Shown: piece by piece, positions 1 through 64,000 of the stretch
How the letters are laid out: each line of letters begins with the position of its first letter
How positions within the stretch are numbered: the first letter of the stretch is position 1
DNA from: Alphaproteobacteria bacterium
Lineage (GTDB): Bacteria > Pseudomonadota > Alphaproteobacteria > CALMVH01
Length of the DNA: 64,000 bases
NCBI GenBank assembly: GCA_965199335.1
Contig: CBDAQZ010000001.1
Coordinates: 71,102-135,101, forward strand
Reading direction: 5' to 3'
The notes under the pieces: generated by a model
Told to the model about the DNA's origin: nothing
The model's input: only the letters and a program-made list of their open reading frames with translations
The model's database searches: none
Made by a program: the position numbers and the translations under genes

Positions 1-2965
1 CGCCATAGGAGTTGATTTCCACCGGCGCACTGTTCCCGATCGATACCGGGATTTCCGTCGGCGCGTTGACGTTGCGCGTCTGCCCGGCCATCAACTGTTC
101 GGTCACGACTTTCAGCGTGTAGTCGACGCGATTGTTCGGCGACACGCTGGTAACCGCGATCTGATATTTGCCAGCGCCCAGACGACCCTTCCAGGGCTTG
201 GCCGATAACGCAGTATCTTCTTCGATCCGCACCGGACCGGTCAGCTTTGCCTGCATGCCGCTATCGATGGCGATCGTCACGTCGGCGGCGGCAGGCAGCG
301 TGAACTGCCAGACATCCGGCGTGCGCTCCTGATCCTTCTCCGGCTCCTGCCAGCGGTTCGTCATGTCTTCGCCGAAAGCGACCGGGAAGGGGCCATGGCC
401 CGAGCGTTCCACCGGCAGCTCGATCCGGTGGAGCAGGGTCACGGCACGGTTCTCCACGGCGCCTGGCAGCAGGATCATGCGATAGTCGCCGGGTTCGAAA
501 TCCTGCGCGATGTTGGCGGGACCGCCGGGGACCAGCAGCGGCCAGCCGTCGCTATCCTCAAGCCGCATGGTGAAGTCGCGGCCGAGCCCCATCGTGTGCA
601 GCGAATATTTGCCTGCCTTGTCGATATGGAACGTATAGGTCCCGGCCTCTCCGGGGGCGAGGGTGGTGCGCGCCCAGAGCTCGGGCTGCAGCACGCCTTC
701 GGTCTTCAGTGGCGTGTCGTCCAGCATCAGCCCGATCGGGCCGAAGCTCTGCGCGGGCGTGCCGACCGTCAGCTGGTAATCGCCCTCGCCCAGGTAACGT
801 TGAATCAGGAAATTGCGGCCGGTGCCGTTGGCCGTCTCGGCGGCGATCTCCGGAATGACGCGTGTCCGCAGCGTGCCCTTGGTTTCGATGATCCCGGTCG
901 ATTCAAGCCGGTAGAGCGCGGGCTTGGTGACGGGTACCGCAAAGGTCGCATGTTCGCCCTGGGCCAATGTCTGGAACACAGGCTTGTCCGGTGCCAGCGT
1001 AGCGAATTGCGGCAGTCCGGCCAGCAGCTTCGCGTCGATTGCAGGCAGCGGCGTATCCGCCTGCAGGTTTTTTGGCGCGAAGGCGATGCTGACGTAACGC
1101 GGATTGCCGGCAGGTAACGTCAGGCCTAGCCGGTGTTTGCCCGCACCGACTGCGACCGACAGAGCGCTTGCGGCCTGGTCCAGAACGAGCGGCAAGGCCG
1201 TGCCGTCTTCGGCGGTTGCGGTGATCCGGCCCTCCTCGGTCGCGACCACCGGCAGGGCGATCGTCTGGCCGCCGACCATCTCGAACGTGATGCCGGGGCC
1301 AAGCGCGATCGGCGAATTGTAGAGCCGTACCCCGGCATGACCGCCGGCCAGAGTGTTCAGATGGATCGTGTAATCGCCGCGCCGGGTGAACGGAACCTCG
1401 ATCATCGCTGCCGCCTGGCGCGGGGATTCGACGCTCGGCGCCGGGGTGCCCTGCGCGTGCAGCCGCAGCGTCAGGATACCCTTGCCGTTTTCCTTCGGCA
1501 CGATGTCGAGTGCATAGAAGCCCGGATCGAGCTGCCAGCCATAGCCGGACGGCTGGTAGCTGCGCCGGTAGCGCGGGTCGACGTAGAAAGACTCGATACG
1601 GTACTGGGCATCGACGCCTTCGCCATCGACGCTCAGATCGACCGGTTCGGTGACCTCGAGAAACAGCTCCGTCTGGTCAAGCAGGTTGAAGCGCCTTTGC
1701 CAGCTGATCGATTTTCCGACCTTGATCGCGGTCGAGGCGATGGCCGGCTCGCTGATGGATTTCTTGCCGGTCTCGTCCGCGATCACGATGGTCGGATCGA
1801 TCTCGTCCTGGTCATTGCCGCTCTGGTACATGGCAGCCCAGCCGGTGCTTTCGCTGCCGATGGCGATCACGGGCTTAGGATTACGGTTGTCGAACCAGGT
1901 CAGCCTATATCCCTGGCCCGGCTGCCGCTCGACCGTCACCAGCGAGAACTTGCCGGCATTGTCGTCGCCGGCGGTCGTCGTCTCGGCAAACGGATCGCGG
2001 CTGGTCTTGTCGATCGTGACGCGGTTCATGCCGCCTATGAACGGATTGCCGGACTCATAGGGCTGCACGCCGAGCGCCGCGTGTTCCGATTTGGCGATGT
2101 CCAGCCGGAAGTAAGTCGCGGTGGCCGGCACCAGGAAGCGGTCGAAGCCGGTGGACGATGCCACCTGCCACAAACGCCCGGCCTCGGCCAGTTTGGGGAT
2201 GCCGAAGCGGATGTGCAGAGGGTGGGCTTTCGACTCGCTGGACCATTTCTGACCGTCGCCGCCATAGGCGGTGACGCGGTACAGGCCCGGCTCGAGCGAA
2301 AGTGCCAGTTGCTTGACCGTCAAGGGCTGGCCGGCGGACGGATCGGCGGTCGCGGTTCCCGGTTTCGCGTCTACCAGCCACTTGCCGTCGCGCCACAGCC
2401 GCAGATCGTCCAGATTGCGTCCCGACGCCTCGATGGCGACATCGCGCCGCGCCGGGATGTTCAGCCAGTATGAACGCTGCTGGTGGTCGCCCAGATCGCT
2501 GTCGATCGGCTTCAGCTCGACCAGCTGCTGCTGGTCGGTGTTCAGCTCCACCGAGGGTAGGACCGCAACCGTAGCGTTGCCGGAGCCGTGCGGGTCGGAA
2601 ATCAGCTTTATCTTGTACTGGCCATGATCCAGGAAGGCGTCGATGCGGCCGTCGGCATGCCCTGCCGATCCTTGCGCCAGACCCGGGCCCGCCATGCGGT
2701 CGACAAGCTGGATCGCCGTGCCCTGGTCGCTTTTGACCGCGATCGAATAGCGCCCGAAGGTGGCGGCCTTCAGCAGGGTTTCATTCCTGCCCGTGGCGGT
2801 GAAAACCGATTTGTCGAGAGTGGCGGAGGCATCGGGGACGATAGGCGAGGCCTGTGCCGGCGGCGAAGGGTCCTGAGGGGCGGCGAAGGAAGGAAAGACA
2901 CCTGCAAACGTACAGATCGCGGCGAGGCCAACGCACCCGAATACGGCAAAAGCGACCCGCTGCAA
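1..2965 (-). CDS. Large secreted protein with repeated PPC/beta-sandwich-like modules (GxYxLxV motifs); partial, continues past the window start
   Basis: Manual reverse-strand translation from TTG at 2965 gives an open frame of more than 980 codons with no stop. An AAGGAA ribosome-binding site sits 7 nt upstream. The N-terminus is a Sec signal peptide (MQRVAFAVFGCVGLAAICTFAGVFPSFA-AP). Plus-strand ORFs 395-1117 and 1133-2473 have R/G/A-rich antisense-type composition. The gene is absent from the ORF track only because it is truncated by the window edge. Confidence 0.55.
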   Translation of the reverse strand, partial: MQRVAFAVFGCVGLAAICTFAGVFPSFAAPQDPSPPAQASPIVPDASATLDKSVFTATGRNETLLKAATFGRYSIAVKSDQGTAIQLVDRMAGPGLAQGSAGHADGRIDAFLDHGQYKIKLISDPHGSGNATVAVLPSVELNTDQQQLVELKPIDSDLGDHQQRSYWLNIPARRDVAIEASGRNLDDLRLWRDGKWLVDAKPGTATADPSAGQPLTVKQLALSLEPGLYRVTAYGGDGQKWSSESKAHPLHIRFGIPKLAEAGRLWQVASSTGFDRFLVPATATYFRLDIAKSEHAALGVQPYESGNPFIGGMNRVTIDKTSRDPFAETTTAGDDNAGKFSLVTVERQPGQGYRLTWFDNRNPKPVIAIGSESTGWAAMYQSGNDQDEIDPTIVIADETGKKSISEPAIASTAIKVGKSISWQRRFNLLDQTELFLEVTEPVDLSVDGEGVDAQYRIESFYVDPRYRRSYQPSGYGWQLDPGFYALDIVPKENGKGILTLRLHAQGTPAPSVESPRQAAAMIEVPFTRRGDYTIHLNTLAGGHAGVRLYNSPIALGPGITFEMVGGQTIALPVVATEEGRITATAEDGTALPLVLDQAASALSVAVGAGKHRLGLTLPAGNPRYVSIAFAPKNLQADTPLPAIDAKLLAGLPQFATLAPDKPVFQTLAQGEHATFAVPVTKPALYRLESTGIIETKGTLRTRVIPEIAAETANGTGRNFLIQRYLGEGDYQLTVGTPAQSFGPIGLMLDDTPLKTEGVLQPELWARTTLAPGEAGTYTFHIDKAGKYSLHTMGLGRDFTMRLEDSDGWPLLVPGGPANIAQDFEPGDYRMILLPGAVENRAVTLLHRIELPVERSGHGPFPVAFGEDMTNRWQEPEKDQERTPDVWQFTLPAAADVTIAIDSGMQAKLTGPVRIEEDTALSAKPWKGRLGAGKYQIAVTSVSPNNRVDYTLKVVTEQLMAGQTRNVNAPTEIPVSIGNSAPVEINSYG

Positions 2966-3098
2966 GGCAGTGTTCCTTAAAGGAGTTATTTTCACCTTTA
3001 TAGGAGGGTACCTACCTCTCGGCAATATACAATCATGCGAATTCTACGAAAGAGCGCACTTTTATTTCAGACACAAGTATTAAGGGACGTCCTCTAGA

Positions 3099-6000
3099 TT
3101 ACCAGTTGTACTTCACGCCCGCCTGGACCGTGTGATCCAGCTCGTGCTCGCGAATATCGGCATCGTATGACAGCGTCGCGCTCAGATTGGGGTTGAAGGC
3201 GGCGGTCATGCCGGCGCCAAGCAACGCGGCGTCCCGGCCCGGATGCACGCCCGAGATGCGGAAGCCCGCGGCGGGGGCGCCGGTGAAGCTTTCGCTCAAC
3301 GCCACATTGGTCGCCATGAAATCGTGCAGGTAGGCGGCTCTGATTTCGGGCGTCAGGGCGGTACCGTTCTTCGTCATCAGCGTCAGGTCTGCCCGTATCC
3401 CCGCCAGCGAACGCAGGGCGTTCAGGTTCGTGCCGTTGGTGTCGAAGTCCAGCCCGGCGACCGGCGAGCCGCTGGTGGCGTACCGGTTCTGGTGGATGTT
3501 GTCGTATTCGACGCCGATACGCGGCACCAGCGTCAGCTTGCCGCTGGTCAGTCCCTGCGGAACCGAGAAAGCATGGCTCAGTCCTGCCTCGGCGCTTAGC
3601 TCGTCGCCGTCATGGCGGGATGTCTGCTGGTAGCCCGTACCCGATGCCAGCGGCAGGTAGTCGCTGTCGTGATAATCGTTGAAGGCGTAGCCGACCGCGG
3701 CATCGAACACCATCGGGATGGGGTTCAGCTTGGCGCTGCCGTAAAGAGTGGCGCGGTAGGTATCGATATTGTTCTCGCCATTATCGCCGCTCAGGTTGAA
3801 GTCGGTATGCTCGTAGGCGACCGCGGCACCGATCAGCACGCCGGGTGCGACTTTCGTGTCGATGCCGCCGACGATGCCACCGGTGCGGTACTGGAATTCG
3901 GAGAAGCCGCTTTCGCCGCCGGTCTCGCCCAACACGCCGTAGCCGTGGACCCACAGGCTGGCCTGGTCTGCGCGCGTAGGGTTGCTGCCGCTGCAAGGGC
4001 CGAACATGGATTCGTCGGTCCTGCCCACAGGAACGTCGAACGTGCCGGGCAGGCCGGTCATCGCCATGCGCGTGGTGGTCAGGCCCTGGCATTCGTTCAT
4101 GCGCTCGACGATGAAATTCTGGAAGCTGGTCAGATTGGCAAGGTCGATGGTGCCGATATCGGCACGCAGCTCACCCAGCGCGCCTGCGACCAGCGCGCGC
4201 GGCGCATCGGCAAGCGAAGGACCGAAGATGTTGACCAGACCCTCGGCGAAGGCGCTGCTCGGCGCTACGCCCGGCAGGATCGACTTGATCGCGCCATCGA
4301 CGTTGCTGGTGTTCGGTGTCGAAGTCGCGCCCGGCGGCGGGGCCGCAAATATGGCTTCCGGACTGGTCACCGTCAGCTCTACCGCGTTCGGCAGATACGT
4401 CTCGGTGAAGAACGTCCCGGTGGAGGTCGCCGTGGCAGTGGCGAACTGGCCAGTGATGCCGTTGTTCGCGGTCAGGACGGTATATTGCTTGCCCAAGGCA
4501 TAGCTGCCTGGATCGTTGACGATCGAAAGCGTGCCGTTCAGCGCGGCGGTGCCGTTCACGGCCAGGACGCTGTTGCTGGTCGGGGTGACCCTGATCGTCA
4601 GGACGCTGTTCTGCGCCTGCGTGTAGTTGCCGTTGACGGTCAGCGCACCGATCGCCGTGCCGGGATTGACAGTGCCGTTATTGGTCAGCGCGCCGACGAT
4701 CGTGCCGTAGCCCATCAGCGTGCCGCCGCTGGCCACGGTCACCGGGCTGGTCAGCATCGCGGCCGAACCGGGCGTATCGCCTACCTGAAGAGTGCCTGCC
4801 GAGACGGTCGTACTGGCGAAGCTGCTGGCATTGTTCAGGGTCAGCGATCCGGCCGTGGACTTGATGAGCGCGCCGGTGCTCGAGACGGTTCCGGTAAAGG
4901 TGCCGGCATCGGCCGTCAGCGTACCGCCTGTCGAGGTGATCGCACCGCTGCCGGAAAGGGCGGACGCCTCTTGGTCGAAGCCGTTCATGGCAAAGGTCGC
5001 GCCGCTGGCGATGGCGAGGCCGGCGGGCCCGGCGGCATTGCTTGCGCCGAGCGCCAGCGTGCCGGCGTTGACGTTGGTCACGCCGCTATAGGTGTTCGCG
5101 CCGGACAGCGTCAGCGTACCCGCCGTGTTCTTGATCAGGTTGCCCGCGCCGCTGTAGACGCCCGAGAACGTACCGGATGCGACGGTCAGCGCGCCGCCGG
5201 TGGTTGTGACCGCACCCGACCCGGTCAAGGCGGTGACAGTCTGGTTGAAAGTGCCTAATGCCACCGTGCCCGCATTGCCGACCGCCAGCGTACCCGCGGC
5301 GATCGCATTGTCGACGCCGAGCGCCAGCGTGCCACCGTTCGCGTTGGTGCCGCCGCTATAGGCGTTGCCGGCGTTGGTCAGGGTAACGGTGTGCGTGCCT
5401 GCTGTGTTCAATGCACCGGTACCCGTCAACGCGCCGCTATAAGTATAGGAATTGCCGAGGCTGGTCAGCGTGCCGCCGCCGGCCGCAAGCGTCGCCGCAT
5501 TTCCGATCGTGATGCCGGCAGCCGATGCCCCCAGTGCGCCGCCGTTGAACGTCACGATGCCGCTACCCAGCGAGGCATTGTTGCCGGCGTTGATCGTGCC
5601 GGCGTTGATCGTGACCGCGCCGGTATAACCGGTTGCGCCGCTAAGGGCCTGCGTGCCGGTGCCGTTCTTGATCAGCGCACCGGTTCCCGTGATCGTACCT
5701 GCGTAGGTGTAGGCGCCACTGCCTGCCAGTGTAAGTGTGCTGGCGCCCGCCAGAACGGAACCGGCGTTGTTGCCGTTCAAACCGTTGATGGTCGGACTGA
5801 AGCCGTTTAGGTTCACCACGGCCGCCGGACCGTTCACGTTCACCGTTCCGGTGCCGAGCGCGGCGACGTTGGCGTAGGTCGCCGTCGTATTGCTGTTGAT
5901 GAAGGCACCGCCGGTAAAGGTGTTCGCGCCCGAGACGGATACGCTGCCGGTACCGGTCGAGGAGGACAGGATCAGCCGTCCTGCACCGCTTACGACGCCC

Positions 6001-7454
6001 GATAGCGTATCCGCGTTGCCGTTGGTATCGACGGTGCCGTTGCCGGTCAGCGTTATATTGTTGCTGATCGTGGTTCCGGCGCTCGTCTGGATCGTGCCGC
6101 CCGCGCCGCCGAAGGTGATGGCGCTGCCAAGGTCGCTGGCGTTGGTGACTCCGGCCAGCGTTGCCGCGTTGTTGATCGTCAGGGCGCCGGTATAGTTGTT
6201 CGCGCCCGAAAGCGTAACCGTGCCGCCCAGCACCTGCACCGCGCCGGCGCCGCTGATAGCGCCCGAGTACGTGCCCGTACCGGTGTTCGTGAACTGAAGC
6301 GTTCCTGCATCCGCTACGCCGTTGTTGATCGGCAGGCTGGCAGTGGTGACGTTCAACGTACCGCCCGAATTGATGACCGAGCCGCCGGTATAGGTGTTCG
6401 TCCCTGTCAGGGACAATGTACCGGTGCCGCCATAAGTCACGCTGCCGGATCCCGAGATGACGCCGGCAAAGGTGCTGCTGCCCGAACCGTCCACCGTCAG
6501 GGAATTCGCGCCCAGCGCCAGCGTGCTGGTCGAATCGCCGCTCAGATTGTTCAGCGTCTGGCTGAAGCCGTTGAAGTTGAACGAGCCGTTGTTGGTGAAG
6601 CTGACACCGCTGGATTGCGCCAGCGTGTTGGCGCTCCCCGCGACCAGGGTGCCACCTGTTATGGTGGTCGAACCCGTATAGGTGACCGCCTGCGTCAGGG
6701 TCAGCGTGCCACCTGTCAGGGCGAAGTTGCTGCCCGCGCCCGAGATGACGCCGTCATAGGTCGTGGTCGACCCCGCGCCGCCGACCGACAGGTTGGAGCC
6801 GGTGCCGCCCAGCATGATCTTTTCCGAGCCGCCGCTGGTATCCGAGATCGAGCCGATGATGTTCGTACCGGTCGTCTGGCTTAAATCCAGCGTGCCGCCG
6901 GCGCTGCTGTAGGCGCCCATGATCGTGGCTGCATTGCCGTTGACGATCAGCGAGCTGTTGCCGATCGAAACGCTGCCGCTGAAAGTCAGGTTGCCGTTCG
7001 TGGTATTGAAGCTTTCACCACCGGTCGAGGTGTTGGTCAGCGTTCCGATGGTCAGCGTCGACCCCGTGCCGGTCAGATCGAACGTCTGGTTGGCCGTGGA
7101 CGAATTCGTCAGCGTACCGATATTGAACGAAACCGCGTTGCCTTCGAGGAAGGTGTATGAGACGCCGCCGTTGAACAGCAGGGTGTTGAGCGGATTGCTG
7201 GTATTGGCAAAGGTGATCGCCGACGTCTTGGTGACCGCCGCGGAGTTTCCGAACACCGCAGTATCCGCCGCGCCCGGGGCGTTGCCGGTATCGTAGTTGC
7301 TGCCGAGGTTGAAATTGCCGTTGCTGGTAGTCGAACCCGCCCCATCATACGTATCTGTCGCCGCCATGGCTTCCATGGGTGATCCAACGGCGACAAGCGT
7401 TAATGCAGTGCCCGCGAGAAGGATGGTCTGGAGGCGGCGGCTGAAACGGGGCAT
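3099..7454 (-). CDS. Type Va autotransporter (passenger with PATR-type G/T/S-rich beta-helix repeats plus C-terminal beta-barrel translocator)
   Basis: 1451 aa. Signal peptide, then dozens of GTGTLTLSGANTYTGGT-like repeats. The C-terminal roughly 280 aa is a beta-domain ending ...VKYNW; a terminal aromatic is typical of autotransporter barrels. Confidence 0.9.
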   Translation of the reverse strand: MPRFSRRLQTILLAGTALTLVAVGSPMEAMAATDTYDGAGSTTSNGNFNLGSNYDTGNAPGAADTAVFGNSAAVTKTSAITFANTSNPLNTLLFNGGVSYTFLEGNAVSFNIGTLTNSSTANQTFDLTGTGSTLTIGTLTNTSTGGESFNTTNGNLTFSGSVSIGNSSLIVNGNAATIMGAYSSAGGTLDLSQTTGTNIIGSISDTSGGSEKIMLGGTGSNLSVGGAGSTTTYDGVISGAGSNFALTGGTLTLTQAVTYTGSTTITGGTLVAGSANTLAQSSGVSFTNNGSFNFNGFSQTLNNLSGDSTSTLALGANSLTVDGSGSSTFAGVISGSGSVTYGGTGTLSLTGTNTYTGGSVINSGGTLNVTTASLPINNGVADAGTLQFTNTGTGTYSGAISGAGAVQVLGGTVTLSGANNYTGALTINNAATLAGVTNASDLGSAITFGGAGGTIQTSAGTTISNNITLTGNGTVDTNGNADTLSGVVSGAGRLILSSSTGTGSVSVSGANTFTGGAFINSNTTATYANVAALGTGTVNVNGPAAVVNLNGFSPTINGLNGNNAGSVLAGASTLTLAGSGAYTYAGTITGTGALIKNGTGTQALSGATGYTGAVTINAGTINAGNNASLGSGIVTFNGGALGASAAGITIGNAATLAAGGGTLTSLGNSYTYSGALTGTGALNTAGTHTVTLTNAGNAYSGGTNANGGTLALGVDNAIAAGTLAVGNAGTVALGTFNQTVTALTGSGAVTTTGGALTVASGTFSGVYSGAGNLIKNTAGTLTLSGANTYSGVTNVNAGTLALGASNAAGPAGLAIASGATFAMNGFDQEASALSGSGAITSTGGTLTADAGTFTGTVSSTGALIKSTAGSLTLNNASSFASTTVSAGTLQVGDTPGSAAMLTSPVTVASGGTLMGYGTIVGALTNNGTVNPGTAIGALTVNGNYTQAQNSVLTIRVTPTSNSVLAVNGTAALNGTLSIVNDPGSYALGKQYTVLTANNGITGQFATATATSTGTFFTETYLPNAVELTVTSPEAIFAAPPPGATSTPNTSNVDGAIKSILPGVAPSSAFAEGLVNIFGPSLADAPRALVAGALGELRADIGTIDLANLTSFQNFIVERMNECQGLTTTRMAMTGLPGTFDVPVGRTDESMFGPCSGSNPTRADQASLWVHGYGVLGETGGESGFSEFQYRTGGIVGGIDTKVAPGVLIGAAVAYEHTDFNLSGDNGENNIDTYRATLYGSAKLNPIPMVFDAAVGYAFNDYHDSDYLPLASGTGYQQTSRHDGDELSAEAGLSHAFSVPQGLTSGKLTLVPRIGVEYDNIHQNRYATSGSPVAGLDFDTNGTNLNALRSLAGIRADLTLMTKNGTALTPEIRAAYLHDFMATNVALSESFTGAPAAGFRISGVHPGRDAALLGAGMTAAFNPNLSATLSYDADIREHELDHTVQAGVKYNW

Positions 7455-7519
7455 TCAAGGCTCCTTATTATTGTTACTGCGGACGCGAGAGCGGGCGCCA
7501 CAATTCAGCCACTATAGAA

Positions 7520-7625
7520 ATTTGGTTAACAAAAATAGAATTAATCTTGGCCTTCTGGCCTAATATCGGCCACGAAAACATGCAGTTAACAAAAAGTTTA
7601 TTGTCGATAATATCGGAGCGGTATA
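7520..7625. promoter_or_regulatory. AT-rich divergent promoter region with an imperfect ~60-bp tandem duplication (GTTAACAAAAA...TAATATCGG occurs twice)
   Basis: Unit 1 is at 7524-7571 (GTTAACAAAAATAGAATT...CTAATATCGGCC). Unit 2 is at 7584-7621 (GTTAACAAAAAGTTTATT...ATAATATCGGAG). It lies between the autotransporter start (7454, minus) and ORF 7635 (plus). Confidence 0.4.
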
Positions 7626-7634
7626 ACATGCGGC

Positions 7635-8564
7635 ATGTCTCAGCCCGATCGTCGAACAGTCCTGCGTCTCATGGGCGCTCTCAGCGTTGTGGCATTTGCC
7701 GGTGAGTCGCCGCTGGGCGCGCAATATGACTGGCGCCATGATGGGCCGGAAACCAGACCCCATGCTCCTGTCGCCGCGAAGCCGCACAAGGAAACTATCC
7801 AGGGCCGCCCCTTCTGGACCGGGACCGAAGAAGCCAAGGCCAGCGCGCGGGTAACGATGGAAGGGTGGGTGTTGCAACCCAGCGTCGATACGCGCCAGAG
7901 CATGGAGATTTATTCGGAGCGCCATCCGCTTCTGGGCGGTCTTGCTCAGCTTGTCGGCGGCGGCGGTGTTTTTGCGCATCTGTATTTCGGCATTCACGAT
8001 GCGAAATCGTCGATCTATGTCCATGGCTTCAACATCGACCCGGACGGCAATCGGCTGGAAGCCTTCGATCCAGGCGGCACGCTCAAGATGGTGGCGCTGA
8101 CGCCAAGGCAAAGCGAGGATGACCGCCAGAGGCATGGCCACAGGCCTTTGCCGCATCAGGCGCTCGATAGCGTTCAGGTCGGTTCATCGGCACAGTTGCT
8201 GGGCCGTATTCTCGATCTCGGGGCGGCGGTCAATCGGGCGGATATTCCTTATCATATGTTGCTGACGAATTCGAACGGGCTGGCGGCGGCGGTGTTCAAT
8301 ATTGTCCAGCCCGGACGTACCGATTGCTCGACCCATAGCTGCCCGGCGTTGCTGGCTGCTGGAGGGGGCCATCTCGTTCCCGGCGTCGATTCCGGCATCG
8401 CGGCAAAGGTCGGCAAGCTGGGTCGCGTGTATGAAAGCCTGGCGCTTAGCGGCGTCGGAATGATCGACCTGGCCAGCCGGTTCAATCAGGAGTCCAACCT
8501 GCAGATACTGGCCAACCTCGACCGGGCGCCTGTTCGGGCGCAAGTCCTGGGCTTGAACACCTAA
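7635..8564 (+). CDS. Hypothetical exported protein, possible Tat substrate
   Basis: 309 aa. The N-terminus [19 protein letters not shown] resembles a twin-arginine signal. A GGAG motif lies upstream. The overlapping minus ORF 7560-8156 has junk composition. Confidence 0.5.
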
Positions 8565-8637
8565 CCGCTCATTCCTGTATTGTCGCCGCCTGCTGCCCGT
8601 GGCACACCCATGGGGCAGCATCACAGGGACATGGCGC

Positions 8638-10065
<1,428 letters not shown>

Positions 10066-10108
10066 AAATGCTATGGTATAACTACATATCTAAATAAGAG
10101 AATTCATC

Positions 10109-10837
10109 ATGGCACAAACATCTCGGCCAGATTTAATCTTGTTCGACATCGGACAGGTAATTGTGCCATATGATGATCATAAGTTGATTGAAAATATCGC
10201 TGCTCGTTGTAGCGATCCCGAAGCTTCCACTGAGATCAAATCATATTTAACGACCGACTGGAAAGCTTTACAGACAGGGGCAATGGCAGACGAACGATTA
10301 CATCAGAAGTTCGTAATCGGTCTTGGTTTCGATGGTAGTTTTAAGGACTTTCAGCAAGTCTGGTGTGCTCACACAGCACGCGATCCTGCGATGGAAACCC
10401 TTGTACGTGAAGTCGAGAAGACGACGGCAACAGCTTTGTTATCCAATGCAACAAAAATCCACATGCAACATTTTACCTCCAATTATGAGTTGATTGGGCG
10501 GATGAATTCTAATGGCAATGCTCATTTTTCCTGTTTGATGGGAGCCGTAAAACCTGACAGAGAAGCGTTCGAAATTACTCTTGATAGTGAAAGCCGGCGA
10601 TTGGGACGCCATATAAGTCCGGAAAAGACGCTTTTCATCGATGACATTTCGCAGATGACAGAGGGCGCAAAAGCAGTTGGAATGGATACAATTGTTTTCA
10701 CTGGAATTGCAGCTTTGATACCCGCTCTCGTGTCTCGCTGTGTACCAATCGGAGTGGCTGGCGTTAATCTACCAACCACCGCTTGGGCAGGAGCACGTGC
10801 CGGTATTATTGGTCATGATTCTACCAAGCCAATCTGA
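10109..10837 (+). CDS. HAD-superfamily hydrolase (variant motif I FDIGQV; motifs SNAT / K / LFIDD present)
   Basis: 242 aa. HAD motifs II-IV are recognisable. GC is about 42%, against about 63% in the flanks. Confidence 0.7.
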   Translation: MAQTSRPDLILFDIGQVIVPYDDHKLIENIAARCSDPEASTEIKSYLTTDWKALQTGAMADERLHQKFVIGLGFDGSFKDFQQVWCAHTARDPAMETLVREVEKTTATALLSNATKIHMQHFTSNYELIGRMNSNGNAHFSCLMGAVKPDREAFEITLDSESRRLGRHISPEKTLFIDDISQMTEGAKAVGMDTIVFTGIAALIPALVSRCVPIGVAGVNLPTTAWAGARAGIIGHDSTKPI

Positions 10838-10887
10838 CTCCATGACACGCGCAGTTTAAACCAGTATAAGGTCTGCAAAACAGCGTC

Positions 10888-11391
10888 ATGGAGACCGGCA
10901 TGATAAGAAAAATCTATAACAGGATAGTGAACCTGTCTCCTGCGGTCGTGCTGGTTATCGGCCTCGCTTTCATGCTTTCGGGTTTCTTTTTCCAGACCGA
11001 TCTTGGCTACGACGATGCGCCGATTGCAACCTCCTACTCCTTGTCTCTCGGGGCAAACTGCGAGAGCGACTACAAGCAATGCCATGTCAGGCCGCGGGTT
11101 GTAGTGGGCTATCGTATCGAAACCACCCGCAACGAGGTCGTCGCCTTCATGCCCGGCATGGACGGGCTGATGGACAAATACAACGAATGCACCATCTGGA
11201 GCGCATCCGACTGGCAGTGCGAGGCCGGCCGTATCTCGATGCATGACGGGCTTATCACTCACAATGAGTTCGAGACCGACCACGATATCTATTATGTCCC
11301 GAAGATCGCCTGGAAAATGGCGAAGCTGCACATCCTGCCGCTGAATTCCGTGCGTCATTCGCCCCCGCCGAAATCGGTTCACGGCACCTAG
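10888..11391 (+). CDS. Hypothetical membrane-anchored protein (N-terminal TM helix, four Cys in the C-domain)
   Basis: 167 aa, in the same low-GC island. The antisense ORF 10813-11727 has junk composition. Confidence 0.5.
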   Translation: METGMIRKIYNRIVNLSPAVVLVIGLAFMLSGFFFQTDLGYDDAPIATSYSLSLGANCESDYKQCHVRPRVVVGYRIETTRNEVVAFMPGMDGLMDKYNECTIWSASDWQCEAGRISMHDGLITHNEFETDHDIYYVPKIAWKMAKLHILPLNSVRHSPPPKSVHGT

Positions 11392-11443
11392 CCGGAACCA
11401 AATTGCTTCACCGGTCTTTCTCTTCTCGAACCAGGAGGAAGAC

Positions 11444-11659
11444 ATGGCGGAAAAGACCGTAAAAGCCGGCGACAAAGTCAGCTGGAGCTCTTCGCAAGGC
11501 GAGGTGAAGGGTACGGTAAAGAAGAAACTGACCTCACCCATCAAGATCAAGGGGCATGCGGTCAAGGCATCGCCGGATAATCCAGAATACCTCGTCCAGT
11601 CCGACAAGACCGGCGCAAAGGCTGCACACAAGCCGGGAGAGCTGAAAAAAACCAAGTAA
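11444..11659 (+). CDS. DUF2945-family small protein (hypervirulence-associated TUDOR-like fold)
   Basis: 71 aa. KAGDKVSWSSSQGEVKGTV...KGHAVKASPDNPEYLVQSDKTGAKAAHKPGELKK matches the DUF2945 consensus (KxGDxVxW...G.V.G....KGH...AS.D.P.Y...SDKT...AAHK). A strong AGGAGGAAG ribosome-binding site lies 5 nt upstream. Confidence 0.65.
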   Translation: MAEKTVKAGDKVSWSSSQGEVKGTVKKKLTSPIKIKGHAVKASPDNPEYLVQSDKTGAKAAHKPGELKKTK

Positions 11660-11896
11660 GAGGCAGATACATTCTGTAAGTATTCAGATAAAATTTTACT
11701 CAAAACATAAATATAGATGGAAATCACTTAACTAAGTATTGAGTATATATATTTTAGGTTGTCTTGCGCGGCTGAATCAGATTCCTCGTTTGGGGCCCAA
11801 GTGGCAAAAATGCACTTAATGTGTATTCCAGGCAACGAATCGCGGTACTGCCGATTTTGCTTTACAGCCCGATTGTGACTGTGCCAGAACCCCGCC

Positions 11897-12340
11897 ATGA
11901 AATTGAAACTGTTGCGCCTGGCCTGTGCCTTCATCGCCGCATCGTTCGCAACCCTTGTCAGCGTCCCGGCCCGTGCCGATACGCCCGACAGCAAGAAAGT
12001 CGAAACGGGCATCGCCAGCTACTATGGCGATGACTGGCAGGACCGCCGCACCGCCAACGGCGAGCGGTTCAACCCCGAGGCTTTTACGGCGGCACACCGC
12101 AATCTGCCGCTTGGCGCCTGGGTCAAGGTGACAAACCTGATCAACGGGCGTAGCATCAACGTCCGAATAAACGATCGCAACGCGCCATCGCATACCCGAA
12201 TCATCGATCTGTCAAAGGCCGCCGCCGATGCCGTTGGCATGCTGCAGGCCGGCTTGGCGAAAGTGAAGATCGAGCGCATACTGCCGCCGGGCCATCGAAT
12301 CGCGATGCACGAGCCGCCGCACAAGCCCGTTTACAATTAG
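11897..12340 (+). CDS. rlpA: Septal ring lytic transglycosylase RlpA-family protein (DPBB domain)
   Basis: Signal peptide, then GIASYYG...TANGE.F...TAAH..LPLG..V.VTNL.NGRS..VRINDRNAP; this is the RlpA double-psi beta-barrel signature. Confidence 0.85.
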   Translation: MKLKLLRLACAFIAASFATLVSVPARADTPDSKKVETGIASYYGDDWQDRRTANGERFNPEAFTAAHRNLPLGAWVKVTNLINGRSINVRINDRNAPSHTRIIDLSKAAADAVGMLQAGLAKVKIERILPPGHRIAMHEPPHKPVYN

Positions 12341-13513
12341 CTAGTCCGCCAGAGCCTGCTCCAGGTCGGCGCGCAGATCGTCGGCATCCTCGATCCCGAC
12401 CGATATCCGCACCATTCCATCCGATATGCCCGCCGCTTCCCGTGCTTCCTTGGGCATGAAGGAGTGCGTCATGGTCGAAGGCTGCTCGATCAGGCTCTCG
12501 ACGCCGCCCAGGCTGATCGCCAGCGTGAAGATGCGACACTTCAACAGGAAACGGCGCACGGTTTCGCTATCGCCCTTCAGCTCCAGGCCGATCATGCCGC
12601 CAAAACCGCGCTGCATCTGTCGTGTCGCAAGCTCGTATTGCGGGTGGCTTTTCAGCCCGGGGTAAATGACGCGGGCGACCTTGGGATGGCTTTCCAGCCA
12701 TGTCGCCAGTGCCAGCGCGTTTTCGCTATGGCGCTGCATCCTCAGCCCCAGCGTCTTCAGGCCGCGATGCATCAGAAAGGAGTCGAAGGGACCGGACACC
12801 GCACCCAGCGCGTTCTGCAGAAACTTCATCCGTTCGTCCAGCGCCGGATCGTTCGTGACCACCAGCCCGCCGATGACATCGGAATGGCCGCCGATATACT
12901 TGGTGCCCGAATGCATCACGATATCCACCCCCAGTTCCAGCGGGCGGTGAATCCAGGGCGTGGCGAACGTATTGTCGACCACGGTCTGAAGCCCATGCGA
13001 CCGCGCGAATTTCACGATCTCCTGGATGTCGAACAGCTTCAGTAACGGGTTGGTCGGCGTCTCCACCCAGATCATGCGCGTCTTGGGGCGAAGCGCAGCC
13101 TTCAGTTTCGCGGGATCGTTCAGATCGACATAGCTGGTGCTCATTCCCGCCGATTTGTGCCGGACCATGTCGAAGATGCGGTAGGTGCCGCTGTAAATGT
13201 CGTCGGTCGCGATGATGTGCGACCCAGCCGGTAGAAGATCGACGATAGTCGCTGCCGCCGCCTGTCCCGATGCGAAGGCGAAACCGGCGCTTCCGCTCTC
13301 CAGCGAGGCGATCAGGCGTTCGAGCGCGAAGCGGGTGGGATTCTGGGCACGCCCGTAATCGAAACCGGTGTGCTGGCCCGGCGTCGTATGCGCGAAGGTC
13401 GAGGTCGCATAGATCGGCATCACCACGGCATTCGTCGTCGGGTCGAAGGATTGCCCGGCATAGATGCAGCGGCTGTTGAAGCCCTTGGTCAGGTCGTCGC
13501 GTTTCATATCCAC
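12341..13513 (-). CDS. PLP-dependent Cys/Met-metabolism enzyme (cystathionine gamma-synthase / gamma-lyase / methionine gamma-lyase family)
   Basis: 390 aa. The SGTKYIGGHSDV PLP-lysine motif is present. Similarity to MetB/MetC/MdeA runs the full length. Its stop abuts the arsR-family gene at 13515. Confidence 0.85.
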   Translation of the reverse strand: MDMKRDDLTKGFNSRCIYAGQSFDPTTNAVVMPIYATSTFAHTTPGQHTGFDYGRAQNPTRFALERLIASLESGSAGFAFASGQAAAATIVDLLPAGSHIIATDDIYSGTYRIFDMVRHKSAGMSTSYVDLNDPAKLKAALRPKTRMIWVETPTNPLLKLFDIQEIVKFARSHGLQTVVDNTFATPWIHRPLELGVDIVMHSGTKYIGGHSDVIGGLVVTNDPALDERMKFLQNALGAVSGPFDSFLMHRGLKTLGLRMQRHSENALALATWLESHPKVARVIYPGLKSHPQYELATRQMQRGFGGMIGLELKGDSETVRRFLLKCRIFTLAISLGGVESLIEQPSTMTHSFMPKEAREAAGISDGMVRISVGIEDADDLRADLEQALAD

Positions 13514-13514
13514 T

Positions 13515-13829
13515 CTATTCCTTCTTGCCCTTGCGGGCCATCGCGGCGCTTTCGCGCTTCAACGGCCGGCTCAGCGGGCAGGCCTCCTGAACGAAGCTTG
13601 CCAGCGTGTTGACCAGATTGTCGCCCACCTGCGCATAATAGACAAATTGCCCTTCCTTGCGGCTGGTGACCAGACCCGCGTTTTCCAGGATCGACAGGTG
13701 TTGCGAAATCGAGGGCTTCGACATTTCGAAGCGCGATGCGATTTCGCCCGCGCTCAGCTCGGTATGCGCCAGATAGGCGAGGATCTGACGGCGAACGGAA
13801 GAGGAAAGGGCTTCGAAGACGCGTTGCAT
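13515..13829 (-). CDS. ArsR/SmtB-family HTH transcriptional regulator
   Basis: 104 aa. The winged-HTH core is LAYLAHTELSAGEIASRFEMSKPSISQHLSILENAGLV. There is no metal-binding Cys pair in alpha3. It is operonic with the downstream lyase-family gene (2-nt spacing). Confidence 0.85.
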   Translation of the reverse strand: MQRVFEALSSSVRRQILAYLAHTELSAGEIASRFEMSKPSISQHLSILENAGLVTSRKEGQFVYYAQVGDNLVNTLASFVQEACPLSRPLKRESAAMARKGKKE

Positions 13830-13880
13830 GCAGATTAATTAGGTGGTGAGCTAAGAATTGACAAGCGGCAGAGATATGGT

Positions 13881-13900
13881 ATTTAGTTACTAGACTAAAT
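13881..13900. promoter_or_regulatory. Perfect 7-bp inverted repeat ATTTAGT-N6-ACTAAAT; candidate ArsR operator
   Basis: The sequence is ATTTAGTtactagACTAAAT. It lies 52 bp upstream of the arsR-family start and overlaps the first ATG of the divergent desaturase ORF. Confidence 0.45.
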
Positions 13901-13913
13901 GATACGAGTTTGC

Positions 13914-14813
13914 ATGACCTGCCTTTCGACGGCCCGCCTGATTGCCGAACCGGAAACGTCCGCGATCGATGGCGTTGTCGTCTGGGCACCGGTGCGGTCA
14001 TTGTGGGTAGGTGGCATGACCCTGGCAGCGCTTGTTTTATCGCCCTTTTACACGACACCTGGCGCGATCCTGCTCTTTCTTGTCACAAGCGCGGTGACAT
14101 TATGCGCCGGGCATTCCATCGGTTTGCATAGGCTCCTGATCCACCGCAGCCTGTCCGCCCCCTTATGGGTCGAGCGTGTGCTGATCTATCTCGGCACTCT
14201 GGTCGGGATGGCGGGGCCGCTCGGCATGGTCAGGTTGCACGACACCCGCGACTGGGCGCAGCGGCAGACGCACTGCCACGACTTGCATGCGCATCGTGCC
14301 GGTTGTTTTCGGGATGCGTGGTGGCAGATGCATTGCCGTCTTGTCCTGGTGCATCCGCCGCGCTTCGTGCCGGAAGCGCATCTGGTGGACGATCCTTTCA
14401 TAGGCTGTCTGGAAGCAACCTGGATGCTGCAGCAGCTGCCCTGGGCCATCCTGTTCTTCTGTATCGGGGGCATGCCGTGGCTGGTCTGGGGAATTGCAAT
14501 GCGTGTCGCCGTGTCGCTGACCGGTCACTGGCTGGTGGGACATATCACACACAGGCGCGGCCATCAGGGCTGGGCCGTGGATGGCGTCGCCGTACAGGGC
14601 TACAACCTGCCGCTCGCTGCGCTGGTCACGTTCGGCGAGGCTTGGCACGGCAATCATCACGCCTGGCCGGACTCGGCGCGGTTGGGTGTCGAGAAGGGGC
14701 AGGCCGATCCAGGTTGGTGGATACTCCTGGTCATGCAGCGATTGCGGCTGGTATCCGACCTCAGGCAGCCATCGGATTTGACGCCGCGCGAGGGGCTGCG
14801 CCGGATAGATTGA
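13914..14813 (+). CDS. Membrane fatty-acid desaturase (acyl-CoA/acyl-lipid Delta9-type; His boxes HRLLIH, HDLHAH, HGNHHAWP)
   Basis: Three histidine-box motifs and hydrophobic segments are present. The start could be 13899, but 13914 avoids the operator palindrome. Confidence 0.8.
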   Translation: MTCLSTARLIAEPETSAIDGVVVWAPVRSLWVGGMTLAALVLSPFYTTPGAILLFLVTSAVTLCAGHSIGLHRLLIHRSLSAPLWVERVLIYLGTLVGMAGPLGMVRLHDTRDWAQRQTHCHDLHAHRAGCFRDAWWQMHCRLVLVHPPRFVPEAHLVDDPFIGCLEATWMLQQLPWAILFFCIGGMPWLVWGIAMRVAVSLTGHWLVGHITHRRGHQGWAVDGVAVQGYNLPLAALVTFGEAWHGNHHAWPDSARLGVEKGQADPGWWILLVMQRLRLVSDLRQPSDLTPREGLRRID

Positions 14814-14817
14814 TAGC

Positions 14818-16680
14818 CTAGCCCACAGTCTCCAATCTTGTCGGTGGCCTGCTGATCCCCACGGCCTCGCAGACCTGATCGCGGCCCTTGTGCTTGGCCT
14901 GGTAAAGCGCCTTGTCCGCGGCGTCGATGATTTCGCTCGGGGTGGCACCGCATTCGGGATAGATCGCCACGCCAAGCGACGCGGTCAGCGTTCCCAGCGA
15001 CGTGCCGTTGTAGTCCAGCCGCAGATCCTTGATCGCGCTGCGAACCTGCTCCGCGCGCCATGCCGCCGGCTGCACCGGGGCGCCCACCAGCACCAGCATG
15101 AATTCCTCGCCGCCGTAGCGGCAGGCAAGGTCGCCCTTGCGGATGCAGCGCCCCAGCACCTCACCGACATGTTTCAGGACCAGGTCGCCCGCCGCATGGC
15201 CGAACGTATCGTTGAACCGCTTGAAGTGATCGATATCGATCATGATGATCGCAATCGGCGTCTTGCTGCGCTCGGCGCGGCTGAACTCCAGTTCCAGGCT
15301 TTCCTCAAGGTAGCGGCGGTTGAACAGTCCGGTAAGCGGGTCGCGGATCGACTGGCTGCGCAGCGAATCGCGCAGGCGCAGGTTGACCAGGGCCAGTGCG
15401 ATGGTTTCGCACAGCACACCGATATCCTGTAGCCTGTCCTGCAGTACGAACGGCGTGCCCGTGACATGTTCCAGGTACAAAAGACCGACAGTGTCGTTCT
15501 GCGCTGCAAGCGGGAAGCACATATAGGCGTCGGTTTCCTGGACATTCATATGCGAACAGACGACTTCCTTGCTGAAGTCCAGGTTGATATGCGACTGGCC
15601 GCGTCGCATCGCCCAGCAATCGTCCGGCTGGAATTCAGTTGCGCTGGCGTGGGGTGAATTCCATTGCGCAACCGCCCGCAGAAGCGTGCGCGAGGGGTTG
15701 AGCAAATACAGCGCGCCGGGAATATCGGTGAACAGCTGCGGCACATAACGTTCGATCAATTCCGAGAATTCGGCTTCGGTGGTGCAGCCGGGCAGGCGGT
15801 GGGCGATACGGCCCAGCACGTCCAGCGATTGGGTGCGTTCTTCCAGCATCCGGCTATGGTCGGCCAGTTCCTTGTTGCGTTCGCGCAGCTGCGCCTCGGC
15901 GCGGTTCTGGGCAAATGCCGCCGAGCCGAGCCGTGCCGCCATGCCGTTGAACGACGATGCCAGCCGGCTGAATTCGTCATGGCCGGAAATCTCGATATGC
16001 AGTGGCTGGCCGCCCGATCCCATCGACACCACACCCTGTTCCAGCAGCCGTACCGAGCGCACGATGCGCGTAGTGGCCAATCGGATACCGACGATCGCCA
16101 GCAGCAGGATTGCGGGGCCCGCCGTGATCATCATCAGCTTCAGGCGGCGTTGCAGCAGGTCCTGCTTCGAGATCGTGGACAGCAGAATGGAGTGTTCAAG
16201 GTCGGTGATCTCCTGCGCCACGACGCGGGCATCTGACATGTATGTCAGCCCCCGGTCGGTCAGGATCACCTGCATGGCGGCATCCATGCCTTTCTCCCGC
16301 CGCAACGCGATCGTCTCGCGCAGTTCAGACATCTTGCCGGCAACCGCCATATCCAGCTTGCGCACGCGCTCATTGAGCAGCGGATCCTCGTCGGCGCCGG
16401 CATGAAGCGCGTGCTGCGTGACGGGAATCTGGCTTTCGGCCATGGTAAACGGCTCGAGATAACGATCGGCGCCGGTAAGCAGATAGCCGCGCTGGCCGGT
16501 TTCGGCGTCTTTCAGCTGCGACAGCAGCCGGTTGGCGAAATGCGTGATGTCATTGGAGCTTGCCTCGGCCTGCCTGTACTCCGTCTGACGCTCCAGAACG
16601 AGATAAACGCTCGCGCCGAAGGCAAACATCATCATGAAAATGATGGCTATCGGCAGCCATACTCGAAAAGTCGTATTCAT
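14818..16680 (-). CDS. Diguanylate cyclase with CHASE3 sensor, HAMP, GAF-like and GGDEF domains
   Basis: 620 aa. N-terminal TM helix, CHASE3 (GYLLTG), second TM helix, HAMP, and a C-terminal GGDEF domain (RYGGEEF, DxDHFK). Confidence 0.9.
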   Translation of the reverse strand: MNTTFRVWLPIAIIFMMMFAFGASVYLVLERQTEYRQAEASSNDITHFANRLLSQLKDAETGQRGYLLTGADRYLEPFTMAESQIPVTQHALHAGADEDPLLNERVRKLDMAVAGKMSELRETIALRREKGMDAAMQVILTDRGLTYMSDARVVAQEITDLEHSILLSTISKQDLLQRRLKLMMITAGPAILLLAIVGIRLATTRIVRSVRLLEQGVVSMGSGGQPLHIEISGHDEFSRLASSFNGMAARLGSAAFAQNRAEAQLRERNKELADHSRMLEERTQSLDVLGRIAHRLPGCTTEAEFSELIERYVPQLFTDIPGALYLLNPSRTLLRAVAQWNSPHASATEFQPDDCWAMRRGQSHINLDFSKEVVCSHMNVQETDAYMCFPLAAQNDTVGLLYLEHVTGTPFVLQDRLQDIGVLCETIALALVNLRLRDSLRSQSIRDPLTGLFNRRYLEESLELEFSRAERSKTPIAIIMIDIDHFKRFNDTFGHAAGDLVLKHVGEVLGRCIRKGDLACRYGGEEFMLVLVGAPVQPAAWRAEQVRSAIKDLRLDYNGTSLGTLTASLGVAIYPECGATPSEIIDAADKALYQAKHKGRDQVCEAVGISRPPTRLETVG

Positions 16681-16736
16681 TCGCAGGCCCGAAAATTCCA
16701 GACCAGCTACTATTGTACATACCGATTAAGCCGGTC

Positions 16737-17879
16737 CTAACGCATCAGAACCGGGTAATCCAGGTAGCCGCGCTCGTTTCCGCCGTAAAACGTGCTTTCA
16801 TCTGCTTGCGCCAGCGGTGCGCCTGCCTGCAGGCGCTCGACCAAATCCGGATTGGAGATGAAGGGACGGCCGAAGGCGATCAGGTCGGCAAGGCCGCCGG
16901 TCATCGCTTTTTCCGCCAGATCGAGCGTGTAACCGTTGTTCGCCATGTACGAACCTTTGAACATCCGGCGTAGCGTCTGCAGGTCGAACCCATCGGACGG
17001 ACTGCGGGAACCGCGTGTTTCCCCCTCGATGACATGGATATAGGCGATACCGTAGTGGTTCAGCCGGTAGACGACGTTCAGGAACAGGCTTTCGGGATCG
17101 TCGTCCCCGATGTCGTTGACGTGGCTGAGGGGCGACAACCGGATGCCGACGCGGCCCGGTTCCCATACGTTGCACACGGTCTCGACCACCTGCAGCATGA
17201 ATCGGCAGCGGTTATCCAGGCTGCCGCCGTAGAAATCGCTGCGATGGTTGGTCTTGTCGCGCAGGAACTGGTCGATCAGGTAACCGTTCGCGCCATGGAT
17301 CTCGACGCCATCGAACCCGGCGACGCGGGCGGCGATCGTCGCCTTGCGGTAATCGTCGACGACGCGGGCGATCTCGCTCGTTTCCAATGCCCGGGGCGTC
17401 GGGTGCGGCTTCAGCCCGTCCTCCGTGAAGGCCTGGCCATTGGCGCGGATCGCGGACGGCGCAACCGGCAGGCCGCCATTCGGTTGCAGGGATTCGTGCG
17501 AGATACGGCCGACGTGCCAGAGCTGGCAGAAGATCGCGCCGCCTTTGGCATGCACGGCGTCGGTGACCAGCCTCCAGCCCGCGATCTGCTCGTCGCTGTA
17601 GATACCGGGCGTCCAGGCATAACCCTTGCCCTCCGGGCTGATCTGCGACGCCTCGCTGATGATCAGCCCAGCGGAGGCGCGCTGGGCGTAATAGTCGGCA
17701 TTCATCTGCCGCGGCGCATCGCCCTGCCCGGCGCGGCTACGCGTCAGGGGCGCCATGACGATACGGTTGCGCAAGGTCAGCGAGCCCATGCGAACGGGCT
17801 TGAACAGGTCGGCGGCGGAATGGATGCGGGCATCGGTCGACAAAGCGGTTTCCTCTGTTTGCAATTGAGCTAGACTCAA
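16737..17879 (-). CDS. Old Yellow Enzyme-family NADH:flavin oxidoreductase (alkene reductase / NemA-like)
   Basis: LTLRNRIVMAPLTRSRA...HGANGYLIDQFL are OYE signatures. The true start may be an internal Met about 30 codons in. Confidence 0.9.
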   Translation of the reverse strand: MSLAQLQTEETALSTDARIHSAADLFKPVRMGSLTLRNRIVMAPLTRSRAGQGDAPRQMNADYYAQRASAGLIISEASQISPEGKGYAWTPGIYSDEQIAGWRLVTDAVHAKGGAIFCQLWHVGRISHESLQPNGGLPVAPSAIRANGQAFTEDGLKPHPTPRALETSEIARVVDDYRKATIAARVAGFDGVEIHGANGYLIDQFLRDKTNHRSDFYGGSLDNRCRFMLQVVETVCNVWEPGRVGIRLSPLSHVNDIGDDDPESLFLNVVYRLNHYGIAYIHVIEGETRGSRSPSDGFDLQTLRRMFKGSYMANNGYTLDLAEKAMTGGLADLIAFGRPFISNPDLVERLQAGAPLAQADESTFYGGNERGYLDYPVLMR

Positions 17880-17908
17880 CGCCAGCCCGGTCAGGTTTCA
17901 AGGAGAAT

Positions 17909-18661
17909 TTGCGAATGTATTCGTCGTTTAGACCATTGCTGCTGGCCTTGTCGATTGCCATTCTCGCGGTCCCCGCCATCGCCGAGGATGCCCAGGTGCA
18001 GCTCGTCCCGGCCAAGCCAATCTCAAAGGATGTGGCAGCCTATCCGCGCGTTGCCGCGAAAGCGGGGATCGATGCGGACAGGATCAACGCTTCCCTGAAC
18101 CGCGACGAACGACACACGCGCAAGGAGATCGCCGAGTGCAAGCAGAGTCAGGAGTCCGATTACAGCGTCGATATCGCCGTGACTATGAAAGGTCCCCGTT
18201 TCATCAGCTACGTAAAGAATATCGACTATTATTGCGGCGGGGCCCATCCCGATACCGAGACGCTGGCCCTGGTTTTCGACCTGAAGAGCGGCCTCATGCT
18301 CGATTGGTTCAAGTTCCTGCCCGCAAGCCTGCTGACACAGACTGTCGAGGACAGGCAGACGGATAAATCGATGCCGGGCACGATCACGTCTAAGGCCCTG
18401 GGCGATCTCTACCGTGCCAACGCCGACCGCTCAGAAAAGGATTGCAACGAGGCGATGAACGACATCAAGACATTCATATTCTGGCCCGATGCGAAGGAGA
18501 ACGGCATCGTGTTTTCACCCTATGGCCTGGCTCACATAGACCGCGCGACATGCGGAGCCGATGTCACGATTCCAACTGGCAAGCTACGGGCAGTGGGTAT
18601 GGATGCCGCCATGCTCGATTCCATACAGTCGGCCCACGATCACGGCTGGTACGACAAATAG
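17909..18661 (+). CDS. Secreted hypothetical protein, possible DUF3298/RsiV-like fold (YYCGGAHP motif)
   Basis: Signal peptide MRMYSSFRPLLLALSIAILAVPAIA. A GGAHP motif is present. Confidence 0.5.
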   Translation: MRMYSSFRPLLLALSIAILAVPAIAEDAQVQLVPAKPISKDVAAYPRVAAKAGIDADRINASLNRDERHTRKEIAECKQSQESDYSVDIAVTMKGPRFISYVKNIDYYCGGAHPDTETLALVFDLKSGLMLDWFKFLPASLLTQTVEDRQTDKSMPGTITSKALGDLYRANADRSEKDCNEAMNDIKTFIFWPDAKENGIVFSPYGLAHIDRATCGADVTIPTGKLRAVGMDAAMLDSIQSAHDHGWYDK

Positions 18662-18667
18662 TAATCG

Positions 18668-19618
18668 TTAGACGGTGATTCCGATCTTGCCGCGGAAACC
18701 GCCCTTCTGGGCAAATTCATGCGCAGAGGCAATCTGTGAAAGGGAAAAGATCTTGCTGGTGACAGCCCGAACCTTGCCGCCGTCGATCAGCGCGGCGATG
18801 TCGGCCAGCTGGTGTGCGTTCGGCCTGGCCCGATAGCGTTCGATGCGAACGTTCCTTTCCTTCGCGAGTTCCTCCGAAGGCGGACTGACGGCCGATATCA
18901 ATGCGCCACCCTGCCTGACGATCTTCCACGAACGATCCTGCGTTTCGCCACCTGTAAGGTCCAGCACCAGATCCACCTCGCCGCAGACATCCTCGAAACG
19001 CTGCGCCTTGTAGTCGATGGCCATGTCCGCGCCCAGCTCGCGCACGAAGTCCAGATTCGGTGCCGAAGTGGTAGTGATGACCTCCGCACCGCTATTCTTT
19101 GCGAACTGGACCGCCATATGTCCGACGCCGCCGGACCCGGCATGGATCAGCACACGCTGCCCAGACTGCAACTGCCCGTGATCGAACAGGCCCTGCCATG
19201 CCGTCAACGCGACCAGGGGAACGACCCCGGCTTCTGTCAGGTCGAGCGTCTTTGGCTTGCGGCAGACTTCGGTCGCCTTGACCACCACGAACTCGGCATA
19301 TGTGCCGCGATCGAAGGCGGGCATGCCATAGACTTCATCCCCGAGCTTGAGCGTGCTCGACGGTGTATCGCAGATTTCTATCGTTCCGGCAAAATCGCGG
19401 CCAAGGGTCACAGGCAGGTTTTCCTGCAGGACAAGCGGAAATCTGCCTTCGCGGATCTTGTAATCGACCGGATTGACGCTGGTCGCGGCGATCCGCACCA
19501 GGATTTCATCGGCCTGGGGGTCTGGCAGATCGATCGTGTCGGTCTTCATCACCGATGGCGCGCCGAATTCGTGAATGCGCACGGCGCGCATGGTTTCCTG
19601 CTTCTGGTTCAGCGACAT
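18668..19618 (-). CDS. Zinc-independent MDR-family NADPH:quinone oxidoreductase
   Basis: 316 aa. GSGGVGHMAVQFAK Rossmann motif and MDR-superfamily architecture. Confidence 0.85.
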   Translation of the reverse strand: MSLNQKQETMRAVRIHEFGAPSVMKTDTIDLPDPQADEILVRIAATSVNPVDYKIREGRFPLVLQENLPVTLGRDFAGTIEICDTPSSTLKLGDEVYGMPAFDRGTYAEFVVVKATEVCRKPKTLDLTEAGVVPLVALTAWQGLFDHGQLQSGQRVLIHAGSGGVGHMAVQFAKNSGAEVITTTSAPNLDFVRELGADMAIDYKAQRFEDVCGEVDLVLDLTGGETQDRSWKIVRQGGALISAVSPPSEELAKERNVRIERYRARPNAHQLADIAALIDGGKVRAVTSKIFSLSQIASAHEFAQKGGFRGKIGITV

Positions 19619-19630
19619 CGGTCTTCCTGT

Positions 19631-20869
19631 CTATTCGTTAGTGCCAACAGAACGATTGGGGGCCTCAGCCGTTCCCCGCGTCTCGGGCATGAAGATCCAC
19701 AGTAGCCCCAGTGCCGCCACGCCGCACCCTGCCATCGCCAGGAAAGTGACATTGTAGCCCAACAAGGATTCGACAAGACCCGCAGCCATGTTGCTGAGCG
19801 CCTGGCCCAGGCCGAATGCGGCCGAGACAATGCCAACCGCCAGATTGTACGTGCCGGTGCCGCGCGTCAGATCGTCGACGACGATCAGGTAGACGACAAA
19901 GAAAATACCGGCGGCAAATCCGTCCAGAGCCTGGATGGCAATGGACTCGGTCGCATTTTGGGCAAAGACGTATAGCACGCCGCGCAGCGGCAACGCGGCG
20001 AAGGCCGCCAGCATCAGCGTCTTGCGGCCCCAGCGATCGGCCTTGTGCCCCGCCATGATCGCGGTCGGCACCATTACGGCCTGCGCCACGGCGATGCAGG
20101 CCGCGATCAGGGCCGAGGCCTTAACGGCATCCTTGCCCGCCAGCTTTTCAGCCAGCAGAGGCAGCATGCCGGTATTGGCGAACTGGAACAGCGTGACGCA
20201 GGCGCAGAAGATCAGGAACGGCCGGTTGCGCATCAATTGGCGCAAGCCTGCGGTCTTATCCTGTGTGCCTCCTCGCGCCAGGTCGTGATCAATGTCATCG
20301 GCGCGGATGCACAGGGCCGCGACCATGCTCGACGCGGCAAGCCCCGCGATGCCCCACAGCACCGCGACCGCCGCCACCATCGAGCCGAAGAAGCCGGATA
20401 TGGCGGCGGTGAACAGATTGCCGGCATGGTTCCAGGCTTCGTTGCGGCCCGTGCGCCGCGCAAACGCCTTCTGGCCGACGATGCCCAGCGTGATGCCGGG
20501 AATGGCGGCGAACATCGCGCCCGCCGTGCCGATGACGATCTGCAATCCGGCTACGATGGCAAAGGAATGGAACAGGCTGAGCCCCATCGCGCAGACGCCG
20601 ATCGTACCGGCGGCGACCACTACCAGCCCGCGCTTGAAGCGGGTGCGGTCGATCAGACTGCCGAACGGCGCGCGGGCGACGACGTTGGCGAGGCCCGACA
20701 AGCTCATGACGATACCGATGCGACCGGCCGACCAATGCTGCACCGACAATAAATACATCGCCAGAAAGGGGTTCAGCCCGTCGGTGACATCGGCCAGCAG
20801 GAAATTCAGCCAGTCTAGGGCGTGGCGGTTCCTGCGCTCTCTAACATTTGGTGTGTCGCTGATAGTCAC
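19631..20869 (-). CDS. MFS transporter
   Basis: 412 aa. Twelve predicted TM helices, with an MFS motif-A-like GSLIDRTRFKRG. Confidence 0.85.
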   Translation of the reverse strand: MTISDTPNVRERRNRHALDWLNFLLADVTDGLNPFLAMYLLSVQHWSAGRIGIVMSLSGLANVVARAPFGSLIDRTRFKRGLVVVAAGTIGVCAMGLSLFHSFAIVAGLQIVIGTAGAMFAAIPGITLGIVGQKAFARRTGRNEAWNHAGNLFTAAISGFFGSMVAAVAVLWGIAGLAASSMVAALCIRADDIDHDLARGGTQDKTAGLRQLMRNRPFLIFCACVTLFQFANTGMLPLLAEKLAGKDAVKASALIAACIAVAQAVMVPTAIMAGHKADRWGRKTLMLAAFAALPLRGVLYVFAQNATESIAIQALDGFAAGIFFVVYLIVVDDLTRGTGTYNLAVGIVSAAFGLGQALSNMAAGLVESLLGYNVTFLAMAGCGVAALGLLWIFMPETRGTAEAPNRSVGTNE

Positions 20870-21193
20870 TCAGGGCAAAAGGCCGGCGCCGCCCAATAGT
20901 TCCTGCAACTCGCCGCTCGCATACATCTCCTGCACGATATCGGCGCCGCCGATGAACTGGCCGTTGACGTAAAGCTGCGGGATGGCCGGCCAGTCGGCGA
21001 ACTGGCGGATGCCTGTCCTGGTGCTGGGGTCCGAATTCACGTCGATGCCGCGATAGCGCACGCGCAGATGGTCCAGTATCTGGACGATGGCCGACGAGAA
21101 GCCGCATAGCGGATAGGCGGCGGAGCCGCGAAGATACAACACTACGGGCGTCGATGTGACCTCGACGCGGATGCGGTCGACGGGGTTGCTCAC
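20870..21193 (-). CDS. grxD: Monothiol glutaredoxin (Grx4/GrxD family, CGFS active site)
   Basis: CGFS motif and a full-length Grx4 match. Confidence 0.9.
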   Translation of the reverse strand: MSNPVDRIRVEVTSTPVVLYLRGSAAYPLCGFSSAIVQILDHLRVRYRGIDVNSDPSTRTGIRQFADWPAIPQLYVNGQFIGGADIVQEMYASGELQELLGGAGLLP

Positions 21194-21432
21194 GCGGCCC
21201 GTTCCAAAACATATGTGCGGACGGAAAGGACCGGCGGTGGTTCCAGAACCTGCTGTCCCAGGGCCTTGTACACCAGCCGGTGCTGCTCGATACGCGTCAG
21301 CCCCTTGAAGCTGGTAGCCCCTACCTGGATCACCAGGTAGATATCGTCGCCACGCGGATTGCCGATGGCGATTTCGGCATCCGGAAAGGCCTGCTTCAGG
21401 CTGCTTTCGATAGTGACGGCATCAAGCAGCAT
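21190..21432 (-). CDS. bolA: BolA-family protein
   Basis: 80 aa. BolA class II HTH. It overlaps the grxD start by 4 nt; the bolA-grx pairing is classic. Confidence 0.8.
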   Translation of the reverse strand: MLLDAVTIESSLKQAFPDAEIAIGNPRGDDIYLVIQVGATSFKGLTRIEQHRLVYKALGQQVLEPPPVLSVRTYVLERAA

Positions 21433-21439
21433 GAACCTG

Positions 21440-23674
21440 TCATCCGTTCATGTAGGCAGGCAGCCAGCCTTCATGCGCGACGCGCAGATCGTCGAGCGGC
21501 AGGTCCAGCCCTCCGCCTGCCACGAGGCGCGTGCCACCCGTGATCCCGACGATGCGTGCGGGAACGGTGGAATGGGATACAATCTCCATTACGGTATCGG
21601 GGTCGCCGGTCGCGACCACGTAGCATCCCTGGTCCTCGCCGAACAAAACGCCGGCATCGTTCGCAACGATCAGCGCCGCGCCGATATTGCCGGCCAGGCA
21701 CATCTCCGTCACCGCGACCAGCAGGCCGCCATCGGCGATGTCGTGGCAGGCGCTGATCAGGCCGCCCTCGATCAGATCCAGAATGATTTCGCCCGCGGCA
21801 AGCTCCTCGGACAGCTGGACCGGCGGCGGCGCGCCGGCATCGGCCCCTTCGATGCCCAGCACCTCACGCAGATACAGCGACTGGCCCAGATGGCCGGCGG
21901 CATTGCCGATCAGGATCAGCGTTTCACCCTGGCTGCGCAACGCCAGCCCGATGGCCTTGGTCACGTCGGCGATGATGCCGACGCCGCCGATCGCCGGGGT
22001 GGGGGGGATGCCTTCGCCGTCTGTCTCGTTGTAGAGGCTGACATTGCCGGATACGACCGGGAAGTCCAATACGCGGCAGGCCTCGGCCAGGCCCTCGATG
22101 CAGCCGACTAGCTGTCCCATGACATGCGGCTTGGTAGGATTGCCGAAGTTCAGGTTGTCGGTCACCGCCAGCGGCTTTGCGCCCACGGCAACCAGGTTGC
22201 GCCAGGCTTCCGCGACCGCCTGCTTGCCGCCCTCGTACGGATCGGCAAGGCAGTAGCGTGGCGTGCAGTCGGTCGTCATCGCCAGCGCCTTGTTCGACGC
22301 CTCGAGGCCCTCGCCGATACGGACGATGGCGGCGTCGGCTGCGCCCGGGCCCTTGACCGTGTCGCCGCGCACCAGGCTGTCGTACTGCTCGAAGATCCAG
22401 CGTTTGCTGGCAAGGTCGGGGCAGGCCATCAGCCTCAGCAACGCCTTGTCCGCATCGCCCATCATCGGGAATGTGGCAGGATCGATCGGCTCGGGAGACG
22501 GTGTGATCTCGTAGGGGCGATCGTATTTCGGGGCTTCGTCGACCAGCGGGCCCACCGGCATGTCGGCCTCGACCTTGCCATGGCGCTTCAAGACAAGATG
22601 GCCTGTATCCGTGATGCGGCCGATCACCGCGAAATCCAGTTCCCATTTGCGGAACACGGCTTCCGCCATGGCCTCCGAGCCGGGCTTCAGCACCATCAGC
22701 ATGCGTTCCTGACTTTCCGACAGCATCAACTCGTAGGCCGACATGCCGGGTTCGCGCTGCGGCACCAGGTCCAGGTCGATCTCGATGCCGACGCCGCCTT
22801 TGGAAGCCATCTCCACCGATGATGAGGTCAGGCCCGCCGCACCCATGTCCTGGATCGCGATGATCGCATCCATGCCCATCAGTTCCAGGCAGGCTTCCAG
22901 CAGCAGCTTCTCCACAAACGGATCGCCGACCTGGACGGTGGGGCGTTTCTTCTGGGTACCCTTGCCCTCGAAACTGTCCGAAGCCATTACGGCGCCGTGG
23001 ATACCGTCGCGTCCGGTCTTCGATCCGACATAGACGACAGGATTGCCGATACCGGCGGCGGCGGAATAGAAGATGCCGTCCTTCCTGGCGATGCCGACGG
23101 TCATGGCGTTGACCAGGATATTGCCGTTATAGCCCTTGTGGAAATTGGTCTCGCCGCCGACGGTCGGGATGCCCATGCAATTGCCGTAGCCGCCGATACC
23201 GGCGACAACGCCCGACACCAGGTGGCGCGTGCGCGGATGGCTGGGATCGCCGAAGCGCAGCGCGTTCAGGTTGGCGATCGGCCGTGCGCCCATGGTGAAC
23301 ACATCGCGCAAAATGCCGCCGACGCCGGTCGCCGCGCCCTGGTAGGGCTCGATGAAGGACGGATGGTTGTGGCTCTCCATCTTGAACACGGCCACGTCGC
23401 CGTCGCCGATGTCGATCACCCCGGCATTCTCGCCGGGGCCCTGGATGACGTGCGGCCCCCTGGTGGGAAACTTGGCCAGATGGATGCGGCTGGATTTGTA
23501 GCTGCAATGTTCCGACCACATCGCCCCGAAAATGCCGATCTCCGTCAGGCTGGGATCGCGTCCCAGGGCTTTCAGGATGTGCTGGTACTCTTCGCGGGTC
23601 AGCTTGTGCTCCAGCGCGACGGCCTCGTCGACCACGCGTTCGGATACGGGGCGTTCCTTCAGCACGACGTTCAT
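21440..23674 (-). CDS. purL: Phosphoribosylformylglycinamidine synthase subunit II
   Basis: [11 protein letters not shown] and the full-length PurL AIRS/AIRS_C pair are present. The start at 23674 gives an ATGA overlap with the purQ stop. Confidence 0.95.
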
Positions 23675-24363
23675 GCGGCGATCCTTTCGCACAGACCGGA
23701 AAAGAAGTTCGCGCCGTCGGTATTGCCGTGCAGCGCCTCCACGGCATCCTCGGGATGCGGCATCAGGCCCAGGATGCGACCGCTTTCGTCATACACGCCA
23801 GCGATATTGTCGACCGAGCCGTTGGCATTGCCGGCATGGTCCGTCGATCCGTCCGCGTTGCAATAGCGGAAAGCCACCTGGCCGTTGCCGGTCACGCGCT
23901 TTAATGTCTCGGGATCGGCGCTGTAATTGCCGTCGGCATGGGCGATGGGAACGCGGATCACCTCGTCCTGGCTGTAAGCATACGTGAAGATGGTGTCGCT
24001 GCGCTCGACCCGCAGATGCACCATGCGGCACTGGAACTTCAGGGCGGCATTGCGCATCAGCGCGCCGGGCAGCAACCCCGATTCCACCAGGATCTGGAAA
24101 CCGTTGCAGATACCCAGTACCGGCACGCCGCGGGCGGCCTGTTCCCGCACCGCCTTCATGATCGGCGAATGGGCCGCGATCGCGCCGCTGCGCAGGTAGT
24201 CGCCGTAGGAAAACCCACCGGGCAGCACGATCAGGTCGCTGGCGGGCAGGGCGGTATCCTGGTGCCACACGATGCCGGGCGTATGGCCGGACGCCTGTTT
24301 CAGGGCGCGGGCAACGTCGCGCTCGCGGTTCGAGCCGGGAAAAACGATGATCGAGGTTTTCAT
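23671..24363 (-). CDS. purQ: Phosphoribosylformylglycinamidine synthase subunit I (glutaminase)
   Basis: Class I GATase with GICNGFQ and HPE. Confidence 0.95.
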
Positions 24364-24466
24364 CTACCCTTTATACAAGAGCCTTCCTGTTCTGCAACGC
24401 TCGGACATTGCTGGAGCATGGTTGCGCCGGTATGGTCGGTTACATTGGCCAATGGCGGAGACTGAA

Positions 24467-24973
24467 ATGGGCAGGTTCAATTCGGACAGGGTCGATTCCG
24501 AGAAAATTGGCGAGAATACGCGCATCTGGGGCGTCGCACGGGTCCTGCCGGGAGCCGTTATAGGCTCGAACTGCAACATCAACGACTTCGTTTTTATCGA
24601 GAACGACGTGGTCATCGGCGATAACGTGACCGTCAAATGCGGTGTCCAGCTATGGGACGGCACTCGGATCGAGGACAACGTGATGATCGGCCCTAATGTC
24701 ACGTTCACCAATGACAAATATCCGGTCAGCGGCAACCGCGACTACAAGATGGAAGGGATTACCATACGAAAAGGGGCATCCGTAGGCGGTGGCGCGGTGT
24801 TGCTGCCGGGTATCGAAATCGGGGCAGGCGCGCTAGTGGGCGCCGGTGCGGTCGTAACCAGGAATGTGCCGGATTTTGCGGTAGTCATCGGCAATCCGGC
24901 TCGGATTACAGGTACCGTGGACCAGCTCATAGGCCACACCCGAGCCGGGCAAAAGGTTAACGAGCCGATTTGA
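24467..24973 (+). CDS. Left-handed beta-helix (hexapeptide-repeat) acyltransferase, WxcM/FdtC-like sugar N-acetyltransferase
   Basis: Hexapeptide repeats [36 protein letters not shown] motif sits 6 nt before the ATG at 24467. The ORF-track start at 24272 is an upstream extension. Confidence 0.75.
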
Positions 24974-25064
24974 CGTTCCAACCTGCGTCATTGTCACCGG
25001 GTCCCTGCCTTGCTATACCCGCGCTTCACGCTGCACTATGCAGCCATACCCACGGAAATGCGGA

Positions 25065-25832
25065 ATGATGTCACGACGCCGCCGGATATATGAAGGCAAG
25101 GCCAAGATCCTGTTTGAAGGCCCGGAGCCGGGAACGCTGATCCAGTATTTCAAGGATGACGCGACCGCCTTCAACAACCAGAAAAAGGGCACGATCTCTG
25201 GCAAGGGAGCGCTCAACAACCGCATCTCCGCCCATTTGATGACCAAGCTGGGCGAGATCGGCATACCGCACGCCTTCGTGCGCCGGATCAACATGCGCGA
25301 GCAGCTAATCAAGGAAGTCGAGATCATCCCGGTCGAGGTCGTGGTTCGCAACGTCGCCGCCGGCACGTTCTGCAAGCGCTACGGCCTGGAGGAGGGCGCA
25401 CCGCTGCCCCGGCCGATCTTCGAGTTCTTCTACAAGAAGGACGAACTCGGCGACCCGCTGGTTTCCGAGGAACACATCACTGCGTTCGGCTGGGCCAACA
25501 TCCAGGAGCTGGACGACATGATGGCGCTGACCGTGCGCATCAACGATTACCTGACCGGCCTGTTCACGGGCGTCGGCCTGCGTCTGATCGATTTCAAGCT
25601 TGAATTCGGCCGCCTGTGGACGACTGAGGACATGCGTATCGTCCTGGCCGACGAGATCAGCCCCGATACCTGCCGCCTGTGGGACGCGGTGACCGGCGAG
25701 AAAATGGACAAGGACCGTTTCCGCCAGGATCTCGGCAAGGTCGAGGAAGGCTATCAGGAAGTCGCCAAGCGTCTTGGCATCTTCAGCGAGGATCTGCTGA
25801 CGGAGCAGACCGGTCCTAAACTGGTGAAATAA
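25065..25832 (+). CDS. purC: Phosphoribosylaminoimidazole-succinocarboxamide synthase
   Basis: [26 protein letters not shown] is the canonical alphaproteobacterial PurC N-terminus. Confidence 0.95.
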
Positions 25833-25846
25833 GGGTTGTCAGGAAG

Positions 25847-26092
25847 ATGAAAGCCATCGTTCACGTATCGCTCAAGCAAGGTGTCCTCGATCCCCAGGGC
25901 AAGGCCATCGGCCATGCCCTGACCGGGTTCGGCTTCGACAAGGTCGAGGAGGTGCGCCAGGGCAAGTATTTCGAGCTGACCCTGGCCGACGGCACCAGCA
26001 AGAGCGATGCGGAGGAGCAGGTGGGCCGCATGTGCGATATGCTGCTGGCCAACACCGTGATCGAGGATTACCGGGTCGAGATCGGCGAATAA
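25847..26092 (+). CDS. purS: Phosphoribosylformylglycinamidine synthase subunit PurS
   Basis: 81 aa, starting MKAIVHVSLKQGVLDPQGKAI. Confidence 0.95.
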   Translation: MKAIVHVSLKQGVLDPQGKAIGHALTGFGFDKVEEVRQGKYFELTLADGTSKSDAEEQVGRMCDMLLANTVIEDYRVEIGE

Positions 26093-26096
26093 AGGC

Positions 26097-26957
26097 CTAG
26101 ATCAGGTCGAAGCGTTTTATCAGCGTATCGACGTTGCGGCAGACCTCGAATGTTTCGCCACCGCGCGCCAGGTAGTGGTACCTGACCTTCGGCAGGGCCG
26201 GGTCGTAAAGCGACAGGAGCTCGGGCTGGAAGGTGAATTGCAGATGGTCGGAGAACGCCCATTTGGTAACGGCGTTCAGATATAGCCGGCTCATTCTAAG
26301 CTGTTCCCGCTGCTCGGGAGTCAGCGCGGTTTGTCCGGGGGCGATCTTCAGGGCCGGAAACGTATGCCCGAAATTGATCGAGGCCGGATCGGTCACGCTG
26401 TAGACCATGTTGCGGCACCCCGCGCGGGCGAATGCCGTGTTGGCGGCAAAAACCAAATCGAACGACGTCTCGTATTTCCCGGCCTCAAGCTCATCTACCA
26501 AACCCTTGGTAACGTTGTATGTGCTCTTGAAATGCTCCCGGACTGCCGGGTTCGAGCCGAAATACAGCGTCAGGGAGACGTCACCGGGCAGGCCGTCGGC
26601 CAGTCCCACCGGCGAGGCATAGGCAAAGAATACGTCGTTGCGCCAGTCGACCATGCGGCTGCTGGACCAGTATTTCTGTTCGCGCAACGAGCGACAATTG
26701 CTGCGATCGCCGAACAGGATCGCCATGCCCTGCGGCGGCGGTGAATACCAGCCATCCGCCAGCACGTAGGGCTTCGCTGCCATGCGATGAAACCACTCGT
26801 CGTGAAACTTCTTTTCGCTGATGCCGCTTTTGCCGATCAGATCGTCCAGGGTTTCCGTAAGGGCTTCCATGGCCAGTACGCGCGTTACGTTGAAGCTTGG
26901 CATGTCCACACAGTGACATATGGTTGCACAGACGCAAGTCGCGTGGTTATTGAACAT
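26097..26957 (-). CDS. Hypothetical protein (no family recognised); start uncertain (26957, 26903 or later)
   Basis: 286-aa ORF with protein-like composition after residue about 19. It is convergent with purS and divergent from the alkA-like gene. Confidence 0.45.
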   Translation of the reverse strand: MFNNHATCVCATICHCVDMPSFNVTRVLAMEALTETLDDLIGKSGISEKKFHDEWFHRMAAKPYVLADGWYSPPPQGMAILFGDRSNCRSLREQKYWSSSRMVDWRNDVFFAYASPVGLADGLPGDVSLTLYFGSNPAVREHFKSTYNVTKGLVDELEAGKYETSFDLVFAANTAFARAGCRNMVYSVTDPASINFGHTFPALKIAPGQTALTPEQREQLRMSRLYLNAVTKWAFSDHLQFTFQPELLSLYDPALPKVRYHYLARGGETFEVCRNVDTLIKRFDLI

Positions 26958-27599
26958 ATGTTGCTGTCCGAAGTTCCTGAAATTGCTGAAGGTATTCTGA
27001 ATCTGGCCGCAACCGAGCCCGGTTTTGCAACGGCGCTTGCGGAAAACGGCCCGCTGCGATTCGAATTGAAGGCCGGTGGCTTTACAGGTTTGTTGCGGGT
27101 CATACTGGGGCAGCAGGTGTCGGTGCTGGCGGCAGATGCGATCTGGCGCAAGATCAGCGCCGCCATGCCGATAGTTTCACCCGCTGCGATGGTCGAAGTC
27201 GATGACGATGTGTTGCGAGGATGCGGCTTCAGCCGGCAGAAGATACGCTATACCAAAGGGCTGGCCGCCGATATCCTGTCCGGCGCCCTCGATCTCGATG
27301 GCCTGTCGCGGCTTGATGACGAAGCGGCGATCGCCGCCATCACGAAATGCATCGGGCTCGGTCGTTGGACGGCCGAGAATTATCTGCTGTTCTGCGAGGG
27401 CAGGTCCGATCTGTTTCCCGCCAAGGATTTGGCCATATTGATCGGCATGCAGATGTTGTCCGGTGCGCCGGTACGGCCAACGCATACCGAAGCCTGGGCC
27501 CAGGCCGAACGCTGGCGGCCGCATCGCAGCGCCGCCACACTGCTGATCTGGCATCATTACATCGGCATGGTGGCAAGGCGGAAGAAGGTCAGGGCGTAA
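26958..27599 (+). CDS. HhH-GPD superfamily DNA glycosylase (AlkA-like 3-methyladenine DNA glycosylase II)
   Basis: LLRVILGQQVSVLAADAIW and the HhH-GPD motif IGLGRWTAENYLLF are present. The ORF-track start at 26787 is an upstream extension overlapping the divergent gene. Confidence 0.75.
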   Translation: MLLSEVPEIAEGILNLAATEPGFATALAENGPLRFELKAGGFTGLLRVILGQQVSVLAADAIWRKISAAMPIVSPAAMVEVDDDVLRGCGFSRQKIRYTKGLAADILSGALDLDGLSRLDDEAAIAAITKCIGLGRWTAENYLLFCEGRSDLFPAKDLAILIGMQMLSGAPVRPTHTEAWAQAERWRPHRSAATLLIWHHYIGMVARRKKVRA

Positions 27600-27651
27600 G
27601 GAACCGACCGGCGCACCAACTGTTCTGTTATGACTGTCAAAAGGAAGCGCC

Positions 27652-27981
27652 ATGCCCCGCATCGTCGACGAAGCCATCGATTACCTGACCGAGCGCAATA
27701 CGCATATCCCGCCGGTGATTTCGATACTGGCACTGATCGGCCTTGGCCGCGTCGCCCGGCTGGCGTCTCTTGGCCTGGCTGCCTTGTGGGTCGCCGACCA
27801 GGTGCGGAACATCGACCGTGACCGCGCGCATACGAACCCCAAGAAACAGGAAGATCGCATGGTGGATACCGCCATGGAGGATTCCTTTCCAGCCAGCGAC
27901 CCGCCATCCTACAGCGGCACGGTCGCCACCGGCGCGCCTGAAGAAGTATCGAGCGTCGTGCAACTGCGCACGGTTCACTGA
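27652..27981 (+). CDS. Hypothetical small membrane protein (conserved DSFPASDPPS-type C-terminal motif)
   Basis: 109 aa, with one TM segment. The overlapping minus ORFs are junk. Support is weak. Confidence 0.35.
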   Translation: MPRIVDEAIDYLTERNTHIPPVISILALIGLGRVARLASLGLAALWVADQVRNIDRDRAHTNPKKQEDRMVDTAMEDSFPASDPPSYSGTVATGAPEEVSSVVQLRTVH

Positions 27982-28740
27982 CTAAGGCGCGAACTGCTCC
28001 TTCAGGATGCGTTCCTGAAGCGTGTGATGCGGGTCGAACAGGATGGTCAAATTGATCGCATGATCCTGCACGATCTCGACTGAAGCAACTTCGCGTACCT
28101 CGGTCACGCCGGCTACGGCACTGACCGGTCTTTTGTCGGGCTCATGGATTTCCACATTGATCGTGACCTGGTTCATCAGCAATGCTCCGCGCCAGCGCCG
28201 GGGACGAAACGCGCTGATCGGGGTAAGCGCCAGCAGGTTCGAGCCTAAGGGGATAACGGGGCCGCCTACGGACAGGTTATAGGCTGTACTGCCGGCAGGT
28301 GTTGCACACAGGACACCGTCGCAGATCAGTTCGGGAATACGCGCAACGCCATCGATGGTCACGCGCAACTTCGCCGCCTGACGCGTTTCGCGCAGAAGTG
28401 AAACCTCGTTCATCGCCAGTGCGGTTACGACTTCGCCCTGATAACGTGTCGCGATCATTTTCAACGGGTGGAGGGTCAAGGCCTGCGCCGTTTCCACGCG
28501 CTCCAGCAGGTTATCCTCGTCGTATTCGTTGAGCAGAAAACCAAGCGTTCCACGGTTCATGCCATAGACCGGAATGTTATCGCCCATGAACCTGTGCTGG
28601 ACTTCCAGCATCAGACCATCGCCTCCAAGTGCGACGATGCGATCGGCATCTTCGGGGGCGCAACCGCCGTAACGGGCTTCGAGCCGTTCCTTCGCGGCTT
28701 TCGCATGATCCGCATCGGAGGCGATGAACCCGATTTTCAC
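27982..28740 (-). CDS. nadK: NAD kinase
   Basis: VKIGFIASD...GGDGLML...NEVS...[15 protein letters not shown] are NadK motifs. The GTG start at 28740 overlaps the pyrE TAG stop (taGTG). The 391-aa ORF in the track is an upstream read-through extension. Confidence 0.85.
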
Positions 28741-29435
28741 TAGGCTTCGACCGATTCCCGGCCGCCATGCGCCGCCGACCACAATATGGGATCGTGCAGG
28801 AACAGTTCGACCTCGGCCAGGGTATTGGTGTCGAACCGTTTCTCCGCTTTGGCGACGGCCAGAACATCCCACCAGGTGCAGAGGTGGTGCAGCTTCAGCC
28901 CGCCCGCCTTCAATTGCGCCTCGGCGCCTTCGTAAATGCCGTAGAAGAATACCGAGAAGGCATGATCGACGACCGCGCCGGCGCTGCGCAAAACTTCGGC
29001 GAAGGTGATCTTGCTCTTGCCGTCGGTGGCCAGATCCTCGACCAGCAGAACGCGGCTGCCTTCCTCCACCACGCCTTCGATCTGCGCCATACGCCCGAAA
29101 CCCTTCGGTTTCTTGCGGATATACTGCATCGGCAGGCCCATGCGGTCGGCGATCCATGCCGCATAGGGAATACCGGCGGTCTCGCCGCCGGCGATCGAAT
29201 CGATCGAGCCGAACGGCACGTTGGCCAGGATGGTCGAAACGGCGAAGCTGGACACCATGGAGCGCACATCGGGATAGGCGATGATCTTGCGGCAGTCGAT
29301 ATAGACCGGGCTGGCCCAGCCGGAGGTGAAGATAAAGGGCTTGTCGACGTTGAACAGCACCGCCTCGATATCCAGAAGGGCCTTTGCGGTCAGCCGCGCC
29401 ATCAGTGCGGGATCGGTGAAGCCGGGAACGATCAT
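28740..29435 (-). CDS. pyrE: Orotate phosphoribosyltransferase
   Basis: [15 protein letters not shown]...[12 protein letters not shown] are PyrE motifs. A GGAGG ribosome-binding site lies 5 nt upstream of the ATG at 29435. The track ORF is extended upstream by read-through. Confidence 0.9.
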
Positions 29436-29650
29436 TCTGCCTCCATCATGCGCCAGTTCAGGGTCTCGCCGGCGCGGAATGGTTGGATCATATCGCCCGT
29501 CGCGCCAACGGCAATAGATTCCGGTATCGGCAGAGGTTCGCGACGCAGGGTAACGGTGCCATGGTTCAGGGGCAGGCCGTAATACCGGGCGCCGTTCTCG
29601 CTGGCATGCACATGCCAGTCGTCGGGGCGGCGGATGGTAAGTTCGGTCAT
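29432..29650 (-). pseudogene. pyrC: In-frame internal-deletion remnant of homodimeric (type II) dihydroorotase; keeps only the N-terminal ~15 and C-terminal ~55 residues
   Basis: The 72-aa ORF is [15 protein letters not shown]|[55 protein letters not shown]. The N-terminus aligns to E. coli PyrC ..[15 protein letters not shown]. The C-terminus aligns to ..[48 protein letters not shown]. All catalytic-core residues are missing. It makes ATGA overlaps with both the upstream WaaL-like stop and the pyrE start. Confidence 0.6.
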
Positions 29651-30798
29651 GGGTTTTCCGTACGTCGTGCGGCGAGCAGAAGCATCGAAGTGAGAAGGGC
29701 GAGGCAGGCCAGCCACCAGCCCTGCCAGATACCAAAGGCAAAGGCGGCGACGGCCAGCGCGCCGGCGGATACCGCCAGCGCGAACATGCGCGGGATACGA
29801 TCGAGCTGGCCAATTTTCTCGAACAGCCTGACCATGAAATACAGCGTCGCGCAGACCCCGACAAAGCCGAGCTCAAGCCATATCTGCAGGAAGAAATCGT
29901 GCGGATGCAGTGGCGGCGTGTTGCCGCCCAGCGGCAGGAAATCGGGCGGCAGGTCGGCGGTCGGGATCGCGCGCGACCCCTCTAGGCCCAGCCCTACAAG
30001 CGGCCAGTGTAGGATGCGGTCGGCGGTGAAATGCCAGATCTGGATGCGATGACGAAAGGAGAATTGCAGGCTTTCCTTCTGGTCCAGCCCCCATTTGGTC
30101 AGCAGCAGGCCGACCGGAATCGCCAGCGCAAAGCCCGCGGTGGTGATAGCCGACAGGCCGCGCTGTACGAGTTTCGGCGCCAGCCACGCCACCCCGAACG
30201 TCACAATCCCGAGTACCATGCCGACCATCGCCGAATGGCTTTGCAGGAAAAGGATGCCCACGGTGTAAAGGCCCAGCATCGCCAGTGCCGACCAGCGCAT
30301 GCCCTCGCGAAAACGCACCAGCGCGGCAGGCCATAGGAAAAGGGAGAAACATACGACCTCGCGGTCATAGGCGTTGACCGGGATCGTAGGCCAGTGCTTG
30401 TGCATATGCTTGATCGGGCCGCCCAGCGCGATATCGCCAAGGCATATCAGCAGGCCGAAAAGCAGGCTGAACAACAGGGCCCGCTGGGAGATCAGCACGT
30501 CGCGCACCGGCATGCCGCGAATGGCAACCGGGATGACCAGGGCCGAGGCGGCGATTGCAATCAACTCAGGCAATTTCTCCCATGCCATGATACCGGCCTT
30601 TGCCCACAGGCAGGACGCCGCCGCCCATGCCAGCAGTACGCCCAGGGCAATTGTCAGCGTACGATCCGGCACCGGCCAGCGCTGGTGGTCCAGACGGTAG
30701 GTGATCAGCGATCCCAGCCCCAGCACGAACAGCAGCGGTGCAAGGCCCAGCGGGTCCAGACCGCAGATCGGACCGATCAGGACGCACGCGCCCGTCAT
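29647..30798 (-). CDS. O-antigen ligase (WaaL)/Wzy_C-family integral membrane protein
   Basis: About 10 TM helices and the [14 protein letters not shown] motif (H-[NH]-x-[FY]-L-Q-x3-E-x-G of Wzy_C). Alternative starts are 30831 and 30858. Confidence 0.8.
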
Positions 30799-30811
30799 CA
30801 GATAACCGGTT

Positions 30812-31615
30812 TTACTTTGTATTCTGGGCATCTTTGGAGTCCGATTGCAGCAGCGCACGCGCCTTGATGCAGGTCAATAGCGGATAGAGGGCGGAGAACA
30901 GGGCGAGCGCCAGGCCGTAGACGCCTTCGCGGTAGCCCCGGCGGCTGAGATAGGATTTGTAGAAGCGTCCGAACACACGCCTTGTCGTCGCCCATTTACC
31001 GGGTATCTGGCCGGTCATTACCGCCTGTCGCGCGGCCAGGCTGGTGTAGCGGTTCAGGCGAGCATACATGTCGTCCAGGTCGTCGTCGACGAAATGGTCG
31101 ATGCCGTTGACCAGGCGGATGCGCGGGCCGGTCATCGTGACCTTGGGATGCACTAGGTCCTGGCCCCAGATCTTGTTGCCCTTGTAGAACAGGCAGCTTT
31201 TCGCGCCGACGCCGTTATAGGCGCCCCAGCCATGGCGAATCAGCCGGCCGCCGACATAGTTGTTGAAGGGAATGCCGAATACGCCCGGCTCGGCTGTCGG
31301 CAATACGGATTTGATTTCCTGCGCCAGTTCCGGCGTCACGCGCTCGTCGGCGTCCAGCTCGATGATCCAGGGGCCGGCGCAGGCGTCGATGCCGGCCATG
31401 CGGCGGCTGCCCTCGTTCGGCCATGCGCCCTCGACCAGCCTTGCCTTGTATTCGAGGGCGATGGCGCGCGTGCGGTCGGTGCAGCGGTCCAGCACCACGA
31501 CGATTTCGTCGGCGAAGGCGACGCTGTCGAGGCAGGCGGTCAGGCGAGCCTCCTCGTTGTGCGCCACGATCAGCGCCGTCAGTGTTGTGGATGTCATGTG
31601 TGCGTCTTCTGCCAT
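30812..31615 (-). CDS. Family 2 glycosyltransferase (LPS core biosynthesis type)
   Basis: GT-A fold with LIVAHNEEARL...ELDADE (DXD). Confidence 0.85.
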   Translation of the reverse strand: MAEDAHMTSTTLTALIVAHNEEARLTACLDSVAFADEIVVVLDRCTDRTRAIALEYKARLVEGAWPNEGSRRMAGIDACAGPWIIELDADERVTPELAQEIKSVLPTAEPGVFGIPFNNYVGGRLIRHGWGAYNGVGAKSCLFYKGNKIWGQDLVHPKVTMTGPRIRLVNGIDHFVDDDLDDMYARLNRYTSLAARQAVMTGQIPGKWATTRRVFGRFYKSYLSRRGYREGVYGLALALFSALYPLLTCIKARALLQSDSKDAQNTK

Positions 31616-32562
31616 AGACGTGTCGCCGCTTCCACGGCATCGTCGACGGTGATGCGTTTCATCAGGGCCAGCGCCGCCTCATCGTCGCCATCCGCGCACA
31701 AATCGCGCTCTCGCAGCGGATCGTCTGCCTTGGACATATAGGCGGCGTGTTCGCCCCAGGGGCGGTATTTCCAGGCAACGCCGGGGCCGAACAGGGCCAG
31801 CGTCGGAACGCCGGCTGCTGCGGCCAGGTGGGTGAGACCGGAATCATTGCCGATATAGAGGTCGGCGCGTTCGATGCAGGCGGCGGTCACCGCGATGTCG
31901 ATGGTGCCGGTTAGGTCGATGACCTGCTCGGCAGGCAACGCGGCAAGGATCGGCTTTACCGTTTCATGGTCGCGCTCGTCTCCCAGCAACAGGACCCGTG
32001 CACCCGGCATCAGGCTGCCTGCCGCGGTCAGCCGCAGCGCCAATTGTCCGTAAAGCTCGACCGGCCATTTCTTGCCGTAGGAGTTTGCACCCGGGGCCAT
32101 TGCCAGAATGTACCCGTGCGTATGCTGGTTCTTGGGCACGAGCTCCTCGGCGTAGTGCAGGGCCTGCTCGCCATGCCAGAGGCGCGGGGCAGGCGCGGTA
32201 TCGAGTCCCAGCAAGGCGCCCAGCTCCTCGACCTTGTGCGGGCGGTTTGTCGGTTTTTTCCAGATCACGCGCTTTTTCGCCCGGATCAGCCGCGACACCG
32301 CGCTTTGCCGCAGATCGACGACCATATCCCAGCTCGTACCCACGGTTTCGCGCCACAAACTCAGCCAATGGCCCGACCACGGGCGTTTTTTCAGCTCGAT
32401 CACGTGCCTGACCTGCGGCACATCCCAGAAAAGGGCCGCGGGCAGGGGGCCGCAGACGACCGTGAAGTCGGCCTTCGGGTGCCTTTCCTTGAGCGCACCG
32501 AGGATTCCGGTCGACAAAATCGCGTCGCCCAGGCGGTTTGAAGTGATGAACAGGATTTTCAC
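31594..32562 (-). CDS. ADP-heptose:LPS heptosyltransferase (GT9 family)
   Basis: MKILFITSNRLGDAILSTGIL...GNDSGLTHLAAAAGVPTLALFGP is the GT9 (WaaC/WaaF/RfaQ) signature. Confidence 0.85.
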   Translation of the reverse strand: MKILFITSNRLGDAILSTGILGALKERHPKADFTVVCGPLPAALFWDVPQVRHVIELKKRPWSGHWLSLWRETVGTSWDMVVDLRQSAVSRLIRAKKRVIWKKPTNRPHKVEELGALLGLDTAPAPRLWHGEQALHYAEELVPKNQHTHGYILAMAPGANSYGKKWPVELYGQLALRLTAAGSLMPGARVLLLGDERDHETVKPILAALPAEQVIDLTGTIDIAVTAACIERADLYIGNDSGLTHLAAAAGVPTLALFGPGVAWKYRPWGEHAAYMSKADDPLRERDLCADGDDEAALALMKRITVDDAVEAATRLWQKTHT

Positions 32563-32618
32563 GCCCCTGTTCTAGCAGACACGGGGCGCTTGCAAAGCTT
32601 CATCGCCTGCACGACCTT

Positions 32619-33440
32619 ATGGCCATGTTGTTACCAGACCGGGCCATCGTCGCCGTTTCGGGCGAGGATCGCATAGCATTCCTGCAGGGACTCATCACCA
32701 ACGACGTCGACAGCCTGCGCGACGGCGAGGTCGCCTATTCCTGCCTGCTGACCGCCCAGGGCCGGTTTCTGCACGATTTCTTCGTCATTGCCGCCGGCGA
32801 CCGCTTGCTGTTCGACTGCGAAGCCGGCCGTCGCGACGACCTGATTCGCCGCTTGAAACAGTTCCGTCTGCGGGCGAAGGTGGATGTGACGGACGAAATG
32901 GCAGCCTATTCCGTCCATTGTCATTCCCGCGAAGGCGGGAATCCAGGATTGGATACGGGATATGCCTACGCCGATCCACGGCATGTCGACCTTGGCTACC
33001 GATCTATCGTTCCGGCTGGTTTAATCCTTGATTCACGCTTTCGCGGGAATGACGGGGAGTGGGAAGGCTACGAACGTATCCGCATTACTCTCGGCGTTCC
33101 CGACGGCAGCCGCGACATGGTGCCGGAGCAGGCCTTGCTGCTGGAAAACAACATCGACCGCCTGAACGGCATTTCCTTCACCAAGGGGTGCTATGTCGGG
33201 CAGGAAGTCACGGCGCGCATGCACCACAGGGGCGGGGTGAAGAAACGCCTGACGCCGGTGCGTATGGAAGCCGCCGCGCCACCGGTGGGAATGCCGGTTA
33301 CGATAGATGGCACCGAAATCGGCGAGATGCGATCGAGTTGCGGCGATCTGGGACTGGCATTGTTGCGGGCCCGTGCGGAAGAGGGCCAGATACATTGTGG
33401 TGATGCAAAGCTGTATGTGCTGAACCACACATCCACCTGA
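32619..33440 (+). CDS. ygfZ: tRNA-modifying folate-binding protein YgfZ (CAF17 family) carrying a 45-codon in-frame repeat insertion
   Basis: The KGCYVGQE signature (ISFTKGCYVGQEVTARMHHRG) is present. The low-complexity segment ...CHSREGGNPGLD...RFRGNDGE... is encoded by the palindromic element at 32919-33053. Confidence 0.85.
   Translation: MAMLLPDRAIVAVSGEDRIAFLQGLITNDVDSLRDGEVAYSCLLTAQGRFLHDFFVIAAGDRLLFDCEAGRRDDLIRRLKQFRLRAKVDVTDEMAAYSVHCHSREGGNPGLDTGYAYADPRHVDLGYRSIVPAGLILDSRFRGNDGEWEGYERIRITLGVPDGSRDMVPEQALLLENNIDRLNGISFTKGCYVGQEVTARMHHRGGVKKRLTPVRMEAAAPPVGMPVTIDGTEIGEMRSSCGDLGLALLRARAEEGQIHCGDAKLYVLNHTST
32919..33053. repeat. MITE/REP-like element (135 bp) with terminal inverted copies of a GTCATTCC-hairpin-GGAATCC unit, inserted in-frame in ygfZ
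   Basis: The left unit is tGTCATTCCCGCGAAGGCGGGAATCCAGG (32919-32948). The right unit is the reverse complement GTCATTCCCGCGAAAGCGTGAATC (33030-33053). 135 bp equals 45 codons. The antisense frame reads ...IPAFAGMT..., the known junk-peptide signature of this repeat class. Confidence 0.55.
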
Positions 33441-33442
33441 TT

Positions 33443-33527
33443 GTCATTCCGGTGCGTAGCACCGGAATCCATACCGCTGATAAAGGGAGGCACGACCGCA
33501 TGGATTCCGTGCTGCGCACGGAATGAC
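33443..33527. repeat. Second copy of the same palindromic element family (two hairpin units in inverted orientation) in the ygfZ/glyS convergent spacer
   Basis: GTCATTCCGGTGCgtaGCACCGGAATCCAT ... ATGGATTCCGTGCtgcGCACGGAATGAC. It starts 2 nt after the ygfZ stop and ends 7 nt before the glyS stop. Confidence 0.6.
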
Positions 33528-33536
33528 GATTTTTTT
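33505..33536 (+). terminator. Candidate intrinsic terminator for ygfZ formed by the repeat hairpin plus a T7 run
   Basis: TTCCGTGC-tgc-GCACGGAA is followed by TGACGATTTTTTT. The spacer to the T-run is slightly long. Confidence 0.4.
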
Positions 33537-35619
33537 ATCCTTCGATCTTCGAGAAATCCGCGATGGCGTCGAACGTTCCGGTGATCGCTGCCAACAGCTT
33601 CAGGCGATTCTGACGCAGCTTGGGATCGGGATCGTTGACCAAGACCTTGTCGAAGAAAGCGTCGAGGGGCAGTCGCAGCTTTGCCAGGACGTCCATGCTC
33701 TCTTCGTATTTGCCTGCCTGAGTTAGTTCACGGGCTTTGGAGAGGCTAGAATCCAAAATAAGGCCTAATTCTTTTTCCGCAGATTCAACGAGTAGCCGAG
33801 TTTCAAAATCGAGCCCATAATCTTGGTCTTTCTTATTCTCCTTTTCCAATATGCTGCTGGCTCGTCGGTAAGCGGTAAGCAAGGGGCCGCCATTCGCACT
33901 GAGAAATTTCTGTAAAGCCTGAGCCCTCTGAACGATAAGTAGCAAATTGTCCCCCGAATTTGCCCCTAGTAGAGCCTCAAGCAGATCATGACCAATACCT
34001 TCATCCCTTAACTGAACTTTCAAACGGTCGGCAATGAAAGCAAAAACTTTTTCCGCTACCGTATCTGGAACTAAGTTGGGAATAAGTTGGGAATAATAAG
34101 ATAGCGCAGCGCTGCAAACTGAAACCAGAGAAAGCTCTAGGCTATTCTCGCGAATCAGCCGGATAATTCCAAGTGCGGCACGACGCAGGGCGTAGGGGTC
34201 GCGGCTGCCGGTGGGCAGCTCTTCGATGGCGAAGAAACCGACCAGCGTATCCAGCTTGTCGGCAAGGGCGACGGCAACGCTGACCGGCTTGGTCGGGCAG
34301 GCATCGCCCGGGCCGGCGGGGCGGTAATGATCGGCGATCGCGTCGGCCACGTCGTCGCCGAGGCCTTCCTTGCGGGCGTAATATCCGCCCATGATGCCTT
34401 GCAACTCGGGGAATTCGCCAACCATGCCCGAGACAAGGTCGGCCTTGGCCAGCAGGCCTCCCTTGCGTGCCAGGTCAGCATCGCCATTTGTGTGGCTGCT
34501 GATGCGTTCTGCAAGATTGGCGATACGATCCGCTTTCTGGCGCACCGTGCCCAACTTCGCATGGAACGTTACCTTCTCCAGCTTCGGCAAACGCTGTTCC
34601 AGCGTCGTCTTCAAATCCTGGTCCCAGAAGAACCGGGCATCGGCAAGGCGGGCGCGCAATACGCGTTCGTTGCCGGCGACGATGGTTGCGCCGCCGTCGT
34701 TGCCGGGTACATTGGCGACGATGGCGAATTTCGCCGCTGACGTGCCGTCCCTGTTCGCCAGCGTGAAATATTTCTGGTTCTCGCGCATCGTCACCTGCCG
34801 CACTTCCTTTGGCAGGTCCATGAATTCCTGGTCGATCGAACCGAGCAGCACCGTCGGCCATTCGACCAGGCCGGTGACTTCCTCCAGCAGGCCGTTATCG
34901 GGCACCAGCTCCAGCCCCGCCTTTGTCGCCGCCGCATGCAGCTGGCGTGCGATTTCCGCCTTGCGCTCGTCGCGGTCCAGGATGACGTATCGCGTCCTCA
35001 GCTTGGCGAAATAATCTTCGAAATCATGGACGTGAAACGGCTCCGGCGCCAGGAAGCGGTGGCCGTGGCTGACATTGTTGCCGGTATAGGTAAGCGTCGG
35101 CGGAAATTCCAGCTTCGCCGTGATCGGCTGGCCGCCGAAGACCATCATGATGTTGTGCAGCGGGCGCACCCAGCTCAGCGGGTGCAGGCTCCAGCGCATC
35201 GATTTGGGCCAGGGGAAGTGCGTGATGATCTGCGCGACGATCTCGGGCAGCAGGTCCGCAGTGGGCTGGCCGAATTTCTTGGTGACGGCGTACCAGAACA
35301 CACCCTTGCCGCTATCGCGCTGCTCGGCCTGTTCCAGGCTGTCGATGCCCGCGCCTTTCAGGAAGCCCTGGATCGCGGCATCGGGCGATCCGACCTTCGG
35401 GCCCTTGCGTTCGTCCAGGCTGTCGGGCTGTTGCACTGCCAGGTCGCGCACGACCAGTGCCAGCCGGCGCGGGGTGACGTGGGTTTCGCAGGCGCTGAAA
35501 TCCAGCTTCGCCTCCTGCAGCCGTTCGCAGAACAGGCGCCTCAGGTCTTCCGCCGCCTGTTTTTGCATGCGGGCGGGGATTTCTTCGCCGAACAGTTCCA
35601 GCAGGAATTCGGAGTGCAT
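33535..35619 (-). CDS. glyS: Glycyl-tRNA synthetase beta subunit
   Basis: 694-aa full-length GlyS. The start makes an ATGA overlap with the glyQ stop. The 3' 450 bp (about 33700-34150) has markedly lower GC. Confidence 0.95.
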   Translation of the reverse strand: MHSEFLLELFGEEIPARMQKQAAEDLRRLFCERLQEAKLDFSACETHVTPRRLALVVRDLAVQQPDSLDERKGPKVGSPDAAIQGFLKGAGIDSLEQAEQRDSGKGVFWYAVTKKFGQPTADLLPEIVAQIITHFPWPKSMRWSLHPLSWVRPLHNIMMVFGGQPITAKLEFPPTLTYTGNNVSHGHRFLAPEPFHVHDFEDYFAKLRTRYVILDRDERKAEIARQLHAAATKAGLELVPDNGLLEEVTGLVEWPTVLLGSIDQEFMDLPKEVRQVTMRENQKYFTLANRDGTSAAKFAIVANVPGNDGGATIVAGNERVLRARLADARFFWDQDLKTTLEQRLPKLEKVTFHAKLGTVRQKADRIANLAERISSHTNGDADLARKGGLLAKADLVSGMVGEFPELQGIMGGYYARKEGLGDDVADAIADHYRPAGPGDACPTKPVSVAVALADKLDTLVGFFAIEELPTGSRDPYALRRAALGIIRLIRENSLELSLVSVCSAALSYYSQLIPNLVPDTVAEKVFAFIADRLKVQLRDEGIGHDLLEALLGANSGDNLLLIVQRAQALQKFLSANGGPLLTAYRRASSILEKENKKDQDYGLDFETRLLVESAEKELGLILDSSLSKARELTQAGKYEESMDVLAKLRLPLDAFFDKVLVNDPDPKLRQNRLKLLAAITGTFDAIADFSKIEG

Positions 35620-36470
35620 CAGACGCTTCCCTCAAGCCAGACTTCGCAGCAGCGTTTCGCCAAAGCACGCACGCGGCCGATATAGGCGGCGCGCTCGACC
35701 ACGCTGATGACGCCGCGGGCGTTCAGCAGATTGAACAGGTGGCTGGCCTTGATCGCCTGCTCGTAGGCGGGCAATGCCAGCTTGCGATCCAGCAGGGCCG
35801 CGCATTCGATCTCGGCGTCGACGAAATGGCTCAGCAGCTTTTCGACATTGGCATATTCGAAGGCATAGGCCGAGGCCTCGACCTCGTTGCGCTTGAACAC
35901 TTCGCCGTATTTGACGCCGGCGGAATTGTAATCCAGCTCGTACACGTTCTCGACGCCCTGGATGTACATCGCCATGCGCTCGATGCCGTAGGTCATTTCG
36001 TAGGCGACGGGGTAACAGTCGATGCCGCCCATCTGCTGGAAATAGGTGAACTGGCCGATCTCCATGCCATCGCACCACACTTCCCAGCCCAGGCCCCAGG
36101 CGCCCAGCGTCGGGCCTTCCCAATCGTCCTCGACGAAGCGGATGTCGTGCAGCAACGGGTCGAGCCCCAGAGCATACAGGCTTTCGAGGTAGATCTCCTG
36201 CGCGTTGGCGGGCGAGGGCTTCATGATCGCCTGGAACTGGTGATGCTGGATCAGCCGGTTCGGGTTCTCGCCATAGCGCCCGTCGGTCGGACGGCGCGAG
36301 GGCTGGACATAGGCCGCGTTCCACGGCTTCTCGCCCACCGCGCGCAGGGTCGTCGCGGGATGGAACGTACCCGCCCCCATCTCGACATCGTAGGGCTGGA
36401 GGATGACGCAACCCTGCCCGGACCAATAGGTCTGGAGGGTTAGGATGATGTCCTGGAAACTGAGTGCCAT
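35619..36470 (-). CDS. glyQ: Glycyl-tRNA synthetase alpha subunit
   Basis: [38 protein letters not shown] is the canonical GlyQ N-terminus. Confidence 0.95.
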
Positions 36471-36501
36471 GGGGTGAGCTTAATGGGGCGGGCGGTCGGG
36501 A

Positions 36502-36696
36502 TCAATCGTTTGACGGCACGCACTCGTGCGCTACGCCCTGTGCGACATAGGTGCCGCAGCCTGGGCATTTGACCGTTTCGACCGCCGCCACGCGCGGTGC
36601 TGGCTGATAGCGGGCAAAGCGGCGGCGCAGGTCGGCGCGCAGGAATTTCCATGCGACGTAGGCGATCAATACGAAGACGAGCAGGCGAAAGATCAT
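36502..36696 (-). CDS. Small membrane-anchored zinc-ribbon protein (hypothetical)
   Basis: 64 aa. One TM helix, then CPGCGTY...HEC. The stop of the upstream methyltransferase overlaps its start, consistent with operon context. Confidence 0.5.
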   Translation of the reverse strand: MIFRLLVFVLIAYVAWKFLRADLRRRFARYQPAPRVAAVETVKCPGCGTYVAQGVAHECVPSND

Positions 36697-37400
36697 CAGG
36701 CCCAGAGGTCTATGGCGGCACGGCCACGCAGGATCGCGTCGGCTTCCTCGGTATATGTGCCGTCATTCCGGTGCAGCACAAGCCCTGCTGCCAGACGCAG
36801 GGCCGTTTTACGGCCCTTGATGCCGCCGACGATCACGCGATTCGCATCCTCGCCCAGCCTGCGCCACAGGGGAAACACCACCAGCGCGCCCAGCCGGGGT
36901 TGGAACTCCGCCAGCAACTCGTCCAGGCGGTCGGCGCGATGGACGAAGATCACCGATCCGTTGTCGGACACGCGGCGACAGGCGAACTCGACCCAGTCGG
37001 GCAGCTTTGCCTTGCCTTCGTGGTTGGCGATCGACGGTTCGCCCGTGCCGTAGCCTTCCCGCAGATAAGGTGGGTTACAGATGACATGGTTGAATCGCCT
37101 CTGTTTCAACTCTGCCGGGGGCGCCATGATGCAGCCTTCGAAAATCGTCAGTCGCCTGCCAACATCGTTGGCGTCGGCATTGGTGCGCGCCAGTTCCGCC
37201 ATATGCGGCTGGATTTCTATGCCGACGGCCGTGCTACCGGTACGTTCCATTACGCAGAGCGCGGCCGTACCTACGCCGCAGCCGGCGTCGAGTACGGTGT
37301 CGTCAGGTTGCGCAGGGCAGGCGGCGGCCAGAATGAGAGGGTCGATGGCCGCCCGGTAGCCGTCCTCGGGCTGCGTCAGCGCGATACGGCGATCCAGCAT
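36696..37400 (-). CDS. tRNA (adenine-N6)-methyltransferase-like SAM-dependent methyltransferase (YfiC/TrmN6 family, NPPY motif)
   Basis: VLDAGCGVGTAAL SAM-binding motif and NPPY. 234 aa. Confidence 0.8.
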   Translation of the reverse strand: MLDRRIALTQPEDGYRAAIDPLILAAACPAQPDDTVLDAGCGVGTAALCVMERTGSTAVGIEIQPHMAELARTNADANDVGRRLTIFEGCIMAPPAELKQRRFNHVICNPPYLREGYGTGEPSIANHEGKAKLPDWVEFACRRVSDNGSVIFVHRADRLDELLAEFQPRLGALVVFPLWRRLGEDANRVIVGGIKGRKTALRLAAGLVLHRNDGTYTEEADAILRGRAAIDLWA

Positions 37401-37405
37401 AAATC

Positions 37406-37822
37406 CTAGAAGTCGGGATTTTGGTGGCCTTGCGGACCCGCTGAGTTTCGTTTGCCCGAAACCGCGACCAAATGGCTTATGTGAGTGGAGAGTTCTGAAT
37501 ACACGTCCAGATTTGGAGCTGCTGGCGAAATCACGGTATGTTTTGATTTCAATTGGCTAACGATCTGTTGCGAGGGAGTGGTACCCAGGTTCAACGCGTC
37601 GTACATTGTAAAATCGACCATCGGTCCGCTGGGGTCGAAGAAAAGCTGCCGTGATCCGACATGCTCGAGCATCGGGCTGCCGTTTTCCAGAGCCTTGCTC
37701 CAGATAGTGGCTGCCTCCTCATCGCTTACGGGTTCAGTCGAGCCTGAACAATCTATGGCGTTGTTCAGCATCGCCGATATCAAAGCCCAGGTCGGTACCC
37801 CGGAAACATCTGTTGCAGACAT
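37406..37822 (-). CDS. Hypothetical protein (lower-GC gene)
   Basis: 138 aa. An AAGAGG ribosome-binding site lies 6 nt upstream. It sits in operon position ahead of the methyltransferase. The plus-strand alternative 37485-37847 starts with GTG and has no ribosome-binding site. Confidence 0.45.
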   Translation of the reverse strand: MSATDVSGVPTWALISAMLNNAIDCSGSTEPVSDEEAATIWSKALENGSPMLEHVGSRQLFFDPSGPMVDFTMYDALNLGTTPSQQIVSQLKSKHTVISPAAPNLDVYSELSTHISHLVAVSGKRNSAGPQGHQNPDF

Positions 37823-37930
37823 GGTTCAGCCTCTTTTTAATGACTGATTAATACATGGGCGTTCGTGCATAGTCCAGAAAATTGTAAGCGGCGCCAACTC
37901 ACTTGAATACATAGTTTTGCCCTGTATGTT

Positions 37931-38959
37931 TTGCTTATGACCGCTGCCGACAATGTCGCCCGTACACACGCCAAGCCTGCCAGCGTCAATGCGCTGGACG
38001 AGCTTACCGCGCTGGTAGCCGACGACCTTGCCCGCGTCAACGCATTGATCCTGCAGCACATGCAATCGCCCGTGGCGCTGATTCCCCAGCTTGCCGGCTA
38101 TATTCTTTCCGCCGGCGGAAAGCGCCTGCGCCCGGTGCTTACCCTCGCTTCGGCGCGTTTGTGCGGCTACGAGGGCGATCGTCATCCCGGCCTGGCTGCC
38201 GCCGTGGAACTGATCCACACCGCGACCCTGCTGCATGACGATGTCGTGGACGAAAGCGATCGCCGCCGCGGCCGCGCCTCGGCCAATGCCGTGTTCGGCA
38301 ACGAGGCGAGCGTGCTGGTCGGCGACTTCCTGTTCAGCCGCGCTTTCGAGCTGATGACCAGCGATGGCTCCATCGAGGTGTTGCGCATCCTGTCCAACGC
38401 CTCTGCCGTGATTGCGGAGGGCGAGGTGCTGCAGCTGGCCACCGCCAACGACCTCGCCACGACCCAGGAAGCTTATTTCAAGGTAATCGAATCGAAGACC
38501 GCCGCCCTGTTCGCGGCCGCCTGCGAAGTCGGGGCCATCGCCGCCGGCACGCCCGATTACGCGTCCGGCCTCAGCGTTTACGGGCGCAAGCTTGGCCTTG
38601 CCTTCCAGATCGTCGATGACGTGCTGGACTACGTTGCCAGCGAGGCCCGGCTGGGCAAGGCGATCGGTGACGATTTCCGCGACGGCAAGGTGACCTTGCC
38701 CGTGATCCTGGCCTATCAGCGCGGCAGCGAGGGCGAACGCGACTTCTGGCGCCGCTCGATCGAGGATCAGGAGCTTGACGACGACGCGCTGGATTACGCC
38801 ATCGCCCTGCTGCGCCAGCACCGGGCGCTGGACGAAAGTTTCGACATCGCGCGCGGCTTCGTGGTCGAGGCAAAGGCGGCGCTTCTGCCACTGCCGACCG
38901 GGCCTTTCCGCTCGGCCATGACCCGCGTCGCCGATTTCTGCGTCGATCGCGATTTTTAA
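37931..38959 (+). CDS. ispB: All-trans polyprenyl (octaprenyl/decaprenyl) diphosphate synthase
   Basis: FARM LLHDDVVDESDRRRG and SARM QIVDDVLD motifs are present. The antisense 388-aa ORF is junk. Confidence 0.9.
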   Translation: MLMTAADNVARTHAKPASVNALDELTALVADDLARVNALILQHMQSPVALIPQLAGYILSAGGKRLRPVLTLASARLCGYEGDRHPGLAAAVELIHTATLLHDDVVDESDRRRGRASANAVFGNEASVLVGDFLFSRAFELMTSDGSIEVLRILSNASAVIAEGEVLQLATANDLATTQEAYFKVIESKTAALFAAACEVGAIAAGTPDYASGLSVYGRKLGLAFQIVDDVLDYVASEARLGKAIGDDFRDGKVTLPVILAYQRGSEGERDFWRRSIEDQELDDDALDYAIALLRQHRALDESFDIARGFVVEAKAALLPLPTGPFRSAMTRVADFCVDRDF

Positions 38960-39022
38960 CGCGGACGCGCCGTCTCCCGGCTTGAAGTTCATACGCCGCT
39001 ATGCTTATAGTCCGCGCCACTT

Positions 39023-39099
39023 CGGGATGTAGCTTAGCCTGGTAAAGCGCCTGCTTCGGGAGCAGGAGAGCGGAGGTTCGAATCCTCTCATCCCGACCA
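39023..39099 (+). tRNA. tRNA-Pro (anticodon CGG)
   Basis: CGGGATG acceptor stem pairing with CATCCCG (the C1:G72 pair is characteristic of tRNA-Pro). Anticodon loop TTCGGGA. T-arm GGTTCGAATCC. The CCA is encoded. Confidence 0.85.
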
Positions 39100-39202
39100 A
39101 TTGTGTTAACTAAGTTAAAAGCTGGTAAATTTCGATGATTTGCGATATAGTTACCTTTTAGAGCGCATAATAAAACTGCCGTAACCCTGTTCAGGTTGAA
39201 AT

Positions 39203-41626
39203 TTGGCCGATATGGAAACTGATTCACGCGAAGCTTACGAGGAGGACTACGACGTCCAGTTCCTCGATGCGGAATCTGACGTTCCGGTGGTTGCCAAGCC
39301 CGATCGCGCCCTTTCGCAGATCGCTCCCAGCTATATGGTTTTCGATACCCGTCGCCAATTGACCTTCTGGTCGATCCGGCCGCAGGACGATTGCATCGAC
39401 TTCGCCCGTCTGTTCCACACCGGCCTTGCGCTGGAGGACCTGATCGAAAAGGCGGTTCGCCTCGGCATCCTGGATACCGAGGGCGTCGAGATGCGCCGCT
39501 ATGTCGGCGAACGCCTGGCCCGGTTCGCCAGCGGCGAGGGATCGTTCCAGTGCCGTCTGGCCGGCGACCGCTGGTTCCGCATCGCGGACAAGCGCAGCCC
39601 GGACGGTACGACCATCACATCGATCGTCAATGTCACCAGCTTCGAACGCCGCGAACGGGCCATGGCGATGCTGCTGGGCGAACACCTGTCCGGCCTGCCC
39701 CTGTTCGAACGTGCGGCGCGTGCGCTCACGATCGGTCTCGGCTTCCAGACCGCCTCCATCGCCCGGCTGGTAGGCGACGACGAGGCTGAAACGATTGCCT
39801 GCCTGCATGCCGGCGTGTCTGTCGACGCGCGGCGCTTTTCCATTCGCGGCACGCCGTGCGAGCCGGTTTACCGCGCCGGCTATTTCGCCTTCAGCGGCGA
39901 CCTGCTGCGTCGCTTCCCGCTGATCAACTTCGACGGATATTTCACCGATATCGGCCATGGCAGCTATGTCGGGCAGGTGGTGTATGCCCGTGACGGCAAG
40001 CCGCTGGGGCATGTTCTGGCGCTGGACGAGTCAGAGCGCCAGTTCGACGAGGGCGAGCGCCGGCTGGTACGCATGGTCGCCGAACACGTCGCGCATGAGC
40101 TAGAGCATACCGATTCCGCGCTTGCGGTCGCGGTCGGTGAAAACCGCCTGCGGGATTTCACCGATACGGCGCAGGAAGCGTTCTTCGAAACCGACGCCAG
40201 CATGATCTGCGTTTTCGCTTCTGCCCAGGCAGAAAACGTTACCGGCCTCAGCGCCACCGCATGGCTTGGCCATCCGATGACCGAGCTGGGCCAGCCGAAC
40301 GATGCGGGCTGGCAGACCTGCCTGGAAGACATCAACGCTCACCGCGCCTTCCGGGGCGCCAGCTTCGCGTTCGGCAAGGAAGGCAAGGGCGGCCCACGCC
40401 TTTCCCTGAGCGGCAAGCCCCTTTTCGATCCGTTCGGCGGCTTTGCCGGGTATCGTCTGGCCGCACTGCCGGCCGCGACGGCGGCGCTGGCCGTCACCGG
40501 CCCGAAGCCGGAAACCGAAGAAACAATGAGCCAGGTCCTGGGCAGTAGCCTGGAAGGCGTCGCGCTGTACAACGCCGACTACAAGCTGATCTTCTGCAAC
40601 GACAAGTTTCTGAACCTGCTGTTCGGCAACAAGCAGGACAAGGTCAAGCCCGGCATGTCGCTGGCCCAGCTGAGCTATCTGTGGCTGCGCCAGGGCAGCG
40701 ATGCCGAGAAGCGCCGCCTGGTGAAGTTCCATCTCGAATCCGACGCGCTGGGCGGGGATTATCTCGACATCACCACGCCCGACGAGCGGACGCTGCGCGC
40801 CATCCGCCGCCGGACGGAGGAGGGTGGCCTTGCGACCGTCTACCTCGACATCACCGACCTGAAGCGCCGCGAGCACGAGCTGTCGGAAGCGCGCGATGCG
40901 GCGGTCGAGGCGAACAGCACCAAGAGCATGTTCCTCGCCAATGTCAGCCACGAGCTGCGTACGCCGCTGAACGCGATCATTGGCTTTGCCGAAATCATGC
41001 GCGAACAGCTGCTGGGGCCGATCAACAACCCGCGCTATTTCGAATACGTCCAGGACATCCGCGCCAGCGGCGAACACCTGCTGGACATGATCAACGACAT
41101 CCTCGACCTGTCGAAGGCCGAGGCCGGGCAGCTGGAGCTGGCCTACGAGATGATCGACATCGGCGACGTGATGAACGCCGTCGTGCGCCTCATGGGCGAA
41201 CAGGCGGAAAGCGGCAAGCTGCACTTCGTCGCGCTGTCGCCGGTCGGCCTTCCGCAGATCAAGGGCGACAAGCGCCGGGTCAAGCAGGTGCTGATCAACC
41301 TGATCTCGAACGCGATCAAGTTCACGCCCGCCGGCGGCACGATCGAGCTGAGCGCTCATGCCGACGACCACAGCGTCAAGATCACCGTCAACGACACCGG
41401 GATCGGCATCGCGGCGGATGAAATCTCCCGTGTCATGGTCCCGTTCGGCCAGGTCGACAGCGAAATCTCCCGTCGTCACAAAGGTACCGGCCTTGGCCTG
41501 CCATTGGCCAAGCGCCTTGTGGAACTGCATGGTGGAGAGCTGCATATCAGCAGCGAACCAAGCCGAGGCACGCGCGTAACCGTATCCTTCCCGTTCAACG
41601 CCAGCAGCAAGGAACGGGCAGCTTAG
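39203..41626 (+). CDS. Cytoplasmic multi-PAS/GAF sensor histidine kinase (HisKA + HATPase_c), orphan
   Basis: 807 aa. H-box VSHELRTPLNAI, N-box LISNAIKFT, G-boxes DTGIGI / GTGLGL. No adjacent response regulator. Confidence 0.9.
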   Translation: MADMETDSREAYEEDYDVQFLDAESDVPVVAKPDRALSQIAPSYMVFDTRRQLTFWSIRPQDDCIDFARLFHTGLALEDLIEKAVRLGILDTEGVEMRRYVGERLARFASGEGSFQCRLAGDRWFRIADKRSPDGTTITSIVNVTSFERRERAMAMLLGEHLSGLPLFERAARALTIGLGFQTASIARLVGDDEAETIACLHAGVSVDARRFSIRGTPCEPVYRAGYFAFSGDLLRRFPLINFDGYFTDIGHGSYVGQVVYARDGKPLGHVLALDESERQFDEGERRLVRMVAEHVAHELEHTDSALAVAVGENRLRDFTDTAQEAFFETDASMICVFASAQAENVTGLSATAWLGHPMTELGQPNDAGWQTCLEDINAHRAFRGASFAFGKEGKGGPRLSLSGKPLFDPFGGFAGYRLAALPAATAALAVTGPKPETEETMSQVLGSSLEGVALYNADYKLIFCNDKFLNLLFGNKQDKVKPGMSLAQLSYLWLRQGSDAEKRRLVKFHLESDALGGDYLDITTPDERTLRAIRRRTEEGGLATVYLDITDLKRREHELSEARDAAVEANSTKSMFLANVSHELRTPLNAIIGFAEIMREQLLGPINNPRYFEYVQDIRASGEHLLDMINDILDLSKAEAGQLELAYEMIDIGDVMNAVVRLMGEQAESGKLHFVALSPVGLPQIKGDKRRVKQVLINLISNAIKFTPAGGTIELSAHADDHSVKITVNDTGIGIAADEISRVMVPFGQVDSEISRRHKGTGLGLPLAKRLVELHGGELHISSEPSRGTRVTVSFPFNASSKERAA

Positions 41627-41759
41627 GCTGACCCTGTCGCAATGACCCAAATCGTAAGCGCATCGCAAGGCGATGACGCTGGCCGGCGTGAATGCTACTG
41701 GGCGAGGATCGCGTAATTCAGGCCAATACCGGTTTCATATTGAGGCAAGGCTAGACGGC

Positions 41760-42560
41760 TTACTCCGCCGCGTAGGCGATCCTGATCACGACGAACCAGT
41801 CATAGCGCGTATCGACGGGTGTGCCGTCGGTGGTGGCGATCAGGCCGGTATCCGTCGTCGGCACATGCTTCATCGTCACCGCGTCATGCACGTTGCCGCC
41901 GATCACGGTCAGCAATCCCGGCTGTGCGTCGATCACGATGTCGCAATGCGAGGGAAAGCCTTCGGCGGTCGGCAGGTCGGCAAAGCCGATGCCGCGCGAG
42001 CGGGCGCGGCCGAGGCAGATCAAATCGCCCGCGACCGGCGCATACCCCGCCGGGTTCTCGGCCGCGACAGCATAGGCGCGGCTATGCGATGCGGCGATGT
42101 TTATATAATCGGAATGCGAAGCAGAATAAGGGAAACGCGTCCCCGCGCCGGCGATGCGCATGACATAGGAGATGAACGCCGCCGACCAGGCATAGCGGCC
42201 GTCATCCTCCGCCGCGAAAACGCGTCCCGTGGCATCGTGCTCGCCGGTCCAGCGTTGCTCGGCGCTGCCACTCGGCATGCCCAGCCACCAGTATTCCCCG
42301 ACGCGCTGCCACAGGCCCTGCGCCCGCTCCGGTTTTTCCCAGCCTTGCCCGTCCTCGATCTCTCCCTCTGCGCCCGGCGAGCCGTCGTCGATGGGCGAAC
42401 CGAACACGCGCCATTCGCGCTCGGCCACGGCGATTGCGGCTGAGCGGGAGAATGGTTCATAGGGACGCTTGGCGAAATCCGGAACCTGCGCGTCCATGGT
42501 TTGGCGGGCGGCGCAGGCGGAAAGAAGCAGCACGACTGCGGCAGCAGCTGCCAGTCTCAT
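41760..42560 (-). CDS. DUF2272-like lipoprotein
   Basis: Lipobox LLLSAC after MRLAAAAAVV. The ORF-track start at 42617 is an extension. Confidence 0.55.
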   Translation of the reverse strand: MRLAAAAAVVLLLSACAARQTMDAQVPDFAKRPYEPFSRSAAIAVAEREWRVFGSPIDDGSPGAEGEIEDGQGWEKPERAQGLWQRVGEYWWLGMPSGSAEQRWTGEHDATGRVFAAEDDGRYAWSAAFISYVMRIAGAGTRFPYSASHSDYINIAASHSRAYAVAAENPAGYAPVAGDLICLGRARSRGIGFADLPTAEGFPSHCDIVIDAQPGLLTVIGGNVHDAVTMKHVPTTDTGLIATTDGTPVDTRYDWFVVIRIAYAAE

Positions 42561-42862
42561 TGCGTTTTCGGTAATGTATCGAGATAGGATTGATACTGTT
42601 TCTGCTGGGCTTCCCACGTATCCAGGACCTTGGAGAAACGATTCTGATCATCGATGCCCTTGTTGAGCATCGTCTCGTAAAGCTCCATGTGCTTTGCCTG
42701 GCGCGCAACCATGTCGATGGATTGCTTCTGGGCCGCCTGGTACTGCGCGGCAAATTCGGGGGAGGCAGTGACAGCCTCCCCCGAATTGGTCTTCAGGTTG
42801 AAGAACAGCAATATAGCGGCGATGCCTGCGGCGACACCCGCTGCGAATATTGCTGCCTTCAT
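42557..42862 (-). CDS. Small secreted/membrane-anchored Gln-rich coiled-coil protein (hypothetical)
   Basis: 101 aa starting MKAAIFAAGVAAGIAAILLF. The start lies 4 nt after the upstream comEA-like stop. Its stop abuts the start of the DUF2272 gene. Confidence 0.5.
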   Translation of the reverse strand: MKAAIFAAGVAAGIAAILLFFNLKTNSGEAVTASPEFAAQYQAAQKQSIDMVARQAKHMELYETMLNKGIDDQNRFSKVLDTWEAQQKQYQSYLDTLPKTQ

Positions 42863-42866
42863 CGTC

Positions 42867-43199
42867 TTACTTCTTGACCTGATGGGCGATGATCTTGTCC
42901 TTGATGCCGTTATAGACATCGGACGGCAGGATCTTCTTGGTCAGCAGCTCGGTCTTGCGGGTATAGGGACGGCCCGCGATGATCTTCGCCGAATAGGCCT
43001 TGCCGACGCCCGGCAGCGCGTCCAGCTGGTCCGCCGTCGCCGTGTTGATGTCCAGCAGGCTGGCCTTGGGCAGGGTGGCCGTTGTCGTCGACTTTACCGC
43101 AGGGGTGGTGGTCGTCTGGGTTGCGGTCTGCGCGCCCTGGGCAAAGACCTGCCCGCCGCACAGTGACAGCGACAGGGCGATTGTAGCGATCTTGAGCAT
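42867..43199 (-). CDS. ComEA-like helix-hairpin-helix DNA-binding protein
   Basis: Signal peptide, then [32 protein letters not shown] (tandem HhH). Confidence 0.75.
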
Positions 43200-43224
43200 C
43201 TTCACTTGGCTTGTTCCTTTTTTA

Positions 43225-45636
43225 TTACCGTCCCACGCCGGGAAAGTAGGTTGCGGCATAATCATAGCCGGCTTCGCGCGCGATGGAAGGGATAAGGCGC
43301 TCCAGCGCGTGAAGAATGGTGCCGTCGACCGGCAGGGGTTCGCTGGGATAGTCGTCCCACGCGATGTCGAGCCGCAGCAGGGGTTTCAGCGCAGCGCCAC
43401 GCGCCCAGAACATGGTGCCGATCGGAAAGTCGATATGCTTGGGCAGGGTGGTCTTGAAGCCCATGCGCTCGCCCATGCGCTGCGCATGTTCGAAATCGAA
43501 ATCCCAGCCGATTACATTGGGGTCTTCGGGGAAAACGAGGCCAAGCCTCGGATTTTCATTGAACGTTTTCAGTATGATGTCCATCGCCGCCGTCTTTGGA
43601 CCGATCAGATGCTGGAACATGAAATTGCGCCAGCGTTCACCCAGGTTCGGGTCCCATTTGGCGGTATGCAGGCTGCGCTTGCCGTGGACATGGCCGATGA
43701 AATCGTAATTGCCGTGCAGCGTCTGGCGGTAAAGATGCAGGAAAGGGCCAATATCGCGGCCCTTGTTCGGCACGATCTCGACCGTCGACTTGCCGCCGGC
43801 ATAGGTGCTTGTGGCCCTGAGCAAGTACTGCCGGTTTTCCTCGCTGCCCGTGGTCAGGAACAGGTCGACGCGGGTGCGGTTGGCGGCCAGCGCCTTCAGG
43901 AAGATGTCGAAATGATCGACATAGTAGAAATGGCCATGCACGGCCACGCGTCCCGTTTCGGCCTCCGGCTTTTCCGGAAGATCGAGGCGGATCACCTTGT
44001 GTATCCACGGGCCGGTCGGCCTGCCTGCCTTCAGGTAATGGGTCAGCGGATCGAGGCGCAGCGATTTGAAGTCCGGCGTCTGGCTGGCGTATAGCTCGGG
44101 GTGGAAACCGGCCAGCGTGCGCTTGCGGAAACCGTCGTAATAGCTGCGCTCCAGATAGCCCTCGATCAGCTTCGGCAACGCCGCGTCCGGAACGATATTG
44201 CCGGCATAAAGCGCGGCGTCGAAATTTCCGGGGTGTGTCAGCATCTTCACCGTCGCGGGCCGTTCGGCACGGGCTTTTGCCGCATCCTCCCCGAACGCCG
44301 CCAGTTGCCGTGCATAGGTACCGATGTCGCAGGCGGCGCGAACGCGTTTTTCCGCTGCCTGGCCAAGCGAAGCGGCAAGCGCGCGGTCCTGCGCCAGATC
44401 GTTCAGCAGCGCGACCGCAGACGGAATGTCCATATGCGGCAGGACGAGGCGGGCGGTCGCGGAATCGTCGACCAGTATCTCGGCAATGCCGCCGGCATTG
44501 GCGAAGCAGGCAACCGGTTTGCCGGCCAGGGCGAAATCGATTGCGGGCGAGGGCAGGTAATCCAGCCGCGCCGTCGCATAAAGGATATCGACATCGCTAT
44601 AAACCGCCTGCGTGTCGTCGCGCTCGAACAGCAACGTGACCGTCTCGCGCATGTCGGCGCGCGCGATCTGTTCGTCGATGTACTGCGAATAATCCTTGTC
44701 CGGCGCACGGCCGATCCAGACGAAATGAAATTTCGCCTGCGGGTTCTGGGTACGCCAGGCCGTCGCGGTCGTGACGAAGGCATCGACGCCGCTGCGGTAT
44801 TCGATAATTCCTTGCCCCAGCACCAGAAAGGCATCGGCTGGGATATAGGCCAGCCTGTCACGCAGGAGGCCGGCTGTTTTGTCCTTACCAACCTGTCCCG
44901 GTGCGATGACATGGGTGCGGCGGTAATCCAGCCTTCCATAGAAAGGGCCGTAGAGGTCTTCCACAGGCTTGCACGAAAATACGATATCGTCGGCGCGGTC
45001 CAGAAGGCCGCGCGTGGTCGAAGACGGGCTCAGCAAAGCCAGCGGCAATTCGTGGATCAGCGCGATCGTGGGTACGCCGGCGGTTGACAGGGGAATGGCA
45101 AGATGGCGGGTTTCGGCTCCGGCGGCGATGGCGAAGCGCGGTTTGTGTCCGGCAGCCAGACCCTCCGCCATGCCCAGCCCGGCCGCATAATCGTCCGCCC
45201 CGATGTTCAGCGGACCAACCACGGCATCGGCCGCTTCGGCAAAGCTGGCCGCGATCGGCCCGTCTCCCAGCAGTACGGCAACGATGCGATACGTCTTGCG
45301 TAGCTCGCGCATCAGCGCCCGCCCTAAAAGCGGTCTGGCGGTGTCAGTTGCCTCGTGCACCAGCACGAACACCGTCGGGCGATCATCATTGATCGTATCG
45401 ACGGTGCCGGTGCCGGGGGAGGTCGCAACGCGAACCGGACGGCGCAGCTTGTTACGCAGGCGGCGTGCCACCCGCGCCACCCGCAACGCCTGGTAAAGCA
45501 GCGGGGCGAAGCGCTTCAGCCGCTTGCCCATGCGCACGGCGGTGCTTTGCTCCAAGGCATTGATCTCGACCGCCTGCGCCGTAACCTGGGCCGCAAGCTT
45601 GTTACGCTCGTTCAAAAGTTCCTGATACGCATCCAT
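43225..45636 (-). CDS. Large polysaccharide glycosyltransferase: GT4-like N-terminal half fused to a rhamnan-synthesis RgpF-like C-terminal domain
   Basis: 803 aa. The C-terminal ...[13 protein letters not shown]...[16 protein letters not shown]...FMFQHLIG matches the RgpF family. The central region has a GT-B-like fold. Confidence 0.75.
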
Positions 45637-45687
45637 TGGGGGCTAATAAGCATGGACCCGCGCCGAAATACAGACCGGAATCAACGA

Positions 45688-46179
45688 TCAGTGCGACATA
45701 TCCATGCCGTCCATCTTCATGCCCTGCATGCCGCCCAGCGGCTTGAAAGTCGCAGGGCCCCTGACCGTTACCGTGACCGGCAGCGGACCGGCATGCTCGA
45801 ACGTCAGCAGCAATGGAAAGGTATCGCCTGCCTTGAGGGGGTTTTTCAGGCCGGTCAGCATCAGGTGATAGCCGTTCGGTCCCGCCTTGAACGGGTGCTG
45901 CGGGTCGATCGCGATCGGTTCGGTCACGGGCCGCATCCGCATGATGCCGTTATCCATCGTGCTGTCGTGCATTTCCGACTTGTCGGCGATCGGCGTGCTC
46001 TCGGCGGTCAGCCGGTCGGGCGTGCCCGAGTTCTCGACCGTGAAATAGACCGCGGCGCTGGATTGAGCCGTTGGCGTTGCCCGCGACCAGGCGTCAGATA
46101 CCTTGATCCGGTCGGTGGTCTGGGCCATGGCCGCCGTCGAAATACAGGTTGCGAATAAAGCCGTGGTCAATCTGTGCAT
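45688..46179 (-). CDS. Periplasmic copper chaperone PCu(A)C (DUF461)
   Basis: YHLMLTGLKNPLKAGDTFPLLLTFEHAG is the PCuAC signature. Met/His-rich C-terminus. A GGGAGA ribosome-binding site lies 6 nt upstream. Confidence 0.9.
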   Translation of the reverse strand: MHRLTTALFATCISTAAMAQTTDRIKVSDAWSRATPTAQSSAAVYFTVENSGTPDRLTAESTPIADKSEMHDSTMDNGIMRMRPVTEPIAIDPQHPFKAGPNGYHLMLTGLKNPLKAGDTFPLLLTFEHAGPLPVTVTVRGPATFKPLGGMQGMKMDGMDMSH

Positions 46180-46198
46180 GTTGTGTCTCCCTGTGATG

Positions 46199-46792
46199 TT
46201 ACGGCAGATGCCGGCCGATATCGGCGGCGATGGCGTCGCCCTGTTGCTCGGCGGCGATGACGGTGACGAATTTGCCATCCCGGTCCATGAGATAGAACAC
46301 CGAACTGTGGTCTACCTCGTAATCGTTAGACCCCGTGCCGGTACGATGGACTTCGCTGTATACCTTATAGTCCTTCTCGACCGACGCAATCTGCTCGCTT
46401 GTGCCGGTCAGGCCCAGCAGGGTCGGCCAGAACTGGGCGACGTAGGATTTCAGCACGGCGGGCGTGTCGCGCGCCGGGTCGACGGTTATGAACAGCGGTT
46501 GTATCCCGTCGGCCTTCGTGCCCAGGGCTTTCAAAGCGATCGCCAGGTCGGCCATCGTCGTCGGGCAGACATCTGGGCAGAACGTGTAGCCGAAATAGAC
46601 CAGCATGTATTTGCCGCGAAAGCTGCGGTCGGTCACAATCCTGCCGTCGCTGGCGACAAGGCTGAAGGGGCCGCCGACGCTGCCGCTGGAATCGCCATGA
46701 TACAGCATCACGCCGGCGATCAGGCCGACGCACAGCAGCGCCATGGCCAGCGCCGGAAACAATATGCGTCGATCAGTGGTGATGGTGGGCAT
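46199..46792 (-). CDS. SCO1/SenC-family copper chaperone (thioredoxin fold, CPDVCP)
   Basis: YFGYTFCPDVCPTTM ... H; TM anchor. Confidence 0.9.
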   Translation of the reverse strand: MPTITTDRRILFPALAMALLCVGLIAGVMLYHGDSSGSVGGPFSLVASDGRIVTDRSFRGKYMLVYFGYTFCPDVCPTTMADLAIALKALGTKADGIQPLFITVDPARDTPAVLKSYVAQFWPTLLGLTGTSEQIASVEKDYKVYSEVHRTGTGSNDYEVDHSSVFYLMDRDGKFVTVIAAEQQGDAIAADIGRHLP

Positions 46793-48665
46793 GACTCATA
46801 TCCATGGCTGCCAGCGGATGATCCACGATTTCATGCACGCTGACCAGCAGCTTGTCGGGATCGTTCCAGTCCCTGTTCTCTTCCGGGCGCTGCCAGCTGC
46901 GCAGCCAGCCATTGGGATCGATCAGGAACTGCCGGCCGTCCATGTCCCCTGCATCTACGCCCGACACATTGGCATAGGCCGCTGCCAGCGAGATATCGCG
47001 CGCGGCGCAATGGGCGCTGTCCGGCACGGCATGCGGATCGGCCAGCACGGTGACCAGCTGCCCGTCCAGCTTTTCGGGTGGCGTATGATCCGCGCCGAAC
47101 ACCAGCCTGACGGCCTGGCCATGCAATCCCTGCAGGTTGGTCGCGCCGCCGATGCAATCGATATCGAAGCCGGGAGCCTGCACCTGCATGTGATTGTCAC
47201 CGGCATTGCGGGCCCGGATGAAGTCGATCAGCTGCCAGCGTTCCTCCTCGCTCAGCATGGCGGCGAAAGGCGGCATCGCCTTGCCGCCATCGGGCGCATC
47301 GATACCGTTGGTCAGCCACCAGAACAATTCGCCGTCGCTGTGCCCCCAGAGATGGCCGGCGGTCAAGTCGGCGGGTGGTATGGGCAGATCTGTCGCATCC
47401 GGCCCATCGCCCATGCCGGTGGGCCCGTGGCAACGTGCGCAGTTGGCTGGATACAATGCCGCGCCTGCCGCGATCGAGCGGGTGCTGAAGCCTGTGGTCG
47501 AATGATAGAAGCTGGTCGGATAGGCCTCGACCAGCAGCAGGTCCAGATGCGGGACGGCGAACCAGACGATCACGGCCGCCAGCAGCAGGCCCGGGTAGCG
47601 CAACCGGCGCATGAAGATGGCGGCGACAATCAGCCCCGTGGCGGCGAGCAGCGCCAATGCCGCATATTCGACTTCGGCCCGCAACTCGGGTGCCTCGTTC
47701 AGGGTGAGCAGGCTGAATTGAAGGCCGAAAGGCCAGACGGACTGGATGTGCATGCCTGGCGGCAGCATGACCAGGGTGCTGGCGACCAGAAGGATCGCAA
47801 GGCCGAAGCCGGTTTCCAGGGTGATGCTGCGGACTAGCTTCCTGGCATCCCGCTCGGGCGTCAGGCGAAAGCGATTGAGCGCGGCAAATCCCAGCAGGAT
47901 GCCGAACAGCGCCAGCTTGACGAGTGCCAGCCAGCCATAGGCTGTCCCGACCAGAGCGGGAATGCTGCCGACCAGCACCGATCCCTGCCACAGGGCGGTT
48001 ACCAGCAGAGTCACGACACAGGCGGTACCGAAGCTGCCGAAACGGTGCGCGGCCAGGAAAGCGGGTTTGGCATCGGCGGCGCGTACAAGCATCAGCAACG
48101 GGACGAGCGATCCCAGCCAGGCGGTCGCGGCAAGCAGATGCGCGATCTCCGACAACAGCAAGGGACTGAACCCGTCATACATCGCAGCGGCGTGACCATG
48201 CCAGGCTTGCGCGACCACGGCGCATCCGGCCATGAAGGCGACAAAAGCGAATGTCTCGGAAGTTGTTTTCCTGAACAGCAGCAACGCCAGAGCGGCAAGC
48301 AAAGCCGTCGCCTGCAGGATCACGATATGGCCGAACTCGGTCGAGCCAAGCACGGCCGGTACCTGCGCCAGTGTCGGCATCAACCCGTGCGTGCCGGCTA
48401 ACGCGCCGCTTTGCACAACCAGCCACAGGCACAGAAAGAAAAGCGCGGCGCCGATGCTGGCGATGCCGGTTTTGCGGTATTTCGCATCGAGCCGGGAAGC
48501 CGCGGCCGGCGACATCAGTTTCAGCGACGGTCCCGCCAGTCGGCTGCGGAACAACGGCGTGCCGTAGGCGGAGGCCAGCGACGCGACGGACAACCCGCGC
48601 GAGAGGGCGAGCCAGAGCCCGCCCTCCGCTAGATCGAACGGTGGCAATGCCCCATTCAGTATCAT
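46773..48665 (-). CDS. copD: CopD-family copper-resistance membrane protein fused to a c-type cytochrome domain (CARCH) and a further C-terminal domain with an HAHHHH tail
   Basis: The N-terminal roughly 300 aa has about 8 TM helices (CopD). A CxxCH heme motif follows at CARCHGP. The start makes an ATGA overlap with the copC stop. Confidence 0.8.
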   Translation of the reverse strand: MILNGALPPFDLAEGGLWLALSRGLSVASLASAYGTPLFRSRLAGPSLKLMSPAAASRLDAKYRKTGIASIGAALFFLCLWLVVQSGALAGTHGLMPTLAQVPAVLGSTEFGHIVILQATALLAALALLLFRKTTSETFAFVAFMAGCAVVAQAWHGHAAAMYDGFSPLLLSEIAHLLAATAWLGSLVPLLMLVRAADAKPAFLAAHRFGSFGTACVVTLLVTALWQGSVLVGSIPALVGTAYGWLALVKLALFGILLGFAALNRFRLTPERDARKLVRSITLETGFGLAILLVASTLVMLPPGMHIQSVWPFGLQFSLLTLNEAPELRAEVEYAALALLAATGLIVAAIFMRRLRYPGLLLAAVIVWFAVPHLDLLLVEAYPTSFYHSTTGFSTRSIAAGAALYPANCARCHGPTGMGDGPDATDLPIPPADLTAGHLWGHSDGELFWWLTNGIDAPDGGKAMPPFAAMLSEEERWQLIDFIRARNAGDNHMQVQAPGFDIDCIGGATNLQGLHGQAVRLVFGADHTPPEKLDGQLVTVLADPHAVPDSAHCAARDISLAAAYANVSGVDAGDMDGRQFLIDPNGWLRSWQRPEENRDWNDPDKLLVSVHEIVDHPLAAMDMSHAHHHH

Positions 48666-49018
48666 GGTTGGTAATCGAAGCTGTAATGGCCGTTGGTGTG
48701 ATGGGTATCCACCGATACCACGTTCCATCTCACCTCGTAATGCCCGGGTTTGAGCGTCGTGCCAATCGGTGCGATCAGCTGCTTGGCATTACCGGCATCC
48801 ACAGTGACCGTACCCAGCTGAACGGCCTGACCATCGGCGGCGAACAACGCGATGTGCGAAAAGGTAGGTTCGATCGCTTCGGTATAGACGATGCGGATTT
48901 CCGTTGGCGCTGCCGCCACCGTCGATCCGACACGCGGCGTTGCCTCGTCCAGGAAGGCGTGGGCATCGGCAGCCCCCGCGGAAAGGCATGCCGCCGCTAT
49001 CAGGATGATATGTTTCAC
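48662..49018 (-). CDS. copC: Copper-resistance protein CopC (periplasmic copper-binding)
   Basis: The mature N-terminus is HAFLDEATP... (His1 ligand). The CopC fold is 118 aa. The GTG start overlaps the upstream stop (GTGA). Confidence 0.9.
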   Translation of the reverse strand: MKHIILIAAACLSAGAADAHAFLDEATPRVGSTVAAAPTEIRIVYTEAIEPTFSHIALFAADGQAVQLGTVTVDAGNAKQLIAPIGTTLKPGHYEVRWNVVSVDTHHTNGHYSFDYQP

Positions 49019-49949
49019 AGGCTGTCTCCTCCGAAAATGGGTTGGCCGAAAACGGCCGGCAGAAGATCGTCGAGGAAGACATGGAACTGGCCGATGACGC
49101 CTGTGCCATGCTGACTATTGGCGTTGATCGGAACGATCGCCTCCAGTCCGAACTGCCAGGTATCTGCCAGGTAGATGACGCCCGGATTGACCGTACCGCC
49201 GAAATCGTGATCGCCGTGGTCCAGCCCGACCGATAGCGGGAATTCCACTGTCGGGACCAAGTGATTTACGAAGCTAGGCAAACCGTAATCTTTCACCGTG
49301 GATTTGAGATAGGGCATGCTGTATTCCAGCGCGATTCCAGGCTGGAATTCGTCACCTTCTGTCCGGTCCTGCGGAATGGCGAGACCCAGCGTGCCGGTGA
49401 CCGCAAATGGCCTCAATAACGCTACGCTGTCTGGTAGATCGCCCATGCCCTTGCCGAAATAGAAAGTCGGCGTGTAGGTGCTGTTGCGATCGACACCGAT
49501 GCGGGACGAGCCGCTGCTGCCGACATCGACCACAAGGCCGGCCGACATCAGGATCTCGTGTTCGTCGTTTTCATAGAACTGGTATTTTCCCGGACACTTC
49601 GAGGTTCTGGAATCCGTAGCTTCCCGGTTCGCCCTTCGCGGTCTGCGAAGTCCCACCCCGGCGCGATGCCGACGGCGAAATTGGGCGCCACCAGAACGTC
49701 CAGTTCGGCGCCGACATCGGTTTCGCTTGGGATGTTGCCGCTGTCGTCTCGCGAATTGCGCTGCCAGCCCACAGTCGGCAGCGAGATCTCGCTGGCGGCT
49801 GCAGGATCGTCGGTGGCAAGAGTTGCAGGGAACACGCGGTCGCCGGCAATGCCGTGCGCGTGGGATGATGCGGGCAGCAACAGCGCCGCCGTAGCCAATA
49901 GCAGGGCAGGCGACGCAAGGCGCGCCTTCCCGTGATTTAGGAAAGTCAT
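49015..49949 (-). pseudogene. Outer-membrane beta-barrel-like protein gene disrupted by two +1 frameshifts in about 50 bp (49560-49620)
   Basis: Frame A is signal peptide MTFLNHGKARLASPALLLATAALLLPASSHA ... GWDFADREG. Frame B is EPGSYGFQNLEVSG. Frame C is KYQFYENDEHEILMSAGL ... to the TGA at 49015, which is coupled to copC. Each frame is protein-like only on its own side of the junctions. Confidence 0.5.
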
Positions 49950-50012
49950 GACGTCTCCGGAAGTTCGTTTTCAAGTAAGTGCGAGCGCGCCGGCCGAGTA
50001 CCGGCGGAAATA

Positions 50013-50462
50013 TCAGCCTATGGCTGGAGGCGCTCGCGCGGAGAAGGCAGCCGTACGGGGCTGCGATTCAAGATAGGTGACCGAAACGGAGAAAGCGGAT
50101 TTGGCGAACTGCGCCGGCGGTGGCGGCAGGGCGATCAGGCCCGCGACGACAAAGCTGTGCAAGGGCGACAGCACCGTGCAGAGCGGGCAGTGCAGGGATG
50201 CCTGCATATCGGTCTTGTGCGGGCCGGGTTGCGGTACGATGGCGTGATGCATTTCCAGCATCGGGCAATCGGCCGGCATTACCGTGTGGGTCGCACTTAT
50301 GGATGACTGCGAAGCCCCTGCCTGGGCATAGAACGGGCAATTGGTCAGCAGGTAGGGCAGCGTCGCCTGGACCAGCAGAGCTAGCAGGGCAAGCGAGAGG
50401 AACCGGTGCCGGACACCGTATGCAAACCGCCTTGCGCTATTCCTGCCGGATCGGATCATCAC
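50013..50462 (-). CDS. Small secreted protein with an H..CPLC motif (DUF2946-like, metal-cluster associated)
   Basis: Signal-like RHRFLSLALLALLVQATLPYLL. Motifs ADCPMLEMHH and HCPLC. Confidence 0.4.
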   Translation of the reverse strand: MMIRSGRNSARRFAYGVRHRFLSLALLALLVQATLPYLLTNCPFYAQAGASQSSISATHTVMPADCPMLEMHHAIVPQPGPHKTDMQASLHCPLCTVLSPLHSFVVAGLIALPPPPAQFAKSAFSVSVTYLESQPRTAAFSARAPPAIG

Positions 50463-50497
50463 CTTGCCTGATAAACCAGAGCTGAGCCGATCACAAG

Positions 50498-51235
50498 CTA
50501 TCTAGCCTTGGGGATCAGGTCCTCGAACGGCTTCGGCCATTTTTCGCGCAGCACCACGAAGGCTTCGGCACTGTCGAAGCCGCCTTCCTGGCCGCGAATT
50601 TCCTCGAGATGATCGTGATAGGGGTGGAAGCGGGCGGGATTCTGGCTGGTATGGGCATAGATCGCCTGCCATTTCAGTTCCTGCGTTTCACCGATATCGA
50701 TGAATACGTCGGGCAGGAAATGGTGCGACTGGATGCCGGTCATGACTTCGTAATACGCCAGGACGAATTTTTCCTGCGTCCACAGCCACGATTGATAGGC
50801 CAGCATGGCGGCGGTGCGATGATCGATATGCGTATCCAGCGGCCAGTGCGTGAAGACGATATCGGGATCGAACTGCGTCAGGCGGTCGTGGAATATCTTG
50901 TAACGGTCGCGGTTCAGCTCGGTATCGGCGTCGACCTGCCCCATGAAGTAGGCTTTCACCCCCAGCATGGCGCAGGCAGTCTCGGATTCCTCGGTGCGGA
51001 TCTGCCCCGCCCGATCGGCAGGCACGCCCTTGACCCCGGCCTCGCCCCTTGTCAGATACAGGATGCTGACGTTGTGCCCCTGCTTTGCCAGCTTGGCGAG
51101 GGTGCCGCCGCAGCCCGTTTCCGGGTCGTCGGGGTGAGCGCCGATCGCCACCACGTTCAGGACGGATTTATGATCGGCGGTATCGACGAACTTGGCGATG
51201 TCGCATGCCGGATTGCGTGTTTTGGACGATGTCAT
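50498..51235 (-). CDS. PIG-L/LmbE-family N-acetylglucosaminyl deacetylase
   Basis: AIGAHPDDPETGCGGT zinc-binding motif. Confidence 0.85.
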   Translation of the reverse strand: MTSSKTRNPACDIAKFVDTADHKSVLNVVAIGAHPDDPETGCGGTLAKLAKQGHNVSILYLTRGEAGVKGVPADRAGQIRTEESETACAMLGVKAYFMGQVDADTELNRDRYKIFHDRLTQFDPDIVFTHWPLDTHIDHRTAAMLAYQSWLWTQEKFVLAYYEVMTGIQSHHFLPDVFIDIGETQELKWQAIYAHTSQNPARFHPYHDHLEEIRGQEGGFDSAEAFVVLREKWPKPFEDLIPKAR

Positions 51236-51299
51236 GACACTCTCTCATTCTTGGAGAGGAGAGTGCCAAGATTTGGGCCCACTTGACAAGTAGGTGCGG

Positions 51300-51815
51300 T
51301 TATTCGTCGTATTTGAGCAGGGAATGTACCGGTACATCGAAGCGTTTCGCGCCGTTCAGGAACGACAGCTCGATCACGAAGGCCGTGGCTACGACGTCGG
51401 CGCCGACCTTGCGCAGCAAGGTTATTGCGGCTTCCATCGTGCCGCCCGTCGCCAGCAGATCGTCCAGCACCACGACGCGTTGGCCCGGCTTGATCGCGTC
51501 GGACTGGATTTCCAGATGGTCGGAGCCGTATTCCAGATCGTAGCTGTGCACGATCGTATCGCCCGGCAGCTTGCCGCGTTTGCGCAGCATTATGAAACCC
51601 AGCCCCAGTTCAAGCGCCAGCGGGCCAGTCAGCAGGAAGCCGCGGGACTCGATCCCTGCCAGCATGTCCGGCTTGTAAGGGCGTATCTCGTCTGCCAGTT
51701 GCTTGACCGCCTCGCGCCAAGCCTCGGCATGCGCCAGCAGGGTCGAGATGTCGTAGAAAAGAATACCCGGCTTGGGAAAGTCGGGAATCGCCCGGATATG
51801 CTGCTTCAAATCCAC
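51300..51815 (-). CDS. apt: Adenine phosphoribosyltransferase
   Basis: [23 protein letters not shown]...[12 protein letters not shown] are Apt motifs. The GTG start lies 2 nt after the upstream TGA. The track ORF is extended. Confidence 0.85.
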
Positions 51816-51817
51816 GA

Positions 51818-52510
51818 TCAGTGGACCTGGGCCATGCGCATGGCTTCGATGCCGTCGAGCGCCCCCCATAGCGCCGCCGCCGCCCGTTCCGTTCCGCGCA
51901 GTACGTCGGCCTTCGCGGCCGGGTCGTTGGCAAGCTCGATCTCGATCAGGTCGTGCCAGACCTGCGCGTGGTGGATGTCTGCGATCTTGTGGATGGCGAA
52001 ATACTCGCAGGATTCGTCGTCGGCGCCGTAGTGACCGGTCAGGCCGTCCATCTTGGTTTCCGCAATCCGCGGCACCTGCGATTCGTAGGCATAGAAAGCG
52101 GCCAGCGCCTCGGCGGCGGGTGCTTTCTCCCCGATGTCGCGGAAGGTGCGGACCAGCCGTGCCAGCTCGTGCAGTGTTTTTCCCTCGCCATAGGCTGCAC
52201 CTTGAACCGTCTGCGCTGCCATGCCGGCAGTGAACTGGCGCCAGATATCGGCGTGGGAACGGCCATTGCCTTCCTCTTCCAACGCGTTGGCCAGTACGGC
52301 CTTGCGCGTTTCGCCTTCAGGCAGGCGGGCGTGCAGGGCGGTCAGATAGGTCGGAAACGCCGCGACATGCGACACATATTGTTCGCCATAGAATTTCAGG
52401 TCGGCGTGGGTCAATTCGCCGTTCGACCATGCCTGGTAGAAGGGATGCTTCAGCAGGTCGTACTGGGTCAGGATTAAGGCGACGGACGCCCAGACTTCGG
52501 TGGATGACAT
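51818..52510 (-). CDS. Heme-oxygenase-fold TenA/PqqC/CADD-like iron-containing redox enzyme family protein
   Basis: 230 aa, with [24 protein letters not shown]. Confidence 0.6.
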
Positions 52511-52543
52511 CGGCGATCTCCGGCAAGGGGTGACAGGCCGGGT

Positions 52544-53101
52544 CTAAGGTCGGGCGGGCGGGGTGTCAATGCGCGTCAGCTCGTAGCGGTATTCGTCGCC
52601 GGGCGAGTTCCTGGGCGGGCCCGCCTCGCGGGTCATCCCGACAAGGGTGAAGCCGAGCGATTCCACCAGTGCGATGGAGGCGGCATTGCGGGTGTCCATG
52701 CTTGCCGCAACCGTTTTCACCCGGTGTGTATCGAACAGATGCCGGATCATCGCTGCACAGCCTTCCTTCGCATAGCCGCGCCGCCAGAAATCGGGGAAGG
52801 TTATATATGCGATATCCGCCGTACGGTCGCCATAGAGGGTCGCCTCCAGCCTGCCGATATAAAGCCCGCTCGAACGTTCCGCGACCGCCCAGTTCAACCA
52901 TATCTCGCTATTATCGTCGGGGGCATGCCCCACTTCGCGCGCGCTGTAATTGTCGGACAGATTTTCGACGAGTGACGGCGCATCGAGCGGCAGGTAGGTC
53001 CAGATACGCTCGTCCAGCAGATCGTCGTACAGCAGCGGCGCGTGTTCCCGCCGCAGCGATTCCAGGACCAGGCGTTGCGTCAGCAGGTCGTCGGCCGCCA
53101 C
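52544..53101 (-). CDS. GNAT-family N-acetyltransferase (RimJ/RimL-like)
   Basis: 185 aa with GNAT motifs. Confidence 0.8.
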   Translation of the reverse strand: MAADDLLTQRLVLESLRREHAPLLYDDLLDERIWTYLPLDAPSLVENLSDNYSAREVGHAPDDNSEIWLNWAVAERSSGLYIGRLEATLYGDRTADIAYITFPDFWRRGYAKEGCAAMIRHLFDTHRVKTVAASMDTRNAASIALVESLGFTLVGMTREAGPPRNSPGDEYRYELTRIDTPPARP

Positions 53102-53105
53102 CCGG

Positions 53106-53717
53106 CTACTTGACCGCCGTCGTCATCGCCTTGGCCAGGTCGTCGGCGCTGATGTCGCTTGAGAATATGCCGATCGTCTTGCCGTCCGGGTTGACCAGGT
53201 AGACGTAGGACGAATGGTCCATGACATAATCGGTCGCGTTCTGCGAGGCTTCGGACTTGGCGTAGTAGACCTTGTATTCCTTGGCGACTTCGGCGATGTC
53301 GGCGTCGCTGCCGGTCAGGCCGACAAGGCGCGGATGGAAGGACGGCACGTAATCGGCCAGCTTCTGCGCCGTATCGCGAGCGGGATCGATGGTGATGAAG
53401 ATCGGCTGCACCTTGTCGGCCTGGGCCTTGTCCATCTGGTCCAGCGCCTGGCCGACGACCAACAGTTCCGTTGGGCAGGCATCGGGACAGAACGTATAGC
53501 CGAAATAGATCAGCAGGTACTGGCCCGCGTAATCCTTCTGGCTGACCTGCTTGCCGGTCTGGTCGGTCAGATGGAAGTCGCCGCCGATGGATGTCGAAGG
53601 TGACGCAAGCAGACCTGTCTGCTGCGGCACCTCCGCCGGTGGACGATTCATGACAAACCAGACCGAGGCTGTCCCTGCAAGAGCGAGGGCCAGAATAATA
53701 AAGATCCACTGCTTCAT
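53106..53717 (-). CDS. SCO1/SenC-family copper chaperone (second paralog)
   Basis: YFGYTFCPDACPTEL. It is about 50% identical to the paralog at 46199-46792. Confidence 0.9.
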   Translation of the reverse strand: MKQWIFIILALALAGTASVWFVMNRPPAEVPQQTGLLASPSTSIGGDFHLTDQTGKQVSQKDYAGQYLLIYFGYTFCPDACPTELLVVGQALDQMDKAQADKVQPIFITIDPARDTAQKLADYVPSFHPRLVGLTGSDADIAEVAKEYKVYYAKSEASQNATDYVMDHSSYVYLVNPDGKTIGIFSSDISADDLAKAMTTAVK

Positions 53718-53769
53718 TCCACCCCTATAGGCGAAATGAAACCGCTTTTCCAGAGTTCGCTGACGGGAT

Positions 53770-54537
53770 TTACAGCACCGTCAGCATGGCGCCGACCAGC
53801 GGGTGACGCACGATGTCCGCTTCCTCGAGCGCCACCACCGCCACACCGGGCAGGGGCGCCAGACGCCGCGCGATATCCGCAAGCCCGGAAATGCCCGGCA
53901 GCAGGTCGCTCTGCTCGGGATCGCCCGTGATCACCATGGTCGAATGCCAGCCCAGGCGGGTCAGGATCATCTTGAGCTGCGTATAGGTGCAGTTCTGCGC
54001 CTCGTCGATCACCACGAACGAATTGTTCAGCGTCCGCCCGCGCATGAAGCCGACCGGCGCGATCTCGATCTCGCCGTCCTGCATCGCCTGGCGCAGCCGC
54101 TTGCCGCCCATGCGTTCGGACAGGCAGTCATAGAGCGGCCTTAGATACGGTGCCATTTTCTCCATCAGGTCGCCGGGCAGGAAGCCCAGGCTTTCCCCGG
54201 CCTCCACCGCCGGACGTGACAGGATGATGCGTTCGACCCTTCCGCTTTCCAGCGCCTCGACCGCGGCGCTGATCGCCAGGTAGGTCTTGCCCGTGCCCGC
54301 CGGGCCGCCGGCCACGATCAGGCTGTGGCTGTCGATGGCGGCCAGCAGCTTCTCCTGATTGGCCGAGCGCGGCTTTACCTTGCGGATGTAACTTTGGTCG
54401 CGCAGTTCCCGGCTGTCGGCATGTTCCGCCGCCATGGGGTCCCAGCCACCTGAAAAGAGCGGATGCACCTTTGCCTCGCCGGCCGGCTTGTTCGAAACCG
54501 ACTTGTAGGCAGCCTGATCACGTGAACGCTTGGTCAT
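53770..54537 (-). CDS. phoH: PhoH-family ATPase (YbeZ-like)
   Basis: P-loop GPAGTGKTYLA and PhoH motifs. Confidence 0.9.
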   Translation of the reverse strand: MTKRSRDQAAYKSVSNKPAGEAKVHPLFSGGWDPMAAEHADSRELRDQSYIRKVKPRSANQEKLLAAIDSHSLIVAGGPAGTGKTYLAISAAVEALESGRVERIILSRPAVEAGESLGFLPGDLMEKMAPYLRPLYDCLSERMGGKRLRQAMQDGEIEIAPVGFMRGRTLNNSFVVIDEAQNCTYTQLKMILTRLGWHSTMVITGDPEQSDLLPGISGLADIARRLAPLPGVAVVALEEADIVRHPLVGAMLTVL

Positions 54538-54823
54538 TCGACTCTCCGTTGGGGTGAATACAGAAACAACGAAACCATCCGCGACTCGGCGAAACGAATC
54601 GGCGAGGAGCGGACGGGAACGGGCGTGAAAACGGGATGTTGGGGCGGACTCGGAATTTCGCGTTAACGAAACTCTTCATCGTGCAGCGCCCAAACGCTGG
54701 GTTTTTGAGGCGAGGAAGGCGATCACCATCATCGATTCAATATGTAGTACGAAAGCACTAGCATGTCACACAATAAACTCTTATGAAGGTTACGGGGGAC
54801 TTAAGAAAGACGGTAAAAGAAAA

Positions 54824-55060
54824 ATGACTATGCCTTCGCTTTCTGCCGCGACATCTGCGTTGCCGGTCACTGAACCTGACCAGCCGACCCAACAAACCCA
54901 AACCGAGCAAATGAGCGACGACCTGCGGGCGCTGCGTGCCCTGAGGCTGATGCTCGAGAGCCGCCTGATCACCCCGCCCGAATATGCCCGCCGGCTGGAA
55001 TCCTTCCGCAAACGGCTGGAAATCGGTTCGCAGGATGAGCAGATCAATACCGCAGGCTGA
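54824..55060 (+). CDS. Small SHOCT-domain-like protein (hypothetical)
   Basis: 78 aa. The C-terminal LRALRLMLESRLITPPEYARRLESFRKRL fits the SHOCT pattern (L..L...G.IT.eEY...r..l). Weak ribosome-binding site. Confidence 0.4.
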   Translation: MTMPSLSAATSALPVTEPDQPTQQTQTEQMSDDLRALRALRLMLESRLITPPEYARRLESFRKRLEIGSQDEQINTAG

Positions 55061-55093
55061 TAGCCCGGATCCTGTCTATTTTTGAAGGTGGCC

Positions 55094-55396
55094 ATGTATC
55101 TCTGGCGTATTGTCCCCTCCGCCCGCGTCGACGATACGCGCTGGGAAGACCATCCTGTGTTTGAGGAAGTCGTGGTGCGCGCCGAAAGCGCCTCGCTGGC
55201 GCGGCTGACCGCCGGGCGGGCACTGTATACCGGCAACGCCAAGGTCCAGTTCGGCGAGGAACATGACCCGATCTTCGTAAGCGCCTTTGCCGACGAGAAG
55301 CTGTACCGCGTCAGCCGCGCCGAAGACCCGCGCTTTCCCGGCGACGGTGCGCGGGAGGTCGTGTTTTCAAAGCGGCTCGGAGCGCCTATATCTTAG
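55094..55396 (+). CDS. Hypothetical protein
   Basis: 100 aa starting MYLWRIVPS. A GAAGGTGG ribosome-binding site lies 6 nt upstream. Confidence 0.5.
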   Translation: MYLWRIVPSARVDDTRWEDHPVFEEVVVRAESASLARLTAGRALYTGNAKVQFGEEHDPIFVSAFADEKLYRVSRAEDPRFPGDGAREVVFSKRLGAPIS

Positions 55397-55417
55397 GGTA
55401 GCGCGGGAGTACGGGCC

Positions 55418-56350
55418 ATCGGACACGATCATAGTCATCATCATCTGCCGGCCAATTCCCGTACGCTCTGGCTGGCGCTCGGCCTGACCCTGGCATTCTG
55501 CGCCGGGGAGGCCGTGGTCGGGCTGGTCACAAACTCGTTGGCCCTGATCTCCGATGCCGGTCACAATCTGGGCGATGCGCTGGCGCTGGGCTTGTCCGGC
55601 TATGCCGCCTGGGTAGGGGGCAAGCCCGCGACCTCAAAGCATACCTATGGCTACCACCGCGCCGCAATCCTGGCGCCCCTGTTCAACGCCGCGACGCTGG
55701 TCGTCACCGCGCTTGTGATCGGCGCGGCGGCGGTCGGGCGACTGTTCGCGCCACAGCCGGTCGAGGCCGGGCCCATGATCTGGGTCGCGGCGGCGGCGCT
55801 GGTTCTGAACACGGTCATCGCCCTGTTCCTGGCGGGCGGTGTCAAACACAGCCTGAACGACCGGTCGGTGTTCGTGCACATGGTCGGCGATGCGTTGTCC
55901 AGCCTTGTCGTGATCGGGGGCGGCATCGTGATCCGCTATACCGGCTGGCAGGCGGTCGACCCGCTGGTATCGCTGGCCATCGCCGCCTTCATCCTGGTCT
56001 CCGCCAGCGGCATTCTGCGCCAGACCATCGGCATCCTGATGGAGAACGCGCCGCCCGGCCTTGACGTGGCGGCGCTGGTCAGGACCATCCGCGCGGTAGA
56101 GCCGGTGCAGACGGTGCACCACCTGCATGTCTGGTCGATCCGCGACGGCATGACGGCTTTAAGCTGCCATGTGACGCTGCCCGAGGCCTGCACACTGCGC
56201 GACTGCTCGGCCACGATCGCGGCGATCAACGCCCGGCTGCACGACGAGTTCGGCATCCATCACGCCACGATCCAGGCCGAGCTGGAAGGCCAGTGCGAAC
56301 CGGCGCACGAGGACGATGTATTCTGCGTCATGGAGACGCATGCGCACTAG
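55418..56350 (+). CDS. Cation diffusion facilitator (CzcD/ZitB-type) transporter; start codon ambiguous (ATC at 55418 behind a Shine-Dalgarno, or GTG at 55514 which would truncate TM1)
   Basis: The in-frame upstream sequence encodes GHDHSHHH-LPANSRTLWLALGLTLAF (the classic CDF His-rich N-terminus plus TM1) but has no ATG/GTG/TTG. GGGAG lies 8 nt before the ATC at 55418-55420. Confidence 0.8.
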   Translation: MGHDHSHHHLPANSRTLWLALGLTLAFCAGEAVVGLVTNSLALISDAGHNLGDALALGLSGYAAWVGGKPATSKHTYGYHRAAILAPLFNAATLVVTALVIGAAAVGRLFAPQPVEAGPMIWVAAAALVLNTVIALFLAGGVKHSLNDRSVFVHMVGDALSSLVVIGGGIVIRYTGWQAVDPLVSLAIAAFILVSASGILRQTIGILMENAPPGLDVAALVRTIRAVEPVQTVHHLHVWSIRDGMTALSCHVTLPEACTLRDCSATIAAINARLHDEFGIHHATIQAELEGQCEPAHEDDVFCVMETHAH

Positions 56351-56532
56351 GGCGAAAATGACGGAACGACCCCATGTACAGTAGGTAAGTCGTTGATATA
56401 GCTATCTGTTTTTAGCGGGCTTGCGAACTCTGCCTATTTTTAAAACAATTTATATTTATCAAATACATAGAGATAAATCTTTAATTTTTGCATCAGCTTG
56501 AAATGGTCCTGGAACAATTCAGGATGAGGCAG

Positions 56533-57696
56533 TTAAAACTCCACTATTCCTTCCGGCGTGTCGATCAGCAGGCGATTGGGGCCGTCCGATTTTTCCGTGC
56601 GCCCATAGATGCGGGCCGCGATGTCGAAAGCGCCCGCGGCGTCGATGATGCTTTGTGCGCGGTCCTCGTCGCAGACGATTTCCATGCGAAAGCCCATGTT
56701 GAAGCTGCGCAGCATCTCGCGGTACGGCAGGGCACGGGTTTCGCGCAGGAAGCGGAACAGGGGGGCTTCGGGGAACAGGCCGTCTTTTATATACCGTATG
56801 CCGCTGCCGAAATTCAGGCACTTGGTCTGGCCGCCGCCGGTGTTGTGGAAGATGGCGGAGATGCCGTCCAGCCCCCGGTCCAGGATTGCCTTGATCACCG
56901 GCGCATAGGTGCGGGTAGGGGACAGCAGCGCCTCGCCGACGGTCATCCCCAGGCCCGGCGCGAGGTCGGACAGGGCGTAGTCGCCGACATAGGCCAGGTC
57001 GTGGATCTCGGGCGCATAGGCTTCCGGGCTGCCGTCGCGGTAGGTCCGGTTCAATACCTCGTGCCGGATCGCGGTGATGCCGTTGCTGCCGATGCCGGAA
57101 TTGGGCCGGTCCTCGTAACTGGCCTGTCCGTCGGAGGCGAGCCCGACGATCACCTGGCCCGCGCGCACTTTGGCGGCATCGATGAAATCGGCGCGGCGCA
57201 TGCGGACGGTCAGCGTGGAATCGACGATCACCGTGCGCACCAGGTCGCCGACATCGGCAGTCTCCCCGCCCGCGATGGTAATTTCCACGCCGTGTTCGCC
57301 CAGCATGGCGACGACCTTGCTGTAGCCGGCGACAATCTGGGTCACAACCTCGCCCGGGATCAGCATCTTGTTGCGGCCGATCGTGTTCGACATCACGAAC
57401 GGCCCTGTGGCGCCGACGCACAGCAGGTCGTCGGTATTCATCACCAGCGAATCCTGCGCGATGCCCTGGAAGATCGCGGCGTCGCCATGCTGCTTGTAAT
57501 GCAGATAAGCCAGGATGGACTTGGTCCCAGCGCCGTCGGCATGGCTCAGCAGGCAATGCGCGACCGAACCGCCCAGTATGTCGGGCATGGCGTGGCAGAA
57601 CGCCCCGGGAAACAGCCCCTTGTCCAACTGCGCCACGGCGGCTTTGACATCGGGCTTGTCCGGCGAAACGCCGCGGGCTTCGTAGGTGACGGTCAT
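56533..57696 (-). CDS. PurM-superfamily (AIR synthase-related) protein of unknown function
   Basis: 387 aa. An N-terminal HADGAGTKS motif is analogous to PurM DGVGTK. It is not PurM/PurL/ThiL/HypE/SelD by N- or C-terminal features. Its start makes an ATGA overlap with the gntK stop. Confidence 0.65.
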   Translation of the reverse strand: MTVTYEARGVSPDKPDVKAAVAQLDKGLFPGAFCHAMPDILGGSVAHCLLSHADGAGTKSILAYLHYKQHGDAAIFQGIAQDSLVMNTDDLLCVGATGPFVMSNTIGRNKMLIPGEVVTQIVAGYSKVVAMLGEHGVEITIAGGETADVGDLVRTVIVDSTLTVRMRRADFIDAAKVRAGQVIVGLASDGQASYEDRPNSGIGSNGITAIRHEVLNRTYRDGSPEAYAPEIHDLAYVGDYALSDLAPGLGMTVGEALLSPTRTYAPVIKAILDRGLDGISAIFHNTGGGQTKCLNFGSGIRYIKDGLFPEAPLFRFLRETRALPYREMLRSFNMGFRMEIVCDEDRAQSIIDAAGAFDIAARIYGRTEKSDGPNRLLIDTPEGIVEF

Positions 57697-58217
57697 GTCT
57701 TTATATCCAACACCCGCATCACATCCACCAGCGTTTCCTCGACCGTGTTCTCGACATTGACCACCAGCGGATGCTCGTCTTCCCCCGGTTCCTCCAGCGT
57801 GGCGAATTGGGAATCGAGCAGTGAGGCAGGCATGAAATGGCCTTTTCGCTGCTGCATGCGCGCGGCGATCACGTCGTGGTTGCCCTTCAGGTACACCAGC
57901 CTTGCATCCGGCACATCGCCGATCAGTAGCCGGCGGTAAGCCTTGCGCAGGCCGGAGCAGGCGACCACCGCGCCCTTGCCCTCGGCCACATAGGCCTCGA
58001 TGGCGTCGTGGATACGGCCCAGCCAGGGCCAGCGATCCTCGTCGGTCAGGCCGTGGCCCGATTTCATCTTTTCGATCTCCTGGGGCGAATGGAAGGAATC
58101 GCCCTCCAGGAAATCCATGCCCAGTTTCCGCGACAGGTGCTCGCCGACCGTGCTTTTGCCGGAGCCTGAGACGCCGATGACCAGGATGATGGATTTGCGG
58201 ATGTCTGTATCGCCCAT
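57693..58217 (-). CDS. gntK: Gluconokinase (shikimate-kinase-like P-loop kinase)
   Basis: VIGVSGSGKSTVGEHLSRKLGMDFLEGDSFH is the GntK signature. Confidence 0.85.
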   Translation of the reverse strand: MGDTDIRKSIILVIGVSGSGKSTVGEHLSRKLGMDFLEGDSFHSPQEIEKMKSGHGLTDEDRWPWLGRIHDAIEAYVAEGKGAVVACSGLRKAYRRLLIGDVPDARLVYLKGNHDVIAARMQQRKGHFMPASLLDSQFATLEEPGEDEHPLVVNVENTVEETLVDVMRVLDIKT

Positions 58218-58322
58218 GGCAGCTACATGCCCTAATCCGGTCACGGATACAAATTGTTCACCTTTATTGTTCAGGGTCCCCGGCTTATAAGATTTGCCCT
58301 ACAACAATAAGGAAGACGCGGA

Positions 58323-60719
58323 ATGACCAACAATGCGCCGGGCGGTCCGGGTATCGAAGCGCGGTGGACCTCGAGCGCCAAGGATGGCGTCGGGTCGGTT
58401 CTTTCCCCTAACAGCCGCGTCTGGTTCACGGTCAGCCACGGCATCCTGAACGAAATCTACTACCCGCGCGTCGACCAGGCCTGTACCCGCGATTGCGGCC
58501 TGATCATCACCGACGGCGAAACCATGTGGGACGAGAAGCGCGATCTCGATCACCATGTCGAGCTGATGGATCGCCTGGTCCCAGCCTATAATCTGACCAA
58601 TACAGCGCCCGACGGCAGCTTTCGCATCATCAAGAAGATCGTCACCGATCCTAAGCGCGACGTCGTGCTGCAGCGGATCAAGTTCGAGGATTTGAAGCCG
58701 GAGCTGGGTCGCAATTTCAAACTCTATGCCCTGCTGGCGCCCCATCTGGTGAACAAGGGCGCGGACAACACCGGCTGGCGCGGCGATTACAAGGGCATCC
58801 CGATGCTGTTCGCCACCGGCGGCTCCAGCGCGCTTGCCTTCGCGCCTTCGGTGCCCTGGCGGCGCATGTCGGTGGGCTATGTCGGCACTTCCGATGGCTA
58901 CCAGGATATCGCGCATCATAAACAGATGACCTGCGAGTACGAGCGCGCCACGCTGGGCAACATCGCCATGACCGGCGAGATCGACCTCGAATCCTGCGAC
59001 GGCGAGTTCACGCTGGCGATCGGCTTCGGCCGCGTGCCGGAGGAGGCGGGTCACCGCACCCGCGCCAGCCTGCACGACGGTTTCTACATGGCATTCGACG
59101 CCTATGCCGAAAGCTGGCGCAAATGGCACAAGGAGCTGGAGGTCCTGGACCGGACCGACAACAGCGTCACGCTCGACCCCTACCGGGTCTCGGCCTCGGT
59201 GATCCGGGCGCACGAAGCCACGGCGTTCACCGGCGGCTATATCGCCAGCCTGGCCATTCCCTGGGGGTTCTCCAAGGGCGACGACGATCTGGGCGGCTAC
59301 CATCTGGTCTGGCCGCGCGACCTGTGCGAAACGGCCGGCGCGCTGGCGGCGATGGGCGCAAAGGACGAGGTTCGCAACGTTCTGCTGTACCTGCAGACGG
59401 TGCAGGAATTCGACGGCCACTGGCCGCAGAACATGTGGCTGGACGGTTCGCCTTACTGGTCCGGGCTGCAGATGGACGAATGCGCCTTCCCGATCCTGAT
59501 CCTGGACATGGCCCATCGCCACAAGATGCTCAAGCCGGGCGATCTGGAGGATTTCCTGCCGATGGCGCTGAAGGCCGCCAGCTTCGTTGCCAGGTTCGGC
59601 CCGGTGACGGGCCAGGACCGCTGGGAGGAGGACGCCGGCTACTCGCCCTTCACCCTGGCGGTCGAGATCGCCGCGCTGGTCGCCGCCGCGGACCTCTTCC
59701 AGCAATGCGGATACGAGCGCGAGGCGCAGTACGTGCTGGAAACGGCCGATACCTGGAACGACCAGATTGAACGCTGGACTTATGCTTCGGGAACGGAACT
59801 GGCCAAATCGCTTAAGATCGACGGTTATTACGTCCGTATTTCACCTGTAGACGAATCCGATGCCGAATCGCCGGTCGACGGCTTCGTGGCGATCAAGAAC
59901 CGGCCGCCCGAGGATTATAACCAGCGCGCCTCGATGATCATCAGCCCGGATGCCCTGGCGTTGGTGCGCTTCGGCCTGCGCGGTGCAGACGACCAGCGGA
60001 TCAAGGATACGATCACGGCGATCGACCACCTGCTGAAGGTCGACCTGCCGCAGGGCCCGGGCTGGCGGCGCTACAATCTGGACGGCTACGGGGAGCATGC
60101 CGACGGCGGTGCCTTCAACGGCACCGGAATCGGGCGCGTCTGGCCGCTGCTCTCGGGCGAACGCGGTCACTACGAAGTGATGGCCGGAAACATGAAGAAT
60201 GCCCAGGAAATGCTTGAGATGATGGAGAAAAGCGCCAATAGCGGCGCCCTGCTGTCGGAGCAGGTATGGGACAGCGATGACATCCCGGACAAGGAACTGA
60301 TCCGCGGTCGGCCCACGGGATCGGCGATGCCGCTGGTTTGGGCCCATGGCGAATACGTCAAGCTGCTGCGTTCCATTCGCGATGGGAAGGTATTCGATCT
60401 GCCGCCCCAGACAGAAGAAAGATATATAAAACAAAAGACTGTAGGCACTTACTTCCAGTGGCGCTTTAACAACAAGCCGTCCAGTTTCCCAAAGGGCAAG
60501 AAGCTGCGGATCGAGGCGCTGGCTCCGTGCCGCGTACACTGGACCACCGACCGCTGGTCGACCCAGAAGGAAGCGGAAAGCCACGATACCGGCCTGGGCG
60601 TTTACGTCGCCGATCTTGACACGGCGGACCTGCCGTCCGGCGCGGTCGTGACCATCACCTTCTTCTGGCCGGAAGTGGACAAGTGGGAAGGAACCGATTT
60701 CGGCGTGCGGGTGGCTTAA
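58323..60719 (+). CDS. Glycoside hydrolase family 15 glucoamylase/glucodextranase
   Basis: 798 aa. N-terminal beta-sandwich plus an (alpha/alpha)6 catalytic domain (GYHLVWPRD, WEE). An AAGGAAG ribosome-binding site is present. The antisense ORFs are junk. Confidence 0.9.
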   Translation: MTNNAPGGPGIEARWTSSAKDGVGSVLSPNSRVWFTVSHGILNEIYYPRVDQACTRDCGLIITDGETMWDEKRDLDHHVELMDRLVPAYNLTNTAPDGSFRIIKKIVTDPKRDVVLQRIKFEDLKPELGRNFKLYALLAPHLVNKGADNTGWRGDYKGIPMLFATGGSSALAFAPSVPWRRMSVGYVGTSDGYQDIAHHKQMTCEYERATLGNIAMTGEIDLESCDGEFTLAIGFGRVPEEAGHRTRASLHDGFYMAFDAYAESWRKWHKELEVLDRTDNSVTLDPYRVSASVIRAHEATAFTGGYIASLAIPWGFSKGDDDLGGYHLVWPRDLCETAGALAAMGAKDEVRNVLLYLQTVQEFDGHWPQNMWLDGSPYWSGLQMDECAFPILILDMAHRHKMLKPGDLEDFLPMALKAASFVARFGPVTGQDRWEEDAGYSPFTLAVEIAALVAAADLFQQCGYEREAQYVLETADTWNDQIERWTYASGTELAKSLKIDGYYVRISPVDESDAESPVDGFVAIKNRPPEDYNQRASMIISPDALALVRFGLRGADDQRIKDTITAIDHLLKVDLPQGPGWRRYNLDGYGEHADGGAFNGTGIGRVWPLLSGERGHYEVMAGNMKNAQEMLEMMEKSANSGALLSEQVWDSDDIPDKELIRGRPTGSAMPLVWAHGEYVKLLRSIRDGKVFDLPPQTEERYIKQKTVGTYFQWRFNNKPSSFPKGKKLRIEALAPCRVHWTTDRWSTQKEAESHDTGLGVYVADLDTADLPSGAVVTITFFWPEVDKWEGTDFGVRVA

Positions 60720-60828
60720 ACTGCCACCTATCGACTTTTTAACCATGGCTTGCTACCACAACGGCAAGTTTTGAACCTTAGCTGTTTACCGGCGTTGTCA
60801 GTGACGTCGATTCCCAGGAGACCATAGT

Positions 60829-62922
60829 ATGAGCCAAGTGCAGACGCGTGATGAGGCCGGTGCCGAGCAGAGTTCGGCAGGAATCGAATCGCTGGCCATC
60901 AACACGATTCGCACTGTATCTATGGACGCGGTGGAAAAGGCCAAATCCGGCCATTTCGGTACGGCGATGGGCGCCGCTCCTGTCGTCTACGAGTTGTGGC
61001 AGAACCATTTGCGCTACGATCCGGCCGATCCGCTTTGGCCGAATCGCGACCGCTTCGTGCTGTCCGTCGGTCACGCATCGATGCTGCTGTACTCGATCCT
61101 TCACCTGACGGGCGTCAGGGAAGTCGATCACAAGGGACAGCTTACGGGTAACGAGGCCGTCTCGATCGAGGACATCAAGAAGTTCCGCCAGGTCGACAGC
61201 AAGTGTCCCGGGCACCCCGAATTCTACCTGACGTCGGGTGTCGAATCCACGACAGGTCCTCTGGGGCAGGGTGTCGCCAACAGCGTCGGCATGGCGATCG
61301 CGGCCAAGATTCAGGCCAACTATTTCAACAAACCCGGCTTCGAGCTGTTCAACTACGACGTCTACGCGCTGGCCGGCGACGGCTGCATGATGGAGGGCGT
61401 GAGCCAGGAAGCCGCCTCGCTGGCCGGCCACCTGCAGCTGTCCAACCTCTGCTGGATCTACGACAGCAACCACGTCACCATCGATGGCGACACCAAGATC
61501 AGCTTCAACGAAAACACGCTGGACCGCTTCAAGGCATATGGCTGGCACACGATCGAGGTGATGGATGCCAACGATATCGGGGCCATGCGTGAAGCGCTGA
61601 ACGAATTCAAGCGCACCGAAGGCAAGCCGACATTCATCCTGGTGCACAGCATCATCGGCTATGGCGCGCCCAAGGCGCAGGGTACCAACGATGCGCACGG
61701 CGAAGGCATCACCCATGACGATCTGATCGCGGCAAAGAAGTCGTATGGCTGGCCGCTCGACAAGGAATTCTTCGTTCCCGACGAGGTGGTGCAGCATTTC
61801 GCCGGGGGCATCGGCCAGCGCGGCAAGCAGTTGCATGCCGCCTGGAGCCAACTGGCCTCACAATACGCTTCGGCCAACGGCGAACTGGCGACGCACCTGA
61901 TGCAGATGCAGAAGCGCGAGATGCCGGCGGGCTGGGACAAGGGCCTGCCTGTCTACGAGCCGGACGAAAAGGGCATCGCCACGCGTGAGTCGTCCGGCAA
62001 GGTGCTGGAAATCCTGGGCAACAACGTGCCGTGGCTGGTCGGTGGCGCCGCCGATCTGGTCAAGTCGACGAAGACCTTCCTCAAGGGGCAGGGCGCCATG
62101 TCGCCGACGGAAGTCGGCCGCAACATCAATTATGGCATCCGTGAACACGCCATGGGATCGGTCACCAACGGCCTTGCCGTGTCGGGCATGCGTGCGTTCG
62201 ATTCGACCTTCCTGATCTTCAGCGACTACATGCGCAATCCCATCCGCCTGTCGTCGCTGATGGAGATTCCGGTCATCCACATCTTCACGCACGATTCGAT
62301 CGGCGTGGGCGAGGACGGCCCGACCCATCAGCCGGTGGAGCAGATCGGCTCGCTGCGCATGATCCCGGGCATGATCGTGCTGCGTCCCGCGGATGCCAAC
62401 GAGGTGGTCGAGGGGTGGCGGGTGATCATGGCGCAGACGCATCATCCGGTGTGCCTGATCCTGTCGCGCCAGAACCTGCCCACGTTCGACCGCACCAAAT
62501 ATGCCGCTGCAAGCGGCATCGCCAAGGGCGCCTATGTGATGCGCGACAGCGAAGGCGGCGAACCGCAGGTGATCCTGATCGCAACCGGCAGCGAAGTGCA
62601 GCTGATCGTGAACGCGCAGAAGGAACTGGAAGCCAAGGGCATCCGTTCGCGTGTCGTATCGATGCCTTCATGGGAGCTGTTCGAGAAACAGGAGCAGGCC
62701 TATCGCGATTCGGTCTTGCCGCCGCATATCAGGGCGCGTGTATCGGTCGAACAGGCCTCCAACATGGGTTGGGAGCGCTGGGTCGGCATTGACGGCGCCA
62801 AGATCGGCATGCACACCTTCGGCGCCTCCGCGCCGCTGAAAGACCTGCTGACCAAATTCGGTTTCACCGCGGAAAAGATCGTCGAGGCAGCCGTCGATCA
62901 GGTTGCCAAGAACTCAAAGTAA
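60829..62922 (+). CDS. tkt: Transketolase
   Basis: SGHFGTAMGAAPV (TPP-binding), RDRFVLSVGHASMLLYSILHLTG. 697 aa. Confidence 0.95.
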   Translation: MSQVQTRDEAGAEQSSAGIESLAINTIRTVSMDAVEKAKSGHFGTAMGAAPVVYELWQNHLRYDPADPLWPNRDRFVLSVGHASMLLYSILHLTGVREVDHKGQLTGNEAVSIEDIKKFRQVDSKCPGHPEFYLTSGVESTTGPLGQGVANSVGMAIAAKIQANYFNKPGFELFNYDVYALAGDGCMMEGVSQEAASLAGHLQLSNLCWIYDSNHVTIDGDTKISFNENTLDRFKAYGWHTIEVMDANDIGAMREALNEFKRTEGKPTFILVHSIIGYGAPKAQGTNDAHGEGITHDDLIAAKKSYGWPLDKEFFVPDEVVQHFAGGIGQRGKQLHAAWSQLASQYASANGELATHLMQMQKREMPAGWDKGLPVYEPDEKGIATRESSGKVLEILGNNVPWLVGGAADLVKSTKTFLKGQGAMSPTEVGRNINYGIREHAMGSVTNGLAVSGMRAFDSTFLIFSDYMRNPIRLSSLMEIPVIHIFTHDSIGVGEDGPTHQPVEQIGSLRMIPGMIVLRPADANEVVEGWRVIMAQTHHPVCLILSRQNLPTFDRTKYAAASGIAKGAYVMRDSEGGEPQVILIATGSEVQLIVNAQKELEAKGIRSRVVSMPSWELFEKQEQAYRDSVLPPHIRARVSVEQASNMGWERWVGIDGAKIGMHTFGASAPLKDLLTKFGFTAEKIVEAAVDQVAKNSK

Positions 62923-62931
62923 GGGGCTCAC

Positions 62932-64000
62932 ATGACCACGAACACCGCCACGGCCGCAAAGCCGGATGCATCGCCGGGTAACTCTAAAGGGGGCAACCCG
63001 CTGAAGCAGCTCGAGCTGTTCGGCCAATCCCCCTGGCTGGACAACGTCAACCGCGCCGACCTGTCCAAGGGCGTGATCGAGAAGATGGTGTCGGAGGACG
63101 GGCTCAAGGGCGTGACCTCCAACCCCGCGATCTTCGAAAAGGCGATGGGCGGCTCGGACGTCTACGACGAGCAGCTGAAATCCATCCTCGGCAAGCACGG
63201 CACCTCGGCTGGCGACCTGTACGAGGAAATGGCGATCCAGGACATCCGCAACGTCGCCGACAAGCTGAAGGGCGTGTACAAGGACAGCGGCAAGGTCGAC
63301 GGCTATGTCAGCCTGGAAGTATCGCCGTACCTTGCCAACGACACCGACGGCACGCTGTTCGAAGCCCGCCGCCTGTGGAAGACGGTCGAGCGCGAGAACC
63401 TGATGGTCAAGGTTCCGGCAACCCAAGCCGGCATCCCGGCGATCCAGACGCTGATCGGCGAAGGCATCAACATCAACGTCACGCTGCTGTTCAGCCAGGA
63501 CGCCTACCGCCAGGTGGCCGAAGCCTATATCGCCGGCATCGAAAAGCTGGCTGCCAGCGGCGGCGACGTGTCGAAGGTGGCCAGCGTCGCCAGCTTCTTC
63601 GTCAGCCGTATCGACACGCTGGTCGACGCGCAGCTGGACGAGAAGGCGAAGTCGGGCGGCGACGCCGCTTTGTGCGAAAGCCTGAAGGGCAAGGTCGCCA
63701 TCGCCAATGCGCGGCTGGCCTATCAGCTGTACAAGAAGCTGTTCTCCGGCGCCAAATGGGAAGCGCTCAAGGCCAAGGGCGCGCATCCGCAGCGCCTGCT
63801 GTGGGCCTCGACCTCGATGAAGAACAAGGCGTTCAGCGACGTGCTGTATGTCGAGGAACTGATCGGGCCCGAGACGGTCGATACCATCCCGCCCGCGACC
63901 ATGGATGCCTTCCGCGATCACGGCAAGCCGCGCGCCAGCCTCGAGGAAAACCTCGACGCGGCGCAGCGCACGATGGACGATTTGAAGAAGTCCGGCGTGT
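62932..64000 (+). CDS. tal: Transaldolase (N-terminal part; likely the bifunctional Tal-Pgi of Acetobacteraceae), partial at the window end
   Basis: NPLKQLELFGQSPWLDNVNR...VTSNPAIFEKA...MVKVPAT. An AAGGGG ribosome-binding site lies 5 nt upstream. Confidence 0.9.
   Translation, partial: MTTNTATAAKPDASPGNSKGGNPLKQLELFGQSPWLDNVNRADLSKGVIEKMVSEDGLKGVTSNPAIFEKAMGGSDVYDEQLKSILGKHGTSAGDLYEEMAIQDIRNVADKLKGVYKDSGKVDGYVSLEVSPYLANDTDGTLFEARRLWKTVERENLMVKVPATQAGIPAIQTLIGEGININVTLLFSQDAYRQVAEAYIAGIEKLAASGGDVSKVASVASFFVSRIDTLVDAQLDEKAKSGGDAALCESLKGKVAIANARLAYQLYKKLFSGAKWEALKAKGAHPQRLLWASTSMKNKAFSDVLYVEELIGPETVDTIPPATMDAFRDHGKPRASLEENLDAAQRTMDDLKKSGV

Follow-up and report, generated by a model that had tools for sequence, protein, structure and literature searches.

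A low-GC stretch between gatB and rlpA in an alphaproteobacterial genome probably combines native DNA with one small foreign insert

The stretch of low GC content that separates gatB from an RlpA-family gene in this alphaproteobacterial genome is probably a mosaic, in which one small foreign insert lies within native DNA. Among its three genes, only the first, which encodes a predicted phosphatase of the HAD superfamily, looks foreign, and the event looks like a single-gene acquisition of the ordinary sort, not the arrival of a three-gene island. We base this reading on four kinds of observation: base composition, synteny with related loci, family membership, and motif conservation. The window denotes the whole stretch of DNA that was analyzed, 64,000 nucleotides (64 kb) in length.

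Results

Layout of the locus

Three ORFs, at 10109-10837, 10888-11391, and 11444-11659, are found between gatB and the RlpA-family gene. They are tightly spaced and, as a preliminary description of the locus had stated, co-oriented. The two anchors are assigned by profile matches: the gatB product matches PF02934 (8.5e-119) and PF02637 (1.5e-54) of Pfam, and the RlpA-family product matches TIGR00413 (5e-37) and PF03330 (5.7e-22). The features are as follows.

8599-10065, + strand: gatB, for subunit B of Asp/Glu-tRNA amidotransferase; conserved gene that anchors the locus on the left
10066-10108, + strand: AT-rich leader of 43 bp located 5′ of the HAD gene, within the putative inserted segment; GC 25.6%
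10109-10837, + strand: gene of 729 bp for a predicted HAD-IA (variant 3) phosphatase, YihX-like, 242 aa; the probable insert proper
10838-10887, + strand: spacer of 50 bp from the HAD stop codon to the membrane-protein gene start, at the right edge of the putative insert; GC 48%
10888-11391, + strand: native gene for a single-pass membrane protein of 167 aa with four invariant cysteines, from a clade-restricted orphan family
11394-11418, + strand: candidate ECF-type (EcfG-like) promoter for the DUF2945 gene, GGAAC-N15-GT-CTT
11444-11659, + strand: native gene for a DUF2945/Hva1_TUDOR mini-protein of 71 aa (PF11160)
11660-11896, + strand: intergenic region upstream of rlpA, with an AT-rich 5′ part (11660-11770) and a conserved 3′ part (11771-11896)
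11897-12340, + strand: gene for an RlpA-family lytic transglycosylase-like lipoprotein; conserved, anchoring the locus on the right

Base composition singles out the HAD gene

Relative to the window mean of 61.6% GC, the locus is the lowest-GC part of the window at each of three scales, which confirms the GC drop reported earlier. The minimum lies at 10062-10361 for 300-bp windows (40.0% GC), at 10039-10768 for 730-bp windows (44.2%, z = -5.0), and at 10063-11862 for 1800-bp windows (48.1%, z = -5.3). The drop is not uniform, as 200-bp windows between 11000 and 11500 have 55 to 58% GC.

By GC3, the HAD gene is the only compositional outlier of the three. Its GC content is 45.7% and its GC3 0.399, evenly along the whole gene, whereas ten neighboring genes define a native GC3 range of 0.74 to 0.82 (gatB, 0.824; genome, about 0.78). 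The membrane-protein gene (GC3 0.744) falls within this range and the DUF2945 gene (0.681) near it; the lower total GC of these two genes arises at the first two codon positions and so reflects the amino acids encoded, as with the many lysines of the DUF2945 protein. A similarly low value is found for the DUF2945 orthologue in one related genome, L001, where GC3 is 0.625 among neighboring genes at 0.74 to 0.89. Thus, the low-GC stretch on which the preliminary description had founded a three-gene island is real, but its GC3 is anomalous for the HAD gene alone.

The DNA at 11660-11820 that had been taken for the AT-rich border of such an island is indeed AT-rich at 11660-11770 (28.8% GC; 11771-11896 has 51.6%). 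It does not mark an island border, however: the region upstream of rlpA in L001 is likewise low in GC (35-37%), and its 3′ part carries conserved boxes (see below). Flanking direct repeats, which might have marked the ends of an island, did not emerge either: the best candidate is an 11-nt pair with 10 of 11 positions matching (at 10061 and 11803), which is at chance level, and a search for direct and inverted repeats flanking the three-gene stretch returned chance-level matches only.

Gene order in related genomes

We recovered seven related genomes or contigs (L001, L081, L082, L084, L085, L086, and L087), with GatB 86 to 89% identical. Downstream of gatB, the membrane-protein gene followed by the DUF2945 gene is present in all seven (eight of eight loci with the window included), and the DUF2945 protein of the window is 72 to 80% identical to the product of the same-position gene in each of them. 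The HAD gene is at the locus in none of the seven, and it is absent among all 90 loci compared, distant HAD homologues excepted. Nucleotide homology between the window and L001 picks up again at 10981. By the preliminary description's own account, finding these genes in the corresponding position of relatives would speak against acquisition; such relatives exist for two of the three genes, and the two are found in every relative.

Because the membrane-protein and DUF2945 genes have native GC3 and are syntenic in seven of seven relatives, we regard them as ancestral residents and not as acquired cargo. Their position after gatB in all seven relatives thus makes this an ordinary single-gene acquisition. 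Acquisition of all three genes as one 1.7-kb island bounded by AT-rich DNA is extremely improbable. Such an island is favored by the GC minimum at 10063-11862 and by the common orientation and close spacing of the genes, but it conflicts with the shared position and native GC3 of the second and third genes, with the conserved AT-rich region upstream of rlpA, and with the absence of flanking repeats. A clade-wide gain of the membrane-protein and DUF2945 genes as a unit would be an old event spanning eight lineages, not an island of this genome.

The rlpA gene follows the DUF2945 gene in L001, L081, L084, and L086, with or without an intervening DUF3140-like gene. The latter is present in L001, L081, and L086; in the window, the AT-rich DNA at 11660-11770 stands in its place, with no detectable remnant of the gene. 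In the 3′ part of the region upstream of rlpA, an invariant TGCTTTACA and other boxes are common to the window, L001, and L081. An Rfam search of 9900-12100 gave no credible family match. The ancestral order in this poorly sampled alphaproteobacterial clade is probably gatB, membrane protein, DUF2945, sometimes the DUF3140-like gene, and rlpA.

The junction between gatB and the membrane-protein gene is a variable slot that holds different cargo across the relatives. It is empty in L081, L082, and L086, in which the distance from gatB to the membrane-protein gene is -8 to +12 bp. In L001 and L084, the slot contains a gene for an orphan protein of 282 to 284 aa, which is secreted and lacks a hydrolase signature, and in L085 and L087 it contains an SMR gene together with an HD_3 hydrolase gene (YfbR-like). 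The cargo of the relatives has native GC3 throughout (0.65-0.90), and no remnants of it (orf282/284, SMR, or HD) were found in the window.

A chimeric assembly join, by which about 0.8 kb of DNA of some lower-GC organism ended up in the contig, would also produce a sharp compositional break such as the one seen here. The apparent environmental origin of the assembly, suggested by the finding of the locus proteins on a single 530-kb contig only, would fit an artifact as well. Nevertheless, the segment lies exactly between the gatB stop codon and the start of the membrane-protein gene, both of them intact, and it contains a complete HAD ORF with its start and stop codons. A short insert followed by a return to perfect synteny is rare for chimeras, and we give this explanation hardly any credence.

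The probable insert encodes a predicted YihX-like phosphatase

The HAD protein scores above the cut-off of the NCBIfam model TIGR01509 (HAD-SF-IA-v3; 33.5 bits, cut-off 29.4). The Pfam models proposed earlier for the locus fared unevenly: PF11160 matches the third protein (E = 7.5e-23), but neither PF13419 nor PF00702 matches the HAD protein at E ≤ 0.1. Against the YihX equivalog model NF006991, the HAD protein scores 55.2 bits (E = 7.3e-15), far under the cut-off of 295 bits, and we therefore consider it related to YihX but not an orthologue. The YihX structures 2b0c and 8pno are matched at E = 7e-08 with the single HAD sequence and at E = 2e-44 with the family profile.

Motif I of the protein reads LILFDIGQVIV (F-D13-I-G15-Q-V17) and aligns to FDLGNV of YihX. 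The preliminary description had considered FDIGQV unusual. This does not hold, as the 30 closest relatives all have D-x-G-x-V, and so does Escherichia coli YihX; the nucleophilic Asp of motif I, at the end of strand 1, lies in a DxD sequence in HAD proteins but normally in DxG in the YihX branch, so that the form is aberrant in appearance only. In these 30 relatives, D13, G15, and V17 of motif I, K148 of motif III, and D178 and D179 of motif IV are invariant, and S112 of motif II occurs in at least 90%. The window protein thus retains all four HAD motifs. The D-x-G form of motif I is a hallmark of the YihX-like HAD-IA subfamily and is compatible with activity, E. coli YihX being an active alpha-D-glucose-1-phosphate phosphatase (PMC4251788). 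From these sequence features, the gene is predicted to encode an intact YihX-like phosphatase of subfamily HAD-IA that resides in the cytoplasm. The enzyme would hydrolyze phosphomonoesters in an Mg2+-dependent manner, by way of an aspartyl-phosphate intermediate on D13, with a sugar phosphate as the most likely substrate.

A word-indexed search of 5.8 billion proteins returned only the HAD protein itself. Among 1.84 billion representative proteins, its nearest homologue is 46% identical and is encoded on a contig of 49% GC. Two further relatives (P0009 and P0012) lie in unrelated neighborhoods that give no hint of a substrate, one with polysaccharide genes and the other with genes for a TPP enzyme, an aminotransferase, and a nucleotidyltransferase.

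These data bear on the possibility that the HAD gene has long been resident, was lost in the seven sampled relatives, and owes its low GC to gene-specific mutation bias or selection. Losses do occur at this junction, given that the slot is variable and empty in three loci, and the insert carries no marks of mobility. Against this, the GC3 of 0.40 is uniform along the gene and far off the native range of a genome at about 0.78, independent loss or replacement would be needed in all other lineages, and the closest homologue is both distant and located on a lower-GC contig. We judge long residence to be very unlikely.

Probable origin of the insert

Horizontal acquisition, as proposed in the preliminary description, therefore stands for the HAD gene, with its GC3 of 0.40, its absence in relatives, and its nearest homologue at 46% identity; it does not extend to the membrane-protein and DUF2945 genes. 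In the scenario that we favor, one gene, together with the AT-rich leader before it (a segment of roughly 0.8 kb, about 10066-10887), would have been inserted at the junction of gatB and the membrane-protein gene in the lineage of the window, from a putative donor of lower GC content. Since its composition has not adjusted to that of the host, the gain was probably recent. In its present position, the HAD gene may be co-transcribed with gatB and the membrane-protein gene.

The surroundings of the insert were surveyed for signs of mobile DNA. The two edges of the HAD gene have no 7-mer in common, direct and inverted repeats around this gene alone do not exceed chance level, and no integrase was seen adjoining the locus. 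There is no tRNA gene near the locus, the only one in the window being at 39023-39099. Phage DNA, viral contigs, and plasmid proteins yielded no close relatives of the locus, and neither PADLOC nor PHROGs matched any of the three proteins or orf309. An integron cassette was also considered and set aside, as inspection by eye revealed no attC-like structure in the 50-bp spacer downstream of the HAD gene. The mosaic reading corrects an over-extended island call and changes little for biology at large.

The native membrane-protein and DUF2945 genes

The membrane protein has one N-terminal hydrophobic helix (residues about 13-35, Kyte-Doolittle 2.2), followed by a predicted periplasmic domain with four cysteines. 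These residues (C58, C65, C101, and C111) are invariant in 10 homologues, and the family comprises just 10 members among 5.8 billion proteins. AlphaFold2 models were unusable (pLDDT 39.6 with a four-sequence alignment and 43.5 with a 10-sequence alignment), the N-terminal helix alone being confident. This orphan four-cysteine family, which in a single, little-known clade of Alphaproteobacteria is strictly tied to gatB and DUF2945, is worth keeping in view.

The match of the DUF2945 protein to PF11160 covers the entire profile of 59 positions (80.8 bits; Pfam gathering cut-off, 24.1). Lysine accounts for 16 of its 71 residues, and its net charge is +9. Searches by sequence against solved structures found no match.

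A GGAAC element occurs 1 to 12 nt past the stop codon of the membrane-protein gene in eight of eight loci. The clade consensus is GGAAC-N15-GC(C/A)TT, to which the window corresponds with GGAAC-N15-GT-CTT, and in every locus the motif lies 39 to 49 nt before the DUF2945 start codon. Counted from the GGAAC anchor, G at +16 is conserved in seven loci, C at +17 in six, T at +19 in seven, and T at +20 in all eight; the other spacer columns are unconserved. The candidate -10 element is C(A/C)TT, in which TT is kept in seven to eight of the eight loci and the G of the canonical CGTT is absent. The published motif is GGAAC-N17-20-GTT, and site variants in S. melonis end in GCATT, CATT, or AATT (PMC6599016). 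Within the window itself, the single match to the motif is not above chance and shows no enrichment, and a promoter and terminator consensus scan of 9900-12000 stayed at or under shuffled expectation. Conservation of the motif across the clade suggests that DUF2945 is probably transcribed from its own promoter, dependent on an ECF sigma factor of the EcfG-like, general stress type, and would lend indirect support to a stress association of DUF2945. This candidate motif is a testable handle on the timing of expression of bacterial DUF2945/Hva1_TUDOR proteins.

In a functional view of the slot, the junction would repeatedly recruit phosphohydrolases that form a stress module with DUF2945 and the membrane protein. 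Two unrelated phosphohydrolase folds (HAD in the window, HD-domain in L085 and L087) do occupy the same slot, and the conserved ECF-type motif precedes DUF2945. However, the slot is empty in three relatives and in two holds the secreted orphan devoid of a hydrolase signature, genes for HAD hydrolases and for HD hydrolases are very common, and relatives of the HAD protein occur in unrelated contexts. Such recruitment is accordingly a highly doubtful proposition. We regard as very unlikely, too, a more speculative extension, that the junction is a dedicated exchange site for cargo of one or two genes, operating with no repeats and no nearby integrase, where the recurrent phosphohydrolase cargo might join an envelope or stress module next to rlpA. 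That module might consist of the orphan four-cysteine membrane protein, the ECF-controlled DUF2945 protein, and sometimes the DUF3140-like protein.

Comparison with known systems

The mosaic locus resembles the small genomic islets, or variable slots, that are found between core genes, in that cargo differs at one junction and one cargo is foreign in composition. It differs from them in that the insert of the window, a single gene of about 0.8 kb, is accompanied by no integrase, tRNA, insertion-sequence element, attachment-site-like sequence, or direct repeats.

The predicted phosphatase belongs to the same fold family and length class as E. coli YihX (HAD4; PDB 2b0c, 8pno, and 8pne), a HAD-IA variant 3 protein and its best solved-structure match with both the single sequence and the family profile. 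Both proteins have a motif I of the form F-D-[LI]-G-x-V, without the second Asp, and conserved motifs II (SN), III (KP), and IV (DD). Identity to enterobacterial yihX is only 22.6 to 23.2% (tblastn), and, unlike YihX, the window protein contains six additional residues (RRLGRH) and is extended at its C terminus by about 25 aa, features that it partly has in common with its nearest relative, P0006.

The candidate promoter of the DUF2945 gene is similar to the EcfG-dependent promoters of the alphaproteobacterial general stress response (GGAAC-N16-20-(C)GTT) in its GGAAC at -35, its spacer of about 17 to 18 nt, and its T-rich -10 element ending in TT, but differs from them in that the -10 element of the window clade reads C(A/C)TT instead of CGTT. 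The PF11160 family now takes its name from Hva1 and is assigned to the Tudor clan (PMC6324024); in Cryptococcus neoformans, Hva1 (hypervirulence-associated protein 1) is linked to virulence and NADPH metabolism (PMC5008624). The window protein likewise matches the full Hva1_TUDOR domain (formerly DUF2945). Unlike that of fungal Hva1, its gene is a chromosomal neighbor of gatB and rlpA and is preceded by a putative ECF promoter.

Composition and gene order of the gatB-rlpA interval

The preliminary description had claimed a low-GC island of 1.7 kb (10070-11880) with three co-oriented genes between gatB and rlpA. The three ORFs are present and all share one orientation. GC and GC3 (codon-position analysis) are given with the features of the locus.

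3099-7454, minus strand, autotransporter-like ORF, 1451 aa
7635-8564, orphan ORF, 309 aa, preceding gatB
8599-10065, gatB (PF02934 and PF02637)
10109-10837, HAD-like ORF, 242 aa; GC 45.7%, GC3 0.399
10888-11391, membrane-protein ORF, 167 aa; GC 55.2%, GC3 0.744
11444-11659, DUF2945 ORF, 71 aa; GC 53.7%, GC3 0.681
11897-12340, RlpA-family gene (TIGR00413 at 5e-37)
13515-13829, minus strand, ArsR-family regulator
13899-14813, plus strand, FA_desaturase-like membrane ORF (weak match)

The 309-aa ORF carries an RRTVL motif resembling a Tat signal and has zero matches in Pfam, NCBIfam, PADLOC and PHROGs. The ArsR-family gene, with the FA_desaturase-like ORF beside it, lies between cystathionine-synthase-like and diguanylate cyclase genes, which adjoin each other in the related locus L001.

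GC is 48.1% over 10063-11862 (z = -5.3 among 1800-bp windows) against a window mean of 61.6%. The minima at the 730-bp scale (10039-10768, 44.2%) and the 300-bp scale (10062-10361, 40.0%) fall here as well, and the compositional observation is therefore real, beyond chance fluctuation. The next-lowest patches are at 33374-34103 (49%; within a 694-aa ORF, 33535-35619, minus strand), 56310-56609 (44%) and 37378-38107 (53%).

The low-GC stretch is nonetheless a composite whose three genes are separable by codon position. GC3 of the HAD-like gene is uniformly low from end to end (0.36-0.46 per 50 codons), against 0.74-0.82 for gatB, rlpA, cgs, arsR, orf304 and dgc. The third positions of the membrane-protein and DUF2945 genes are close to native; their lower total GC is due to codon positions 1 and 2, that is, to amino-acid composition (16 of the 71 DUF2945 residues are Lys). 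The L001 orthologue of DUF2945 also has the lowest GC3 locally (0.625; neighbors 0.74-0.89), and lowered GC3 is a trait of this gene family. Intergenic DNA contributes the rest of the drop, with 25.6% GC at 10066-10108 and 28.8% at 11660-11770.

Comparison with related loci

Relatives were sought with a GatB-based scan of species-representative genomes, in which L001 alone was close (tblastn identity 88%, blastp 89%); all other matches were 75% identical or less. One of the latter, L002 (NZ_VCCH02000061.1, GatB 75% identical), is titled "Mycobacterium sp. KBS0706", a name that appears wrong. For the membrane protein, a word-indexed search followed by a profile search of 5.8 billion proteins found a family of only 10 members, whose contigs supplied six further locus contexts (L081, L082 and L084-L087). 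GatB of the related loci is 86-89% identical to that of the window.

The order gatB, membrane-protein gene, DUF2945 is kept in all eight loci, the window included. The junction between the first two is a slot of varying content. It is empty in L081, L082 and L086 (gap of -8 to +12 bp). L001 and L084 carry an orphan protein of 282-284 aa (50% identity between the copies), for which Pfam gave no match in L001 and none is on record for L084; the N-terminus of the L001 protein is signal-peptide-like. L085 (4068-5004) and L087 (1013-1949) hold an SMR (Multi_Drug_Res) transporter and an HD_3/YfbR-like hydrolase, and the window holds the HAD-like gene. A functional "phosphohydrolase slot" at this junction is a very improbable reading. 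Cargoes of the relatives are all native in GC3 (0.65-0.90), and the HAD-like gene alone is foreign in composition.

Gene order in relatives thus rules out a three-gene island for two of its members: the membrane-protein and DUF2945 genes occupy the same locus in all eight contexts and are near-native in GC3 in the window, and horizontal acquisition is supported for the HAD-like gene only. These data favor the insertion of one gene, in a segment of roughly 0.8 kb (about 10066-10887). No remnants of the relatives' cargoes survive in the window. That the HAD-like gene is an old resident lost by the relatives is most unlikely, and we give as little credence to an assembly chimera. The insert bears no marks of mobility: flanking repeats were found neither around the HAD-like gene nor at the ends of the three-gene stretch, where direct repeats had been proposed, the sole tRNA of the window is 27 kb away, and phage, viral-contig and plasmid searches returned no close relatives. 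From unadjusted composition alone, the insertion is probably recent. The event is ordinary: a divergent YihX-like HAD phosphatase gene of foreign composition has entered a variable intergenic slot within the conserved run of genes from gatB to rlpA.

The AT-rich DNA before rlpA had been taken as an island flank. Its L001 equivalent is also AT-rich (35-37% GC), and invariant boxes such as TGCTTTACA are common to the window, L001 and L081; it is therefore native regulatory DNA rather than an island border. A DUF3140-like gene (~120 aa) lies 3′ of DUF2945 in L001 (11139-11510), L081 (4451-4823, uncalled) and L086 (1638-2000). It is absent from the window without detectable remnant, where AT-rich 11660-11770 stands in its place, and is likewise missing in L084. 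Upstream of gatB, gatA is directly adjacent in L001, L081 and L085; tblastn did not find it anywhere in the 64-kb window, and L084, too, is without it at this position. Overall, the preliminary observation is partly confirmed and its interpretation partly supported.

The encoded proteins

The HAD-like protein had no Pfam match at E <= 0.1 but passes NCBIfam TIGR01509 (HAD-IA variant 3; 33.5 bits, cut-off 29.4); its score against the glucose-1-phosphatase equivalog NF006991 (55 bits) is far under the cut-off of 295. The top solved structures are those of Escherichia coli YihX (2b0c, 8pno, 8pne; E 7e-08), and its family profile matches YihX at 2e-44. The phosphatase activity of YihX on alpha-D-glucose 1-phosphate is proven (PMC4251788). 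When 1.84 billion representative proteins were searched exhaustively with HMMER, 1471 matched, the closest 46% identical, on a 911-bp contig of 49% GC, and the remainder 37% or less. Alignment of the protein to the 29 best of these shows D13, G15, V17, K148, D178 and D179 to be invariant and S112 almost invariant, and all four HAD motifs are intact. Motif I had been called unusual; this branch regularly has D-x-G-x-V, with FDLGNV in YihX itself, and the motif is therefore a subfamily signature. Peculiar to the protein are RRLGRH, an insert of 6 aa, and an extension of the C-terminus by ~25 aa, which is partly common to its nearest relative (P0006) and therefore arrived with the gene. Because the genomic neighborhoods of relatives are unrelated, substrate prediction goes no further than a probable sugar or small phosphomonoester.

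The membrane protein has a single confident N-terminal helix; the ~125-aa domain after it contains four invariant Cys and a segment of strong conservation, DIYYVPKxAWKMAKLHILPL. Basic residues before the helix suggest a periplasmic location for this domain, with its cysteines in disulfide bonds; the predicted structures were of low confidence (pLDDT 39.6 and 43.5). The mini-protein is, as proposed, a clear PF11160/Hva1_TUDOR member. The family takes this name from a fungal protein, whose ties to virulence and NADPH metabolism were described in the fungus (PMC6324024, PMC5008624).

A promoter-like motif upstream of DUF2945

GGAAC occurs 1-12 nt past the membrane-protein stop codon in 8/8 loci, and the motif that it opens is placed 39-49 nt ahead of the DUF2945 start codon (window 11394-11418; L001 10870; L081 4186; L082 1026; L084 5498; L085 5511; L086 1369; L087 2489). 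The clade motif is GGAAC-N15-GC(C/A)TT, with, from the GGAAC anchor, +16 G in 7/8, +17 C in 6/8, +18 C or A, +19 T in 7/8 and +20 T in 8/8; the remaining spacer is unconserved. The window contains three motif matches against 2.67 expected, so a single match is no more than chance. Judged on positional conservation only, there is about an even chance that DUF2945 is under EcfG-type or other ECF control. The architecture is that of an ECF-sigma promoter, making this a candidate ECF/EcfG-type promoter of DUF2945. Its -10 element is without the canonical G; the motif is similar to the EcfG consensus of Alphaproteobacteria, GGAAC-N17-20-GTT, of which some published sites end in GCATT or CATT (PMC6599016).

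Follow-up and report, generated by a model that had tools for sequence, protein, structure and literature searches.

The locus raises one question: were three surface-polysaccharide genes recently joined to pyrimidine and NAD genes, or is this an old operon that has lately lost part of one gene? Six co-directional minus-strand ORFs occupy positions 27982-32562 of the window (the whole 64,000-nucleotide stretch of DNA analysed here), in the order GT9, GT2, Wzy_C/O-antigen-ligase-like, pyrC stub, pyrE and nadK (Table 1). A first-pass annotation had named these ORFs, their families and their tight chaining, all of which are borne out by coordinates, profile matches and junction sequence. At a probability of roughly 0.8, we favour an old, vertically inherited chain, very probably one operon, that is shared within a discrete group of uncultured Alphaproteobacteria, carries an eroding pyr slot and has recently undergone an in-frame deletion in pyrC.

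Table 1. Features of the gene chain and its flanks (window positions).
Feature	Position	Strand	Details
nadK, NAD kinase	27982-28740	-	NF003406; 252 aa, GTG start
pyrE, orotate phosphoribosyltransferase	28740-29435	-	NF001729; 231 aa, intact
pyrC pseudogene stub	29432-29650	-	72 codons; PyrC residues 1-15 joined in frame to the last 57
Sigma-70-like site TTGCCG-16-TATGAT	29487-29514	-	in retained pyrC 3' end, 52 nt upstream of pyrE ATG
Wzy_C-domain membrane protein, O-antigen-ligase-like	29647-30831	-	PF04932, 59.2 bits; 394 aa
GT2/ligase junction			20-nt overlap (ATG 30831, public call) or 13-nt gap (ATG 30798)
GT2-family glycosyltransferase	30812-31597 (alternative start: 30812-31615)	-	PF00535, 58 bits; 261 aa
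GT9/GT2 junction			ATGA (-4) with GT2 start ATG 31597
GT9-family glycosyltransferase (heptosyltransferase family)	31594-32562	-	PF01075, 76 bits; 322 aa, GTG start
Spacer between divergent ygfZ (32619-33440, +) and GT9	32563-32618	-	56 nt

Along the chain, the successive junctions are overlaps of 4, 20 (or a 13-nt gap), 4, 4 and 1 nt. The 22-nt overlap first reported between GT9 and GT2 holds for the longest-ORF start of GT2 and not for the downstream ATG, which is the start in the public gene call and agrees with the N-termini of homologues; the 261-aa form is present in a public protein collection. The 13 nt described as an overlap between GT2 and the ligase-like gene is in fact the gap. The ATGA at both ends of the stub and the TAGTG (-1) between pyrE and nadK were confirmed in the sequence. 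Overlaps are found in ~15% of co-directional gene pairs in most prokaryote groups (PMC6728339); five successive junctions of this kind exceed the expectation for independent gene pairs, and such a pattern is normal within operons. The genes are co-directional, their stop/start overlaps or short gaps leave no room for a promoter or terminator between genes, and the same junctions were tight again when nine related loci were compared. A promoter and terminator scan gave no signal above chance inside the chain. Thus, the chain is very probably one operon, with a single transcript and coupling suggested by geometry and conservation, and co-translation of its genes suggested by the overlaps. The -4 (ATGA) and -1 overlaps at most window junctions, conserved in relatives, resemble those of termination-reinitiation pairs (Huber et al. 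2019, PMC6728339). Subunits of heteromeric complexes are reported as frequent products of coupled gene pairs (PMC10666635); in contrast, the window genes encode unrelated functions, and one of the links is only a pseudogene stub.

To place the chain in its clade, we compared it with nine metagenomic relatives (L081-L084, L168-L170, L172 and L174), whose ligase-like proteins are 45-66% identical to that of the window. A divergent ygfZ followed by GT9-GT2-ligase, with nadK closing the chain, was found in 9/9 relatives, with overlaps of -4, -1, -8 or -11. The first-pass annotation had called this architecture unusual and suggested a recent insertion of the surface-polysaccharide module, while allowing that the same arrangement across the family would mean an old, stable operon; comparison of the pyrC-pyrE locus found that arrangement in all nine relatives, and we regard it as ordinary operon biology. 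By this comparison, the variable part is the pyr pair between the ligase gene and nadK, not the LPS genes. This slot holds pyrC-pyrE in 5/9 relatives and pyrC only in 3/9 (L168, L170, L172); in L169, all that remains is a pyrC tail and an in-frame pyrE stub of 23 codons. Adding the pyrC stub and pyrE of the window gives four slot states over ten genomes: pyrC-pyrE, pyrC only, stub plus pyrE, and two stubs.

A tree built from concatenated GT9, GT2, ligase and NadK placed pyrC-pyrE-nadK loci on every major branch. Every pyrC-only or eroded locus pairs with a full locus as its sister; bootstrap values are 98-100 for three pairs and only 30 for L083+L170. The L169 erosion is independent of that in the window: its in-frame pyrE stub retains the native stop codon, 4 nt short of nadK, and its pyrC fragment has no start codon. 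GT9, GT2, the O-antigen-ligase-like gene and a terminal nadK form the fixed frame of the chain, which starts at a short spacer shared with divergent ygfZ. In the favoured history, the slot ancestrally held pyrC-pyrE and has eroded repeatedly within the clade.

Had the sugar genes recently entered a pyrC-pyrE-nadK operon, or landed ahead of it, and damaged pyrC in doing so, this would account for the damage lying exactly where the ligase and pyr genes meet. Such an insertion would also fit the pyrC-pyrE pairs of more distant lineages, which have no LPS genes, and the occurrence of the GT9-GT2-ligase triad beside different neighbours, for example folK-folP in L089. However, in the clade relatives the LPS genes are already joined to an intact pyrC by overlapping stop/start codons (L169 has the pyrC tail only), and in the window the pyrC start and its ATGA with the ligase stop are intact, with the deletion internal. 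The codon-usage check proposed at the outset gave no foreign signal either: the three LPS genes (GC3 0.77-0.83) fall among the window's housekeeping genes in both GC3 and codon usage, and their codon-usage scores lie within the range of 19 other window genes, a native composition. We therefore consider a recent insertion extremely improbable.

The other half of the earlier suggestion, a deletion marked by a pyrC remnant, held up: the lesion is internal, in frame and found only in this genome. The intact PyrC proteins of relatives are 347-350 aa. Against TIGR00856, the 341-position model of type-II PyrC, the stub matched positions 289-340 only (37.9 bits, cut-off 292.95), and a Pfam search of the stub gave no Amidohydro_1 match. 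Alignment to intact 348/349-aa orthologues showed that PyrC residues 16-291 are gone and that only the HxH (H13, H15) is retained; by the residue roles of E. coli PyrC, the missing segment includes five dihydroorotase metal/catalytic residues. With neither a full-length TIGR00856 match nor the metal/catalytic core of a type-II dihydroorotase, the 72-codon product is predicted to be catalytically dead. The junction at 29606|29605, with microhomology of 1 nt or less, marks the in-frame removal of ~276 codons (~828 bp), and the pyrC start codon and the ATGA overlaps at both ends are intact. The C-terminal part of the stub is 79% identical to L168 and 70% to L081 (L168 versus L081, 75%), and 1/17 clade-invariant positions is altered, as in intact genes. 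Because the ATGA overlaps were kept and no extra sequence decay has accrued, the deletion appears recent and non-polar. Termination and reinitiation could still carry ribosomes from the ligase gene across the stub into pyrE and on to nadK, and so no polar effect of the lesion on either of these two genes is expected.

The deletion is known from a single assembly, apparently of a metagenome-derived genome, so we also weighed whether an artefact of assembly or consensus calling, or else a minority haplotype, could explain it in an organism whose pyrC is really intact. One contig represents this genome in the collection, every protein that we checked is a singleton cluster, and a search of the metagenome collection for the deletion junction found no second occurrence. 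The join itself, however, is clean and in frame, with no ambiguous bases and no repeats that would promote mis-assembly, and the independent, more advanced erosion in L169 indicates that gene loss at this slot does occur in the clade. Additionally, the best 120 homologues of L081 PyrC, drawn from a database that does contain other proteins of this genome, include no intact type-II PyrC at the ~80-85% identity that would be expected. An artefact is thus unlikely. We infer that this genome is without a canonical type-II dihydroorotase, the activity being supplied elsewhere or replaced by pyrimidine salvage, which bears on the prediction of pyrimidine auxotrophy in uncultured bacteria.

Could the 72-aa product instead have become functional in its own right, either as a small protein or as a regulatory peptide? 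Its ORF is intact, is a gene call in the public annotation and has not undergone accelerated decay, but a recent deletion explains the missing decay equally well. The exact product is a singleton cluster in a collection of 15 billion proteins, it has no homologues of similar length, the same stub is absent from all sister genomes so far, and five metal/catalytic residues of dihydroorotase are missing. Such a function is very improbable.

A related proposal is that selection keeps the in-frame stub as a translational relay: if pyrE and the essential nadK depend on upstream translation, only deletions that leave a frame open from the ligase stop as far as the pyrE start, or the nadK start in L169, would survive. 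Both purely internal slot deletions (window pyrC and L169 pyrE) preserve the reading frame together with the native start and stop codons. A single open frame in L169 begins inside the 3' end of the ligase gene and extends to the pyrE stop, and nadK, which has no obvious Shine-Dalgarno sequence (SD) in the window and no evident one in most loci, has gained a GGAGG. The rph-1 frameshift of E. coli K-12, which lies in the gene preceding pyrE, has a polar effect on pyrE expression (PMC4404585). By chance, a single in-frame outcome is expected 1 time in 3 and two with a probability of ~0.11, and the L169 bridging frame (58 codons, at this GC) would be open by chance at ~0.2, a rough estimate. The L169 pyrC fragment has also lost its start codon, and window pyrE has its own SD-like GGAGG 4 nt upstream of its ATG, so pyrE may not need coupling. 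Selection for a relay is thus possible but rather unlikely. A wider version seems more doubtful still, in which the ligase-nadK slot would be a site of recurrent gene loss, its erosion filtered by ribosome flow to essential nadK and pyrE. Surviving deletions would then be those that stay in frame and keep the native overlaps, and excisions of whole genes would occur where stop and start codons repeatedly overlap, re-coupling pyrC directly to nadK in L168, L170 and L172. If that were true, the 72-codon stub would be a functional "relay ORF" and not mere debris, and the lineage would depend on a non-orthologous dihydroorotase or be drifting towards pyrimidine auxotrophy.

Comparison with the E. 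coli rph-pyrE operon helps to place the favoured reading. In both, pyrE lies distally in a polycistron whose first gene has an unrelated function, and damage to the upstream ORF can alter pyrE expression through translation-dependent polarity. Jensen is said to have proposed in 1993 a mechanism based on translation coupling for the polarity of rph-1 on pyrE. Unlike rph-1, the window lesion is in frame and keeps the ORF and its ATGA, and no polarity is expected. The upstream neighbour here is pyrC or the LPS ligase gene, not rph, and because there is no intergenic space, there is no intercistronic attenuator. Other Alphaproteobacteria also carry type-II pyrC directly upstream of pyrE on the same strand (Skermanella aerolata L013; Hoeflea L016 and L018; others), but in these loci pyrC is intact, and GT9/GT2/ligase genes and nadK are absent within 8 kb. 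A further 80 more distant alphaproteobacterial pyrE loci were compared, and these have neither LPS genes nor nadK beside pyrE. Overall, the window locus is ordinary: it is a translationally packed operon of mixed function, conserved across a sparsely sampled clade of Alphaproteobacteria, with one member recently pseudogenised. Its value is modest: it offers a natural example of gene loss in tightly overlapping operons, and the four-state slot series could be used to ask whether translational coupling constrains the deletions that are tolerated.

PyrE and NadK matched their profiles over their full lengths: PyrE scored 359.4 against a cut-off of 245 bits for NF001729 (residues 3-229 on profile positions 3-229 of 231), and NadK 364.4 against 211 bits for NF003406 (residues 2-251 on positions 7-256 of 257). 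The sugar genes are less specific. The GT9 protein exceeds the PF01075 cut-off of 22 bits and passes this general GT9 Pfam model only; it scored 69-77 bits against the WaaC/WaaF/WaaQ equivalogs (TIGR02193/02195/02201; cut-offs 135-185), with a match to the C-terminal domain only. Its best PDB match is 1psw, heptosyltransferase II (E 1e-13), and it is 65-76% identical to its L081/L082 counterparts. By these profiles it is a GT9 family member, and they assign it no sugar specificity. The ligase-like protein exceeds the Wzy_C gathering score of 31.7 bits; however, this domain is common to Wzy polymerases and PglL-type transferases, so the domain alone is no proof of ligase function. Its homologues form a discrete orthologue clade at 45-66% identity and then fall to <=35%, and a PDB sequence search with this protein gave no match. 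SFRxR and HPH[DN]-x9-G-x2-G are invariant in the clade alignment (window H311-D312…G322…G325); the WaaL hallmarks with which these segments may be compared are conserved periplasmic-loop Arg residues and an H[NSQ]-x9-G-x2-[GTY] motif. Alternatively, the window protein might function as a polymerase or as an O-oligosaccharyltransferase. Because GT9 falls far below the heptosyltransferase cut-offs and the ligase-like protein has these alternatives, a role in the LPS core is proposed at family level. Enterobacterial waa (rfa) operons (gmhD-waaF-waaC-waaL) likewise place GT9 heptosyltransferase-family and Wzy_C ligase-family genes in one co-directional cluster. In contrast to these operons, the window GT9 reaches none of the NCBIfam heptosyltransferase equivalog cut-offs, and the cluster consists of three sugar genes only, running gaplessly into pyrimidine and NAD genes.

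Lastly, we looked for promoter-like signals. The spacer upstream of GT9 contains TTGCAA (32595-32590) … CTAGAA (32575-32570), and in L168, L170 and L169 a TTGCAAGCGC…CTGCTAraA motif recurs at 20-38 nt before the GT9 start, while L083 and L172 carry variants of it. A generic sigma-70 scan left this conserved motif unflagged; the spacer is the probable promoter/operator region of the chain. The only promoter-like match in 27400-33000, a count at chance level, is the TTGCCG-16-TATGAT site. As TTGCSG-N16-TATGAT it is retained in 7/9 loci, and the L169 deletion ends exactly at its 5' edge; it also overlaps conserved codons (I/L/V-A…G-D-M-I). We treat it as a possible internal promoter and a weak lead. 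At the far end of the chain, nadK meets a convergent 109-aa ORF (27652-27981, +), the two stop codons lying directly side by side.

The six-gene minus-strand chain described in the first-pass annotation was present in the window as six consecutive ORFs, with small corrections to its junctions (see table). The junctions between the ligase gene (the Wzy_C/O-antigen-ligase-family gene) and the pyrC stub, and between the stub and pyrE, both read ATGA in the sequence, and the pyrE/nadK junction reads TAGTG. GT9 and GT2 do overlap (ATGA), but the 22 nt initially given for this overlap applies only to the longest-ORF alternative; we favor ATG 31597 as the GT2 start, which is backed by the public gene call and by the N-termini of homologues. 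The 13-nt overlap described between GT2 and the ligase gene is actually a 13-nt gap (ATG 30798) or a 20-nt overlap (ATG 30831). Heptosyltransferase equivalog models gave GT9 only 70–77 bits, far under cut-off, and a PDB sequence search with the ligase returned no match. Because GT9 fails these equivalog tests and the putative ligase is assigned from its Wzy_C domain, its context and a putative WaaL motif, we infer an LPS core module at the family level. As in LPS core operons, a GT9 gene and a ligase gene occur together, to which the window adds housekeeping genes; the chain would work like any translationally packed operon.

Coordinates of features in the window and in the related or distant loci, with profile matches where available
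Sequence	Feature	Coordinates	Strand	Match
Window	GT9 glycosyltransferase	31594-32562	-	PF01075, 76 bits
Window	GT2 glycosyltransferase	30812-31597	-	PF00535, 58 bits
Window	Wzy_C/O-antigen-ligase-family membrane protein	29647-30831	-	PF04932, 59 bits
Window	pyrC stub, 72 codons	29432-29650	-	TIGR00856, 37.9 vs 293 bits
Window	pyrE	28740-29435	-	NF001729, 359 bits
Window	nadK	27982-28740	-	NF003406, 364 bits
Window	Six-gene chain	27982-32562	-	
Window	ygfZ-GT9 spacer (motif within 32570-32595)	32563-32618	-	
Window	TTGCCG-16-TATGAT	29514-29487		
Window	109-aa ORF	27652-27981	+	
Window	286-aa ORF	26097-26957	-	
Window	tRNA	39023-39096		Rfam
Window	glyS 3' part, low GC	33500-34250		
L168	pyrC/nadK region	4612-6410		
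L170	pyrC/nadK region	8170-9974		
L172	pyrC/nadK region	8166-9963		
L085	Standalone pyrE	1279-1971		
L169	Ligase-nadK gap	4211-4377		
L089	GT9-GT2-ligase triad with folK, folP	3853-8122		
L081	GT9, ending early	4051-4965		
L084	glyS, split	1180-3232		
L083	HepT/MNT-type toxin-antitoxin pair	12743-13408		
L172	SIR2_2 protein with HTH gene	3004-4252		

Few close relatives of the window PyrE exist in a 5.8-billion-protein collection. From the contigs behind these and behind ligase orthologues, we obtained nine related metagenomic loci. Five of them (L081, L082, L083, L084 and L174) carry a divergent ygfZ followed by GT9-GT2-ligase-pyrC-pyrE-nadK, with a pyrC of 347–350 aa. In L168, L170 and L172 the same frame contains pyrC without pyrE, and nadK starts directly after the pyrC stop or overlaps it. 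Gene pairs of the relatives meet with similarly tight spacing (-4, -1, -8, -11 and the like), and the flanks are also kept: glyQS lies upstream, while purS-purC and the gene for the HhH-GPD glycosylase lie downstream. Within this set the ligase is 45–66% identical to that of the window; beyond the set, identity falls sharply to ≤35% (Skermanella, the nearest named homologue at 34%, and others), indicating that the loci form a discrete, fairly deep clade, as judged from sequence identity. The nearest named PyrC matches, from Sphingomonadales at ∼69%, were not informative. Among at least 80 alphaproteobacterial pyrE loci listed from outside the clade (56–65% identity), none had LPS genes or nadK beside pyrE, and pyrC sometimes adjoins pyrE. 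Additionally, a ligase-profile scan of metagenome contigs found distant homologues only (≤41% identity), none with pyrC, pyrE or nadK; a few of these keep ygfZ and GT9…ligase.

The first-pass annotation had suggested a recent insertion or deletion event and called the architecture unusual. Since the arrangement is conserved family-wide, being already carried by the nine related loci, the LPS module is not a recent insertion, and we reject that explanation as having a negligible chance of being correct. The GC and codon-usage check agreed: the three LPS genes have a GC3 of 0.77–0.83 (19 other window genes, 0.68–0.85) and codon-usage log-likelihoods of -0.89 to -1.04 (other genes, -0.75 to -1.11), placing them inside the range of the 19 genes. 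Horizontal acquisition of the LPS genes was rejected on this composition together with conservation in relatives. Thus, the operon architecture is old and conserved, and not unusual in kind.

A distant lineage (L089, ligase 34% identical) has the GT9-GT2-ligase triad running directly into folK and folP, with 4- and 8-nt overlaps in the triad, and is another case of chaining to housekeeping metabolism. Within the clade, GT9 of L081 ends early (304 aa, TAG, then a 57-nt gap to GT2) and glyS of L084 is split into two ORFs of 340 and 326 aa; pseudogenisation or sequencing errors are possible in both. The flank of L083 contains a toxin-antitoxin pair and L172 a SIR2_2 protein with an HTH gene beside ygfZ, small accessory insertions which show local flux around an otherwise syntenic region.

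The other event suggested earlier, a deletion, was borne out: the pyrC stub results from a genuine in-frame deletion that is recent and specific to this genome. Aligning it with intact orthologues, as protein and as DNA, demonstrated that PyrC residues 1–15 (…DDWHVH) are fused in frame to the last 57 residues, with ∼276 codons, or ∼828 bases, absent and the join between bases 29606 and 29605. The stub aligns solely with positions 289–340 of the 341-position TIGR00856 model. Because the whole stretch separating the HxH motif from the C-terminal tail has been lost, the stub product cannot be a dihydroorotase. The same alignments revealed microhomology of ≤1 nt and no repeat or IS trace at the junction. 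Among ∼15 billion proteins the exact 72-aa sequence occurs as a singleton, and the metagenome collection yielded 0 matches to a degenerate query for the junction. An assembly artefact or minority haplotype is unlikely, as the junction is clean and the pyr slot between the ligase gene and nadK is eroded in parallel in L169. Over its C-terminal part, the stub shares 79% identity with L168 and 70% with L081 (L168 vs L081, 75%), and only 1 of 17 clade-invariant positions is altered, conservatively, as in intact genes. This part is therefore not unusually diverged, and the deletion is recent when set against the divergence among these genomes. That the 72-aa peptide has acquired a new function is highly improbable.

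We also searched for a replacement enzyme. An intact type-II PyrC at the ∼80–85% identity expected of a relocated copy was absent among the best 120 homologues of L081 PyrC, in a database that does contain the other proteins of the window genome. A Pfam scan found no amidohydrolase or second dihydroorotase in 20 large ORFs of the 64-kb window.

In a neighbour-joining tree of concatenated GT9, GT2, ligase and NadK, L168 grouped with L081 (bootstrap 100), this pair with the window (100), L169 with L082 (98), L172 with L084 (98) and, weakly, L170 with L083 (30). Every major branch includes loci with the full pyrC-pyrE-nadK set, and the sister of each reduced locus is a full one, which favors an ancestral pyrC-pyrE-nadK with several independent losses. 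A standalone clade-type pyrE in L085, from the same sample as L172, is compatible with relocation of pyrE. L169 is a second, independent erosion of the slot. Its 167-nt 'gap' between ligase and nadK consists of the last ∼84 nt of pyrC, ATGA and a pyrE stub of 23 in-frame codons, MIVPGFIDPTHMARL joined to NGRNSVEA and a stop (MIVPGFIDPTHMARLNGRNSVEA, stop), which terminates at the native stop of pyrE, 4 nt ahead of nadK. A frame is open from within the ligase 3' end through to this stop. A GGAGG lies 9 nt upstream of L169 nadK; sister locus L082 is without it. Selection for an in-frame 'relay ORF' may have kept the window stub; this is plausible but less likely than not: two in-frame internal deletions would arise by chance with a probability of ∼0.11, and the window pyrE carries a GGAGG itself. 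The loss of genes from coupled operons could be studied in this clade as a natural series.

Expression of the chain would depend on a promoter in or around the 56-nt divergent ygfZ-GT9 spacer, which may drive one polycistronic mRNA. The spacer contains a partly palindromic motif, TTGCAAGCGC…CTGCTAraA (GCTTTGCAAGC), conserved in L168, L170 and L169 with variants in L083 and L172. In L082, L084 and L174 the gene starts may be mis-called, because the called spacer is just 5–10 nt. A generic sigma-70 scan did not pick out the motif; sigma-70 and terminator counts were at or under shuffled expectation, with nothing above chance inside the chain. An Rfam scan found no riboswitch or attenuator near the chain, the sole match being a tRNA. 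A sigma-70-like TTGCCG-16-TATGAT within the retained pyrC tail is a weak lead as an internal promoter: it is retained in 7/9 loci and the L169 deletion ends exactly at its 5' edge, but the site falls on conserved codons, and the number of scan hits was at chance. The -4/-1 overlaps would permit termination-reinitiation coupling, a common mechanism; overlaps are present in ∼15% of co-directional pairs in most groups of prokaryotes (PMC6728339). The rph-1 frameshift of E. coli K-12 is polar on downstream pyrE (PMC4404585). In contrast, no polar effect on pyrE or nadK is expected from the pyrC deletion, because it is in frame and spares both overlaps.

The nadK stop abuts the stop of a convergent 109-aa ORF (TAG/TCA), leaving no room for a terminator. 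This ORF, which carries a C-terminal MEDSFPASDPPS motif, matched neither Pfam nor NCBIfam; L081–L083 have unannotated 108–112-aa ORFs in a comparable position downstream of nadK, the likeness being one of position and size. A 286-aa ORF flanked by purS and the gene for the HhH-GPD glycosylase likewise matched nothing in Pfam or NCBIfam. In L081 the corresponding place is occupied by an unannotated 276-aa gene, and other relatives have different or no genes there. Lastly, the C-terminal part of glyS has a GC of 0.48–0.50 vs ∼0.60–0.65 elsewhere in the gene and in its neighbours, and smaller dips occur near 37500–38000 and, beside the tRNA, 39000–39500.

Follow-up and report, generated by a model that had tools for sequence, protein, structure and literature searches.

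How can the reading frame directly upstream of pyrE be cut down to 72 codons and still begin on the stop codon of one neighbour and end on the start codon of the other? The locus that raises this question lies in a window of 64,000 nucleotides, by which we mean the whole stretch of DNA that was analysed. A sequence-only reading had proposed that the short frame is what an in-frame internal deletion left of pyrC, the gene for dihydroorotase (DHOase), and this is borne out by the alignments and by the intact pyrC genes of relatives described below. The surroundings are unexceptional: the window has 61.6% GC, contains purL, purQ, purS, purC and gatB together with genes for a transketolase, an autotransporter, a histidine kinase and a GGDEF protein, and looks like part of a normal free-living alphaproteobacterial chromosome, a lifestyle suggested by the purine biosynthesis, autotransporter and signalling genes. 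We ask here what the short frame is, how it came about, how it has fared since, and what may keep it in place.

Results

A short reading frame overlapping both of its neighbours

The pyrC remnant is part of a tight string of genes that runs from two glycosyltransferase genes through a gene for a Wzy_C (O-antigen-ligase-like) membrane protein to pyrE and nadK (Table 1). The location and identity that the sequence-only reading gave for the frame stand, with the corrections that it lies on the minus strand and that the peptide as printed lacked its last two residues (AE). Both of the ATGA overlaps claimed for it are real and can be read directly from the sequence: the remnant starts within the stop of the Wzy_C gene and stops within the start of pyrE, so that it has the stop/start overlaps with both neighbours that characterise a gene in a coupled operon. 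The reality of both overlaps makes translation of the 72-codon frame plausible, and judged from these signals it probably proceeds by termination–reinitiation at the ATGA. The Shine-Dalgarno sequence of pyrE falls within the last codons of the remnant, and pyrE is joined in turn to nadK by a TAGTG overlap.

No terminator-like site is present in 29400-29700, and between the genes of the string there is no terminator and no convincing promoter. A leader of the rph-pyrE type was likewise not found, there being no intergenic space upstream of pyrE (ATGA overlap) and no intrinsic terminator. The true start of the Wzy_C gene may lie downstream of the GTG at 30858; Wzy_C orthologues of 385-399 aa occupy the same position in L081, L082, L087 and L088. 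Behind the remnant, pyrE and nadK remain intact and conserved (dN/dS 0.06-0.09 in comparison with L081), and the downstream pathway is therefore not decaying.

Table 1 Features of the remnant and its gene string, in positions of the window. L081, L082, L087 and L088 are the four nearest relatives described in the text.
Feature	Position	Strand	Remarks
Family 9 glycosyltransferase (heptosyltransferase-like)	31594..32562	minus	First gene of string, overlaps next; PF01075 in orthologues
Family 2 glycosyltransferase	30812..31615	minus	Upstream in same tight string; PF00535 in orthologues of L081, L082, L087, L088
Wzy_C / O-antigen-ligase-like membrane protein	29647..30858	minus	403-codon ORF; PF04932 E=5.7e-16
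Overlap of Wzy_C gene and remnant (ATGA)	29650-29647	minus	Remnant ATG 29650-29648, Wzy_C TGA 29649-29647
pyrC remnant ORF	29650..29432	minus	72 codons + TGA; product of 72 residues
Remnant codons 1-15	29650-29606	minus	PyrC residues 1-15, including HxH motif
Deletion junction CAT|GCC (His15|Ala292)	29606/29605	minus	From protein and DNA alignments
Remnant codons 16-72	29605-29435	minus	PyrC residues 292-348
Shine-Dalgarno sequence of pyrE (GGAGG)	29444-29440	minus	4 nt before ATG
Overlap of remnant and pyrE (ATGA)	29435-29432	minus	pyrE ATG 29435-29433, remnant TGA 29434-29432
pyrE, orotate phosphoribosyltransferase	28740..29435	minus	231 aa, identical to P0004; NF001729 359 bits against cutoff of 245
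Overlap of pyrE and nadK (TAGTG)	28742-28738	minus	pyrE TAG 28742-28740, nadK GTG start 28740-28738
nadK, NAD kinase	27982..28740	minus	252 aa; NF003406 365 bits; 252-aa orthologues in all four relatives

The remnant consists of the two ends of a type II dihydroorotase

The peptide is colinear with the type II (homodimeric, E. coli-type) DHOase PyrC (TIGR00856; 1J79, 5VGM), joining its first 15 residues, RRPDDWHVH included, to its last 57, close to the 15 and 55 estimated by the sequence-only reading, and it sits at the same place upstream of pyrE as the PyrC of relatives. TIGR00856 matches it in two stretches (E=9.8e-10), the C-terminal one covering profile positions 289-340 of 341; the score of 37.9 bits lies below the equivalog cutoff of 292.95, so that by score the remnant is not a type II DHOase. 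In a phmmer search against PDB chains, an N-terminal and a C-terminal stretch were each matched in V. cholerae 5VGM (2.7e-14) and E. coli 1J79 (4.4e-12), and tblastn with the full-length PyrC of relatives as query gave 3e-23 for the C-terminal and 2e-5 for the N-terminal part. The matches at both ends are significant and well beyond chance, which disposes of the chance alignment that had been named as a possible refutation; no Pfam family matches the peptide.

What separates the remnant from PyrC is the loss of 276 residues: the barrel in full, and with it the carboxylated Lys, two His and the Asp. The HxH metal-binding motif of the first barrel strand (DDWHVH, residues 10-15) is the one motif left. 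Since it has no barrel and scores far below the cutoff, the product of the remnant cannot be an enzyme.

An 828-bp deletion inside an ancestral pyrC

Closer relatives were found by a protein search with pyrE, at 72-84% identity, on contigs from ENA metagenome assemblies. The nearest four (pyrE identity to the window: L081 84%, L082 77%, L088 74%, L087 73%) all carry the string GT9-GT2-Wzy_C-pyrC-pyrE-nadK with an intact pyrC of 347-350 aa, whose products (Amidohydro_1) score 442-459 bits on TIGR00856 and thus exceed its cutoff. In these relatives the string is preceded by glyQ/glyS and then by a CAF17-like gene on the opposite strand, with both glyQ and glyS in L081 and L082 and the 3' part of glyS alone within the shorter loci of L087 and L088; downstream of nadK lie HhH-GPD, purS and purC. 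The start and stop of pyrC overlap the neighbouring genes by ATGA in both of the relatives for which this was read from the sequence (L081 and L082), just as in the window. A full-length orthologue thus stands at the same syntenic place in each of the four close relatives, as is expected of a remnant that arose by deletion. The synteny comparison that the earlier reading had proposed accordingly returned intact pyrC-pyrE throughout, and it also leads us to revise one of its claims: the LPS-core module was not fused to pyrE-nadK by the deletion, because all four relatives already have the same adjacency around an intact pyrC. The position of the LPS-type module next to these genes is therefore ancestral, and the deletion lies strictly inside pyrC. 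Adjacency of pyrC and pyrE is widespread in more distant Alphaproteobacteria as well, as judged from a scan of GTDB genomes with pyrE, and an affiliation with Acetobacteraceae finds no support, pyrE being 55-65% identical to diverse Alphaproteobacteria among the GTDB matches listed.

Protein and DNA alignments with L081 and L082 contain a single gap, of residues 16-291 (276 codons, 828 nt), and no other indel, which agrees with the catalytic core of about 280 residues that had been described as missing with the frame kept. The motifs AAKLYP (K99), HGE (H136), EHVT (H174) and GTDTAPH (D247), at residues 97-251 of the L081 and L082 PyrC, all fall in the deleted stretch; we take them to be the equivalents of Kcx102 (K102), His139, His177 and Asp250 of E. 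coli. Comparison with the four relatives gives a breakpoint microhomology of 1-2 nt at most, and a search for repeats that could explain the junction returned these 1-2 shared nucleotides and nothing longer. On this sequence evidence the junction looks like the product of illegitimate joining and not of recombination between repeats. The deleted core was not found elsewhere in the window by tblastn or blastn.

No additional decay in the remnant

There is no stop or frameshift inside the remnant. With L082 as the outgroup, it carries 6 window-specific and 7 L081-specific amino-acid changes, compared with 144 and 250 in nine pooled neighbour genes (remnant vs neighbours, Fisher p=0.56). Its dN/dS between the window and L081 is 0.13, against 0.16 for the same segment between the two functional genes and 0.12 for the barrel. 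In agreement with this, N15+C57 cut-outs made in silico from four functional PyrC proteins score 34.7-42.0 bits on TIGR00856, a range that includes the score of the remnant. Synonymous sites have reached saturation against the closest relative (dS about 1.1-1.9), and neutral evolution over most of the branch would therefore have altered the remnant far more than is seen. The substitution data suggest either that the deletion is young compared with the split from L081 or that the frame has been constrained, and they fit both equally. The absence of signs of decay counts against a plain dead-gene reading, and fits a recent deletion and selection on the frame alike.

Other short PyrC remnants

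When 1.84 billion representatives were scanned in full by HMMER with the 72-mer, 377 matches were obtained, and most of the short ones listed are C-terminal fragments. Taken with a follow-up search with one of the matches, P0128, the scan yielded eleven short proteins that join PyrC N- and C-termini in frame at varied points (P0124, P0128, P0141, P0149, P0198, P0267, P0274, P0360, P0365, P0367 and P0370). Every remnant seen with both termini keeps the frame overall, one by way of two frame changes, in a set where the query and the gene callers favour in-frame ORFs; out-of-frame examples are P0280 and P0336.

Three of the fusions, on Xanthobacteraceae-like metagenome contigs, resemble the window remnant in being short N+C joins of PyrC beside intact pyrimidine genes. 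P0128 (68 aa), P0274 (76 aa) and P0370 (85 aa) each come directly after a class-1B-type pyrD. P0128 has the same H|A junction as the window remnant and has a FAD_binding_5 gene behind it. Downstream of P0370 come pyrE (NF001729, 387 bits) and an amidase gene; within P0370 itself, a segment of the GTDSAPH region is read in the wrong frame, and the native frame is regained for the C-terminus. Their lineage differs from that of the window in sequence (44% identity), in having pyrD and not Wzy_C upstream, and in showing several different independent junctions that are not always coupled to pyrE. A second alphaproteobacterial lineage thus holds three different net in-frame pyrC remnants after pyrD.

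We considered P0128 as the founder of a conserved mini-protein family and rejected it. Most of the 98 matches of the P0128 search are C-terminal fragments of ordinary PyrC; all 98 are short, which we think stems from a word index that favours short sequences. The true N+C fusions differ in their junctions, and the loci of P0274 (L089) and P0370 (L090) have nearly identical flanking DNA around different deletions. Same flanks with different deletions indicate independent decay events at one locus and not a conserved family. The intact pyrD and pyrE around the decayed gene in this second lineage show that a pyrE-adjacent pyrC can be lost, and the remnants hint that such a pyrC is dispensable and that in-frame remnants persist. 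A broader rule, in which Alphaproteobacteria repeatedly retain a decayed pyrC upstream of pyrE as a short in-frame ORF since ribosomes have to pass through it in cis for pyrE and the genes behind it or, less likely, since the peptide has a role, strikes us as improbable. Our literature search returned nothing specific on truncated pyrC pseudogenes or on remnants that preserve coupling.

Discussion

Altogether, our results are probably best explained by a model whereby pyrC was killed by one recent, lineage-specific, in-frame deletion of 828 bp, the peptide is a by-product, and the organism either has a DHOase elsewhere or uses external pyrimidines or orotate. In our model, the deletion would have taken codons 16-291 out of an ordinary type II DHOase gene, and with them the (beta/alpha)8 barrel and four of the metal and catalytic ligands, its ends joining at CAT|GCC with almost no microhomology. 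Being internal and divisible by three in length, the deletion left the gene its own start, its own stop, both ATGA overlaps and the GGAGG of pyrE. Ribosomes that finish the Wzy_C gene would reinitiate, read the 72 codons and stop on the start of pyrE, and translation and transcription of pyrE and of nadK, itself coupled through TAGTG, would thereby be left undisturbed. The 72-residue peptide would most likely have no enzymatic role, and DHOase activity would be supplied by a different gene outside this locus, or else be replaced by a need for external pyrimidines or orotate. In terms of gene biology, we regard the locus as ordinary, one more instance of the familiar case of a gene remnant within a coupled operon, and not as a new type of gene or system.

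The lack of further decay leaves room for a reading in which selection acts on the ribosome run and not on the peptide, keeping it in frame from the stop of the Wzy_C gene to the native pyrC stop on the start of pyrE; pyrE and the essential nadK would in this way be shielded from loss of coupling and from Rho-type polarity, and out-of-frame deletions would be purged. The ATGA, ATGA and TAGTG overlaps that join the genes, the Shine-Dalgarno sequence of pyrE inside the remnant and the intact frame all point in this direction, as do the pyrC genes after pyrD in the second lineage, which have been reduced in at least three ways (P0128, P0274, P0370), each running from native start to native stop, with the frame of P0370 restored before the C-terminus after its out-of-frame middle piece. 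A precedent for control of pyrE from the frame ahead of it is the rph-1 frameshift of E. coli K-12, likewise a lesion in the ORF directly upstream of pyrE: according to PMC2784333, which cites Jensen 1993 and Bonekamp 1984, rph-1 reduces pyrE expression by ending translation of the upstream ORF prematurely, so that the position of the upstream stop can control pyrE. In rph-1, however, the frameshift breaks the coupling between translation and a UTP-sensitive attenuator, with less pyrE expression as the result, whereas the remnant is in frame and keeps the native stop; with no intergenic attenuator here (ATGA overlap, no terminator found) no polarity is expected, and the analogy concerns polarity only. 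Moreover, pyrE has its own strong GGAGG and may need no coupling, the remnant at L090 ends 185 nt before pyrE and so is not directly coupled to it, and the in-frame set is biased by a fused N+C query and by called ORFs, with out-of-frame cases existing beside it. A single deletion also preserves the frame with a prior chance of one in three. We therefore consider selection for the ribosome run rather unlikely as the main reason for the present form of the locus.

That the peptide itself is functional, its N-terminal strand and C-terminal extension, adjacent in the enzyme, working as a micro-protein as the sequence-only reading had suggested, is the least probable of the explanations that we weighed. 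The ORF and its translation signals are kept without an excess of substitutions, other short N+C fusions of PyrC exist, among them P0128 with the same H|A junction in three samples, and the dN/dS of 0.32 between P0128 and P0274 is significantly lower than 1 (p=0.002), provided that the deletion is older than their divergence. Against this, the short form occurs in none of the four clade relatives and the peptide is alone in its 90% cluster; thus the same-length orthologues in related genomes that a conserved small-protein family would have are missing, and the alternative of a short ORF conserved among relatives, which had been raised against the deletion, falls as well. The differing junctions of the other mini-PyrCs and the different deletions between the near-identical flanks of L089 and L090 speak for independent decay, and the peptide lacks a Pfam family. 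The AlphaFold2 model of the 72-mer is mediocre (75 sequences; mean pLDDT 73.7, pTM 0.44), and Foldseek matches DHOases alone, and weakly (E 0.016, TMq 0.33, rmsd about 4.9 A), with no other fold, so that neither gives evidence of an autonomous fold. E. coli DHOase consists of the barrel and a minimal adjacent domain of two antiparallel strands, and these two strands with an extension are all that the N- and C-terminal pieces form (PMC9771888). In type II DHOases it is the barrel that mediates dimerisation (PMC9771888), and the retained part is not their dimer interface, contrary to what had been supposed for the C-terminal segment.

A clean deletion of this kind would also result from an error of assembly or consensus, or from a structural variant carried by part of the natural population behind a metagenome-derived contig; either seems very unlikely to us. 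The source is a single contig of 529,973 bp recorded only in NCBI/ENA, the relatives are themselves ENA metagenome assemblies, such assemblies can carry errors, as in L087, where glyS is split into two ORFs, and the absence of decay would fit a very young variant. Typical long-read errors, however, are indels of 1-2 nt and not precise deletions of many codons, and the clean 828-bp loss has no flanking repeat (microhomology of at most 2 nt) and is not a repeat collapse. The P0128 protein is identical in three independent samples, its coding DNA being identical in two, which argues that remnants of this type are real.

If pyrC is dead, as we favour, the question becomes where DHOase activity comes from. 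Pfam scans of about 33 window ORFs, and tblastn with PyrC across the whole window, turned up no further amidohydrolase or DHOase. Redundant DHOases are on record in Proteobacteria: PMC10393844 and PMC2290942 describe PyrC, PyrC2 and PyrC' of Pseudomonas (Brichta 2004, cited there) and complementation of PyrC loss by PyrC2. This gives a precedent for the loss of one pyrC without loss of the pathway, with the difference that the second DHOase of the present organism is an assumption of ours and not a finding. From these comparisons, a second DHOase elsewhere in the genome would seem the more economical assumption.

The locus offers a clean natural case of a gene within a tightly coupled operon being knocked out by an internal, in-frame deletion while the neighbours stay undisturbed. 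An annotation pipeline would call the frame a hypothetical protein of 72 aa or else mark pyrC as present. Should the deletion be fixed and a second DHOase be lacking, an alphaproteobacterium of free-living type would be a natural pyrimidine auxotroph, which, if true, would be relevant to its cultivation and to metabolic models built from metagenome bins.

Short pyrC remnants in a second lineage

In a second lineage, represented by Xanthobacteraceae-like metagenome contigs, a short in-frame pyrC remnant is the next gene after a class-1B-type pyrD, and the remnants there (P0128, P0274 and P0370) have three different junctions. The P0128 remnant precedes a FAD_binding_5 gene, and the P0370 remnant precedes an intact pyrE and an amidase. 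The contigs with P0274 (L089) and P0370 (L090) have almost identical flanks but different deletions; in P0370 the middle piece is out of frame, and the frame is regained ahead of the native C-terminus. A long, almost perfect inverted repeat (GTCATCGCCCGGCTTGACCGGGCGATCC ... GGATTGCCCGGTCAAGCCGGGCAATGAC) lies immediately 3' of the P0274 remnant; it is REP- or MITE-like and occupies the place taken in other contigs by pyrE or another gene.

Coordinates of pyrC remnants and other features in the window and in metagenome loci
Feature	Contig	Coordinates	Strand	Length	Remark
P0128 remnant	L083	461-667		68 aa
P0128 remnant	L084	354-560		68 aa
P0128 remnant	L085	351-557		68 aa
P0274 remnant	L089	1048-1278		76 aa
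Inverted repeat	L089	1290-1474
P0370 remnant	L090	792-1049		85 aa
P0370 remnant	L091	628-885		85 aa
P0124	L086	96-509
glyS, split	L087	1-1232		340 aa + 326 aa	both PF02092
HepT-like/nucleotidyltransferase (MNT) toxin-antitoxin pair	L088	10743-11408			beside purC
Autotransporter	window	3099-7454	-	1451 aa	C-terminal beta-domain (PF03797) and PATR repeats
ORF	window	26097-26957	-	286 aa	between purS and HhH-GPD glycosylase gene
Longest ORF of divergent gene	window	26787-27599	+
Six long ORFs	window	395-1117; 1133-2473; 7635-8564; 13899-14813; 49015-49974; 62914-63921		240-446 aa

Other PyrC-like proteins

More short proteins in which N- and C-terminal segments of PyrC are fused in frame, with varying junction points, are P0124, P0141, P0149, P0198, P0267, P0360, P0365 and P0367, the last of which resembles P0360 shortened by a second internal deletion. 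The stop of P0124 and the start of the downstream gene for a zinc-type oxidoreductase overlap by 4 nt. The search of protein representatives with the window's 72-aa remnant also returned P0125, a giant protein of 2837 aa built from ~28 near-identical units, each of roughly 100 residues, arranged in tandem. Every repeat is weakly similar (32%) to the C-terminal segment of PyrC, and 13 stretches were matched; this likeness may be spurious.

Loci of relatives and other ORFs of the window

Among the loci of the window's nearest relatives, one has glyS called as two ORFs, reflecting either an assembly frameshift error or a real disruption; the split is relevant to the reliability of these metagenome assemblies where small indels are concerned. 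The toxin-antitoxin pair lies beside purC in one relative only.

Within the window, the autotransporter gene has an unusual codon-position GC pattern, with GC2 exceeding GC1. None of the six long ORFs has a Pfam match, and several combine a very high first-position GC (0.8-0.88) with a modest GC3; the six may be shadow ORFs of this 62% GC DNA and not genes. The 286-aa ORF likewise has no Pfam match, and a counterpart of 276 aa occupies the same position in the locus of one relative (L081). Because the longest ORFs of this gene and its divergent neighbor share ~170 nt at their 5' ends, the real starts probably lie further in.

Follow-up and report, generated by a model that had tools for sequence, protein, structure and literature searches.

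Mosaic Genes in Bacteria

The mosaic pbp2x, pbp2b and penA genes of Streptococcus and Neisseria are products of interspecies transformation, and their recombined blocks measure between a few hundred bp and a few kb. In these PBP mosaics the donor and recipient DNAs differ by ~5-25% and are similar in GC, the donors are known, and selection is exerted by beta-lactams. Horizontal transfer of aminoacyl-tRNA synthetase (aaRS) genes, such as the mupirocin-resistant ileS2, takes the form of whole-gene replacement or addition, often from distant lineages. Within-gene transfer is common as well, since 19.6% of the 1,462 orthologue sets analysed by Chan, Beiko, Darling and Ragan (2009, PMC2817436) had observable breakpoints inside open reading frames (ORFs).

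The segment considered here is a low-GC patch in glyS, the gene for the beta subunit of glycine--tRNA ligase (GlyRS), within a 64-kb stretch of alphaproteobacterial DNA, the whole of which is referred to below as the window. As in the PBP mosaics, a block from a related species would have entered an essential gene by crossing over in conserved stretches, the outcome being a functional chimera. The glyS patch is unlike them in its saturated synonymous sites and its GC3 gap of 0.4, and the known donors and selective agent of the PBP cases have no counterpart here. With aaRS transfers it shares the apparent presence of foreign DNA in an essential synthetase gene, but only ~22% of glyS is affected and the source would belong to the same clade. 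Like described within-gene lateral transfers (PMC2817436; Boc and Makarenkov 2011, PMC3241670), it appears to be an in-register replacement of part of a gene, with breakpoints inside the ORF that ignore domain borders; unlike those cases, the argument is built on composition and codon usage in place of a phylogenetic breakpoint whose donor has been identified. Unless the contig is an assembly chimera, glyS is most likely a mosaic gene of an ordinary type.

The glyS Locus

The two subunits of GlyRS are encoded by adjacent genes:

33535-35619, minus strand: glyS (glycine--tRNA ligase beta subunit), intact and in its native position, 694 aa
35619-36470, minus strand: glyQ (alpha subunit), with a 1-base overlap with the glyS start; GC3 0.85, uniform host composition

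The glyQ gene was identified by Pfam (tRNA-synt_2e, E=3.9e-141), and glyS lies directly downstream in the same operon. The gene order methyltransferase-glyQ-glyS-CAF17-GT9-GT2-Wzy_C is common to the window, the sister gene L001 and the related L003, and because this synteny is kept the glyS locus can be considered native. The window GlyS has a full-length domain set (Pfam tRNA_synt_2f at residues 5-551, E=6e-187; DALR_1 at residues 581-684, E=5.5e-9), and chain C of PDB 7yse, the E. coli GlyRS beta subunit, aligns colinearly over its full length with residues 4-692 (E=2.6e-125). The reading frame is unbroken, and the alignment is colinear with relatives through the last residue, in agreement with an earlier note on this DNA, which had stated that a continuous GlyS C-terminus is encoded. 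Both domains of a beta subunit are thus present, as is the operon position next to glyQ, and the encoded protein is an ordinary GlyRS beta subunit, revealing neither a new mechanism nor a new function.

A Low-GC Patch inside glyS

Toward its 3' end the gene changes composition twice:

33715-34176, minus strand: low-GC patch, codons 482-635, 462 bp; GC 0.457, GC3 0.40 (0.403), 40% host-rare codons
33538-33714, minus strand: host-like C-terminal tail, codons 636-694, ~59 codons; GC3 0.76

The GC3 of glyS is 0.81 in the N-terminal part, drops to 0.40 in the patch and returns to 0.76 in the tail. A maximum-likelihood segmentation with two boundaries places the GC segment at 33695-34174 (LLR 23), where GC is 0.454 as compared with 0.630 outside it in glyS. 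In 7,666 windows of 154 codons from 20 other genes of the window, GC3 averages 0.819 +/- 0.043 and does not fall below 0.688, so that the patch stands at z = -9.6. The low-GC patch that the earlier note had reported is therefore present on recount, the GC profile of the gene not being uniform, and the compositional deviation is genuine and lies well outside what chance would give. The note had placed it in the 3' end of the gene, in its C-terminal portion; since the last ~59 codons are host-like again, the patch is internal.

The step is synonymous in character, as GC at codon positions 1 and 2 is almost unchanged across the patch. Host-rare codons account for 40% of the patch, 7.5% of the N-terminal part and a fraction of 0.17 of the tail. 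The patch has 17 CTA, TTA or ATT codons, whereas the remaining 540 codons of glyS include none: leucine is encoded by CTA seven times and by TTA four times, and isoleucine by ATT six times, versus 21 of 21 ATC codons outside the patch. For valine, GTT is used in 7/8 cases in the patch and in 2/35 elsewhere in the gene. In its choice of codons the patch resembles a different genome, one of much lower GC. The third-base spectrum of the patch is T.36, A.24, G.21, C.19. The amino-acid composition is only mildly AT-shifted (GARP 0.24, FYMINK 0.20), which speaks against replacement; as the shift is small and inside the range of homologues, amino-acid composition was dropped as proof of a low-GC donor.

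The domains of E. coli GlyRS beta in question are HD (341-540) and ABD (541-end) (PMC8464048). By alignment with the E. coli protein, the patch spans the last ~58 HD residues and about the first 95 ABD residues. The location in the anticodon-binding portion given in the earlier note consequently holds for ~95 residues, but the HD is entered as well and the ABD is not covered as a unit. All invariant columns in the patch are kept (N492, F528, R532, K534, V535, L537, A549, L559, R565, A568, L569, L580, L581, R586, A587, I590, E615 and L618). With these residues and its colinearity with relatives, the patch is a genuine stretch of GlyS that purifying selection has maintained.

No second copy of the patch was found, nor are there notable repeats at its flanks, and a repeat or mobile-element origin was rejected for this reason. 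The other conserved genes of the window, including gatB and glyQ, are all without such a patch, the minimum 100-codon GC3 in genes of host pattern being at least 0.67. A single other piece of compositionally foreign DNA occurs in the window, an orphan gene at 10109-10837, and because its third-base spectrum (T.33, A.26, G.20, C.20) resembles that of the patch, low-GC DNA seems to have entered the genome elsewhere too.

Comparison with Homologues

The comparison set of 77 alphaproteobacterial glyS genes includes the sister gene L001. The change in GC3 in the homologous segment (delta GC3) is -0.41 in the window (z = -6.3), against -0.04 +/- 0.059 in the set, where the minimum is -0.18. In the sister gene L001, on a contig whose GC (63%) equals that of the window, the segment has a GC3 of 0.78 and a delta GC3 of -0.04. 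The low-GC segment is thus missing from L001 and from the 76 other genes, a comparison with relatives that the earlier note had proposed, and the patch appears from these genes not to be a lineage-wide feature, with the caveat that the nearest available relative has only 79% amino-acid identity in the N-terminal part. One gene, L018, seemed to offer a second case (-0.33) and was rejected as an ORF-extraction artefact, a frameshifted glyS of uniform GC in a long-read MAG.

In the tree of the N-terminal part, the window groups with L001/P0001 at 97% bootstrap. In the patch tree, the pair of window and P0001 has 42%, and the window is basal in a four-member clade with P0001-P0003 (75%). The trees of the N-terminal part and of the patch, comparable to the separate phylogenies advised in the earlier note, differ in their support for the closest pair, but both segments remain in the same four-member clade, and because of this the source of the patch would not be a distant lineage. 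The loss of support would fit a source that is different but related. As a counterpoint to replacement, the phylogenetic incongruence is weak, with the clade unchanged, and the protein divergence of the patch equals the expectation for vertical descent in this region. The ratio of identity in the patch to identity in the N-terminal part is 0.75 for the window versus P0001 and 0.74 for P0001 versus P0002. Placement of a donor by synonymous sites is uninformative, since all pairs are saturated and the observed identity is about that expected from composition.

These comparisons bear on the possibility that the segment is native and that its synonymous sites have drifted, or have been selected, toward A/T in situ. 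Such a shift could stem from a local easing of the pressure that maintains codon choice or GC, from selection for slow translation where the HD meets the ABD, or from an embedded AT-rich DNA or RNA element. Protein divergence and clade membership match vertical descent, as such an origin predicts, the amino-acid composition is barely shifted, and a mild GC3 dip is general in homologues (mean -0.04) and deeper in L002 (-0.16) and L003 (-0.14), which belong to the clade. The dip in the window, however, lies 6 SD beyond the 77 homologues and is not shared by L001, and codons absent from the other 540 become the commonest ones within the patch. No consistent strand asymmetry of the sort that a deamination-type mutational cluster would leave is present. 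Neither an Rfam match at E<=1 nor a promoter-like site was found in or around the patch, and terminator-like sites occur there as often as in shuffled sequence at most (one is in the intergenic spacer and a weak one lies at 34125-34140 inside the patch); an embedded RNA, promoter or terminator was accordingly rejected as the cause of the AT-richness. The relaxed or altered codon selection that the earlier note had offered as an alternative is not supported, for related reasons: this variable region is under normal purifying selection, with its invariant residues kept and its divergence as expected, and the edges of the patch are too sharp for local drift. An origin in situ is therefore distinctly unlikely.

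Edges of the Patch and Probable Homologous Replacement

Each edge of the patch is close to a conserved block:

34177-34224, minus strand: conserved block EELPTGSRDPYALRRA, codons 466-481, with invariant columns, adjoining the patch upstream in the gene sense; likely 5' crossover site
33619-33678, minus strand: conserved block LRLPLDAFFDKVLVNDPDPK with invariant columns, codons 648-667, on the downstream side of the patch; likely 3' crossover zone

Nucleotide identity among relatives peaks in the gene at codons 450-479 (0.83-0.87), and exact runs of 20-23 nt are common to clade members at codons 470-479. The earliest host-rare codons are CGT CGT at codons 479-480, which would put the 5' breakpoint at ~34174-34185; by per-codon usage this edge is sharp, the transition taking place within a few codons. 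At the other end, exact runs of 19-23 nt are common to clade members at codons 659-667, and because scattered rare codons reach about codon 654 the 3' breakpoint is fuzzy and may lie anywhere in 33655-33715. The putative crossover sites thus appear to abut the most conserved DNA blocks of the gene and not the domain borders.

Several features of a mosaic gene are found together in glyS: a deviant segment that is internal, an ORF that is in register and continuous with all invariant residues kept, and a segment that is different in the sister gene L001. The patch has probably arisen by short-tract homologous replacement from an unsampled relative of lower GC, with breakpoints in conserved blocks. 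A tract of ~460-530 bp would have been exchanged in register for the homologous segment of another organism, by double crossover or gene conversion, with ends in the conserved blocks PTGSRDPYALRRAALG upstream and LPLDAFFDKVLVNDPDP downstream of the variable region. The donor would be within or next to the recipient's GlyS clade, an alphaproteobacterial group of Rhodospirillales-like type that has been little sampled and is represented here by P0001-P0003 (related ENA contigs are ERZ25067493:ctg171630, ERZ25073694:ctg89649 and ERZ22147080:ctg67268), and because the GC3 of the patch is about 0.4 its genome would be much lower in GC, roughly 45-50%. The product would be a functional chimeric GlyRS beta subunit with a donor-derived HD/anticodon-binding junction.

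At saturated synonymous divergence, exchange through RecA should be very inefficient. Recipient-like and donor-like synonymous sites would be saturated here, which is a further counterpoint to replacement. A more specific version, and one that we consider unlikely, is a real mosaic formed across this saturated divergence (GC3 0.40 versus 0.82) by way of two ~20-nt anchors or a homing element that has since been lost. It would have been retained as an advantageous swap of the HD/anticodon-binding junction, one that could, for instance, have let the enzyme evade an inhibitor or toxin targeting the tRNA-binding module.

The same edges could also have been produced in the computer. In an assembly or consensus chimera, ~0.5 kb of a co-occurring, related glyS of lower GC would have been threaded between the conserved blocks, and the mosaic would exist in no cell. 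Every close relative is a metagenome assembly, the window GlyS is absent from the collections searched, and the switch points are at conserved blocks, where assemblers and PCR chimeras also switch; the patch source that we infer, a relative of the same clade, could moreover co-occur in the sample. A chimera would be like other inter-genome chimeric MAG contigs in showing a compositional step in a conserved gene at conserved blocks. Typical MAG chimeras, however, switch and then stay, whereas the patch reverts to host composition after ~0.5 kb and is unique in 64 kb, with no comparable patch in the other conserved genes. An in-and-out switch within 0.5 kb requires two exact shared k-mers, but clade members of similar GC share just 19-23 nt, and a genome of GC3 0.4 would share fewer exact runs. 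The nucleotide identity of the patch to the homologous segment of relatives is ~55-60%, and the usual assemblers do not merge paths of such identity as bubbles. The frame and all invariant residues, finally, are perfectly kept across both junctions. On balance, a chimeric assembly is rather unlikely, and homologous replacement is preferred.

The Tandem Repeat and the Variable Loop

Inside the patch, a short repeat falls in a loop of GlyS that varies in length:

34067-34096: tandem repeat, period 11 bp, AAGTTGGGAAT x2 plus a partial copy, in the length-variable GlyS loop

TRF calls the repeat at 34067-34096 with a period of 11 and 2.6 copies, and the copies of AAGTTGGGAAT are at 34073-34083 and 34084-34094. 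The earlier note had described a tandem duplication of a 12-mer encoding a short peptide. The repeat is there, and the peptide (...SQLIPNLVP...) was read correctly, but the 12-mer AAGTTGGGAATA, although present twice, overlaps itself by one base, and with a period of 11 the repeat is therefore not an in-frame duplication. Such a duplication was also rejected because the removal of one copy destroys the frame and the other frames match no relatives. The loop is 8 aa longer in the window GlyS than in P0001-P0003 by alignment; as loop length is homoplastic among relatives, this indel was not used as a marker.

The geometry of a short, in-register tract centred on a length-variable loop with an 11-bp tandem repeat is reminiscent of a co-conversion scar, left by a homing element, either an intein or an endonuclease-bearing group I/II intron, that came from a lower-GC relative, carried adjoining donor exon sequence along and was later lost precisely. 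This resemblance is one of geometry only. No remnant of an element is present, the protein is colinear save for the 8-aa loop difference, Pfam gives just the two GlyS domains and Rfam no intron match, and no intein or intron is seen in the homologous segment among 14 aligned GlyS proteins. Such a scar is highly improbable.

Search for a Donor

The highest identity to the patch anywhere is that of P0001, at 60% in a MAFFT alignment and 56% by BLASTP. Against a word-indexed collection of 5.8 billion proteins the patch protein gave a single match (43%), and an exhaustive HMMER search of 1.84 billion representatives gave a best match of 52% to the patch and no donor. Among GTDB species representatives, a single-protein query found no relative and a clade-alignment query reached 47% at best. 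In JGI metagenomes the best match to the patch was 44%; plasmids gave at most 39% (tblastn), and phages no match to the patch (blastn). A query of flank, patch and flank, directed at fragmentary close relatives, reached 60%, and an exact look-up of the window GlyS sequence returned no record. In the collections searched there is accordingly no identifiable donor closer to the patch than to its flanks, nor a match to another donor lineage such as the earlier note had envisaged. Its mosaic reading is nevertheless retained as the best explanation of the synonymous step, with the qualification that no donor was found and that the patch protein is, at the available resolution, not from a different lineage.

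Significance

An inter-genome chimera would leave the same signature as the patch, and the case is therefore useful for the quality control of MAGs. If it is real, it would be a clean case in which only part of an essential, single-copy gene of translation was exchanged, between partners ~15 GC points apart, with breakpoints in conserved motifs and not at domain borders. An exchange of this kind would matter where aaRS genes serve as phylogenetic markers, and for estimates of how far homologous recombination reaches across divergence.

The glyS gene and its low-GC patch

The GlyS protein of the window carries the Pfam domains tRNA_synt_2f (residues 5-551, E=6e-187) and DALR_1 (residues 581-684), and the solved E. 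coli GlyRS beta structure (7yse_C) matches it end to end (E=2.6e-125). The gene order, methyltransferase, glyQ, glyS, a convergent CAF17/YgfZ-like gene, GT9, GT2 and Wzy_C, is the same in L001 and L003, contigs of the closest relatives. Given the domains, the end-to-end alignment and the conserved gene order, glyS is an intact gene that occupies its native locus.

33535-35619, minus strand: glyS, 694 aa, GlyRS beta subunit
35619-36470: glyQ, overlapping the glyS start by one base
33715-34176: the patch, codons 482-635 of glyS, 462 bp, GC 0.457, delimited by codon usage

Within glyS, the 200-bp sliding profile is not uniform, with GC of ~0.62-0.68 giving way to 0.42-0.48 from about 33700 to 34200, and a two-boundary likelihood fit places the low-GC segment at 33695-34174 (GC 0.454 vs 0.630 in the remaining glyS, LLR 23). 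Third codon positions carry almost all of this change: in 25-codon windows, GC3 drops from ~0.8 to 0.3-0.5, and GC1+2 stays near 0.45-0.55 throughout. The limits of the patch were set by a per-codon score against the synonymous usage of 20 other window genes, and its GC3 of 0.403 compares with 0.819 +/- 0.043 (minimum 0.688, z = -9.6) across 7,666 equally long windows of these genes, bearing out the low-GC patch described in an earlier note. Codons rare in the host (<10% usage within their synonymous family) make up 40% of the patch vs 7.5% of codons 1-481. For leucine, the patch uses CTA 7, CTT 7, TTG 5, TTA 4, CTC 4 and CTG 3 times; elsewhere in glyS, CTG accounts for 46/61, and CTA and TTA for none. 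Isoleucine is ATT in 6/9 cases vs ATC in 21/21 elsewhere in the gene, and valine is GTT in 7/8 vs 2/35.

The earlier note placed the patch at the 3' end of glyS. It is internal, because the final ~59 codons (33538-33714) return to a host-like GC3 of 0.76. On the E. coli GlyRS beta domain map (HD 341-540, ABD 541-end; PMC8464048), it covers the last ~58 HD residues and roughly the first 95 residues of the anticodon-binding domain, and does not correspond to a domain unit.

A tandem repeat had also been noticed at 34073-34096 as a duplicated 12-mer. The repeat is real, with AAGTTGGGAAT at 34073-34083 and again at 34084-94; its unit is not a 12-mer, as TRF reports a period of 11 bp and 2.6 copies at 34067-34096. 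This period rules out a simple in-frame duplication and, not being a multiple of three, means that an origin by slippage, if that occurred, needs a compensating indel. The repeat sits in a coding loop that is 8 aa longer than in P0001-P0003, the closest GlyS proteins, and the length of this loop is homoplastic among relatives.

Uniqueness of the patch

No similar patch was found in the other window genes of host GC pattern, none of which falls below a GC3 of 0.67 over any 100 codons. Among the coding sequences of the 64 kb, just one orphan gene, at 10109-10837, is comparably low, and it is so over its whole length (GC3 0.40); other short low-GC runs are mostly intergenic, such as that around tRNA-Pro (39023-39099).

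For the homologues, glyS was taken from 78 related loci and aligned, and the GC3 of the N-part (glyS upstream of the patch) was subtracted from that of the patch segment. This difference is -0.04 +/- 0.059 (minimum -0.18) in 77 glyS genes and -0.41 in the window (z = -6.3). In L001, the closest relative (contig GC 63%) and the window's sister in the N-part (97% bootstrap), the segment homologous to the patch has a GC3 of 0.78. The low-GC segment is hence no lineage-wide feature; such a feature would have spoken against a recent mosaic. L002 and L003, clade members of lower GC (57%), show mild dips (-0.16 and -0.14). This part of glyS thus has a slight general leaning to lower GC3, but one far smaller than the drop in the window. 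A second candidate dip, in L018, was rejected: this glyS of an Inquilinaceae MAG (CBDBVB010000021.1, 1530-3621) is split into ORFs 1530-3254 and 3007-3621, has uniform GC, and imitated a GC3 dip through what is probably a frameshift error of long-read assembly.

These comparisons bear on the idea that the patch arose in situ, by drift or selection. The mild dips in L002 and L003 would agree with it, as would the unchanged protein phylogeny of the patch and its nearly unshifted amino-acid composition. Nevertheless, it appears improbable, as the deviation reaches 6 SD, the edges are sharp, the sister gene in L001 has no dip, no RNA or promoter element is present, terminator-like matches do not exceed their level in shuffled sequence, and the strands show no asymmetry of the kind expected from a deamination cluster.

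Relatives and possible source of the patch

The window's lineage is poorly sampled. Its own GlyS and genome are absent from all collections searched, and the best GlyS matches are three metagenomic proteins, P0001-P0003 (72-74% identity), followed by further proteins and then Azospirillaceae- and Dongiaceae-type ones at ~55%. Identity to P0001, P0002 and P0003 is 0.60, 0.56 and 0.54 in the patch and 0.79, 0.78 and 0.78 in the N-part; the ratios (0.69-0.75) are the same as among these three themselves (0.72-0.77). The patch contains clade-specific motifs, such as RLKVQLRDEGIGHD, and keeps all columns invariant across 15 GlyS sequences, which contradicts the relaxed selection proposed earlier. 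By these comparisons, the patch is not foreign to its clade at the protein level.

Neighbour-joining trees (100 bootstraps) were built separately for the two parts. The N-part tree groups the window with P0001 at 97% and with P0001-P0003 at 100%. The patch tree retains the four-member clade at 75%, with the window basal, yet groups the window with P0001 in just 42% of replicates; any incongruence between the two parts is weak. From the identity ratios and the trees, the source of the patch would, at this resolution, lie within this clade or right next to it. The different donor lineage that the earlier note envisaged is thus not seen, and its mosaic reading is likely to hold, given the step in composition and the sister gene lacking it.

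Searches for a donor were all negative, with one match, at 43%, in a word-indexed database of 5.8 billion proteins; a best of 52% in an exhaustive search of 1.84 billion representatives; 47% in GTDB species representatives; 44% in JGI metagenomes; at most 39% in plasmids; and no match in phages. A query that kept the patch between its two flanks, aimed at fragments of close relatives, gave 60% at best. Synonymous sites do not place the donor either, being saturated in comparisons among all clade members.

Proposed breakpoints and mechanism

The 5' edge of the patch (gene sense) directly follows the most conserved stretch of glyS, PTGSRDPYALRRAALGIIRL; codons 450-479 have the highest nucleotide identity to relatives in the gene (0.83-0.87), and the earliest host-rare codons are CGT CGT at 479-480. 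The 3' edge is less sharp and fades out on the approach to LPLDAFFDKVLVNDPDP and inside it. Exact runs of 19-23 nt are common to diverged clade members at each of the two blocks, about the minimal identity segment for starting homologous exchange. A variable region exchanged between two conserved anchors is what is classically seen in mosaic genes formed by double crossover or gene conversion, once DNA of a related organism has been taken up.

Assemblers also switch at conserved blocks and the relatives are all MAGs, which would be consistent with a chimera made during assembly. We consider this unlikely: switching in and out within 0.5 kb requires two shared k-mers between genomes differing by 0.4 in GC3, nothing similar occurs in other conserved genes of the 64 kb, and the reading frame is unbroken, with every invariant residue kept. 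The geometry could likewise be that of a co-conversion scar left by a lost homing element, but no remnant of an element was found, making this a very remote prospect.

The most likely origin of the patch, favoured with some reserve, is homologous replacement from the DNA of a related organism. Such DNA would have been taken up and the variable region swapped between the two conserved anchors, via double crossover or gene conversion. With a GC3 of ~0.4 and the third-base spectrum of the patch (T3>A3>G3~C3), the donor genome may have had roughly 45-50% GC. The orphan gene at 10109-10837 has a nearly identical spectrum (T.33, A.26, G.20, C.20), a weak hint that the host has acquired DNA of this compositional class elsewhere.

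Other features of the window

10109-10837, plus strand: orphan ORF, 242 aa, GC3 0.40, no Pfam match
10813-11727, minus strand: ORF, 304 aa, no Pfam match
37406-37822, minus strand: ORF, 138 aa, GC3 0.59, no Pfam match

The first two ORFs lie in a low-GC islet (9954-11957, GC 0.47-0.48) directly after a gatB-like gene (8599-10065). The islet probably consists of accessory DNA that was acquired horizontally and belongs to the compositional class of the glyS patch. The third lies in a moderately low-GC stretch (37384-38000, ~0.50-0.52) that separates the methyltransferase gene from the next one. Of the short low-GC runs, the sharpest, 56291-56631 (minimum 0.33 in 150 bp), covers the 3' end of ORF 55514-56350, a spacer and the beginning of the ORFs that follow (from 56488). 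A very long minus-strand ORF (3099-7454, 1451 aa) has GC1 0.54, GC2 0.58 and GC3 0.82, unlike other window genes (GC1 ~0.65, GC2 ~0.45), and its product may be repetitive or of low complexity. The CAF17-like gene and glyS converge on a 94-bp spacer (33440-33530) that bears nested inverted repeats (ATTGTCATTCCG/CGGAATGACGAT, 67 nt apart, ATTCCGGTGC/GCACCGGAAT and CGGAATCCAT/ATGGATTCCG), with a terminator-like hairpin and, behind it, a T run (hairpin at 33504-33524); the spacer is likely a bidirectional terminator or REP-like element, and the window holds no second copy.

Relation to known mosaic genes

Mosaic pbp and penA genes are textbook examples of mosaic genes, and whole-gene HGT of aminoacyl-tRNA synthetases is common. 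Sub-genic lateral transfer is already well documented: Chan et al. found recombination breakpoints within ORFs in 19.6% of 1,462 orthologue sets (PMC2817436), and dedicated detection methods for partial HGT exist (PMC3241670). The window glyS resembles such cases in its composition, its colinearity and the absence of the patch from the sister gene, and differs from them in lacking an identified donor. A mosaic is likely and a distant donor unlikely, and the idea of relaxed selection is rejected. The window glyS is probably another mosaic gene of an already known type, with one unusual feature, the very large compositional gap between the tract and its host.
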